Position numbers and translations under genes: made by a program | Shown: in pieces, positions 1 through 28,183 of the stretch | How positions within the stretch are numbered: the stretch's first letter is position 1 | Layout: every line of letters begins with the position of its first letter | DNA from: an uncultured virus (IMG/VR IMGVR_UViG_3300001605_000015) | Taxonomy: Duplodnaviria; Heunggongvirae; Uroviricota; Caudoviricetes | Virus record (IMG/VR): IMGVR_UViG_3300001605_000015 | Span: 62,001-90,183 of that record | DNA: 28,183 nt | Strand: one strand, 5' to 3' | The notes under the pieces: model-generated | Database searches by the model: none | Told to the model about the DNA's origin: nothing | Seen by the model: only the letters and a program-made list of their open reading frames with translations

Positions 1-72
1 AAAGAAAGTCACATGCACCGCGTAAGGCAAGGTTTTTACGTTCTCACGACCACTTTGTAAGAGCGATAATAC

Positions 73-101
73 TTGCGGCCCATGTTCCGCATTCCTATTC
101 T
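73..101 (+). promoter_or_regulatory. sigma70-like early promoter
   Basis: TTGCGG-N17-TATTCT upstream of gene 158. Confidence 0.6.
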
Positions 102-157
102 ACATCTATCGGGCAAACCACGGCCCGATAGTTTAACCCCAATCACGGAGTTCTCAC

Positions 158-592
158 ATGGAACAGCTTGTCAAATCCAATCCGAACAAAAAGCTGCGCA
201 AGACGAAGGTCGAGACGCAGGCAACCGAGGGCGCGGCCACCGAGGCACCCGCCAAGCGCACCAAAAAGGAGCTTGCCGAAGTCGAGCCGCGTCGGCTGCA
301 CGTTGGCAACACGCCGAGTTCTTTCCGCGTCGGCAAATCGCTGACCCCCTTGCGCCACGACTATCGCTGCGGTCAGATGACCCAAAAGGACCACAGCTTC
401 CTCAAAGACTGCATCGACTTCGCAGACGCAAGCGGCAAGTTCCCGCGTCTGAACGCGGATGCGGGGCGGCTTGGTCGCCTCTACACCCAGCAGTTCGTCA
501 GCTACGACGAAATCGGTGTCTACGACGAGGACCAGACCATCTCGCTCACGGACAAAGCCCGCGAGTTTACCCGTCCCGTCAAGGCGGCGTAA
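158..592 (+). CDS. hypothetical early protein, possible winged-helix fold; paralog of 5627..6013
   Basis: RBS ATCACGGAG at 142-150; core nearly identical to gp5627 (TPSSFRxGKSLTPLRxDYR...LNADAGRxGRLYT). Confidence 0.85.
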   Translation: MEQLVKSNPNKKLRKTKVETQATEGAATEAPAKRTKKELAEVEPRRLHVGNTPSSFRVGKSLTPLRHDYRCGQMTQKDHSFLKDCIDFADASGKFPRLNADAGRLGRLYTQQFVSYDEIGVYDEDQTISLTDKAREFTRPVKAA

Positions 593-614
593 TAACCGTG
601 TTACATCGTCGGCT

Positions 615-634
615 TACCCCGCTTAGGCGGGGTA
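615..634 (+). terminator. stem-loop after gene 158, probable terminator
   Basis: TACCCCGC-TTAG-GCGGGGTA; U-tail weak. Confidence 0.5.
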
Positions 635-670
635 TTGCCATTTACAGAGCCAGCACAGGAGCCACGGCTA

Positions 671-967
671 ATGCCTAACGACATGAACGAAGCAGACCAA
701 CAAATCGCCATTGCTTGCGGTGAGCTAAAGGATGCCATCGCGGATATGATCACCGACCAATACCCCGAGGGTGTAAATCCCTATGTGCTTTCCTATGTTG
801 GCTGCGACATGGCCGCACAAGGCGCAATGGCGCTTTATGGCAACGGGCGTTTCGAGACATTCGAACAAGCCTTAGAGTCGTGCATGGGCGGCGTCCGAGC
901 CGCTATGGAACAGTATCAGCAAGCAGCCGATCCGCTTAACAGTCTGATCAAGCCTTCCGACAAGTAA
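671..967 (+). CDS. hypothetical protein
   Basis: AGGAG RBS upstream of ATG 671, in frame with ORF 635..967. Confidence 0.75.
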   Translation: MPNDMNEADQQIAIACGELKDAIADMITDQYPEGVNPYVLSYVGCDMAAQGAMALYGNGRFETFEQALESCMGGVRAAMEQYQQAADPLNSLIKPSDK

Positions 968-979
968 GATCGAAACCTA

Positions 980-1009
980 TTGCGCGGCGAGAAATCGCCG
1001 TGCTATCCA
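980..1009 (+). promoter_or_regulatory. sigma70-like promoter with palindromic spacer
   Basis: TTGCGC-N18-TATCCA; contains CGGCGA-GAAA-TCGCCG. Confidence 0.5.
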
Positions 1010-1047
1010 TACATCACGGAAACCACACCAACCACGGAGTATACCCA

Positions 1048-1359
1048 ATGACGATCCAATTCCATGCCGTGATGCTTGACGAAACTGGCTGCGAGTTTGG
1101 CGCGACGATCAGCGCAACCACCAAAGACGAAGCGTGGGAGCTTGCCCGCGAGAACTACCCGGAAAGCCGCTGCGTCCAGTTGGAGTCTCCCGAAGACACG
1201 GCGGCGCGTGAGAAGCGCATCTACGACCAGTGCCTTATGGACGAAGGCGACTGGGACTTTGACGAGGACGACCTCGACTACGACGACGAGGATGACGATT
1301 TCGTTGATGACGAAACCATCTCGTTCAGTGGGCGTGACAGCATGTCGTATTACTACTGA
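1048..1359 (+). CDS. hypothetical protein with very acidic C-terminus
   Basis: ACCACGGAG RBS at 1031-1039; tail DEGDWDFDEDDLDYDDEDDDFVDDE. Confidence 0.85.
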   Translation: MTIQFHAVMLDETGCEFGATISATTKDEAWELARENYPESRCVQLESPEDTAAREKRIYDQCLMDEGDWDFDEDDLDYDDEDDDFVDDETISFSGRDSMSYYY

Positions 1360-1409
1360 GTTGCTCCACGGCTAGGTTGAGCTGCCTGCCTCGCTCCCTA
1401 GTCGCAACT
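1359..1409 (+). ncRNA. structured RNA element, copy A
   Basis: AGTTG/CAACT stem, CTCCA bulge, 8-bp stem, TT bulge, GAGC/GCTC stem; same architecture as 5182-5230. Confidence 0.6.
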
Positions 1410-1445
1410 GGCCCCTGCCGACTGCTCGCGGTGGGGGCCTTTTTT
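1410..1445 (+). terminator. Rho-independent terminator
   Basis: GGCCCCTGCCG...CGGTGGGGGCC followed by T6. Confidence 0.85.
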
Positions 1446-1468
1446 GTTATAAGAAACCGCAAAACTTA

Positions 1469-1498
1469 TTGCTTTACAGTAGTTTAGCGGGGTATACT
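1469..1498 (+). promoter_or_regulatory. sigma70-like promoter
   Basis: TTGCTT-N18-TATACT. Confidence 0.65.
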
Positions 1499-1532
1499 AA
1501 AGCACAGAAACCACGCAAAACGGAGTTGCTAC

Positions 1533-1712
1533 ATGCCAAAGTTACAGTGGAACCTCAAGTTCGTTGACATCACGGACGACGAAGCAGCAGAGCTTGTTTC
1601 CGAAGGTCTCGCCTACCCGTCCGAAGACCCGGACGTTCTTTACCCCGAAGACGACGTTTCTCTCGTTTTCGTTGAAGAGAAAATCCACCATATGAGAAAG
1701 GACGGTATCTGA
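1533..1712 (+). CDS. small acidic hypothetical protein (59 aa, not in ORF track)
   Basis: CGGAG RBS; MPKLQWNLKFVDITDDEAAELVSEG...RKDGI; TGATG overlap with the next gene. Confidence 0.75.
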   Translation: MPKLQWNLKFVDITDDEAAELVSEGLAYPSEDPDVLYPEDDVSLVFVEEKIHHMRKDGI

Positions 1713-2014
1713 TGAACGCCACCAAGCGCCACATTTACCGAGTTGCACGTCGCATGATGCTCAAGTCGTCAGTGCGCGGCGGCTCCGCATTCGGTGTTGA
1801 CGACATATGGTATGAGGCCGTCATGTCTCCGAACCTCCCCGGCACACTGTCTCACTCGACGGTCAGGAAATACCTTAACGAGTTTGCTGATGCGGAGTTT
1901 CCGACTATCGAACGTGTAAAGTATGGTCGCTCGGTTCTCTACCGCATCAAGAAGATCGACTTCTTCGCCATGCCTGCGTTGAAGCCACAGGATGATGCCA
2001 ATGCCATGCACTGA
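1712..2014 (+). CDS. putative winged-HTH DNA-binding protein
   Basis: LSHSTVRKYLNEF...IERVKYGRSVLYRI resembles a recognition helix plus wing. Confidence 0.6.
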   Translation: MNATKRHIYRVARRMMLKSSVRGGSAFGVDDIWYEAVMSPNLPGTLSHSTVRKYLNEFADAEFPTIERVKYGRSVLYRIKKIDFFAMPALKPQDDANAMH

Positions 2015-2189
2015 GCGCGTTGACTTTCGCATCCTTGTTACGCCGTGCTGCGGCACCATGCTTTGTTGGGTGAATCCACGGCTCCCGAACCACTGTCCCG
2101 AATGCGGTAAAGGTGTTTGGCCTGCCATTCGCGGCTGTGTGACCTACCACGACAATAACGCTGTTCTAAAGCACAAGGGAACTGGATAG
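2001..2189 (+). CDS. small Cys-rich (zinc-ribbon-like) protein
   Basis: PCCG...CPECG motifs; start uncertain (1992, 1995 or 2001). Confidence 0.6.
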   Translation: MPCTERVDFRILVTPCCGTMLCWVNPRLPNHCPECGKGVWPAIRGCVTYHDNNAVLKHKGTG

Positions 2190-2300
2190 ATAGTACTTGC
2201 TGTTAATCAGGTATGCTGCGAAAATTGGCTCCACAAAGGCGTCAGCTTTCTCGGCTACCTCCCTACCTAACCAATCCTTATAAGTCTCAGCGAGGTTCTT

Positions 2301-2648
2301 ATGCCCCCTAAAATTGAAGCCCTTACCAATCGCGGCTCAAAGCCATACACCCTAGACGACCTGCGCGAATACCTAAAGAAGCGCCCAGTCTGGTCACACG
2401 TCTATGAGGTCATCGACGTTCTCGAAGCAGAGTGTAAAGTCGATGCCACGCTCAATAACAATGTGCAAATGTGGCTCACTTACGAAGAATACAGCACCAT
2501 CTGGCTTATGACCGAGATTATGGAACCGCTGCGCGAACACCCTACGCTCGTAGAGATTGGCAAGCGTTTCAATCCGACAACAGAATGGCACAACACTTGG
2601 ATGCCACTGGACACTCTCCTTCACAATCTTACACATGAGGTAGAATAA
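2301..2648 (+). CDS. hypothetical protein
   Basis: GAGG RBS; packed as an operon. Confidence 0.7.
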   Translation: MPPKIEALTNRGSKPYTLDDLREYLKKRPVWSHVYEVIDVLEAECKVDATLNNNVQMWLTYEEYSTIWLMTEIMEPLREHPTLVEIGKRFNPTTEWHNTWMPLDTLLHNLTHEVE

Positions 2649-2650
2649 CA

Positions 2651-2890
2651 ATGAGCGAAGCGGCACCAGAAAGCTGGATCATTCAAAGAGGCGGCGGCGC
2701 GGTAATTCTCTACTGGGGCCATGTTCGCATAAACGGCAAACTGACTAACGAGTATACGTGGACGACAGCCAAAGAACATTCGCGGCGCTATTCCTCTGCT
2801 AAGAACGCAAGGAACGCACTATCCAAGATTAGGAAGCACAGGCCCGATGGGCTACTAGGCCCTGTTCGCATCATCCGCTACACCGAATAG
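2651..2890 (+). CDS. hypothetical protein
   Basis: GAGG RBS; starts 2 nt after the upstream stop. Confidence 0.7.
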   Translation: MSEAAPESWIIQRGGGAVILYWGHVRINGKLTNEYTWTTAKEHSRRYSSAKNARNALSKIRKHRPDGLLGPVRIIRYTE

Positions 2891-2906
2891 GAAAAGGAGA
2901 ACCAGC

Positions 2907-3122
2907 ATGAAACTGCAATACATCATCGACCGTGACGGTAACTTTCTCATTGTAGAAACCACGGCTACCATCCGAGAAACTAAAACTAAAACTAAGAATG
3001 TGCGATACTCTCCCGATCTATCCAGTAAGAGAGTAAACAACGATCCGTGGCGTCCTACTACACAGTCTGACAGGGATTGGTTTATCAAACATTACCTAGA
3101 AATGTTTTGCTGCCTAACATAA
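2907..3122 (+). CDS. hypothetical protein
   Basis: AAGGAG RBS. Confidence 0.7.
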   Translation: MKLQYIIDRDGNFLIVETTATIRETKTKTKNVRYSPDLSSKRVNNDPWRPTTQSDRDWFIKHYLEMFCCLT

Positions 3123-3382
3123 CAGATTGTTAATCGCGGCTCATAACAAAGAGAGAGGCTTATGAAAGTTACATCTAGTATAGCGTTACTGCAAAAGCAG
3201 CTTGACGAGTATTACCACAGAGCCAAGGCTCTTGGCTTCTCGGAAGACGCGGCTAACGACATTCTCAAAAAGCATGTAGAATACCAGAAGGCGTCTCCCT
3301 ATCTCGATAGCTTTGCGGCAGTACGCCGCGCCAAACTTGATTTGATAAACTACTGCCTATAACAGATTGTTAATCGCGGCTC
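3119..3382 (+). repeat. 24-bp direct repeat flanking gene 3162..3362
   Basis: ATAACAGATTGTTAATCGCGGCTC at 3119-3142 and 3359-3382, each overlapping a stop codon. Confidence 0.9.
3162..3362 (+). CDS. hypothetical protein
   Basis: GAGG RBS. Confidence 0.7.
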   Translation: MKVTSSIALLQKQLDEYYHRAKALGFSEDAANDILKKHVEYQKASPYLDSFAAVRRAKLDLINYCL

Positions 3383-3725
3383 CCTCTCATACTATAGGGT
3401 ATAGTAAACCCCCAATATACCCTATAGTCCTACTACTCCGCACAGTAGGTAGAAAAGGTATTGACTCCCGATTTCCTAAGCTATTGAATTTAGACTCTTT
3501 CTGGAATCCCACTGACTCACACCATCCCGCACTATAACATGTTATAAGGGATATTTTACTAAGAATTTGCACAAGACTACATAACAGATTCAATAACGCA
3601 TTGATTTCATTATGTTTTCCCCTAATAACCGGGTATTGTCGCGGCTTATCAATCGCGGCTAAACAGACAGAACCCCCATAGTAACCTCTATATACCACTA
3701 GGGACTACAATAGGCATGTAGGCAC

Positions 3726-3760
3726 TCTCCAATAGTCTCCAATAGTCTCCAATAGTCTCC
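3726..3760 (+). repeat. 10-bp tandem repeat (TCTCCAATAG x3.5)
   Basis: read directly from sequence. Confidence 0.9.
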
Positions 3761-3804
3761 GTTGCTCTTTGTCTGCTCATTCGATCTGCCTTTTCATCCG
3801 CCAA

Positions 3805-4100
3805 CCAAGATTGTAAATGAACCTGATAATGCCAATGATGATGGAGTTGGAGAAGTTGTTGTTCTCGCCCGCAAGATTGTAAACGTGCGAAGATTGTAAA
3901 TGTAGAGGCATTGATGGTGATGAAGACAAAGAAGATGGTAATGGTGTTGTTGGAGATGATGAAGGAGTTGTTGATGGTGGTTTTGATGATGAAAGTGAAT
4001 GTATAAAAAACTGTTGGATTTGTATTGGGAATGTAGATGGTGGTGTTGATTAAGTAAGATAAAGCCCCGCGAAACTATTGGGAATGTAATTGGTGTATGG
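3805..4100 (+). repeat. C-poor non-coding WGD-triplet tract 1, with AAGATTGTAAA repeats
   Basis: runs such as TGG TGT TGT TGG AGA TGA TGA AGG AGT TGT TGA TGG TGG; AAGATTGTAAA occurs three times. Confidence 0.8.
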
Positions 4101-4144
4101 ATGTTACTTTCTTATTGCGGGGTTGTAGGATGCCGCGCTATAAC
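4099..4144 (+). promoter_or_regulatory. sigma70-like promoter with shared 19-bp upstream element
   Basis: GGATGTTACTTTCTTATTG (also at 5523-5541) runs into TTGCGG-N18-TATAAC. Confidence 0.7.
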
Positions 4145-4185
4145 ACGGTTACTAGCCGACCACAAAAACAAATGGAGTAACGCAA

Positions 4186-4500
4186 ATGACAGAACACTTC
4201 CAGCCCGTAAGATTGGTTCCCGTCAGTGAATGGACCTTCTATCTCTACAAGGTGACTTATTGGAAGGAGGATATGAACCCCGCGTTCGACCATCGCGTGA
4301 AGTATCTCGTTTCTACGGATACGCACATCGACGACGAAGTTCAGGAAGTGTGGCCGAGTGATTGGTATATCTCTTATTCTTATGAGGAAGTTTGCGAGGT
4401 TAATCGCCCTCTTCAAGTTGGCACCATTCATGGGATGCGTCTTAGCGAGAGCGCCATCTCCGCTGGTGAGCGCGAAGCTGCTGCGCGGAACCTTAAATAA
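4186..4500 (+). CDS. hypothetical early protein
   Basis: GGAG RBS; own promoter. Confidence 0.8.
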   Translation: MTEHFQPVRLVPVSEWTFYLYKVTYWKEDMNPAFDHRVKYLVSTDTHIDDEVQEVWPSDWYISYSYEEVCEVNRPLQVGTIHGMRLSESAISAGEREAAARNLK

Positions 4501-4920
4501 GGAAGTGCGATACGGCTTGCGCCTCTGATGGGGCGCGGCTACTCTCTTCTTACTAACCATACAAACCCAAAGGAGCAAAGCAATGGGATACACTATGCAC
4601 TATGGCGAGATTGCCGATCTTGCTGCTCGTGATGAAGCCGCCATCTCGGATACCAAGGACTACCTCGGTGAAGAGCGGTTCAACTTCCTCGTCTCCGAAA
4701 TGGAGAAAGCGAAAACGGCTGAGTGGATCAATCAGATGAACATCGCCTTCGCCTTCGCTGGCATCTCCGGTCTGCCGTTCCATGCCATGTGCCGCAAGTA
4801 TGCTCTCAAAGCCTATCGTGAGTGGATGCACTCCGGCGACGATGCGGTTGTTACGGACGAGCACGGCTACGTCGTCATGTAAGGAAGTGCGATACGGCTT
4901 GCGCCTCTGATGGGGCGCGG
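4498..4920 (+). repeat. 41-bp direct repeat (stop codon + promoter cassette) flanking gene 4583..4882
   Basis: TAAGGAAGTGCGATACGGCTTGCGCCTCTGATGGGGCGCGG at 4498-4538 and 4880-4920; -35 TTGCGC, followed at N17 by TACTCT or TATAAC. Confidence 0.9.
4583..4882 (+). CDS. hypothetical early protein
   Basis: AAGGAG RBS. Confidence 0.8.
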   Translation: MGYTMHYGEIADLAARDEAAISDTKDYLGEERFNFLVSEMEKAKTAEWINQMNIAFAFAGISGLPFHAMCRKYALKAYREWMHSGDDAVVTDEHGYVVM

Positions 4921-4956
4921 GTATAACTCGGTTATATCAAATCACGGAGCAAGGCT

Positions 4957-5181
4957 ATGAACATCGAAATCGAAAACCGTCGCAATGAATGGGTCGCTCA
5001 GCAACTCGGCGTCCAGAAGGTTTACCGCGACGACAACTGCTTTGTTGACGACAGCGATCCCAATGGAGTGATCCTCGCTTTTGTTACTATCGCCAGCAAC
5101 GGCGACGAAGTTCTTATACGGGCTGATGGAACCCACGGCTTTCAAGTTCCTTCCGATCTTACATTGGGTGTCACCCACTAA
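4957..5181 (+). CDS. hypothetical early protein
   Basis: ATCACGGAG RBS at 4941-4949. Confidence 0.8.
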   Translation: MNIEIENRRNEWVAQQLGVQKVYRDDNCFVDDSDPNGVILAFVTIASNGDEVLIRADGTHGFQVPSDLTLGVTH

Positions 5182-5230
5182 AGTTGCTCCGCTGACAGTC
5201 GAGCTTTGCATGGCCTCCTGTCAGTCAACT
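5182..5230 (+). ncRNA. structured RNA element, copy B
   Basis: AGTTG/CAACT stem, CTCC bulge, GCTGACAG/CTGTCAGT stem, TC bulge, GAG/CTC stem. Confidence 0.6.
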
Positions 5231-5231
5231 T

Positions 5232-5269
5232 GCCCCGCCTCCCTTAATTGGGTCGCGGGGTCTTTTTTT
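5232..5269 (+). terminator. Rho-independent terminator
   Basis: GCCCCGC...GCGGGGT followed by C and T7. Confidence 0.8.
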
Positions 5270-5274
5270 GCCAA

Positions 5275-5430
5275 AGATTGTAGATGACGACAAGATTGTA
5301 AATGTAGATGATGAAGGAGAAGGTGATGTTGTTGTAGGTGAAGAAGATGATGATGTTGTAGTTGAAGAAGATGGAGATGGAGAAGGAGGATGGAGAAGAT
5401 GATGAAGATGGTGGTGGGAATGGTGTAGTC
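5275..5430 (+). repeat. C-poor non-coding WGD-triplet tract 2
   Basis: 29 consecutive WGD triplets at 5303-5389, one extra A, then 9 more. Confidence 0.9.
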
Positions 5431-5522
5431 CCTGCCCAGTCCAGTATAGCAGATTCGAGAAGGTGGAGGAAGCCGAAATAGAACAGACGAGTGCTATAAC
5501 CAGTTATAAAAAAAATGAAGCA

Positions 5523-5567
5523 GGATGTTACTTTCTTATTGTCAGGATGTGCGGAATCACTTATCTT
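5523..5567 (+). promoter_or_regulatory. sigma70-like promoter
   Basis: shared 19-bp element plus TTGTCA-N17-TATCTT. Confidence 0.7.
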
Positions 5568-5626
5568 ATTCTTATCAGCGGAACCACGGCTGATAGTCAG
5601 AAACGCCAGATACCACGGAGGTTCAA

Positions 5627-6013
5627 ATGGCACAAGTTACGACCAAGACCCGCAAGACCCGCAAGGAAGTCGAGGCCCCTGTCCAGACCATGAAAGAGAT
5701 GGCGCAGGTCGAAGAGCGCGAGGTTCACAAGGGCAAGACGCCCAGTTCCTTCCGCATTGGCAAGTCGCTGACGCCGTTGCGCAAGGACTATCGCGCAGGT
5801 CAGATGACCGACAAGGATCATGGCTTCCTGAAAGATTGTCAGGACTTCGCTGACGCCGAGGGCAAGTTCAAGCGGCTGAATGCAGATGCAGGTCGCATTG
5901 GCCGTCTCTACACTCTCAAGTTTGTCGAGTTCGATGAGACGGGCGTGTATGACCAGTCGCAGATCGTGACACTGACGGCCAAGGGCAAGATGTTTGGCAA
6001 GCTTGCCAAGTAA
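5627..6013 (+). CDS. hypothetical early protein, paralog of 158..592
   Basis: ACCACGGAGG RBS; high identity to gp158. Confidence 0.85.
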   Translation: MAQVTTKTRKTRKEVEAPVQTMKEMAQVEEREVHKGKTPSSFRIGKSLTPLRKDYRAGQMTDKDHGFLKDCQDFADAEGKFKRLNADAGRIGRLYTLKFVEFDETGVYDQSQIVTLTAKGKMFGKLAK

Positions 6014-6036
6014 GGCAGGCGATCCTAGAAAAGTAG

Positions 6037-6064
6037 AAACCCCGCTGATGAGGCGGGGTTTTTT
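6037..6064 (+). terminator. Rho-independent terminator
   Basis: AAACCCCGC-N7-GCGGGGTTT followed by T-run. Confidence 0.85.
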
Positions 6065-6119
6065 ATTGTTGTTGGTAGAGGGAGGATAGACACGAAGTTC
6101 ACTGTCCATCCACTGTATA

Positions 6120-6280
6120 ACAGAAGGTGATGTAAGTTGTCAAGCAACAAATTTTCGTGATGGAGTTGATGATGGTGAAGAAGGTGTTGTTGGAAATGGT
6201 GTAGTACCTCCCCCTCGCCTGTCCAGTATATCAGGTGGTGGCAGGTGTAGGAACACAAAAAAGAACAGAAGGTGTTGTTT
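6120..6280 (+). repeat. WGD-triplet tract 3
   Basis: 12 consecutive WGD triplets at 6158-6193; shares AATGGTGTAGT...GTCCAGTATA with the end of tract 2. Confidence 0.75.
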
Positions 6281-6396
6281 TGAATAACTTTTTTTGCGGC
6301 TTGTCAGTGCTATAACACGTTACAACGATAGTGCGTTATGCGATCTTTTCTGCGGGGCAACGACCCCGAATCGAATAATGTGCAAGGAGCAAAAAG

Positions 6397-6753
6397 ATGA
6401 CCCACTACGCTTCCGTTACCGAGCGCCCCGCCATTGGTGAAACCTCTGGACTGGTGGACGGCATCGCCTACCACGACGAGCGCCACAGTCAGGAGGGCGG
6501 CGTCGAAACCGTCGATTGGACGACCAAGGGCTTGTATGTGACGCGGCTGCGTCTGCTGTCTGACCCCGGCTTTCCTTGGTGGGATGTGTCCTACTGCCAC
6601 GGTCGTTTGAATGGGCGGCACGTCAATGTGCAGTTGCCATTCAGCCAGCTTCCCAAGCGCGGCATGAAGGTGGCTATCATAGAAGCTGCCAAGCACGACA
6701 AGGTGTTCGCCAAAGGGATCGGTGTTTTGGATAACATCAGCACACTCTGCTGA
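6397..6753 (+). CDS. hypothetical phage protein
   Basis: AAGGAG RBS. Confidence 0.8.
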   Translation: MTHYASVTERPAIGETSGLVDGIAYHDERHSQEGGVETVDWTTKGLYVTRLRLLSDPGFPWWDVSYCHGRLNGRHVNVQLPFSQLPKRGMKVAIIEAAKHDKVFAKGIGVLDNISTLC

Positions 6754-6829
6754 TTGTCGCATTCGGGTAGCACGGCTGTTGGGGTCGTGCTACTCCTATA
6801 ACACGGGTATAAGCAAAAGGAGCAACCCC

Positions 6830-6934
6830 ATGAAAGGCACGATCCGCAACTTCCTGAAAGACCTGCTCGGCGTGTTGGCTGTGTTCGCCATCCCTGTTGT
6901 TGGTCTCTACATCGCTCACGGATTCGGCTTCTAA
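6830..6934 (+). CDS. small single-TM membrane protein (34 aa)
   Basis: AAGGAG RBS; LLGVLAVFAIPVVGLYIA. Confidence 0.7.
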   Translation: MKGTIRNFLKDLLGVLAVFAIPVVGLYIAHGFGF

Positions 6935-6945
6935 GGAGAACGGCC

Positions 6946-7146
6946 ATGATGGACAAGCCCACCTACGAACAGTTCCAAGACGAGGACGGCTATATCGACG
7001 GATATGCGTTTGACATGGCTTATGACCAGTGGCGCAGTCAGTTCCCAGATCTGCGCGAGAGTTGGTGTGGCGAAGCCAAGCCCGAACCCGTGGAGGAACC
7101 GGAGGAATCCTTGTCTGACCTGTTGTCGCGGCTACTTGCGGCGTGA
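6946..7146 (+). CDS. small acidic hypothetical protein
   Basis: AAGGAG RBS. Confidence 0.75.
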   Translation: MMDKPTYEQFQDEDGYIDGYAFDMAYDQWRSQFPDLRESWCGEAKPEPVEEPEESLSDLLSRLLAA

Positions 7147-7234
7147 CTGTGCTATAACGGGTTACAACGATTGTCCGGGGTGCTATCGTTTCCTCGGGCA
7201 ATGCTGCCCTATAACCAACCACGGAGCTTAGAAG

Positions 7235-7537
7235 ATGGAAACGAAAATCGTCAACTGCGAACCCTTTGAAGTCACCGCGAACCGCGATACTGTTGGGTTC
7301 ATCATCTACGAAATCGACTGCATCTCAGGAGATGAGCGCGGCGACTTCCATATCAACCGCGACCTTGATGGGACGGAAACGCTCGAAGCGATCATCACCG
7401 ACATCATGGAGAAGTGCGATAACGACGGCGGCGTGGAGTTGTGCGGCCACATCACCACACAGCACGGCATCTGTCTGTCGTTCCATTGCGATGCTGCCGA
7501 GTTGAGAGCGATCATTCAAAGCCCTGCCCAACTATAA
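7235..7537 (+). CDS. acidic hypothetical protein
   Basis: ACCACGGAG RBS at 7218-7226. Confidence 0.8.
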   Translation: METKIVNCEPFEVTANRDTVGFIIYEIDCISGDERGDFHINRDLDGTETLEAIITDIMEKCDNDGGVELCGHITTQHGICLSFHCDAAELRAIIQSPAQL

Positions 7538-7556
7538 CAGTAGGGACACCGACAGG

Positions 7557-7586
7557 AGATGGGGGCTGCGGCTCCCATTTCTTTTT
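7557..7586 (+). terminator. probable terminator
   Basis: ATGGGGGC-TGCG-GCTCCCAT followed by TTCTTTTT. Confidence 0.65.
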
Positions 7587-7599
7587 GTCTAAGAAACTG

Positions 7600-7865
7600 T
7601 TAAGCGGAGGTTGTAAACGCACACAGGTTGTAAACGTATGTAGGAGACACAGAAGGATGATGTGCCAGTAGGAGAAGAAGGAGGCGATGATGGAGAGCGA
7701 GAAGGAGAAGACCAGACAGTTAGTCAGACAGTTAGTCAGGCAGTTAGGCAAGGAGAAGGTGTTGATGTTGTTGAAGAAGTTGTGCCACCGAAGGAGGTTG
7801 TAAACGCGCGCAGACTGTAAACGCATGGTGGTGACGAAGGAGGCGAGATGGGCTGATTGGCGAGG
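7600..7865 (+). repeat. WGD-rich tract 4 with TGTAAACG x4 and 12-bp tandem CAGACAGTTAGT x3 (7713-7750)
   Basis: read directly from sequence; third tandem unit degenerate. Confidence 0.75.
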
Positions 7866-8289
7866 CCCTCTTTCCGACTCGAGTTCGTCCCATCCTACCA
7901 CGTCCGATCCGCGATTCGCAAGCGGAATCGTCATGCTGCATCGCGGAATCTTATCTGCCCCCTTTGCCCCTATACGGGGCGCAACCGCCCCCCCCTTGCC
8001 CCCTGCCCCCCCGGCAACCGGGGGCAAGCGACGACTCGCGGGGCAACCGTCGCGGGGCATTGCCCCCTGCCCCTATAACCGGTTATAGCGCCCCCCTGCC
8101 CCGTCGCGGCAACCGTCGCAACCGCCCCCGGCAATCGCCTGCCCCGTCCTGCCCCGTAGCGCCCCGCCTAGCGCCATTGCCCCCTTTTCTGCCCCTACCC
8201 TAGCGCAAAGCGGACTCGCCCCCCTACGGGGCATTTTTCGGGGGTCTACGGGGCATCACACTTTTTTATCTTTTCTTGCGGATTGCCCC

Positions 8290-8318
8290 TTGCCCCCGTC
8301 GCGCCCCTGCCCTAAATA
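8290..8318 (+). promoter_or_regulatory. sigma70-like promoter
   Basis: TTGCCC-N17-TAAATA, then a 5' hairpin CCGGGG...CCCCGG. Confidence 0.55.
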
Positions 8319-8389
8319 TCAATTCACCGGGGCGCAATCCTGCCCCCGGCAATTCGCCCCCAACGCGGGGCTTATACGGGAAAACCGCC

Positions 8390-8887
8390 ATGCAAACGAA
8401 AATTCGCAACCGCAAAACCGCCCCCGCAACCGTCGCAACCGAATCCGATGCGATTGCCCCCGTCGCAACCGATGCGGCAACCGTCGCGGCAACCGATACC
8501 CCCGCAACCGATACCCCTGCCCCCGTCGCGGATATTGCCTATAAAACCGCGTCACGCGATGCGGCAACCGTTACCGCCATGCGCACGAATTTTGCACAAT
8601 ATTCGGACCGCGACTCGGCTTACCTTGCCTTTTTCGGTCACGTTATGCGGGGCGCGGGGCATAGCGCGACTCTTGCGGAAATTCACAAAGCCGGAACGCC
8701 TGCCCCCGGCAAAACCGAACGTCGCGCGAATCCGTTCTATACCGGTAGCGCGAAAGCAACCGATGCGGGGGCAATCAACCGACTCGTTAAAGCCGGATAT
8801 TTCACGGTATCGGATAGCGGCAACCGACTCGCGGCAACCGATAAAGCGATTGCATCAAAACCATATAACGCAACCGCAACCGCATAA
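8390..8887 (+). CDS. hypothetical protein; likely distant third member of the gp158/gp5627 family
   Basis: YSDRDSAYL ~ MTDKDHGFL; TDAGAINRL ~ ADAGRIGRL; ATDKA ~ LTDKA; A/T/P-rich N-terminal linker. Confidence 0.75.
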   Translation: MQTKIRNRKTAPATVATESDAIAPVATDAATVAATDTPATDTPAPVADIAYKTASRDAATVTAMRTNFAQYSDRDSAYLAFFGHVMRGAGHSATLAEIHKAGTPAPGKTERRANPFYTGSAKATDAGAINRLVKAGYFTVSDSGNRLAATDKAIASKPYNATATA

Positions 8888-8897
8888 GCGAATCAAC

Positions 8898-8921
8898 GGG
8901 GCGGGGTATACCCCCCGCCCC
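8898..8921 (+). terminator. GC-rich stem-loop after gene 8390
   Basis: GGGGCGGGG-TATACC-CCCCGCCCC; no U-tail. Confidence 0.45.
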
Positions 8922-8984
8922 TACCCCCTAGCGAATCTTTCAACGATTCGCGAATCACCCACCCCCCTATCTCCGGTTGTCCGT

Positions 8985-9051
8985 AAAATTTTAGCAAGTA
9001 TTGACGGAATGACCTTTAACTAATTCTTATGGAAAATTTTAGCAAGTATTG
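8985..9051 (+). repeat. 19-bp direct repeat
   Basis: AAAATTTTAGCAAGTATTG at 8985-9003 and 9033-9051. Confidence 0.9.
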
Positions 9052-9280
9052 TCAAAAAGACCCCTCACCCCCCCTCCAAACTGACGGGCTGTTTCTTGCT
9101 ATAACTGGTTATTAGGGTTGGTTCCAAAAAATACTATACTGGTTTTTCAAAAAGGGTTGGTTAGTTGGTTGGTTGGACGGTAATCTTTCTTTGCGTCTAA
9201 TGATAATCTGCTTCGCAAACCTGTCGGTCTACTATATAATACATTCTTATACATGTAATCTACGGACCACGGGGCAATCA

Positions 9281-9751
9281 ATGGCAATCATCAGAAAACG
9301 GAATGTGACGACAAAAGCTACAAAACCTACTACGCAATCCTTACGGACTAGCAAGGTTGGGTCAAACAAAATATCGGGCGATGATTACATCAGCCCGTCT
9401 ACTCCTGATGATCGCGGATATTACAACGAGCACAACATATGGGTAAACGGTTCCCGCATGTCTTTGGAGCTTCGCTTCGATCAACTAGTATATAAAACGC
9501 TTCCGCGTCTTGCCAAGGAACAGGGCTGGGTTATCAAATTCGATCATTGCTTTATGCGTGTGCTCTATGACAATGCCTTTGGCGATTCGTGGTATAACTG
9601 TTTGCCCAAGCATAGTGATCGCGTGTTGCGTCGTATTCCGACAGCTATTCTTATGGAGGCGGTTCGTCTTGGCGACGAGCTTGTATTGTATAACGGCGTT
9701 GATTTGGATAGAATGAATGAGCAATCACTCATATGGAGACGGAAAAAATGA
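9281..9751 (+). CDS. conserved hypothetical protein
   Basis: WxIxFDHCFxRVLxDN...LxxxNxxSLxWR pattern resembles a small bacterial protein family (from recall); leader GACCACGGGG. Confidence 0.65.
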   Translation: MAIIRKRNVTTKATKPTTQSLRTSKVGSNKISGDDYISPSTPDDRGYYNEHNIWVNGSRMSLELRFDQLVYKTLPRLAKEQGWVIKFDHCFMRVLYDNAFGDSWYNCLPKHSDRVLRRIPTAILMEAVRLGDELVLYNGVDLDRMNEQSLIWRRKK

Positions 9752-10191
9752 ACGACTTCGAAGTGCATCCCGTTGGAACTGGTAATAAACTTGCTAAGTT
9801 CGAGAAACGTCTCTGCGTGAATTGCGGTCGGCACGTCGATGCTTCGCATGATCGTTCGGAAAGCTTAAAGGGTTGTCCAAGTCCCGATGCTTGCACTTTC
9901 GACATGACGATGGAAGAGGCGTTGCAGCATTGGCGGGTCAAAGCTCATCAAGAGCGTGAACGTGCGGACAATTTAGCTGCTTTGCTTAAATCTGACGACG
10001 CTATAACAGGTTATAAAAAAGTGCGTCACGTAAAACGTGGTTCGGAATACATGGTTATCGGCCACGGTAAAATACAGACGGATAAGCCTCTGTCCGATTA
10101 TCACGAGGTTATCGTTTACGTTGGTGAAAACGGATCGCTGTGGGTTCGTCCCGTGTCCGAGTTCATGGACGGAAGATTTGAGAACCTATGA
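9748..10191 (+). CDS. Cys-rich N-terminal domain plus DUF1653-like C-terminal domain
   Basis: RHVKRGSEYMVIG...VIVY...LWVRPVSEFMDGRF; ATGA overlap. Confidence 0.7.
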   Translation: MNDFEVHPVGTGNKLAKFEKRLCVNCGRHVDASHDRSESLKGCPSPDACTFDMTMEEALQHWRVKAHQERERADNLAALLKSDDAITGYKKVRHVKRGSEYMVIGHGKIQTDKPLSDYHEVIVYVGENGSLWVRPVSEFMDGRFENL

Positions 10192-10739
10192 GCAATGCGC
10201 TTTCGCTGGATGCGCTTGAAGGTCGCATAAACAGCTTAAAGAAAAATGCGTCGTTCTTTATCAATCAAAGGCGACGGGACGTTGATCTTTATTCGCTTCT
10301 GGCGGAAGCTCTTCGCGTCTGTGAGTATGTCGAAGAACAGGGATTACATGCGTTGTTACGGGATCGGGTTGCGTCTCGTAGTATCGACGGCAAAAAACGA
10401 TCTTACGTTGAACGTAACTCCGATGTGTTTGTGTTAGTTGGTCGTGCCATATTCGAACCAGAAATAAACCGATCTGCTTCTTGGCGCTATTCCGCTACGT
10501 TACGCGAAGCGAGTAAATACGGATTGACAAGTAACGATTTGGTTGAATGGCTAAAGGAGTATGGCGGCATAAATGCTTTGTTTCGCACAAGGCCCGTCAA
10601 CTCTAGGACTGCGGATACGAAAACACTACATCTTACTTCGAGTATTACAGTTCCGAAATATGAGGAATTTACGATAACTCTCCGTAGAAATGACAAAGGT
10701 TATTTCGATGTGATACGTTTGCATTCGGGCAATATGTAG
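10188..10739 (+). CDS. hypothetical protein
   Basis: ATGA overlap; 183 aa. Confidence 0.75.
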   Translation: MSNALSLDALEGRINSLKKNASFFINQRRRDVDLYSLLAEALRVCEYVEEQGLHALLRDRVASRSIDGKKRSYVERNSDVFVLVGRAIFEPEINRSASWRYSATLREASKYGLTSNDLVEWLKEYGGINALFRTRPVNSRTADTKTLHLTSSITVPKYEEFTITLRRNDKGYFDVIRLHSGNM

Positions 10740-10900
10740 TTTCTCTGTTTATTATGCTATAACATGTTATAACGGTGTTAGGTTCTAATAAAATATCGCG
10801 GGGGTTGGGGAGTATAGCGTTATTGCTTTTTTGATATTTTGCCTATACTCTATAAATTGCGCATAGCGGTTATGCGTAAATCAAAAAAGGAGAGATGCTC

Positions 10901-11059
10901 ATGAAACTGCTCGGCTTTATTGCTGCCGCTGGTCTGGTCGCGCTTGCGCCTATGGCCGAAGCGTATACGTCTACGCGATGCACGACTATCGGCGGTGGCA
11001 CGTATACCACGACACGCTGCACCACTGTTGGCGGCACTGTTCGCTGCACGTCTTACTGA
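10901..11059 (+). CDS. small exported peptide (52 aa, not in ORF track)
   Basis: AAGGAG RBS; signal peptide MKLLGFIAAAGLVALAPMAEA; mature part has RCT x3. Confidence 0.75.
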   Translation: MKLLGFIAAAGLVALAPMAEAYTSTRCTTIGGGTYTTTRCTTVGGTVRCTSY

Positions 11060-11089
11060 CGTATCTTTGACCACGGAGAGGAAACTACA

Positions 11090-11398
11090 ATGAGAACCAC
11101 GATTTTTGCTTGTGCCATGTTGTTCTGTGGGGCGGCGTTTGCACAAGATACGAATACCGAAGCTCCTGTCGATGGTTGCACGGTTATCGGCACTCTTGCC
11201 GAGAGCATCATGACTGGTCGGCAAAACGGCGTTCCCATGTCGCGCATGATGGAAGTTGCGGCTGATAACGAGCTTGTGCGGGCTATTGTGATTGCGGCCT
11301 ACGATCAGCCTCGTATGTCCGTTGATCGCAACGTGCAGCGCAGTATCGCAGACTTTCAAAATGACGTGATGCTTCAATGTTATCAGGCGTTGGACTAA
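11090..11398 (+). CDS. exported (signal peptide) hypothetical protein
   Basis: MRTTIFACAMLFCGAAFA/QD; GACCACGGAGAGG leader. Confidence 0.8.
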   Translation: MRTTIFACAMLFCGAAFAQDTNTEAPVDGCTVIGTLAESIMTGRQNGVPMSRMMEVAADNELVRAIVIAAYDQPRMSVDRNVQRSIADFQNDVMLQCYQALD

Positions 11399-11416
11399 TA
11401 ACGGGTTATAGCAGCA

Positions 11417-11566
11417 ATGGAATGGTCGTTGATCTGGATTTACGATGGCGGCTTTTCCGTTGTTGCTACTTTTCCCACATTGCTTGAATGCGTCGAAATG
11501 CTGGATTATTACATGCTTGAGTATGTTAGTCCGGCTTTTGTATGTCACAGGCAATTCTGGATATAA
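11417..11566 (+). CDS. small hypothetical protein (49 aa)
   Basis: MEWSLIWIYDGG...CHRQFWI fills the intergenic gap; no SD. Confidence 0.5.
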   Translation: MEWSLIWIYDGGFSVVATFPTLLECVEMLDYYMLEYVSPAFVCHRQFWI

Positions 11567-11580
11567 AGAGCAGGAGCGTT

Positions 11581-12237
11581 ATGGAATACTCAGCAAAGCT
11601 TATCGCAGTAACGAAGCCTCTGGATGGTAGTTCACCAGAGGACTTGATTGTTTACTGTGCGCGGGTCAGCAATCCCGCAAACCAGAATAACTACAACACA
11701 GCACTTGGGTTGTTGCGATACCTGATGCGGGAAAAGCATTGGTCGCCGTTCGAGATGTCTCACGCGGTTGTCGAAGTCGAATGCCCGCGAGACATTGCTC
11801 GGCAAATTCTTCGACATAGGTCGTTTTCGTTTCAAGAGTTTTCTCAGCGATACGCGGCTGTGCTCGGCATGATTTCTCGTGAGTTTCGGCGGCAGGATCA
11901 CAAGAACCGCCAGAACTCTATCAACGATCTGCCCGCATGGAAACGTGTGCTTTTGAACGCGCTTACGTGGGCGCTTATTCGGTATGTGAGTTTCGTATAT
12001 ACGCTTGCGTTGCGCTTGGATATTGCCAAGGAAACAGCGCGGGTCATTCTTCCAGAAGGTCTTACGATCAGTCGCCTTTACATGGCAGGCACGGTTCGCT
12101 CGTTCCTGCACTATCTAGAGGTTCGGGAAGGCAATGGGACACAGTACGAGCACATACTCGTTGCCAGAGAAATACGGAAAGCCCTGAGTGCAGAGTTTCC
12201 GGTAATCTTCGGAGATGGTCATGACAAGAACGCTTGA
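11581..12237 (+). CDS. thyX: FAD-dependent thymidylate synthase
   Basis: ARVS, HWSPFE, RHRSFSFQEFSQRY and AKETARVILP motifs; AGGAG RBS before ATG 11581. Confidence 0.95.
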   Translation: MEYSAKLIAVTKPLDGSSPEDLIVYCARVSNPANQNNYNTALGLLRYLMREKHWSPFEMSHAVVEVECPRDIARQILRHRSFSFQEFSQRYAAVLGMISREFRRQDHKNRQNSINDLPAWKRVLLNALTWALIRYVSFVYTLALRLDIAKETARVILPEGLTISRLYMAGTVRSFLHYLEVREGNGTQYEHILVAREIRKALSAEFPVIFGDGHDKNA

Positions 12238-12433
12238 GGAATGGGAAGCAGTCAAGAAGCAGCGTAGCTATGTGATGCCGAAAGCGCGTCTGTGGAAGCG
12301 GCTTTGGGGTGTGCGTCACATTCGCGCAGTATACCGCTTGTATCGTTACCTTGTTGTTTTTCGCAAGAACAACGCCTATACACATTGGTTGTGTCATGGC
12401 ATCTGGCTTGGAAAGGAAGAACGATGGCGATGA
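12221..12433 (+). CDS. hypothetical basic protein
   Basis: GGAG RBS; overlaps both neighbours. Confidence 0.6.
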   Translation: MTRTLEEWEAVKKQRSYVMPKARLWKRLWGVRHIRAVYRLYRYLVVFRKNNAYTHWLCHGIWLGKEERWR

Positions 12434-12618
12434 AATACTTCTACTGGCAGCGTTCCTTTTCCGGTCGCTGGTCTCCCGCAGCTTCGGCAGATATGCCCTC
12501 GGACAAGCGGGCAGAGGGTAAAAACCCTTTCGCTTTTGCAGGCGTTGTGACGCTTTCACAAGACGAGGGTAACATGACGCTTAAAGAGCTTGCGGAAAAG
12601 TATCCCCCTCCCCAATAA
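12430..12618 (+). CDS. hypothetical protein
   Basis: ATGA overlap; MKYFYWQRSFSGRWSP... Confidence 0.6.
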   Translation: MKYFYWQRSFSGRWSPAASADMPSDKRAEGKNPFAFAGVVTLSQDEGNMTLKELAEKYPPPQ

Positions 12619-12664
12619 CCTGTTACTATGATATAGGTGGTCAAACAAACATTGGAGGTTTGCC

Positions 12665-12838
12665 ATGACCACCTATTCAGCATCTCTACCCAAATACAGG
12701 GGTCGTAAAACCTTTCGTAATGGTCTTGCCTATCTCGGCGCTGGTCCTACTGAAAATCGTGTCTGGGTAAAAGACAACGTGAGCGGCTTGTTATCCGCTA
12801 TATACACAGGTAATGTGCTGCTGTTCACCGCACCGTAA
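12665..12838 (+). CDS. small hypothetical protein (57 aa, not in ORF track)
   Basis: GGAGG RBS; MTTYSASLPKYRGRK...LFTAP. Confidence 0.65.
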   Translation: MTTYSASLPKYRGRKTFRNGLAYLGAGPTENRVWVKDNVSGLLSAIYTGNVLLFTAP

Positions 12839-12854
12839 TAACAGGGTTACAGCG

Positions 12855-13049
12855 ATGCTCAAAGACATCGAATATCGCATAAAGCAGGCTGGTGGCATAG
12901 AGAGCTATGCTGCTGGCCTTGGTCTTTCTGCAAAGTTTGTGCGGATGGTTCTTGAGAAAAAGCGACTTCCATCTGACGTAATGATTGCTGATCTTGGTGC
13001 CTACAAATACCGTGTCTACTGTCGAACTATCGGAAAACCAAATGGGTAA
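12855..13049 (+). CDS. small HTH (Cro-like) protein
   Basis: GIESYAAGLGLSAKFVRMVLEKKRLPS. Confidence 0.6.
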   Translation: MLKDIEYRIKQAGGIESYAAGLGLSAKFVRMVLEKKRLPSDVMIADLGAYKYRVYCRTIGKPNG

Positions 13050-13578
13050 ACGAACCAACTACTCGCGCCATCCAAGAGACTTATATCCTACGCCATTGAA
13101 AGCTGCGTTGCCGTTGCTCAGCTTCATTCGCGGCAAGACCTTTTGTGAGCCTTGCGCTGCCCAAGGTCGTCTCATAAGACACTTGTCATTAGCGGCAGAA
13201 TGCGTGGCTGCTTACGACATTCATCCCTTACGCAAGACTGTAAACGCACTTGATGCGTCACAGCTAACAGAGCAGCACCTTAATGGTGCGGACATGATCA
13301 TCACCAATCCGCCGTGGCACCACAGTTTGCTCTACCCCATGTTAGACAGGTTCATAGAGCTTAGGCCGACATGGTTGCTTTTGAGCGCGGCTCTTGTGAA
13401 TAACGAGCGTTTCGGTGACAGGTATATGCCGTATTGCAGCGATGTGCAGACTGTTGGTCGCGTAAGCTGGATGAACAATGGCAAAGGCGGTTACGACGAT
13501 GCGGCATGGTATCGGTTTGATCGTTCATGGAACTACGCATATTACCGTGGGTGGAAACGTAAGTTCGACGGCAGGTAG
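13042..13578 (+). CDS. DNA N6-adenine/N4-cytosine methyltransferase
   Basis: DLYPTP, EPCAAQG (motif I), IITNPPW (motif IV). Confidence 0.85.
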   Translation: MGKRTNYSRHPRDLYPTPLKAALPLLSFIRGKTFCEPCAAQGRLIRHLSLAAECVAAYDIHPLRKTVNALDASQLTEQHLNGADMIITNPPWHHSLLYPMLDRFIELRPTWLLLSAALVNNERFGDRYMPYCSDVQTVGRVSWMNNGKGGYDDAAWYRFDRSWNYAYYRGWKRKFDGR

Positions 13579-13641
13579 TATCTAACCTATTGCCAACAAA
13601 GGCATCCTGCGATAACATTCCGTATAACCACGGGAGCTTAC

Positions 13642-13863
13642 ATGGAACACTCAAAGAAACCGCAGCCCGCGCTGCTATATCTGGTATTAGCCATCCATTG
13701 TGCTTTCGGTGGTTTGTTTGCTTTTTGCTTTAACTACTTGTTTATATGGCTAACTTTCGAACCAGTAGGAGCCTTTGTTTGCGGCGTTGCCGGGGCTATA
13801 GGTTCTTTCACACTGACGTTTTTCACCATATCTAAATCAAAGAAAAACGGACCTAAGCAATGA
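13642..13863 (+). CDS. two-TM membrane protein, holin candidate
   Basis: two hydrophobic segments and a basic C-tail; about 600 bp upstream of the lysin; holin role is inferred. Confidence 0.5.
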   Translation: MEHSKKPQPALLYLVLAIHCAFGGLFAFCFNYLFIWLTFEPVGAFVCGVAGAIGSFTLTFFTISKSKKNGPKQ

Positions 13864-14228
13864 GCAGGTCGTTTTCCATGTTTTCCTTAACCAAGCCCTG
13901 CAACAACTGTCCGTTTAGGAAATCGTCAGGTGGTTTGTTTGGGCTTCATAACGAGCGTCTAGAAGAGATATTCGAAGCGCCTTCCTTCCAGTGCCACAAA
14001 AGCGTTGACTATTCTGGCGACGATCCTGCGCACGGTGATCGACCCATACAGTGTGCGGGGCTTATCGCTCTGCAACACAAAGAAGGAAAACCAAACCAGA
14101 TAACTCAAGTAGCTAACCGATTGATCGGCTATAACCCGGTTATAATAGACGGAAGCGATGTTTTCGATAGCTACGATGAGTGCCTATCCTACCATAACCT
14201 GTGCAAACGAGGCTCCGATGAAAACTAA
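13860..14228 (+). CDS. Cys/His metal-binding protein (DUF6283-like)
   Basis: PCNNCPFR...FQCHK...CAG. Confidence 0.65.
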   Translation: MSRSFSMFSLTKPCNNCPFRKSSGGLFGLHNERLEEIFEAPSFQCHKSVDYSGDDPAHGDRPIQCAGLIALQHKEGKPNQITQVANRLIGYNPVIIDGSDVFDSYDECLSYHNLCKRGSDEN

Positions 14229-14457
14229 ATACCACAACATAATGGCAACTTTGCTACGAGAAACCGAGCAGGCGGTTTGCGTGAATGCGACCCACGCCGA
14301 ATACGGTGTGTTCCCCGGTCTATGGATTCCTAAAAGCGTTATCTTAGAGGATTCCTTGGAAGAGATTGAGGAAAGCGGCGACGGCGACGAACTGGAAATC
14401 TTCATTGCTGCTTGGTGGCTTCGCAGAAACTTTTCTGACAACCCAAACGGAAGGTAA
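14218..14457 (+). CDS. hypothetical protein
   Basis: GAGG RBS; RETEQAV...WIPKSVI pattern. Confidence 0.65.
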   Translation: MKTKYHNIMATLLRETEQAVCVNATHAEYGVFPGLWIPKSVILEDSLEEIEESGDGDELEIFIAAWWLRRNFSDNPNGR

Positions 14458-14461
14458 CGCT

Positions 14462-15133
14462 ATGCGTGACGATATACGAAGCATTCAGCAAGGCTTGATT
14501 GGCCTTGGTTACGATCTAGGACGCGCAGGAGCCGATGGTATTTACGGCCCCGCAACAGAAAGAGCGGCTCGTGCATGGATTGCGCGAACAGGACGGGAAG
14601 CACCTGCGCCGGAACCCATCTCTGCCGGAAAACTTCCCACCCTTTCTTGGCTTGAGGAAGGTAAAACTGTTTTTGGACTTCACGAGACTCGCGACAATGC
14701 CCGATTGAAAGCATGGCTTCGCTCGGACGGCAAAACTCTTGGTGATCCGAAAGCATTGCCTTGGTGCGGGGATTACGTCGAAACCGCTATCAAGAACGCA
14801 CTTCCGTCAGAGCCTTTCACTGGACCGCTTGGCGAGAATCCTTATTGGGCAAGAAACTGGATTTTCTTTGGTAGGACCGTAAATCCCTGCTATGGTTGCG
14901 TTCTTGTGTTTCAGCGTCCTAGCGGCGGTCATGTCGGCTTTGCTGTTGGTGAGGATACCACTGATTACTACGTCCTCGGAGGCAATCAAAGCGACTCTGT
15001 GAACATCGTTCGTATTTCAAAGAGTCGTTTGCTTCCGTCTGGTGCGCGGTGGCCTTCCACGCATGGCGGTGACGGAGTAAAGCTGCCGATCATGAGTCCC
15101 GGTTCGATCCCTCGTTCAACCAACGAGTTCTAA
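14462..15133 (+). CDS. endolysin-like: PG-binding domain plus NlpC/P60 (TIGR02594-type) peptidase
   Basis: GADGIYGPATERA; PWC...GGHVGF...VLGGNQSDSV. Confidence 0.88.
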   Translation: MRDDIRSIQQGLIGLGYDLGRAGADGIYGPATERAARAWIARTGREAPAPEPISAGKLPTLSWLEEGKTVFGLHETRDNARLKAWLRSDGKTLGDPKALPWCGDYVETAIKNALPSEPFTGPLGENPYWARNWIFFGRTVNPCYGCVLVFQRPSGGHVGFAVGEDTTDYYVLGGNQSDSVNIVRISKSRLLPSGARWPSTHGGDGVKLPIMSPGSIPRSTNEF

Positions 15134-15142
15134 CAAACGGGC

Positions 15143-15171
15143 TTGCGGATACAGATACCCGCTGCTAATAT
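15143..15171 (+). promoter_or_regulatory. sigma70-like promoter for the candidate sRNA
   Basis: TTGCGG-N17-TAATAT, same style as the early promoters. Confidence 0.6.
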
Positions 15172-15176
15172 CACCT

Positions 15177-15278
15177 TCGTCGGCCCCCTCATATACGCCG
15201 ATGCTCCGTGGTCGAGCACCCTTTTAGACGAGGCTTCGTGGTTGCTGCCGTTTGAGTCTTTAAGGGTGCTCGATTTTC
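15177..15278 (+). ncRNA. candidate trans-acting antisense sRNA
   Basis: perfect 12-bp stem TCGAGCACCCTT/AAGGGTGCTCGA followed by TTTT; two GCT(C/T)CGTGGT segments complementary to the RBS motif. Confidence 0.6.
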
Positions 15279-15296
15279 TATAACAGGGTTATAACC

Positions 15297-15704
15297 ATGA
15301 CAAAGCGTATACGCTCTCTTTCCAAAATCAAGAAAAAGCCTGCCAAGCAAAGCGGCCCACAATACGCTTCTGAGGATCAAAAAGAAGCACACATTCTTCT
15401 TCGTCGTTTCGAGGACGGCAAAGAGGATCACGACGATCTTTTCATTCCGTTTATGACTTTCTTTGGCAGCATCTTCGATCACGCAATTCCTGAGATTATT
15501 GCTGCCCGCGTTATGTCTCGTATGAACGTAGAAATACGACACCACGCAGACGACAAAAAATTCTATGTAAGAGCTTGGCACCAAGACGGCGTATATCCCA
15601 ACGCTTCTCCGCAAGTTATCGTCAATGGCAGTTCGGAAAAGCTTTGGATAGCCGTTGCGCTATGCTATCTTCGACTATGCACCCGAACACTAAGGAAACA
15701 CTAA
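15297..15704 (+). CDS. hypothetical protein
   Basis: 135-aa ORF; TAATG overlap with the next gene. Confidence 0.7.
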   Translation: MTKRIRSLSKIKKKPAKQSGPQYASEDQKEAHILLRRFEDGKEDHDDLFIPFMTFFGSIFDHAIPEIIAARVMSRMNVEIRHHADDKKFYVRAWHQDGVYPNASPQVIVNGSSEKLWIAVALCYLRLCTRTLRKH

Positions 15705-16240
15705 TGTCCTACGTCTCTCGCGTTACTAGCGAACTCGACTCTGAAATCCGTGGCCGCAATCCATCGCTTAACGGACAGAAGCACGAAATCTACCTGTTCA
15801 TCAAAGAACACCCCGGCTGCACTCGTGGCGATGTTGCCCGCGCTACCAAAATCAAGTCGTCTACCTGCACGGCTCGTATCCGTGATTTGATCGACTTAGG
15901 TTTTGTATCTGCGTCTAAATCGCGGCGTGTCAAGGATCGTTCGGGCGTTAGCGTGGAAACACTTTACGCACTCAAAGATCATCTGCATAAAAAACCAAAG
16001 GATCGTGTGCTCGTCACCATCAAGCTTATGGTTGACGAAGCTGGTCGTTATCACGCTGCGGCCAAGGTTCTCGGAGAGCTACCAGTTTCCGGGGCTTTGC
16101 ACACAGTTATGGAAAAGGAAGTTACCGTAACAGCACCTTACGTCAGCGAATATAAGCATAAATTCGTTGATGACGTTCTCGCAGAAGTTCCTTTGACAGA
16201 TACTCTCAGCAATGTTCGCTTGATCGTAGATATGTCTTGA
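15704..16240 (+). CDS. winged-HTH (MarR-like) DNA-binding protein
   Basis: IYLFIKEHPGCTRGDVARATKIKSSTCTARIRDLIDLGFV; AAGGA RBS. Confidence 0.8.
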   Translation: MSYVSRVTSELDSEIRGRNPSLNGQKHEIYLFIKEHPGCTRGDVARATKIKSSTCTARIRDLIDLGFVSASKSRRVKDRSGVSVETLYALKDHLHKKPKDRVLVTIKLMVDEAGRYHAAAKVLGELPVSGALHTVMEKEVTVTAPYVSEYKHKFVDDVLAEVPLTDTLSNVRLIVDMS

Positions 16241-16280
16241 GTTAATATGCCCTTGATCTACCACTAAAGGGGCCAAGGGC

Positions 16281-16664
16281 ATGAAATTCGGCGTAATCAG
16301 CAGCCGTGACCGAAACGGCGAAGTTTTCGAAAATTCTGACTATGTTCAGAAATGTCTTACTCAGGTTGTAAAGGGTTTCTGCCCCAACCAAGGCAAAGGA
16401 ACCGTGATTATTTCGGGAGGCGGTCGCGGCCCCGAAACCATTGCTATCGAATATGCGACAAAGAACCATTTCGAGGTTGAGAAGGTCGTTCCGCATATCA
16501 AGACGCTTGGTATCGAAAAAGCTTTCTTGTCGCGGAACCGTTCGATCATCAACATGTGTGACATCCTGATCGTGTTCTGGACTGGCGAGAACCCGACGAT
16601 CACGGCGGCGCTGAATGATGCAGCGTTCCTTGAACGTCCGGTCGTCATGTTCCCTATCGTATAA
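16281..16664 (+). CDS. SLOG-superfamily protein (DUF2493/YspA-like)
   Basis: ISSR...IISGGGRGPE..A..YA...RNRSII..CD..IVFW. Confidence 0.75.
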   Translation: MKFGVISSRDRNGEVFENSDYVQKCLTQVVKGFCPNQGKGTVIISGGGRGPETIAIEYATKNHFEVEKVVPHIKTLGIEKAFLSRNRSIINMCDILIVFWTGENPTITAALNDAAFLERPVVMFPIV

Positions 16665-16686
16665 CACGGTTATAAAGGATGCTGCT

Positions 16687-18255
16687 ATGTCTACAAAAAA
16701 GTGGACCCACCGGGACGTTCAAGCGCCCCGTCTAAGGATACTTCTTGATCCTGTCTACGTTCAGGTTGCCAACCTCGGCTCTTCATCCACCTACCAGAAA
16801 TACGTATCCCTGACCCGCGAACTCGTGAAGCGCGGGCATTTTGTATACTGGATGCTGCCTGACGTTGACTACATCGCAAACCCTATCGAAGATCATCCGA
16901 ACGTAGGGATCATTCGAACTGAGTATATTCAGGATCAGTTTGTTGTGGACGGTCTTGTAACTGACTCGTTCTTCAACATGTTCAATCGTATCGCGGGCAA
17001 GTATCACATCGACGTGGTATGCACTTCTCGCACAGGTGCCGCAAACATGATCAAGCGGGTTTTGGAAAGCCCTCGTTTTCATGACAACGGCGGCAACTAC
17101 ACCGATAAGCACTATGGCTTGCCTATGGTCGTTATCGAAGAGTTTCCGCAGACACGCTTTCGTTCACATGTTGGGCAGGCTTACTGGCTTGCTCAATGTC
17201 AAGGCTACATGTCTAGCGACCTGACCGTTTTCATCTCTGACCATAACCGTTCCGAGGTTGTTGAGGGAATGGTGCCTATCTACCGTCCTAACACCATTCA
17301 GGACTGGATAAATCGCTGCACTGTAATTCCGTCAGGCATTGAAACTGCGGAGCTTGACACCTACTACCAAACTGATCGCTGGAAGCACGAAACAGGATTT
17401 CGCGTTATCAGCGTCGGTCGTATCATGGGCGTCAGCTACACGCAGTTTCTTGATTGGAGCCGTATGCTTTACGCAGCAGGCATGGATGCCAAGCTTATAG
17501 TTTCCTTGTCTGGAAAACTCGGTGGTCCCATGAAGAAGCGGCTCAGCAAGGACGGGATCACGTTTACCTCAGACAAGCCGTATTATCAGTTGATCGAAAA
17601 CAACCCTCGTGTTGCATTCCTGAAACTCTTGCGAACCGTTCACGCAGGTATCGTTCCCATGTCGCACCTTGACTGCCCTGTAGGCGTCAGCGAGGCGCTA
17701 TACATGGGTGTTCCGCTGGTGATGCCGGAAGCGGATTACCAAAAGACGTTCTTCCCAGACTACCCATTCGTTGTAAAGCCGTCTGACCGCAACGGATTGC
17801 TGGGCCATCTACAATTCATCAAGGAAAACCCCCAAGAAGCTCGTGACATGATCGAACCGTGGCGGCAGCATTTGAAAGGAACCTTCGATGCTCCTACGAA
17901 CATTGCGAAGCTTGTTGACGAGCTTGAAGAGGTTGCCAGAAAGCCTTTGCCTAAGTTCAAGACGAGCGGTGCTATACTTGAGTTCCTTACCGAACTCAAA
18001 GGTGAACGGTATACCTTTGATGACGTGGTGGCGTATCTGCGCAAGTGTGGATTCATGGGTATCTCCATCGGGGACTTGGGTATTCGTGCAACTTGGACCT
18101 ATGGTCGAGGAGCTATCCACCATGCCATGCGATATGTCGGATACGTAGATTTGTGCGACGGTCCAGAAGATGCCTTTGTTCGTCGTGATGTGTTTGAGCG
18201 CATGAACCAGACCACCCCTTCCTCTACTCGTAAAACGCGGAGAAAAGCAAAATGA
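16687..18255 (+). CDS. GT-B fold glycosyltransferase
   Basis: LVKRGHFV, VFISDH, VIPSGI, ISVGRI, GVSEALYMGVPLV motifs. Confidence 0.8.
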   Translation: MSTKKWTHRDVQAPRLRILLDPVYVQVANLGSSSTYQKYVSLTRELVKRGHFVYWMLPDVDYIANPIEDHPNVGIIRTEYIQDQFVVDGLVTDSFFNMFNRIAGKYHIDVVCTSRTGAANMIKRVLESPRFHDNGGNYTDKHYGLPMVVIEEFPQTRFRSHVGQAYWLAQCQGYMSSDLTVFISDHNRSEVVEGMVPIYRPNTIQDWINRCTVIPSGIETAELDTYYQTDRWKHETGFRVISVGRIMGVSYTQFLDWSRMLYAAGMDAKLIVSLSGKLGGPMKKRLSKDGITFTSDKPYYQLIENNPRVAFLKLLRTVHAGIVPMSHLDCPVGVSEALYMGVPLVMPEADYQKTFFPDYPFVVKPSDRNGLLGHLQFIKENPQEARDMIEPWRQHLKGTFDAPTNIAKLVDELEEVARKPLPKFKTSGAILEFLTELKGERYTFDDVVAYLRKCGFMGISIGDLGIRATWTYGRGAIHHAMRYVGYVDLCDGPEDAFVRRDVFERMNQTTPSSTRKTRRKAK

Positions 18256-19049
18256 CAAAGCTACAGGCAAGCAAGCTCAAGGTGTTCGATATTCCTGTCG
18301 AGTTGCTTTTTGGCGATGAGTTAAACCCGAATGAGATGAAGGAAGACAAGTTCGACCTTCTTGTTCAGGAGATTCAAGAAAACGGCTTTGACGAACCGAT
18401 CATCGTCATTCCGCACCCGCAGAAAGAAGGCAGCTATCTTATCGCTGGCGGGCATCACCGCGTAAAGGCGGCGAAGCAGATCGGTATGGAAGCTGTTCCT
18501 TCCGTGATCAAAGAAAGCTGGGACGAAGATCAACAAAAGATCGCACTGGTCAAACGCAACATCGTTCACGGCCAGATGAATACGCAAAAGTTTACCGCAC
18601 TTTACGGAGAGCTTGCCAAGAAGTATGACGCATCTCTTCTCAAAACGATGCTAGGTTTCACTCAAAAGAAAGAGTTTGAAGCCGTTTACGAAGGTGTTGA
18701 GAAATCACTAACCCCCAAGCAGAAAAAAGTGCTGGCGAAAGCTAAGGAAAAGATCAAATCGGTCGATGACCTTACGTCTGTGCTGCATGGCATCTTTAAG
18801 GAGCAGGGATCGGAAGCTGACAGCAGCTACGTTGTCTTTTCTTTTGGAGGAAAGCGGCATCATTACATCCAGATTGACGATGCTACAGACAAGCTTCTTT
18901 CCAGTATCAAGACGGACGTTGAAAACAGCGGCGGCTCTATGCAGGATTTCTTACAACAGGTTATAGCAGAAGCTTCCGTATCCGCAGATAGGATCAAGCC
19001 CGTCGCAAAGAAAACCAAGAAGCGCGTTGTTCGTAAGAAGCAGTCATGA
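18252..19049 (+). CDS. ParB/Srx-like N-terminal domain protein
   Basis: NPNEM...IQENGFDEPIIV...IAGGHHRVKAA. Confidence 0.85.
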   Translation: MTKLQASKLKVFDIPVELLFGDELNPNEMKEDKFDLLVQEIQENGFDEPIIVIPHPQKEGSYLIAGGHHRVKAAKQIGMEAVPSVIKESWDEDQQKIALVKRNIVHGQMNTQKFTALYGELAKKYDASLLKTMLGFTQKKEFEAVYEGVEKSLTPKQKKVLAKAKEKIKSVDDLTSVLHGIFKEQGSEADSSYVVFSFGGKRHHYIQIDDATDKLLSSIKTDVENSGGSMQDFLQQVIAEASVSADRIKPVAKKTKKRVVRKKQS

Positions 19050-19696
19050 GCAAGACACCAAACATACGGCGTAGGCGGATCAGGGCAAAGCCGAGCACAC
19101 GGGAAGAGCGTCAGGCAGAAGCCTTGACAGCTTATGAACGACAGACGCGCGTTGCCTTGAACTACATCAACAATCACCCGCAGTATCCGACTATTGTCGG
19201 TATGATGCGACTTGGAACCAGCAACGGAGACATTGCTGATTTCTTCATTGAACGCGGGGATTTTCAGGTAAACAGGAAAACGGCCATCTCATACCTTTCC
19301 ATGTTTCGGAAAGCCAATCCCGCTATATGTAAACCTACCGAGGATAACGATGATCTTGGTTATGATCATCTGTTCGACGGCAACCGTGCGCTGGTTACTG
19401 CGGAGACTGAGCTTGCCAAGCTTATTCAGTTGCAGAAAGCTCGCCTAGCCATCGACTTCAAATCCGAACGTAGTATCGGGAAACTGTTTAACACCACGCA
19501 CAAGGAAGTTGCTGTGCTTGGTGAGCTTCTCGAAAAATACAGTAAAGTTCGTCTAGGAAAAGGCAGCGGCGGCGTTCTATCCTCTGTTCCTCTAAGCGAG
19601 GACGTAAAAGACGGTGTGCAGAACATCCGTCATGACGAAGAGAAGCGAAACGCTTTGACGAATGCGCTGTTTAATCTACTAACCCCCGGAGATTGA
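19046..19696 (+). CDS. candidate terminase small subunit
   Basis: lies directly before TerL; HTH-like N-part and helical C-part; assignment is positional. Confidence 0.5.
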   Translation: MSKTPNIRRRRIRAKPSTREERQAEALTAYERQTRVALNYINNHPQYPTIVGMMRLGTSNGDIADFFIERGDFQVNRKTAISYLSMFRKANPAICKPTEDNDDLGYDHLFDGNRALVTAETELAKLIQLQKARLAIDFKSERSIGKLFNTTHKEVAVLGELLEKYSKVRLGKGSGGVLSSVPLSEDVKDGVQNIRHDEEKRNALTNALFNLLTPGD

Positions 19697-19697
19697 T

Positions 19698-21710
19698 ATG
19701 GCTGTTAAGAGAAAGCCCTCTGCCGAAGCTTACAGACATGCGGAAATCATCGAAGCTATAACACGGTTACAAAACGATCTGGACGAGATTGACGATCCGC
19801 GTATCTCGGAACAGTTCCGCGCCGCTATAGCCGAGGTAAAGAAAGACGGCGATTTCGAGAAGCTTATTGAGCTTACTCGTTATCGTCGCACACCTGTAAG
19901 CTTGGAAGAGTTTCTATACGGCAGCATGTATCTTGGTCTTAACCCAAGTGAGCTATATCCGGGTGTGACAGAGGCTTTGTTTGAGCTTGAGACGGGTAAA
20001 TACGTTGAAGCGGTTCTAAAGGGCAGCATTGGCGGCGGTAAAACCACTGTCGCTAACATAGGCATCCTGCGACAGCTTTATCTGATTTCCTGTTTACGCA
20101 ACCCGCAGGCAACCTTCGGTGTGCAGCGTAACTCTTCACTGGTCTTTACAATCCAGTCGGTTCGCTTGTCCACGGCTAAGAAAGCCGTGTTTCAGGAAAT
20201 GGGTGCCTACATCGCCAACTCGCCCTACTTCAACAAAATTTACCCTTATGACAAGCGCATCACGTCTGAGATGATTTTCAGGGAACAGCATGTAACCATC
20301 ATGCCTGTTTCGTCTTCGGATACTGGTGCCATCTCGCTTAACGTGATCGGCGGCTTGCTGGACGAAATGAACTTCATGCAGAAGGTCACAAAATCTAAGC
20401 AGGATGGGGCAGACCTTTCCGGCGAGTATGACCAAGCCAAGAACCTTTACCTTAACCTGTCGAAGCGGCGCAGGTCTCGATTTATGGCACGAGGTAAGTT
20501 GCCGGGTATCCTTTTCCTCGTGTCTTCGTCTCGCTATCCTGACGACTTCACCGAAGTTAAAGCGGCGGAAGCCGAGATGTGCGGCGGTCCTGATCCGCAG
20601 ATTTACGTCTGGTCAAAGTCTCTTTGGGAATCGAAAGGACGTGAGCGATACAGCCCAGCTAACTTCCGTGTCCTAATCGGCAACGAAAAATTCAAATCTC
20701 GTATTATGAAGGAAGACGAGCCAGTTCCTACTGATATGGAATCAATCGAGGTTCCAGAGGATTTCCGTTCGGAATTTCTCAAAGATATGGACGGCTCTAT
20801 CCGAGACCTTGCTGGCCGCACTACACTGGCAACTCGACCGTTCCTGCGTAACCGAGAAGCCATCTTCAACTGCATGAACCTTGCGGAGCAGTATGGCTAT
20901 CGCACTGTGCATAATCTTGAAGAGGTTGATCTTAGCATATCTATACCGCAGGTGATCGAAAACAATATCAGGTCAGACGTTAAGCAGATGCGCGTCTGCC
21001 ACGTTGACTTGGCCGTTACGCGAGATAGCGCGGGCTTGGCTATTGGTCACGTCGCCGGAACCAAGACTATGCAAAAGACCAACTTTGAAACAGGCGAAAT
21101 CATCACAGAGACTTTGCCTGTTATTGCGTTTGACGCGGTGCTAAGGATCGTTCCTCCGCAGGCTGGTGAAATTGACTTCTCGTTGATACGTCAGATCATA
21201 TTCGATTTGAAAGAGCGGCACGGCTTGCCTATCAAGGTTGTAACTACTGACGGCTTCAACAGCGTGGACTTCCGTCAAATCCTTGCCAAGAAAGGTTACG
21301 CCACTGATTACCTGTCTGTTGACCGGACAACGCAACCTTACATAACTGTTCGTGACGCTATCAATGACGGAAGGCTTTTCCTGCCGCGTCACCAATGGTT
21401 GTTGAAAGAGCTTGTTGAGCTTGAGTATGTTCGATCCAATTCAAAAGAAAAGGTCGATCACCGTGAGCGTGGTTCGAAGGATATTGCGGACGCAGTTTGC
21501 GGCGTGACTTCCTACCTAATGACGCGCCGACAGGCTTGGACGCAGCAACCTATATTCATGGGACAGGGCGGCTACTTGCTTCATGGTAGCAGGACTTATC
21601 ATGAGGGTATGAGTCTCATGAAAAGAAGCGAGGAAGAGACGGTAAAATCCCTTCAATCAGTTAGAAAAACTGTATCTCGCCGCTCCACGAGTAGGCGATC
21701 TAATCATTGA
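19698..21710 (+). CDS. terL: terminase large subunit
   Basis: Walker A GSIGGGKT, Walker B GLLDE, nuclease HVDLA...DGF...SKDIADAV. Confidence 0.92.
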   Translation: MAVKRKPSAEAYRHAEIIEAITRLQNDLDEIDDPRISEQFRAAIAEVKKDGDFEKLIELTRYRRTPVSLEEFLYGSMYLGLNPSELYPGVTEALFELETGKYVEAVLKGSIGGGKTTVANIGILRQLYLISCLRNPQATFGVQRNSSLVFTIQSVRLSTAKKAVFQEMGAYIANSPYFNKIYPYDKRITSEMIFREQHVTIMPVSSSDTGAISLNVIGGLLDEMNFMQKVTKSKQDGADLSGEYDQAKNLYLNLSKRRRSRFMARGKLPGILFLVSSSRYPDDFTEVKAAEAEMCGGPDPQIYVWSKSLWESKGRERYSPANFRVLIGNEKFKSRIMKEDEPVPTDMESIEVPEDFRSEFLKDMDGSIRDLAGRTTLATRPFLRNREAIFNCMNLAEQYGYRTVHNLEEVDLSISIPQVIENNIRSDVKQMRVCHVDLAVTRDSAGLAIGHVAGTKTMQKTNFETGEIITETLPVIAFDAVLRIVPPQAGEIDFSLIRQIIFDLKERHGLPIKVVTTDGFNSVDFRQILAKKGYATDYLSVDRTTQPYITVRDAINDGRLFLPRHQWLLKELVELEYVRSNSKEKVDHRERGSKDIADAVCGVTSYLMTRRQAWTQQPIFMGQGGYLLHGSRTYHEGMSLMKRSEEETVKSLQSVRKTVSRRSTSRRSNH

Positions 21711-21736
21711 CAAACCATGTAATAACGGGTTATTAT
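21707..21736 (+). promoter_or_regulatory. sigma70 promoter with an embedded palindrome
   Basis: TTGACA-N18-TATTAT; TAATAAC-GG-GTTATTA at 21720-21735. Confidence 0.7.
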
Positions 21737-21761
21737 ACAAAGCAACCACGGAGCCTATTTC

Positions 21762-22118
21762 ATGCAAGACAAGCTATCGGTTAAAAACGCTTCTTTAACG
21801 AAGCTATAGTATCAGACGCATCGGAAATTCTTATTCGTGTGTCGGGATACGACGTTTACCGAGGAACCGCCAATTCCAAACAACTTTCAGGCAATCGTTC
21901 GTTTTCAGAACGCTACGTTGCCTTGGTCAGTTTGCGTCGATGCGGACCCTTACATTGCTTTGACCACGGTTCTGCGGAATGCTGTAAAGCGAGACGCACC
22001 TATCGCTAATAAGGAAACCACGAACCATGCCGTTAGCAAAGACAAGCCCAGACTACTACGAAAAGCCCCTGTCGCCAGAGTCCGACCTCGCCCGAAGCAA
22101 CTACGAAAGCCGACTTGA
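21762..22118 (+). pseudogene. ORF interrupted by an in-frame TAG at 21807-21809
   Basis: promoter, ACCACGGAG RBS and ATG 21762 are in frame with ORF 21837..22118. Confidence 0.45.
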
Positions 22119-22557
22119 AGCTATCGAAGAGCGGATCAGCAAAGAGCCAAACCCGATCAAGCGTTTGAAGCTGCAAAAGCAGTATCGCATGGTTGAGTAT
22201 ATGCTTTCTTGGCAGGGCGCTAATCCCAAGGAACTCGACCTTGACGAACTCAAAGAGGTTTGCAACCAGCCTCTTCACGAAGATGCTCTCTTTGACAAAT
22301 ATCGAGCAAGGATTAAAAGCCCCGCCACAGGCATTCGTGCATTTTGCATTGATTGTCAGGGCGGCTCCCTTGTCGGCGTCAAGGACTGCACTTCACTGAC
22401 TTGCCCCCTGTGGAATTTCCGCATGGGTAAAGACCCGCTTCGCGGATACGAGCTACCGCCATACATTGATCCTGTTATCGACGGGGAAGAAACCGACGAA
22501 GATGAAACGCTTCTCGAAACCGACGATGACGAAGACGACGAGGATGCGGAGGAATAA
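22027..22557 (+). CDS. Cys4-domain hypothetical protein with acidic tail
   Basis: IRAFCIDCQG...CTSLTCPLWNFRMG. Confidence 0.8.
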   Translation: MPLAKTSPDYYEKPLSPESDLARSNYESRLEAIEERISKEPNPIKRLKLQKQYRMVEYMLSWQGANPKELDLDELKEVCNQPLHEDALFDKYRARIKSPATGIRAFCIDCQGGSLVGVKDCTSLTCPLWNFRMGKDPLRGYELPPYIDPVIDGEETDEDETLLETDDDEDDEDAEE

Positions 22558-22559
22558 TC

Positions 22560-22991
22560 ATGCGTATCAAAAAGCGTTCTGTATCTTCTGAACCCACATC
22601 GCAAGCAAGCGAACCTGACATGCCCAAGTTTCCCAACATAGAAGCCAAGCCTAAAAAGCCTGTTGACGACAGCGGCTTCTTTTCCGGTAATGATCGCCTA
22701 AACAGGGAAAACGCTCTTCGCTTTGGTCTCGTTGCTCAATCGTGCGGATCAGCCCCGTCCGACATTCCCTTGTCCGTAGCGGATCGTTTCAAGCTTCTGC
22801 GGACGCCTTACGATACCAGCACGGCCACGGAACAGCGTTACCGCAATCGTGTCCGTAACAGGCAAACAGCGATTACCGCGTTCTGCGTAACTTGCACAGG
22901 TAGCCGCAAGGGCGTTACTGAGTGTGCGGCGGTAACTTGCCCTCTTTGGGCGTTTCGTCTAGGCAGCAACCCCTACAGGACCAAGCGGTAA
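22560..22991 (+). CDS. Cys4-domain hypothetical protein, paralog of the upstream gene
   Basis: ITAFCVTCTG...CAAVTCPLWAFRLG; GGAGG RBS. Confidence 0.8.
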   Translation: MRIKKRSVSSEPTSQASEPDMPKFPNIEAKPKKPVDDSGFFSGNDRLNRENALRFGLVAQSCGSAPSDIPLSVADRFKLLRTPYDTSTATEQRYRNRVRNRQTAITAFCVTCTGSRKGVTECAAVTCPLWAFRLGSNPYRTKR

Positions 22992-22995
22992 TAAC

Positions 22996-23481
22996 ATGGT
23001 TATACGGAAGCGTCGATCTTACGAGGATGTTGCAGAGGAAAAACTCGGTCCTGAGTGGAAGCGGGTTTTGCGTCATCCTGTTATTGCGGGCATTGTAAAC
23101 TCTACTACCTGCGAACAAGACGCTTCCGCTTCCCATATAATAGGTTTGATAAACCAAGCCAAGGCAAGCCATCGTTTCTCGGATATGCCTCTGCAAGAGA
23201 AGCTCTTTTTGTATTTCTTTTGTAGTGTTGCTTGGCGTGGCCTCTGTCTAGTTCTTCTCACAGACCCCGAATACAACATGCTCGTTAGGCATCTATACAG
23301 TGGAAAATGTCTTGAGAAAATAGAAGGGCATGGCGTTCCTCTAGCGCATAGACAAGCATTCCTATGGGATATGCCAGCCATAGCTAAGGGTTTCAAAAAA
23401 GCAGGTAGCATGGAGCTTCCAGTAATCGTCTTTGAGAAGCCGCATGTGAAGCGAAAACGGCTTCCTAAGCACAAAGCATAA
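22996..23481 (+). CDS. hypothetical protein
   Basis: 161-aa ORF; ATG forms the centre of a palindrome. Confidence 0.7.
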   Translation: MVIRKRRSYEDVAEEKLGPEWKRVLRHPVIAGIVNSTTCEQDASASHIIGLINQAKASHRFSDMPLQEKLFLYFFCSVAWRGLCLVLLTDPEYNMLVRHLYSGKCLEKIEGHGVPLAHRQAFLWDMPAIAKGFKKAGSMELPVIVFEKPHVKRKRLPKHKA

Positions 23482-23546
23482 TCTTCCGTTGAAGTTGTTT
23501 CTATAACTGGTTATAGTAAAGCCCAAACATCAAGGGCGAGCCGGTT

Positions 23547-25265
23547 ATGTCAAAAACACGCATCAAGAAGCGCGGTTCTCTAGCGCATAATACCAGAAAG
23601 TCTTTCGGTAACTCTGCGCAAGCGGTGCGCACAGAAGCCGGAACCACCACTCATCTGCAAAGCCTTCTTGAACCCGTAACCGTTCAAAAAGGTCTTTTCG
23701 GCTTCAACGACCTTACTACATTCGAAAGTGACGGCACCCTCGTATTCGATATTGCTTTTTCGGATACTGACGGGGTTTTGCCAATCGTCAACCCGATATT
23801 CCCTTACAAGCAACTTTCCCAGATTTACATTTCCAGCACTACTTTGCGTGAATGTATTTCGGCGTATGTCACGAATATCGAAAGTTACGGCATTCGCTTT
23901 GACTATATCGGACCCGAAGGCCGCAAAGACAGCTTGCCCGCTCGTCGTGAAAAGGAACGCCTAGAGTCCTTCGTAGAATCCTTGGTTTCTAACGGCGAGA
24001 CACTTGAGCAAGCTCGTGTTCGTTCTCGCATCGACAAAGAGGTTATCGGGGCGCGGGCCTTTGAGATAATGCAGGACGAGGCGGGGCGCGTTGTGAACAT
24101 CTCCCGCATTCCATCCAATACTCTTTTGATGACTCGTCTTGAAAAAGAGCCAATCGAGGTCATGGTATGGAATGCCCGTCGCGGCGTATTCATGACACAT
24201 CGCCGTCGCTTCCGTCGCTTTGTTCAGCGAGACGTGTTCGGTCGCATGATCTATTTCAAGGAATGGGGAGACCCTCGTCCTATTGATCCTACCACGGGGC
24301 GCGTAAACACTTCGCTCTCTATCGAACAGGAAGCAACCAGCATTTACTATGATGCGTATTATACGCCGGGATCGCCCTACGGCACTCCACAGTGGTCGGG
24401 CTGCATCCCTGCTATGCTCGGAAGCCGTGAAGCGGAAATGGTCAATCTTTCGTTCTTCCGCGACAACGCAATTCCGGCAATGGCCGTCATGGTTTCTGGC
24501 GGCGCACTGACCGAGGAAAGCTACAGCAAGATCGTGAACTATTTTAGCGGGGTGCGTGGGCAGGGTTCCATGAACCGCATCGTTGTTCTTGAAGCAACAA
24601 CGGAAGCTTCTGACATGGCGGCTATTGACGGTTCGTCTTCGGCTCCGAAGGTTGACATCAAGCCCATGCTCTCTGACCGACAGCACGAAGGGCTTTTCTC
24701 GGTATATATCAAGGAAGCCTCCGAAAAGATTCGCCAGTCGTTCCGCTTGCCACCTATCTATATTGGCTCTGCCGAAGAGTATAACCGTGCAAGCGCATTT
24801 GCCTCCATGCAGACAGCGGAGCAGCAGGTCTTTGTTCCTGAGCGTCAAGCTTGGGACGACTTTATGGCGCAAGTTGTTTTGCGCGATTGGGACTTGCGTT
24901 ATTGGGCTGTTCGTTCGGCGCAACCGTCTTACAACGACCCCACGGAGATTTCCCAGCTTCTTACGGTTCTGGGTGCTCAAGGCGCTTTGACGCCTAACGT
25001 CTGTATCGACCTTGCCAATCGCTATCTTAATACCCGTATCGAACCTGTTACGGACGATTGGGGCGATATGCCGTGGAACGCAACACTCGTGAACCTTAAT
25101 CGCGGCGCAAAGGTCGAAGGGTTCGAATACATTACCGATTACCTGTCTGACACGTTGTCTGGAACACCAGCACCTACCGATACCAACGAAATCGCAAAAT
25201 CCGTTCACATGATGCTTGACGAACTCGTTGAAAACGTGAACCGGGTTTACGGTCAGATCAAATAA
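23547..25265 (+). CDS. portal protein (PBSX/XkdE-like)
   Basis: YGTPQW, NLSFFRDNAIPAMAVMVSGG, IRQSFRLPPIYIG; position and size. Confidence 0.9.
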   Translation: MSKTRIKKRGSLAHNTRKSFGNSAQAVRTEAGTTTHLQSLLEPVTVQKGLFGFNDLTTFESDGTLVFDIAFSDTDGVLPIVNPIFPYKQLSQIYISSTTLRECISAYVTNIESYGIRFDYIGPEGRKDSLPARREKERLESFVESLVSNGETLEQARVRSRIDKEVIGARAFEIMQDEAGRVVNISRIPSNTLLMTRLEKEPIEVMVWNARRGVFMTHRRRFRRFVQRDVFGRMIYFKEWGDPRPIDPTTGRVNTSLSIEQEATSIYYDAYYTPGSPYGTPQWSGCIPAMLGSREAEMVNLSFFRDNAIPAMAVMVSGGALTEESYSKIVNYFSGVRGQGSMNRIVVLEATTEASDMAAIDGSSSAPKVDIKPMLSDRQHEGLFSVYIKEASEKIRQSFRLPPIYIGSAEEYNRASAFASMQTAEQQVFVPERQAWDDFMAQVVLRDWDLRYWAVRSAQPSYNDPTEISQLLTVLGAQGALTPNVCIDLANRYLNTRIEPVTDDWGDMPWNATLVNLNRGAKVEGFEYITDYLSDTLSGTPAPTDTNEIAKSVHMMLDELVENVNRVYGQIK

Positions 25266-25279
25266 CCGGGTTATAAGCG

Positions 25280-25912
25280 ATGTTCAGCACGAAAGCCCTT
25301 CTGCGCAAATCAGAGGAAACACCTGCCAAGCAGGTTACACAACTCAGCTACCGAATCTGCAAGGTAGATAAGGAACAGCGTCTTGTTACGGGGGTTGTTT
25401 ATAGCCCCTTCGTGCTAGACAGCCACGGTCACTACATGACAGACGTGGACGTTCAAAAGACAGCCCATTCTTTCTTGGAACTTGGGCTTCAAAACCAGAT
25501 CGACATCATGCACGATAACGAGGTTGTAAACGCCGTTATCGTGGAAAGCTACATACAGAAGCAGGACGACGAGTATGCCCCTGCCGGATCGTGGGTTGCC
25601 ACCACAAAGATCAACGATCCTACTGTGTGGAACAAGGTTAAGCGCGGCGAGTTGAACGGCTACAGTATGGAAATCCGCAGCTACATGTATGAGCATGACG
25701 CTGACATAGAATACGATTCTTGGTCGTATGGAGAAACCATGCCTGATCCGACAGATGGACACACCCACTTTTATCTGGTAAAAATGGACTCTCAAGGGAA
25801 TGTGTTCTACGGAAACACCAGCCAAGGCGGCGAAGACAACCATACCCATACAATTACCAGCTTGTCCGTTACGGAAATTACGAATAAACATACTCACAGG
25901 ATTGTGTTGTGA
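25280..25912 (+). CDS. XkdF-like prohead serine protease with C-terminal HTH (His-Thr-His) repeats
   Basis: RLVTGVVYSP...DSHG, IDIMH, VESYI, GSWV, WNKVKRGELNGYS. Confidence 0.85.
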   Translation: MFSTKALLRKSEETPAKQVTQLSYRICKVDKEQRLVTGVVYSPFVLDSHGHYMTDVDVQKTAHSFLELGLQNQIDIMHDNEVVNAVIVESYIQKQDDEYAPAGSWVATTKINDPTVWNKVKRGELNGYSMEIRSYMYEHDADIEYDSWSYGETMPDPTDGHTHFYLVKMDSQGNVFYGNTSQGGEDNHTHTITSLSVTEITNKHTHRIVL

Positions 25913-25922
25913 GGGATAGGAT

Positions 25923-27317
25923 ATGAAACCGCGCAAAAAGACTTATCGTCGCAAGGTGACGGCACTCATTGACGGAACCCCCTCCTTCGTATCCCTTGTT
26001 GATCGGGGCGCTTCTGGTTCGCCCTTCACGTCTGTAAAGAAAGAGGACAGCCCCATGAAAATCAAGGCACGGGCGGTTGCAGCGCCCGAAAAGAAAGTCG
26101 CTGCAAAATCGAACAAGTCTGTCGAAACTGCGGAAAAGCGTGTGAAGGCCGCTGCGGAAGCCGACTCGACGGAGACTGTAATCACCAAGTTCGTTTTCCA
26201 GAAGTCGGCGGGCTATGAGTCCGTTGATTCCGTCAAAGCGTTCATGGAGAACTCGGATTTCGAAGGCGAAATGACCTTCGAAGACAACGACGAAACCATC
26301 GTTGTCTACAACTCCGATGTTTCTGAGCGCACTGTTGTCAAGGAAAGCGACATTGCAACTGGTGAAGACGGCGTGACCGCCACTGTCGCACATCTTCTGA
26401 TCGAAGAAGAGCAGACTTCTGTCACCAAGTCCGACGATATGGACGATGACGAAGAAGACGACACGGAAACCGCGACTGGCAAAGGCAAGGGCAAGAAAAA
26501 GCCCATGACCAATGAAAAGTCGGATGACGATCCTGACGAAGACGAGGACGACGAAGACGAAACCGATCTTGAAAAGGCTGCTGACGGCGAGAAAAAGAAG
26601 CCGGGATACAAGGCCGAAGACGAGCCTGCCCAGCTTTCCAAGCGTGAGCTTTTCCTCGCCAACCTGCAAAAGCAGGAAGAGCCTGTCGTTGTTCAGAAGT
26701 TCGACCACTACGAAGTGTGGACTGAGCGCAATGAAACCGACTTCGCTTCACTGATGAAAGCCGGTATGGCTGACGGCGCGGCTCCGGGTCTTGAAGACGT
26801 TCTCTGGACCTTCGGCCAAGCCGTTCGCAAGAGCCTGCGCAAAGGCGATGCCACCGTTGGCGAACAGCTTCGCAAGGATGCTGCGTCGATGGTCGATTTG
26901 GTCATTGCACAGAACGAGCTTTTCAGCACCATTCTCGAAGCTACTCCCGAGGATGTGACGAAAGCAGAGAAATCCTACGAAGATTTGCAAAAGTGGGCTA
27001 CCGACTTTGGCACGTCTCTACTGAAAGAGGGCGAAGAAAAATCGTCCGTTACCAAGTCCGACAAAGCTGCCGCCAATAACCCGGTTATTACGGTCGATGT
27101 TGCTTCCGAAGTGGAAAAGCATCTGGCTCCTATCGTGGAAACGGTGCAGAAGCTTGCAAAAACGGTTGACAAGATCGCCACTCGCAAGCAAGTATCCAAG
27201 TCGGTTCCTACCGCTGAACTCTCGACCGATGAGCCTGCCACGGGCAAGTCCAAAGAGACCACTACCAAGTCTTCGGCTGCGGCGAATCAACTCGCTCAAG
27301 TCGTGTTCGGGCGTTAA
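25923..27317 (+). CDS. head scaffolding-like protein
   Basis: lies between protease and MCP; charged low-complexity sequence; repeated V(T/V)K(S/A); N-terminal VSLVDRGA. Confidence 0.7.
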   Translation: MKPRKKTYRRKVTALIDGTPSFVSLVDRGASGSPFTSVKKEDSPMKIKARAVAAPEKKVAAKSNKSVETAEKRVKAAAEADSTETVITKFVFQKSAGYESVDSVKAFMENSDFEGEMTFEDNDETIVVYNSDVSERTVVKESDIATGEDGVTATVAHLLIEEEQTSVTKSDDMDDDEEDDTETATGKGKGKKKPMTNEKSDDDPDEDEDDEDETDLEKAADGEKKKPGYKAEDEPAQLSKRELFLANLQKQEEPVVVQKFDHYEVWTERNETDFASLMKAGMADGAAPGLEDVLWTFGQAVRKSLRKGDATVGEQLRKDAASMVDLVIAQNELFSTILEATPEDVTKAEKSYEDLQKWATDFGTSLLKEGEEKSSVTKSDKAAANNPVITVDVASEVEKHLAPIVETVQKLAKTVDKIATRKQVSKSVPTAELSTDEPATGKSKETTTKSSAAANQLAQVVFGR

Positions 27318-27341
27318 TAGCCAGACCAGAAAGGAAACCAC

Positions 27342-28183
27342 ATGGATACCAAGGCTCTTCTCCAAAAGGCCGACATTGCGTTGGCAAACATCATCAATGA
27401 CGGCGGCTATATGCAGCCTGAGATGTCAAACCGCTTCGTCCGCATCATGATGGAAGAAGCACCCCTGCTTTCGCAGGTTCGTATGGTCACGATGGGTCGC
27501 CCCCAGATGATCATCAACAAGCTGAACCTTGCGGAACGTGCTCTGCGCGTGGCGAATCAGGGCCTCATTTCGTCGCCCAACAACGCCGACTTCCGTGAGC
27601 GGGCGCTTGCTCGTAACGACCGCACCCGTATCACCACGTCGCAAATCGACCTGAACACCTTCGAAGCTATCGCGGAAGTCAACATTCCGTTCGAAGTTCT
27701 CGAAGACAACATCGAAGGCGGCACCATCGACAACACCCAGTTTGAAGAAACCGTGCTGTCGCGTCTGGCTGAGCGGATTCGGATCGACATCGAAGACCTG
27801 ATCATCAACGGCGACACGACCTCGGCAGACCCCTACCTGTCGATCCGTGATGGCGTTCTTCGCAAGGCTGTTTCGAACATCCTGAACAACTCGGCTGGCC
27901 CGTTCGATGCTGTGATGGTCAAGTCGGCTATCGACCTGCTGCCCGTGCAGTTCAAGCGGCTGCTGCCGCGTATGCGCATGTATACCTCCTACAGCCGCGC
28001 ATATGATTACATGCTGCAAGTTGCTCTGCGTCAGACGATGCTGGGTGACACGGTGATCACGAGCGGCAACGGACACATGACTCCGTTCGGCGTCCAGATG
28101 ATCGGCGTTCCCAACATGCCGAATGATCGTGCGCTGATGCTCGACCCGCAGAACGTGATCATGGGCGTCCAGCGCCAGATGCG
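27342..28183 (+). CDS. major capsid protein (HK97 fold, XkdG-like), truncated by the window end
   Basis: AAGGA RBS; MDTKALLQKADIA...GGYMQPEMSNRF...EVLEDNIEG...IINGDT; open to the window end. Confidence 0.9.
   Translation, partial: MDTKALLQKADIALANIINDGGYMQPEMSNRFVRIMMEEAPLLSQVRMVTMGRPQMIINKLNLAERALRVANQGLISSPNNADFRERALARNDRTRITTSQIDLNTFEAIAEVNIPFEVLEDNIEGGTIDNTQFEETVLSRLAERIRIDIEDLIINGDTTSADPYLSIRDGVLRKAVSNILNNSAGPFDAVMVKSAIDLLPVQFKRLLPRMRMYTSYSRAYDYMLQVALRQTMLGDTVITSGNGHMTPFGVQMIGVPNMPNDRALMLDPQNVIMGVQRQM

Follow-up and report, generated by a model that had tools for sequence, protein, structure and literature searches.

A six-triplet vocabulary excluded from the sense strand of an early phage operon

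An early operon of an uncultured phage is free, on its sense strand, of the six words TGA, TGG, TGT, AGA, AGG and AGT (together WGD). It lies in a window of 28,183 nt, the whole stretch of DNA that was analysed, taken from a genome of 90,183 nt. The counts, shuffles and comparisons below establish that the purge exists, which strand it affects, how far it reaches, that it is conserved and what it costs the encoded protein. The purge, protein change included, points to a reader of single-stranded nucleic acid that the operon must escape. A possibility that we put first, and hold only tentatively, is that the mRNAs of the zone are made proof against a guanine-anchored ribonuclease or RNA binder specific for single strands. 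No published description of such a pattern was found.

Complete loss of WGD words from one strand

The preliminary description of this DNA had claimed that the six words are missing from the + strand between 7885 and 8977, and counting bore this out, with 0 WGD on the + strand versus 68 on the - strand over 7883-8977. The maximal + strand WGD-free interval measures 1096 nt (window 7883-8978; genome 69883-70978), and the first word after the zone stands at 8978. The next + strand gap by length in the genome measures 79 nt, and no - strand gap exceeds 141 nt. The genome-wide + strand rate (0.082 per base) predicts 89.6 words in the zone, mononucleotide shuffles of the zone contained 59.4 +/- 5.9 (minimum 41, n=2000), and dinucleotide-preserving shuffles 26.0 +/- 3.2 (minimum 14, n=2000). 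When all degenerate 3-mers were scanned without bias on either strand, WGD on the + strand ranked first (-ln P = 93.7). CAG, GAG and GTG are likewise missing from the window zone, but are merely depleted in 19 pooled zones (O/E 0.5-0.6).

Because the purge is strand-specific, readers of double-stranded DNA and DNA shape are excluded as its cause. In every gene concerned the sense strand is the one purged, untranslated regions and all three frames included, which rules out a codon or tRNA effect.

The zone gene, which starts at 8390 and not at 8391, shows the cost. As had been noticed before, it contains no Trp and no GAG, AGA or AGG codon, and GGGAAA is found 5' of its ATG; synonymous resampling (n=5000) gave 26.6 +/- 4.0 WGD (minimum 12) versus the 0 present. 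The hairpin 3' of the gene folds at -22.6 kcal/mol (z = -3.7), while the one dividing the zone into two units folds no better than shuffled sequence. The zone ends within 3-4 nt of the pac terminus, which was placed in the window by aligning it by eye with the pac-generated left end of phage RcDurkin (TATCTCC/GG in the window and TATCTCT/AT in RcDurkin, the slash marking the terminus). Past the last hairpin the purge continues to the pac region, for 55 nt in the window and about 185 nt in phage JP1.

TATAAC-N-GTTATA sites like the palindrome in the zone leader also occur 5' of other early genes. Repeats of AAAATT type, analogous to the 19-nt repeats beyond the zone, are present in relatives.

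Table 1. Features of the early region (window coordinates)
Feature	Position	Strand	Details
Array 1	3801..4059	+	tandem WGD triplets, C-poor, non-coding; 59 WGD in 259 nt
Direct-repeat boxes	3812..3902	+	AAGATTGTAAAYG at 3812, 3878, 3895; 5' edge of array 1
Cassette A	4186..5181	+	ORFs 4186-4500, 4583-4882, 4957-5181; ordinary WGD, z -2.0 to -0.3
Cassette A intrinsic terminator	5232..5268	+	hairpin + U7; fold vs shuffles
Array 2	5262..5468	+	holds 29-triplet run
Cassette B	5627..6013	+	128-aa ORF; 55 WGD in 387 nt
Cassette B terminator	6035..6063	+	terminator scan; scored on - strand too
Array 3	6114..6284	+	36 WGD, 24 lags of 3
Cassette C	6397..7537	+	ORFs 6397-6753, 6946-7146, 7235-7537, short ORF ~6831-6934
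Cassette C terminator	7554..7583	+	terminator scan
Array 4	7617..7819	+	47 WGD; flanking box pairs 7612/7629 and 7799/7816
WGD-free zone	7883..8977	+	39% C; GCAACCG x18, TGCCCC x17; counts, scan
Perfect palindrome	8073..8088		CTATAACCGGTTATAG, in zone leader; type TATAAC-N-GTTATA
Short hairpin + T-run	8218..8240	+	divides zone into two units; weak, z = +0.4
Promoter-like sequence	8290..8318	+	TTGCCC-17 nt-TAAATA; read by eye, missed by consensus scan
Zone gene P0001	8390..8887	+	165 aa; disordered Ala/Thr/Pro-rich N-terminus, winged-helix-like C-terminal domain
Strong G/C hairpin	8898..8921	+	3' of P0001, no U tail, WGD-free; fold
Position homologous to RcDurkin left terminus	8968..8980		pac-generated in RcDurkin; alignment by eye
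19-nt repeat x2	8985..9051	+	immediately beyond zone; candidate pac/terminase-binding repeats

Conservation, exceptions and a second vocabulary

The prospect that relatives might lack the pattern was not borne out. Fifteen of 17 metagenomic relatives share the WGD-free zone (gene WGD 0 on the + strand versus 14-32 on the - strand), as do Agrobacterium phage JP1 and the Rhodobacter phages RcDurkin and RcTiptonus, and the 19 pooled zones (18,985 nt) hold 0 WGD on the + strand versus 1546 on the - strand. Three unrelated control phages showed no such pattern. None of 88 zone-protein homologues contains Trp, and the residue following Met is R, Q, P or L in 177 of 177 cases among them, because ATG is always followed by C. 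The zone alleles of RcDurkin and RcTiptonus are 34-61% identical in surroundings that are 93-100% identical, and both alleles are WGD-free; selection for the purge is strong and long-lived. These two phages carry a second, isolated WGD-free block of 350 nt away from the DNA ends, which begins between the -35 and -10 elements of one small gene, runs to the loop of that gene's terminator and is the size of one transcription unit. In relatives the zone operon additionally encodes a small membrane peptide.

A few words are tolerated in the relatives' zones, namely in the Shine-Dalgarno sequence GGAGT (loci L014-L017), at the start codon ATGG of L022, in a TGG right 3' of the terminator (L014, L015 and L017), in the 3' arm of one terminator stem and, as a second L022 word, within coding sequence. 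These exceptions, which derive from few independent lineages, fall mostly where the RNA is covered, paired or absent, the L022 coding word being the exception. GGAG is over-represented in the pooled zones (O/E 1.96).

In the distant relative RHph_Y1_11 the equivalent zone excludes another vocabulary, GBY, which over 771 nt is found 0 times on the + strand versus 63 times on the - strand. Ala, Val and Cys are all absent from 10 of the 11 proteins of this zone family, and the RHph_TM16 orthologue is unpurged. The G-pyrimidine steps remaining in the Y1_11 zone belong to self-complementary words (GTGCAC and GCGCGC, for example), which fits protection by base pairing. The array of this phage is a run of TGG and TGT repeats, and TGG also occurs in its GBY-free zone. 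A specificity that varies between lineages, with gain and loss, is more in keeping with a sequence-specific enzyme than with a universal machine.

Phased triplet arrays between the early cassettes

Upstream of the zone, a terminator is followed by an array and then by the next predicted early promoter. Four tracts had been described as built of WGD words, three of them behind terminators, and both observations held: 63%-90% of tract bases lie within WGD words, and terminators at 5232-5261, 6035-6063 and 7554-7583 precede tracts 2-4, the first folding at -21.6 kcal/mol (z = -3.4; 0 of 200 shuffles as good). Tracts 1-4, the first taken as 3805-4100, contain 64, 47, 34 and 59 WGD on the + strand versus 7, 1, 11 and 12 on the - strand, with 0-4 WGC each. 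Positions 5303-5389 do consist of 29 successive in-phase triplets in which all six words occur, the genome's longest run; the longest on the - strand has 4 triplets. Array 2 also has a C-free stretch of 138 nt.

Lags between successive WGD words are mostly of 3 (35 versus 2 of 2 in array 1; 43 and none of 2 in array 2; 25, with 12 of 4, in array 4), and lag 3 dominates, with lag 2 almost absent, in the arrays of all three phages. The AAGATTGTAAAYG boxes at 3878 and 3895 are spaced 17 nt, as are the members of each pair at array 4, and array 2 contains the box TGTAAATG at 5297. The box motif is dispersed through the genome with a + strand bias (25 versus 7). Cassette B encodes the genome's most WGD-dense gene (density 0.142, z = +3.0), family searches gave no match for the cassette A ORFs, and the remaining phage genes carry WGD at the normal 8%.

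Array enrichment is not specific to WGD. When all classes were ranked without bias, WGD came third in two of seven WGD-lineage arrays and was not among the six classes listed for the remaining five, and the broader, C-poor classes RDR, WKD and WRD describe the arrays at least as well. Of the earlier proposal that one strand-polar factor reads these words in arrays and zone, the reading of the vocabulary is supported, the purge being exact, conserved and extended to the protein, whereas a shared factor was not established.

WGD words may stand for Shine-Dalgarno or start-codon-like sequences, the perfect Shine-Dalgarno complement being three of them in tandem, and windows pairing with the 16S tail at <= -6 kcal/mol are 3-6 times as frequent in the arrays as in the genome. 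That the arrays are ribosome sponges and the zone avoids spurious initiation is nonetheless highly improbable. Mononucleotide shuffles match this richness in most of nine arrays; strong anti-Shine-Dalgarno matches in the zones equal or exceed the genome average in two of three phages (windows at <= -8 kcal/mol, 1.0-2.6% versus 1.0-1.4%); the zones are enriched in GGAG; and TGT and AGT are as strictly excluded as AGG. The anti-Shine-Dalgarno idea thus failed. An RNase E idea also failed when tested.

Rho-dependent termination of antisense RNA, suggested in the preliminary description, or of read-through RNA does fit an array + strand of only 2-14% C, the C-free run included. Antisense array RNA would be G-free with C at every third base, an ideal rut site, while C-free sense RNA would be invisible to Rho, and with all genes on one strand antisense transcription would be harmful. 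Yet the removal of each single WGD from the zone is left unexplained, many YC steps remain in the zone antisense RNA, and the RcDurkin and JP1 arrays have 8-12% C on the + strand, so that we consider this account very improbable.

Slightly better placed, but still improbable, is a role in replication, with the arrays as origin elements, in which initiator boxes adjoin a phased region for unwinding or priming, and the zone as a desert for DnaG-type primase on the lagging-strand template by origin and pac. Phage primases recognise lineage-specific trinucleotides, which counts in its favour, and the T7 and T4 sites fall within GBY. Among the phage proteins are a primase with Toprim and zinc ribbon and a DnaB-like helicase. 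Cumulative GC skew is minimal where array 1 starts, at genome 65,806, and in JP1 at 87,095, just beyond the JP1 zone, but the minimum is partly made by the arrays themselves. Moreover, the central G of WGD would demand a pyrimidine-initiated primer, against the rule on the primer-initiating base, 350 nt is not enough of a desert to influence Okazaki priming, and four origins in 4 kb are unexpected. Paired direct-repeat boxes followed by a strand-specific array of 3-nt period do resemble the layout of DnaA-box and DnaA-trio origins (PMC8287927). DnaA-trios, however, need a central A in the pattern (NAN)n (PMC8287927), which only 14 of the 29 phage triplets provide, in the only phase permitting A; the phage boxes are not DnaA boxes, and there are four arrays of 170-260 nt each. 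The DnaA-trio idea failed on the central A.

Candidate readers of the excluded vocabulary

For the proposed proofing of the zone mRNAs, the following mechanism can be envisaged. With the last early operon before pac written in a restricted vocabulary, the single-stranded form of its sense strand would evade the reader, and we infer that this form is most likely the operon mRNA. The most plausible reader would be an endoribonuclease acting on W-G-D where it is unpaired, the alternative being a silencer that binds RNA. It may come from the phage, shutting off host and early mRNA (compare T4 RegB), or be a toxin RNase of the host, which the operon product, a predicted winged-helix DNA-binding protein with a disordered tail, would have to outlast. 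The zone operon would stay expressible while other messages are attacked. The arrays may concentrate the same target, such that read-through RNA would be cut or captured between early cassettes, with insulation of cassettes or a decoy as the effect. Counted in favour of this model are the strandedness of the purge and its reach into untranslated parts and all frames, the isolated block of transcription-unit size, the sites of most tolerated words, the long-lived selection, and the second vocabulary with its residual steps in self-complementary words.

Several observations sit less easily with this mRNA-proofing model. The purge extends to DNA that is presumably poorly transcribed (spacers between units and the stretch beyond the last hairpin), and in the main zones to terminator stems, where a single-strand-specific RNA reader would not require it. 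Since other genes have normal WGD, an additional assumption is needed, either temporal control of the nuclease or its neutralisation by the zone product. Lying upstream of predicted promoters, the arrays would be transcribed only through read-through or from unrecognised promoters. Neither Pfam (109 genome ORFs) nor PHROGs (17 ORFs) named a ribonuclease gene.

Known endoribonucleases read a short motif in single-stranded mRNA and leave motif-free messages immune: ACA-less mRNAs escape the sequence-specific mRNA interferase MazF, and T4 RegB cuts GGAG in early mRNAs. The phage vocabulary differs in being a degenerate six-triplet class at about 8% of positions, and its purge takes in untranslated and inter-unit DNA and alters amino-acid content; as GGAG is kept, even enriched, in the zones, it is not the RegB motif. 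In vertebrate antiviral sensing, in which ZAP reads CpG and RNase L reads UpA, a very short word likewise exposes RNA to attack, and viruses rid themselves of it. That depletion is genome-wide and statistical, whereas the purge in these bacteriophages is absolute and confined to one operon.

Local or orientation-specific loss of a nuclease target from an early region is also seen in T5, whose first-step-transfer region lacks EcoRI sites, and in T7, whose EcoP15I sites have a single orientation. Those motifs, unlike WGD, are of 5-6 bp and read in duplex, while the - strand of the phage zone carries WGD at the normal rate. RcF relatives, moreover, use P1-type headful packaging from a pac site (PMC8601537), so that no segment would be fixed as the first to enter, which disfavours the ejection brake of the preliminary description.

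Context-specific base modification was also raised there. In the form considered here, C in HCW (or G in WGD) would be modified in both strands by an enzyme of the phage, and modified bases in the template strand would impede host RNA polymerase, leaving the zone as the sole operon that could be transcribed from virion DNA on entry and the arrays as roadblocks behind terminators. This would give strand specificity without a strand-specific enzyme and account for the order of terminator, array and promoter, for purged promoter-proximal and untranslated DNA and for the lineage-specific vocabulary. The genome encodes glycosyltransferase-like, SLOG/YAcAr and dCTP-deaminase-like proteins and ThyX, and the 7393 WGD words of its + strand take up about one third of the G (~22,900, extrapolated from the window G share). 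We regard it as unlikely, given that the ORFs scanned yielded no methyltransferase, TET/JBP, DpdA or queuosine-precursor gene, that in the remaining early cassettes host-type promoters go together with normal or high WGD, and that the available text of PMC8601537 reports no difficulty with the RcF genomes sequenced.

A better, though still not a likely, candidate is recombination on single-stranded DNA. After terminase cuts at pac, the unpackaged end would be resected and the + strand left as a 3' tail; the phased G/T-rich triplets would stabilise RecA-family filaments, and may also be Chi-like AddAB stops, and the zone would be a stretch where filaments or a single-stranded DNA nuclease cannot act. 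RecA covers 3 nt per monomer and is most stable on TGG repeats, which like Chi-associated TG-rich islands are phased G/T triplets on one strand, and least stable on CCA (PMC3763553). The array period, dominated by lag 3, matches this footprint exactly, TGG is a WGD word with CCA in the complement class, and the Y1_11 array consists of TGG and TGT. The position of the zone end next to pac, the purge beyond the last hairpin, and the RecA-like and PD-(D/E)XK (Cas4-like) nuclease genes in the phage genome also agree with it. Filament stability, however, needs triplet runs, and the loss of each isolated WGD is not predicted; nor is the tolerance of Shine-Dalgarno and start-codon words. The 350-nt block lies away from DNA ends, and TGG is present in the GBY-free zone. 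Unlike RecA-favoured repeats, the phage arrays use six words, with A as frequent as T, and lie between early cassettes.

Exclusion of WGD from one strand

The trinucleotides TGA, TGG, TGT, AGA, AGG and AGT (WGD) had been described as missing from the + strand between window positions 7885 and 8977, and counting confirmed that none occurs there, against 68 on the - strand. The longest + strand interval free of WGD (the zone) is listed with the other features in the table; the runner-up across the 90,183-nt genome measures 79 nt. When gaps of all degenerate trinucleotides on both strands were ranked by improbability, WGD on the + strand gave the top-ranked gap of the genome (-ln P = 93.7). Such an absence is not expected from base composition, since every null model predicts more than the zero seen: 89.6 from the genome-wide + strand rate, 59.4 +/- 5.9 from mononucleotide shuffles (minimum 41, n=2000) and 26.0 +/- 3.2 from dinucleotide-preserving shuffles (minimum 14, n=2000). 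Pooled over 19 zones, WGD numbers 0 on the + strand and 1546 on the - strand.

Positions of the zone, the arrays and other features (L054 is the handle of a stretch of RHph_Y1_11, L012 that of another stretch of the genome under study)
Feature	Position	Strand	Details
WGD-free zone	window 7883-8978	+	1096 nt
Zone gene (product P0001)	window 8390-8887	+	165 aa
Array 1	window 3801-4059	+	WGD 64 on +, 7 on - in tract 3805-4100
Array 2	window 5262-5468	+	WGD 47 on +, 1 on - in tract ~5275-5430
Array 3	window 6114-6284	+	WGD 34 on +, 11 on - in tract ~6120-6280
Array 4	window 7617-7819	+	WGD 59 on +, 12 on - in tract ~7600-7865
ORF of cassette B	window 5627-6013		128 aa
Tandem copies of CTCCAATAGT	window 3727-3756		three, exact
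GCTATAAC elements upstream of early genes	window 4137, 5493, 6309, 7151, 9098, 10000, 10756, 14128, 19755
RAGRYTGTAAAYG sites	window 3812, 3878, 3895, 5297, 7612, 7629, 7799, 7816, 13239, 25525
Homologue of RcDurkin left end	window ~8974/8975		by-eye alignment
Direct repeat past zone	window 8985-9003 and 9033-9051		19 nt, exact
RcDurkin zone	reaching final base of record	+	1449 nt
RcTiptonus zone	reaching final base of record	+	1431 nt
JP1 zone		+	1424 nt
RHph_Y1_11 GBY-free zone	53262-54032 (L054 13262-14032)	+	771 nt; GBY 0 on +, 63 on -
RHph_Y1_11 G/T-rich stretch	~53075-53095 (L054 ~13075-13095)		5' of zone
Cumulative GC-skew minimum	genome 65806 (window 3806); JP1 87095
Cumulative GC-skew maximum	genome ~28 kb; JP1 ~30 kb
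HerA-like helicase ORFs	genome 55094-56480 (L012 15094-16480)		162 + 298 aa
Large terminase	window 19698-21710		670 aa
RcDurkin large terminase	11620-14760		1046 aa
dCTP-deaminase-like, ThyX, glycosyltransferase-like and SLOG/YAcAr proteins	genome 31684-32235; window 11542-12237, 16615-18255
N characters	genome 3803-3813, 11787, 11878, 39697, 39700, 55470, others		15 in genome, 0 in the window region studied

The effect claimed for the zone gene was also substantiated: it contains neither Trp nor GAG, AGA or AGG codons, and its WGD count of zero compares with 26.6 +/- 4.0 by synonymous resampling at genome codon usage (minimum 12, n=5000). Because the rule applies to non-coding DNA and in all frames, codon or tRNA effects are excluded; because WGD is normal on the complementary strand, so are readers of duplex DNA and DNA shape. 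The same strand asymmetry rules out classical restriction-site avoidance. The reader must therefore see one strand, acting on RNA, on single-stranded DNA or via a polymerase. We consider a roadblock created by DNA modification rather improbable.

The zone is 39% C and is rich in GCAACCG (18 of the 26 genomic + strand copies) and TGCCCC (17 of 27), and A/T-rich runs are retained. Its elements follow the order palindrome, weak hairpin with T-run, promoter-like TTGCCC-17-TAAATA (picked out by eye), gene, and strong hairpin lacking a U tail. Rho utilisation sites are unstructured RNAs of ~80 nt, rich in C and poor in G; such a composition is found on the antisense strand of the arrays and also on the sense strand of the zone leader (39% C). 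That antisense Rho sites account for the pattern is highly improbable.

No Pfam or PHROG match was found for P0001. An AlphaFold2 model from a 41-sequence alignment (mean pLDDT 78.6) predicts 50 disordered N-terminal residues and a confident C-terminal domain (pLDDT 82-96 in the 10-residue blocks from residue 51 to 160). Foldseek matches were weak (best E = 0.31) and mostly to winged-helix regulators; structure rows from the Atlas were of PaaX, MarR and DtxR types (TM 0.53-0.60). These results offer a lead, not a family assignment, that P0001 may be a DNA-binding protein of the winged-helix kind whose tail is disordered. The protein is not recognisable as a nuclease, and its homology to the product of ORF 5627-6013 was not supported (BLASTP E = 0.044).

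Conservation and a second forbidden vocabulary

The structural and replication genes of this 90-kb phage, of which the window forms the last 28 kb, resemble those of Rhodobacter capsulatus phages of the RcF cluster and of Agrobacterium phage JP1. Whether relatives lack the pattern had been posed as a check; the zone proved to be present in RcDurkin, RcTiptonus and JP1, where WGD on the + strand was again top-ranked, and absent from the controls RcZahn, DLP_5 and SIO-2, whose top scores were only 28-34 and concerned unrelated motifs. Triplet-phased arrays lie immediately 5' of the zone in all three relatives. In RcDurkin and RcTiptonus, a single small gene elsewhere is covered by another WGD-free block, isolated and 350 nt long. 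These two phages are 93-100% identical around the zone and their zone-gene alleles are 34-61% identical, with both alleles free of WGD.

Public metagenomes yielded 88 homologues of the zone protein, none containing Trp. After each of their 177 Met residues comes R, Q, P or L, whose codons begin with C, and this is the protein-level shadow of a C after every ATG. Among 17 metagenomic loci with relatives, 15 have no WGD on the + strand of the gene versus 14-32 on the - strand, and the two most divergent have four and two. Arrays precede the zone in L014, L018 and L020, all of the loci whose contig extends that far. A protein-anchored scan of IMG/VR with the zone protein found no relative, and four IMG/VR matches to a 17-nt box pattern common to RcDurkin and JP1 were set aside as chance, with WGD-free gaps of at most 161 nt.

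Rhizobium phage RHph_Y1_11 has the same terminase type (38% identity) and the same local layout, made up of a terminator, a G/T-rich stretch holding TTGTAAA-type boxes, an early gene, and a C-rich motif with AAATT-type repeats after it. Its equivalent zone excludes a different G-anchored class, GBY, for which the second-longest gap is 100 nt. The coding sequence in this zone has no G-then-pyrimidine step, and Ala, Val and Cys are absent from 10 of the 11 members of the protein family. The exception, the RHph_TM16 orthologue, contains 17 Ala and 18 Val, and its DNA is full of GBY. Taken together, the WGD and GBY cases and the unpurged TM16 indicate that the phenomenon affects at least two unrelated proteins, uses two G-anchored vocabularies and varies in its presence among orthologues. 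Comparison of the purged RHph_Y1_11 with the unpurged RHph_TM16 for a reader gene discriminated nothing, because the two are too divergent (TM16 matches for 114 of 339 + strand ORFs, median identity 52%). The G/T-rich stretch 5' of the RHph_Y1_11 zone opens with an octamer identical to the Chi sequence of E. coli, after which come TGG/TGT repeats and an A-free run of ~47 nt.

Triplet arrays and the packaging boundary

From 3.8 to 9.0 kb the + strand forms a repeated module of terminator, box or boxes, array, promoter region and small genes, and the zone starts directly after the fourth array. The four tracts singled out in the preliminary description are indeed WGD-rich on the + strand, and the run reported at 5303-5389 comprises 29 in-phase triplets using all six words, against a genomic maximum of 4 on the - strand. 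Within the arrays, the step from one WGD word to the next is nearly always 3 nt (43 of the 53 listed steps in array 2) and hardly ever 2 nt; over the whole genome, steps of 2, 3 and 4 nt occur equally often. The box, AAGATTGTAAAYG, occurs in one or two copies per module, paired copies being 17 nt apart; such pairs adjoin arrays 1, 2 and 4. Promoter regions of the modules carry a GCTATAAC-type element. Elements of this type, which conform to the -10 consensus of alphaproteobacteria, are found upstream of early genes, and many belong to TATAAC-N(1-3)-GTTATA palindromes (15 in the genome) that look like operators. The tandem CTCCAATAGT copies just 5' of array 1 have no other genomic counterpart.

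A coding low-complexity region was not supported, as no single conserved open frame runs through the arrays. They are non-coding, since 4-nt steps break the phase (12 in array 4, for example) and arrays 1 and 2 continue from their boxes in different frames; RcDurkin arrays have stops in every frame. Antisense small RNAs were likewise dropped: in the window the - strand carries extended -10-like sequences on the right side of arrays 2 and 3, and no counterpart was found to the right of the one RcDurkin array examined.

The proposal that arrays are written in the vocabulary forbidden to the zone holds only in part. Array + strands are 2-14% C, and broader C-poor classes outscore WGD in them; upstream of the RHph_Y1_11 zone the top-enriched classes are TGT, KTG and GTD, not GBY. 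Arrays and zone may have separate causes. WGD density was also rejected as a label of gene class, the per-gene z being unimodal under synonymous resampling (126 ORFs, an overlapping wrong-frame ORF standing in for the zone gene; mean -0.63, sd 1.77). The sole enriched ORF was 5627-6013 (z = +3.0), and several large genes were depleted.

Motif RAGRYTGTAAAYG, which could be a promoter, processing site or binding site, is dispersed over the genome with 25 copies on the + strand versus 7 on the - strand. Copies away from arrays are mostly intragenic, in a frame nearly always reading x-V-N-x. In RcDurkin and RcTiptonus, GGACAGTAAATG is present in 15 copies on the + strand versus 1-2 on the - strand, and JP1 has the related ACAGTAAATG.

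DnaA-trios, defined in the available part of PMC8287927 as three or more trinucleotides that share a conserved adenine at the centre and lie beside DnaA boxes, do not describe the arrays. In that basal unwinding system, tandem initiator boxes lie some 10-16 bp from the trinucleotides. Only 14 of 29 triplets have the central A in the D-W-G phase, the other phases have a G or mixed centre, and the adjoining boxes are not DnaA boxes. More generally, that the pattern is a map of primase sites or of an origin is highly improbable. The cumulative GC-skew minimum of this genome falls where array 1 begins, and that of JP1 just past the zone; it is a possible origin signal, partly produced by the arrays themselves.

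The zone appears to end next to the packaging site. RcF phages use P1-type headful packaging with a pac-defined left end and a variable right end, according to the available text of PMC8601537. In RcDurkin the WGD-free interval continues to the end of the record, and WGD first appears at bases 3-5 of the left end; in the window WGD returns at 8978. The purge extends beyond the last hairpin to the pac position, over 55 nt here and ~185 nt in JP1, and short direct repeats follow just beyond its limit in every lineage. The 19-nt repeats immediately past the zone are candidate terminase-binding pac repeats, and similar repeats of AAAATT type are found at the left end of the genomes of relatives. 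Given the headful packaging of the RcF relatives, from which we infer this, the zone is unlikely to be the first-entering DNA segment, and a T5-type first-step-transfer region, in which one fixed genome end always goes in first, was rejected (PMC8601537, in the part available).

This boundary fits a reading in which arrays and zone serve single-stranded DNA and recombination, which also gives the best account of the 3-nt period. RecA binds 3 nt per monomer, with stability highest on TGG and lowest on CCA repeats (PMC3763553, available portion). RecA-preferred repeats and Chi islands are phased TGG-type repeats on the 3'-ending strand relative to a DNA end; the array period and the strand relative to pac would fit them, and the array words are mixed. 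Single-word exclusion and the isolated block are left unexplained, and we regard the recombination reading as unlikely.

A possible RNA-level reader

A reader of WGD that acts on RNA is the reading that these sequence patterns favour, if only tentatively. It is preferred because the isolated 350-nt block corresponds to one transcription unit; because the few WGD words tolerated in relatives fall at the Shine-Dalgarno sequence, at a start codon, directly after a terminator or on the 3' side of a stem; because the leftover G-pyrimidine steps in the RHph_Y1_11 leader sit in self-complementary words; because both vocabularies are G-anchored, as with many ribonucleases, whose specificity is guanine-anchored; and because specificity tracks phage lineage and can be lost. 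Several observations count against it. The search for a nuclease identified none; spacers, the terminator stems of the main zones and the stretch to the pac site are also purged; WGD is present in all other phage genes; and the arrays lie upstream of recognisable promoters.

The phages could conceivably encode 'nuclease-proof' operons, in which a G-anchored reader of single-stranded RNA, encoded by phage or host, would use trinucleotide vocabulary to define classes of expression. To escape it, at least two early proteins that are unrelated would have been rewritten at the cost of whole amino acids: Trp where WGD is dropped, and Ala, Val and Cys where G-pyrimidine steps are dropped. The tandem arrays of forbidden words would then separate the early cassettes and serve as sites of cleavage or as decoys.

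Known activities did not supply such a reader. RegB-type inactivation of early mRNA, which targets GGAG in Shine-Dalgarno regions, was rejected: the pooled zones contain 26 GGAG (O/E 1.96), and the ribosome-binding sites of the zone are CGGAGC in RcDurkin and JP1. Avoidance of RNase E targets was likewise rejected, mapped Rhodobacter sites being AU-enriched rather than W-G-D in the available text of PMC6238624. An anti-Shine-Dalgarno or ribosome explanation was rejected, as duplex energies give arrays the same pairing-window richness as composition-matched shuffles; the zones also retain strong anti-Shine-Dalgarno matches along with their GGAG excess. A relaxed G-specific anti-phage activity is known, for which no consensus motif has been identified (PMC11543638, accessible part); it was rejected as the reader because one purged operon would not protect a genome with WGD everywhere else.

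No published account of the pattern was found for RcF phages, JP1 or strand-specific trinucleotide avoidance in phages, and the available text of the paper on the RcF cluster does not mention it (PMC8601537). Motif-free mRNAs, restriction-site avoidance, TG-rich RecA/Chi repeats and DnaA-trios share its logic or look, but their signatures differ. If the 'nuclease-proof' reading holds, the pattern would be a bacterial counterpart of CpG/ZAP and UpA/RNase L, unlike them absolute and limited to one operon. An exact strand-specific triplet ban that removes Trp (88/88) and, in a second family, Ala, Val and Cys (10/11) ranks, to our knowledge, among the severest constraints that act on coding genes at the nucleotide level, and it implies an undescribed reader. 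If this is a ribonuclease or RNA binder, its specificity is already legible (W-G-D, G-B-Y), and the phages would supply natural substrates, the arrays sensitive and the zone resistant. If it acts on single-stranded DNA, modified DNA or an origin, this would still be a new way of marking the operon adjoining the packaging site. The footprint (Trp-free with Met then R, Q, P or L, or without Ala, Val and Cys) is searchable from protein databases alone and could reveal further operons.

Other features of the genome were also observed. A HerA-like helicase is divided between two adjoining ORFs that match successive parts of one Pfam model, which could reflect a frameshift, an intervening element or a sequencing error. 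The large terminase is shorter than that of RcDurkin, and the tblastn match is confined to query residues 116-651; the RcF gene may contain an insertion such as an intein. Together, the dCTP-deaminase-like, ThyX, glycosyltransferase-like and SLOG/YAcAr proteins hint that nucleotide pools may be altered or the DNA modified.

What the first reader, a model, noticed from the sequence alone, without database searches (positions are those of the whole stretch)
15143..15278. Candidate phage sRNA antisense to a motif shared by many ribosome-binding sites
Seen: the lysin/15297 intergenic gap has a promoter (TTGCGG-N17-TAATAT), a small hairpin (TCGGC/GCCGA) and a perfect 12-bp stem (15212-15223 with 15262-15273) ending in TTTT. 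It carries two related segments. AGGCTTCGTGGTTGCT (15231-15246, inside the large hairpin) is complementary over 16 nt (one G-U) to AGCAACCACGGAGCCT, the RBS at 21741-21756. TGCTCCGTGGTC (15202-15213) is complementary over 12 nt (one G-U) to GACCACGGGGCA at 9265-9276 and over 10 nt to GACCACGGAG at 11069. Established analogues are the P1 C4 and P4 CI antisense RNAs, which act on few targets. Inference: one sRNA controls a genome-wide translational regulon, such as early-gene shut-off or immunity. Alternative: a minus-strand transcript displays RACCACG loops as a protein sponge.
Basis: partly seen in the sequence, partly recalled or inferred. Interest (0 to 1): 0.85.

Follow-up and report, generated by a model that had tools for sequence, protein, structure and literature searches.

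The report
Candidate phage anti-leader small RNA
Between the lysin gene and the next gene of an uncultured 90-kb phage lies what looks like a gene for a 100-base RNA with two exposed stretches that mirror the ribosome-binding tag in front of a dozen of the phage's own genes, so it may turn their translation down, but no transcript or related copy has been seen.

Summary
The promoter-like site, the small hairpin, the perfect 12-bp stem with a T-run and all quoted complementarities are at the stated coordinates. In the whole 90,183-bp phage, ACCACGRRG occurs 15 times on the gene strand. Twelve copies lie 5-11 nt before the start of an ORF of at least 59 codons. The only 2 opposite-strand copies both lie in this 135-nt gap. 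Of 9,009 100-nt windows, only this locus and one GU-rich coding stretch are complementary to 15 or more ribosome-binding regions.

The best reading (about 0.5) is a plus-strand RNA of about 100 nt. It would be made from its own promoter, as the tail of the lysis message, or both. Its open linker and apical loop would pair with the leader/Shine-Dalgarno tag of the non-structural operons.

This is unproven. No relative carries the element. No Rfam family matches. Energy-only target scans do not beat shuffled seeds.

Unchecked notes of this scan report the same architecture in at least eight other phage genomes. I class it as a new variant of a known kind, interest 0.55.

The parts
15143..15171 (+). 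Promoter-like site TTGCGG-N17-TAATAT
   Evidence: Read. It is the only 10-of-12 match to the phage-adapted consensus on either strand in 15000-15600. The same TTGCGG/TTGCGC -35 hexamer with a 17-18 nt spacer stands before several tagged genes. This is weak on its own: there are 98 such plus-strand matches in 90 kb.
15179..15202 (+). 5' stem-loop (GUCGGC/GCCGAU, 12-nt loop) starting at the inferred transcription start
   Evidence: MFE and pair probabilities. The start near 15179 is inferred from the promoter geometry and has not been observed.
15203..15212 (+). Seed 1, GCUCCGUGGU, the mirror of ACCACGGAGC. Bases 15203-15209 form the single-stranded linker.
   Evidence: Unpaired probability is 0.90-1.00 for 15203-15209. 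Opening 15203-15210 costs 0.64 kcal/mol. It is complementary over 10-13 nt to the tagged start sites.
15212..15273 (+). Long terminator hairpin: a perfect 12-bp stem (15212-15223 with 15262-15273) enclosing a 38-nt structured insert
   Evidence: The plus strand folds 7 kcal/mol better than the minus strand (-45.9 against -38.8).
15231..15246 (+). Seed 2, AGGCUUCGUGGUUGCU, in the apical part of the hairpin
   Evidence: It is complementary over 16 nt to 21741-21756 and over 9-13 nt to the other tagged sites. Bases 15235-15247 are mostly unpaired. Opening 15235-15244 costs 1.45 kcal/mol.
15274..15279 (+). T-run (TTTTCT) of the intrinsic terminator
   Evidence: The T-run is present on the plus strand only.
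15280..15292 (+). ATAACAGGGTTAT, one copy of the phage's abundant palindromic motif. It sits 4 nt before ATG 15297 and marks the downstream boundary of the unit.
   Evidence: The same order of terminator, motif and ATG recurs at genome 4430-4480.
21741..21756 (+). Best predicted target: AGCAACCACGGAGCCU at the 5' end of the message from the strongest sigma-70-like promoter (TTGACA-N18-TATTAT, 21707-21736)
   Evidence: Accessibility-corrected energy is -20.1 kcal/mol with seed 2.
1031..1039 (+). Tagged ribosome-binding site ACCACGGAG, 8 nt before the ATG of a 103-codon ORF
5612..5620 (+). Tagged ribosome-binding site, 6 nt before the ATG of a 128-codon ORF
7218..7226 (+). Tagged ribosome-binding site, 8 nt before the ATG of a 100-codon ORF
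   Evidence: Energy is -14.2 kcal/mol with seed 2.
9266..9274 (+). Tagged ribosome-binding site (ACCACGGGG), 6 nt before the ATG of a 156-codon ORF
11070..11078 (+). Tagged ribosome-binding site, 11 nt before the ATG of a 102-codon ORF
15130..15212 (-). Rival reading: minus-strand ACCACGGAG (15212-15204), then 11 nt, then ATG 15192 opening a 20-codon ORF (MRGPTKVILAAGICIRKPVC)
   Evidence: No promoter-like site was found on that strand in 15000-15600. No minus-strand ORF in the genome has family support.

Best explanation
The gap encodes a plus-strand regulatory RNA of about 100 nt (roughly 15179-15278).

**How it is made (inferred).** It could be transcribed by the host RNA polymerase from TTGCGG-N17-TAATAT. 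It could also be released as the tail of the lysis-operon message, which ends at the same terminator.

**Predicted shape.**
- a 5' stem-loop
- a 7-8 nt open linker, GCUCCGU(G)
- a long terminator hairpin whose apical region displays UUCGUGGUUGCU
- a U-run

**Proposed action (inferred).** Both exposed stretches are the mirror image of (A)ACCACGGAG(C). That tag is a CA-rich leader plus the GGAG Shine-Dalgarno sequence, and it precedes the first gene after a promoter in a dozen non-structural operons of this phage. Pairing would cover the Shine-Dalgarno sequence, so the most likely effect is to block ribosome binding. Message decay might follow. One RNA would then damp a whole set of phage genes as it accumulates.

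**What is shown and what is inferred.**
- Shown: the sequences, their strand bias and position, the predicted fold and accessibility.
- Inferred: transcription, pairing in vivo, the sign of the effect, its timing, and any role of Hfq.
For: 1. Fifteen plus-strand copies of ACCACGRRG occur genome-wide. The only 2 minus-strand copies are both in this gap, 30 nt apart.
2. Twelve of the 15 plus-strand copies lie 5-11 nt before the start of an ORF of at least 59 codons. A 13th precedes a gene that is homologous to a relative's gene.
3. There are 14 contiguous helices of 12 nt or more (at most one G-U) between the RNA and the plus strand. Two are its own stem, 9 fall on tagged start sites and 3 fall elsewhere.
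4. Windows over this locus are complementary to 15-16 of 89 start regions, against a mean of 1.48 (sd 1.70). Nine of 9,009 windows reach 15; eight of them overlap this locus.
5. Both seeds are predicted open. Accessibility-corrected energies are -20.1, -14.4, -14.2, -13.7 and -13.3 kcal/mol for the five best sites.
6. The promoter-like site and the T-run exist on the plus strand only, and the plus strand folds better.
7. The one departure of minus-strand copy 2 from the tag (ACCACGAAG) changes a C to a U in the plus-strand RNA. Pairing is kept as a G-U, while a position that is G in all 15 plus-strand copies is lost.
8. Twelve of the 13 tagged starts lie at genome positions 24.5-73.1 kb, the non-structural part. 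They precede small unknown proteins and an AAA ATPase.
Against: - No relative carries the element, so neither conservation nor covariation can be shown.
- The closest relative has only 10 nt between the two analogous ORFs at this position.
- No Rfam family matches, even at E up to 10.
- Hybridisation energy alone does not single out the tagged sites. Six shuffles of each seed reach the same minima and the same numbers of strong sites.
- Generic 11-nt complementarity of the window is only in the top 5% (21 sites against a mean of 12.25; 471 of 9,009 windows do as well).
- With a second set of start sites, a GU-rich stretch inside the tape-measure gene (genome position 6831) scores 19 against 17 for this locus. 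One chance mirror of a repeated tag therefore gives many hits at once.
- The promoter match is of a quality seen about once per 920 nt.
- The terminator would be needed for the lysis operon in any case.
- The post-lysin gap of Rhodobacter phage RcTiptonus shows no comparable complementarity.
Confidence: 0.5

Rival explanations
1. The gap is only the lysis-operon terminator plus the start signals of the next gene. The two mirror copies of the tag are non-functional debris, for example inverted fragments of the repeated leader modules left by recombination in a region that is replaced in every relative.
For: - The whole lysin/135-aa-gene segment is unique to this phage.
- The order of terminator, palindromic motif and ATG recurs elsewhere without mirror tags (genome position 4461).
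- A coding stretch at genome position 6831 mirrors the tag by chance.
- There is no conservation or expression evidence.
Against: - Two copies fall within 40 nt, where about 7e-4 of one copy is expected (rate).
- Both copies sit at the positions predicted to be unpaired.
- No similarity extends beyond the 13-16 nt islands, so there is no trace of a larger inverted duplication.
- The single substitution keeps pairing as a G-U.
Confidence: 0.22
2. The minus strand is the working strand. A short antisense transcript would carry the normal tag, either to translate the 20-codon ORF (15192-15130) or to act as a decoy for whatever factor recognises the ACCACGGAG leader. The plus-strand RNA could then be its antisense partner, as in a type I toxin-antitoxin pair.
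For: - On the minus strand the copies have the same orientation as all functional tags.
- ACCACGGAG lies 11 nt before an ATG. The same spacing is used at 11070.
- The hairpin also forms on the minus strand (-38.8 kcal/mol, z = -4.05).
Against: - No promoter-like site was found on the minus strand in 15000-15600, and no T-run follows the hairpin on that strand.
- None of the 5 best-scoring minus-strand ORFs of the genome has a PHROG match, and each overlaps a plus-strand ORF.
- The peptide has only 9 consecutive hydrophobic residues, too few for a membrane toxin.
- Copy 2 reads GAAG instead of GGAG and is followed by no usable ORF.
Confidence: 0.12
3. ACCACGGAG is a DNA site for a phage DNA-binding protein, acting as a roadblock in the way of the stoperators of mycobacteriophage L5 (recalled, not looked up). 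The two copies in the gap would then be operator sites, perhaps for the winged-helix protein encoded at 15704-16240.
For: - The site is short, asymmetric and strand-biased, and lies downstream of promoters.
- A MarR-type winged-helix gene lies about 400 nt downstream.
Against: - The motif contains the GGAG Shine-Dalgarno sequence at ribosomal spacing (5-11 nt) from 12 start codons. Its distance from the -10 elements varies from about 8 to about 45 nt.
- Copy 2 breaks a position that is invariant in all 15 plus-strand copies.
Confidence: 0.08
4. The mirror segments act in cis. The tail of the lysis message would fold back on the tagged leader of the first gene of that message (ACCACGGGAG at 13627-13636, before ATG 13642) to hold back or time its translation.
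For: - A promoter-like site at 13590-13618 and the tag at 13627 precede the three-gene lysis block, which ends at this terminator.
- Unchecked notes of this scan describe message tails mirroring their own leaders in other phages.
Against: - The 13627 tag has an extra G, so pairing needs a bulge. It is weaker than pairing with the tags of other operons.
- This reading does not explain the 16-nt match to 21741.
Confidence: 0.08

Closest known systems
C4 antisense RNA of phages P1/P7 (immI operon) and CI RNA of satellite phage P4
   Same: Each is a small phage RNA with two short exposed segments that pair with repeated complementary sites on phage messages, including a ribosome-binding site. For C4 blocking ant expression I read passages of PMC8198154. 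The two-site details and P4 CI are recalled.
   Different: C4 and CI act on one operon and serve prophage immunity. Here the mirror sites are spread over 12-13 operons, and no lysogeny genes were seen. No Rfam family, C4 included, matches.
T4 RegB endonuclease and RegA translational repressor
   Same: These are phage-encoded factors that act on the translation-initiation regions of many early messages at once. RegB cuts GGAG Shine-Dalgarno sites, and RegA competes with the ribosome on about 30 mRNAs (passages of PMC3014915). The proposed logic, damping a whole gene class through its start sites, is the same.
   Different: RegA and RegB are proteins. Here the recognising agent would be an RNA, and specificity would come from base pairing with a private extension (ACCAC) of the Shine-Dalgarno sequence.
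Cuckoo/CcsR (RSs0680) sRNAs of Rhodobacterales and Rhizobiales
   Same: These are sRNAs of the probable host clade, built of hairpins whose loops carry an anti-Shine-Dalgarno motif (passages of PMC4615179).
   Different: Their defining loop motif is CCUCCUCCC. Here the seeds are CUCCGUGGU and CUUCGUGGUU, and only one of the two lies in a loop. They are chromosomal, not phage-borne. No Rfam hit was found.
3'-UTR-derived sRNAs sharing the terminator of an mRNA (for example UdsC of Rhodobacter sphaeroides)
   Same: The RNA lies directly after a coding gene and uses its terminator. It might be made both by processing and from an internal promoter. For UdsC I saw only the search listing and abstract of PMC9779115.
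   Different: Those act on host genes. Here the predicted targets are the phage's own leaders.

Membership tests
Any Rfam family (including C4 antisense RNA, RF01695, accession recalled) | Covariance-model match at or near the family's gathering score | tested here: not met
   There were 0 matches in the whole window at gathering scores. There were 0 matches in 15050-15400 at E up to 10.
Trans-acting base-pairing sRNA (general class) | Own promoter | tested here: inconclusive
   TTGCGG-N17-TAATAT is the only promoter-like site in 15000-15600 on either strand, but matches of this quality occur 98 times per 90 kb. The tool's own sigma-70 scan did not list it.
Trans-acting base-pairing sRNA (general class) | Intrinsic terminator (stem followed by a U-run) and no ORF | tested here: met
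   A 12-bp perfect stem is followed by TTTTCT. The longest plus-strand ORF inside is 8 codons (read).
Trans-acting base-pairing sRNA (general class) | [quoted passage not shown] | tested here: met
   Of the 14 helices of 12 nt or more, 9 lie on tagged start sites. The locus hits 15 of 89 start regions. All of this is prediction only.
Trans-acting base-pairing sRNA (general class) | A discrete transcript exists and changes target expression | not testable with these tools
   No sequencing data could be laid on the locus.
Trans-acting base-pairing sRNA (general class) | Conservation or covariation of structure and seed in relatives | tested here: inconclusive
   No relative holds a homologous gap, so the test could not be run.
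Cuckoo/CcsR family | Two to four hairpins, each with the loop motif CCUCCUCCC | tested here: not met
   The motif is absent from 15143-15278. The family definition comes from PMC4615179.
Type I toxin-antitoxin pair | A small hydrophobic toxin ORF with its own promoter, overlapped by an antisense RNA | tested here: not met
   The 20-codon minus-strand ORF has a hydrophobic run of only 9 residues, and no minus-strand promoter-like site was found.

The most novel reading that the evidence does not exclude
One phage RNA serves as a master off-switch for a whole class of the phage's own operons. Each host-polymerase-driven non-structural operon would carry a private 9-16 nt address (CA-rich leader plus GGAG) at its first ribosome-binding site. 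A single two-seed RNA, encoded at the junction of the lysis and packaging modules, would read that address and shut the class down as it accumulates. This would be an RNA counterpart of T4 RegA/RegB. If the unchecked parallel notes from this scan hold, it would be one instance of a widespread, undescribed strategy of phage gene timing.
Probability: 0.3. Interest if true: 0.8.

Novelty: new variant of a known kind. Interest (0 to 1): 0.55.

Why it matters
Timing of phage gene expression is usually explained by transcription factors, sigma factors and a few RNA-binding proteins. A small RNA that recognises a private tag on many of the phage's own ribosome-binding sites would add a post-transcriptional, regulon-wide switch to that list.

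It would also give a simple sequence rule for finding such switches in uncultured phages: a shared leader, plus its mirror image in a terminator-bounded gap. And it would offer a compact orthogonal repressor/tag pair for synthetic biology.

My library search for phage-encoded small RNAs acting on Shine-Dalgarno sites listed no such regulon-wide case. Neither did the passages I read of a 2025 review of phage sRNAs (PMC12197685). I did not see that review's supplementary table of 38 uncharacterised sRNAs.

Tried and rejected
**Relatives and homologues**
- Lysin against viral contigs: 6 loci, all matching only the peptidoglycan-binding domain.
- The 135-aa gene against viral contigs: none.
- The 546-aa and 670-aa proteins: 3 and 6 loci, syntenic only from window position 15707 or 16402 onward.
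- Lysin against metagenome contigs: 11 partial hits.
- Terminase against genome contigs: none.
- blastn against named phages: none.
- Pattern CTCCGTGGT-N15-35-TTCGTGGTT in viral contigs: 14 stretches, none sharing the hairpin or the flanks.
- Pattern for the tagged start site: 9 records, each with only 1-2 copies of ACCACGGAG.
- The same anti-start-site window scan on the closest relative G001 (first 80,000 of its 80,456 bases): no outstanding intergenic window.
- The same scan on the post-lysin gap of RcTiptonus: 11 of 42 starts at 7 nt (666 of 5,385 windows do as well) and 3 of 42 at 8 nt.

**Expression and known families**
- Sequencing runs: no RNA holder was listed.
- Rfam: nothing. tRNA/tmRNA: none in the window.

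**Target-prediction statistics**
- Full-length duplex scan: dominated by unrealistic long duplexes, so discarded.
- Seed-only duplex energies: not different from 6 shuffles per seed.

**Readings considered and set aside**
- CsrA/RsmA site (consensus recalled): the tag resembles CANGGA, but the two leader hairpins that display AACCACG (117 and 5583) lack GGA. Set aside.
- Extended pairing of the tag with the 16S rRNA tail (sequence recalled): ACCAC does not continue the anti-Shine-Dalgarno complement.
- Phage RNA polymerase promoters: no RNA polymerase was found among the 14 large proteins I scanned.

**Earlier notes of this scan**
- By place and by sequence: nothing.

Full report
**Setting**

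The window is the last 28 kb (62001-90183) of a complete 90,183-bp virus record with direct terminal repeats.
- Tape-measure, tail, DNA polymerase, helicase, primase, portal and protease genes mark it as a tailed phage with a long non-contractile tail.
- All 19 ORFs of 300 or more codons that I used as a coding model are on the plus strand.
- The 5 best-scoring minus-strand ORFs have no PHROG match and overlap plus-strand ORFs.
- The nearest named phages are the RcF-cluster phages of Rhodobacter capsulatus, with 62.7% amino-acid identity in the terminase. I read passages on that cluster in PMC8601537; they contain no mention of promoters, motifs or small RNAs. The host is therefore probably an alphaproteobacterium (inference).
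- The gene upstream of the gap (14366-15133) has a peptidoglycan-binding domain and matches a tail-lysozyme/endolysin family.
- The gene downstream (15297-15704) has no family match.

**The observation**

The plus strand of 15172-15282 folds to -45.9 kcal/mol, 5.5 standard deviations better than 200 shuffles. The three quoted complementarities are exact, and the one at 11069 is longer than stated.

**The tag**

ACCACGG occurs 13 times in the window against 3.16 expected, 12 of them on the plus strand. In the whole genome ACCACG[GA][GA]G occurs 15 times on the plus strand (12 as ACCACGGAG, 3 as ACCACGGGG) and twice on the minus strand.
- Twelve of the 15 lie 5-11 nt before an ATG or GTG that opens an ORF of 59-575 codons.
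- A 13th (21745) precedes a 15-codon ORF. That frame continues, collinear, into homology with an ORF of the closest relative (E = 6e-12) after an in-frame TAG at codon 16.
- The other two lie inside genes.

GGAG is thus the Shine-Dalgarno sequence, and ACCAC is a private 5' extension within CA-rich leaders. At least 7 of the 13 tagged starts follow a recognisable -35/-10 pair within about 45 nt, so the tag marks the first gene after a promoter. Twelve of the 13 lie at genome positions 24.5-73.1 kb, outside the tail and head modules. They precede small proteins without family matches, plus one AAA ATPase.

**The mirror**

The only two minus-strand copies of the tag in 90 kb are 15212-15204 and 15242-15234.

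Read on the plus strand they are CUCCGUGGU and CUUCGUGGU. The second copy extends to a 16-nt mirror of AGCAACCACGGAGCCU. That 16-mer is the leader at 21741, and it also occurs at one ribosome-binding site of relative G001.

In the predicted structure of 15179-15278:
- the first mirror starts in a 7-nt linker that is unpaired with probability 0.90-1.00;
- the second fills the mostly unpaired apical region of the terminator hairpin.

There are 14 contiguous helices of 12 nt or more (at most one G-U) between this RNA and the plus strand. Two are its own stem, nine lie on tagged start sites and three lie elsewhere. After adding the cost of opening both partners, the best sites score -20.1, -14.4, -14.2, -13.7 and -13.3 kcal/mol.

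**How unusual is it**

I counted, for each of 9,009 100-nt windows of the plus strand, how many of 89 Shine-Dalgarno-bearing start regions it can pair with over at least 9 nt. The mean is 1.48 (sd 1.70). Nine windows reach 15 or more. Eight overlap this locus, and one lies at genome position 6831.

With a second, looser start set (101 starts), position 6831 scores 19 and this locus scores 17. The next loci score 14, 14 and 11. Position 6831 is a GU-rich stretch inside the tape-measure gene. A single chance mirror of a repeated tag can therefore give many hits.

What sets the candidate apart is this combination:
- two separate mirrors;
- both at predicted open positions;
- in a non-coding gap bounded by a promoter-like site and a terminator.

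Weaker measures do not single it out.
- Its generic 11-nt complementarity is in the top 5% only.
- Hybridisation energies of the seeds equal those of shuffled seeds.

**Which strand**

| Feature | Plus strand | Minus strand |
|---|---|---|
| Promoter-like site in 15000-15600 | the only one | none |
| T-run after the hairpin | yes | no |
| Fold | -45.9 kcal/mol | -38.8 kcal/mol |

The promoter-like site uses the -35 hexamer TTGCGG, which recurs before other genes of this phage. The minus strand offers the tag in its usual orientation and a 20-codon ORF 11 nt after it. It has no promoter-like site, and the genome has no supported minus-strand gene.

The one substitution in copy 2 destroys an invariant G of the tag on the minus strand but preserves pairing as a G-U for a plus-strand RNA. 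I therefore favour the plus strand, without excluding the other.

**Boundaries**

Directly after the T-run comes ATAACAGGGTTAT, 4 nt before ATG 15297. It is one of 54 copies of ATAAC-N2-3-GTTAY in the genome. For the 3-nt-spacer form, 37 copies are found against 1.3 expected. The same order of terminator, motif and ATG occurs at genome position 4461. The downstream gene therefore seems to have its own start signals, and the unit upstream of the motif stands alone.

**Relatives**

No test of conservation was possible.
- The closest contigs (78-79% amino-acid identity in the terminase; 69.5% nucleotide identity over 16402-21586) have no similarity upstream of 16402.
- In the 80-kb relative, the ORFs that take the place of the lysin and the next gene are 10 nt apart.
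- That relative carries only AC-N-ACGGAG, 6 times on the gene strand, 5 of them before an ATG. It has none on the other strand.
- Searches with the lysin, the 135-aa protein and two DNA patterns found nothing homologous.
- No Rfam family matches.

**Mechanism and rivals**

I put about 0.5 on a plus-strand RNA that pairs with the tagged leaders and occludes the Shine-Dalgarno sequence. Whether it arises from its own promoter, from the end of the lysis message or from both is open, and so are its timing and any Hfq dependence.

| Rival reading | Confidence |
|---|---|
| Terminator with non-functional inverted leader fragments | 0.22 |
| Minus-strand mini-gene or decoy | 0.12 |
| DNA-level operator | 0.08 |
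| Fold-back on the lysis operon's own leader at 13627 | 0.08 |

**Comparison with what is known**

The design resembles the C4 RNA of P1/P7 and the CI RNA of P4: two seeds acting on repeated sites on phage messages. Those act on one operon, for immunity, and no Rfam model matches here. I read passages on C4 in PMC8198154; the other details are recalled.

In logic it resembles T4 RegB and RegA, proteins that act on the start sites of many early messages (PMC3014915 passages). In the host clade, cuckoo/CcsR sRNAs display anti-Shine-Dalgarno loops, but with a different defining motif (PMC4615179 passages).

My library search and the passages I read of a 2025 review of phage sRNAs (PMC12197685) show no phage RNA aimed at a tag shared by a dozen of the phage's own operons.

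Notes of this scan describe the same architecture in at least eight other phage genomes, some with conserved copies in relatives. These notes are unchecked and share no sequence with this locus. They are leads, not support.

**Verdict**

I class it as a new variant of a known kind, with interest 0.55.

Noticed in passing
Whole genome; in the window for example 15280-15292, 16661-16673, 21722-21733, 25262-25274: A directional near-palindrome, (T/A)ATAAC-N2-3-GTTA(T/C), occurs 54 times in 90 kb. The 3-nt-spacer form occurs 37 times against 1.3 expected, with an invariant A before TAAC and a G-rich third spacer base. Sixteen of the 54 copies lie within 45 nt upstream of a candidate start, against 7.9 for random positions. 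It could be a promoter element or a repressor site. Rhodobacter phage RcTiptonus has a different palindrome (TTACAATCGATTGCAA) in the same kind of position.
   Followed up: partly
window 21762-22118: The gene after the strongest promoter (TTGACA-N18-TATTAT) is homologous to an ORF of the closest relative (E = 6e-12). It carries an in-frame TAG at codon 16 (21807-21809). The possibilities are a nonsense mutation, a sequencing error, a restart at GTG 21837 or read-through.
   Followed up: partly
window 7960-8890: A stretch of about 900 bp is packed with GC-rich direct repeats around the core GCAACCG (for example GCGGCAACCGTCGC, 6 copies at 79-100% identity). It lies in a region without a convincing gene. 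It is possibly a replication origin or a partition-type binding array.
   Followed up: partly
window 93-140 and 5571-5600: Two leaders carry a hairpin whose loop displays AACCACG (AUCGGGC-AAACCACG-GCCCGAU and AUCAGC-GGAACCACG-GCUGAU), about 20 nt upstream of their tagged Shine-Dalgarno sequence. The loops are complementary to the apical CGUGGUU of the candidate RNA, so loop-loop contact is conceivable.
   Followed up: no
L036 6071-6137 (Rhodobacter phage RcTiptonus, gap after its lysin gene): The gap contains CUCCUCCCU, which resembles the cuckoo anti-Shine-Dalgarno motif. A 10-bp hairpin follows and abuts the annotated GTG start. Its complementarity to that phage's start regions is not outstanding.
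   Followed up: partly
window 73-101, 4115-4144, 4899-4927, 12590-12619 and genome 57832, 59942: The phage's sigma-70-like promoters favour the -35 hexamer TTGCGG/TTGCGC and -10 hexamers TATAAC/TATTCT/TATACT. The loose pattern matches 23 times on the plus strand against 6 on the minus strand. Several have a GC-rich hairpin in the spacer.
   Followed up: partly
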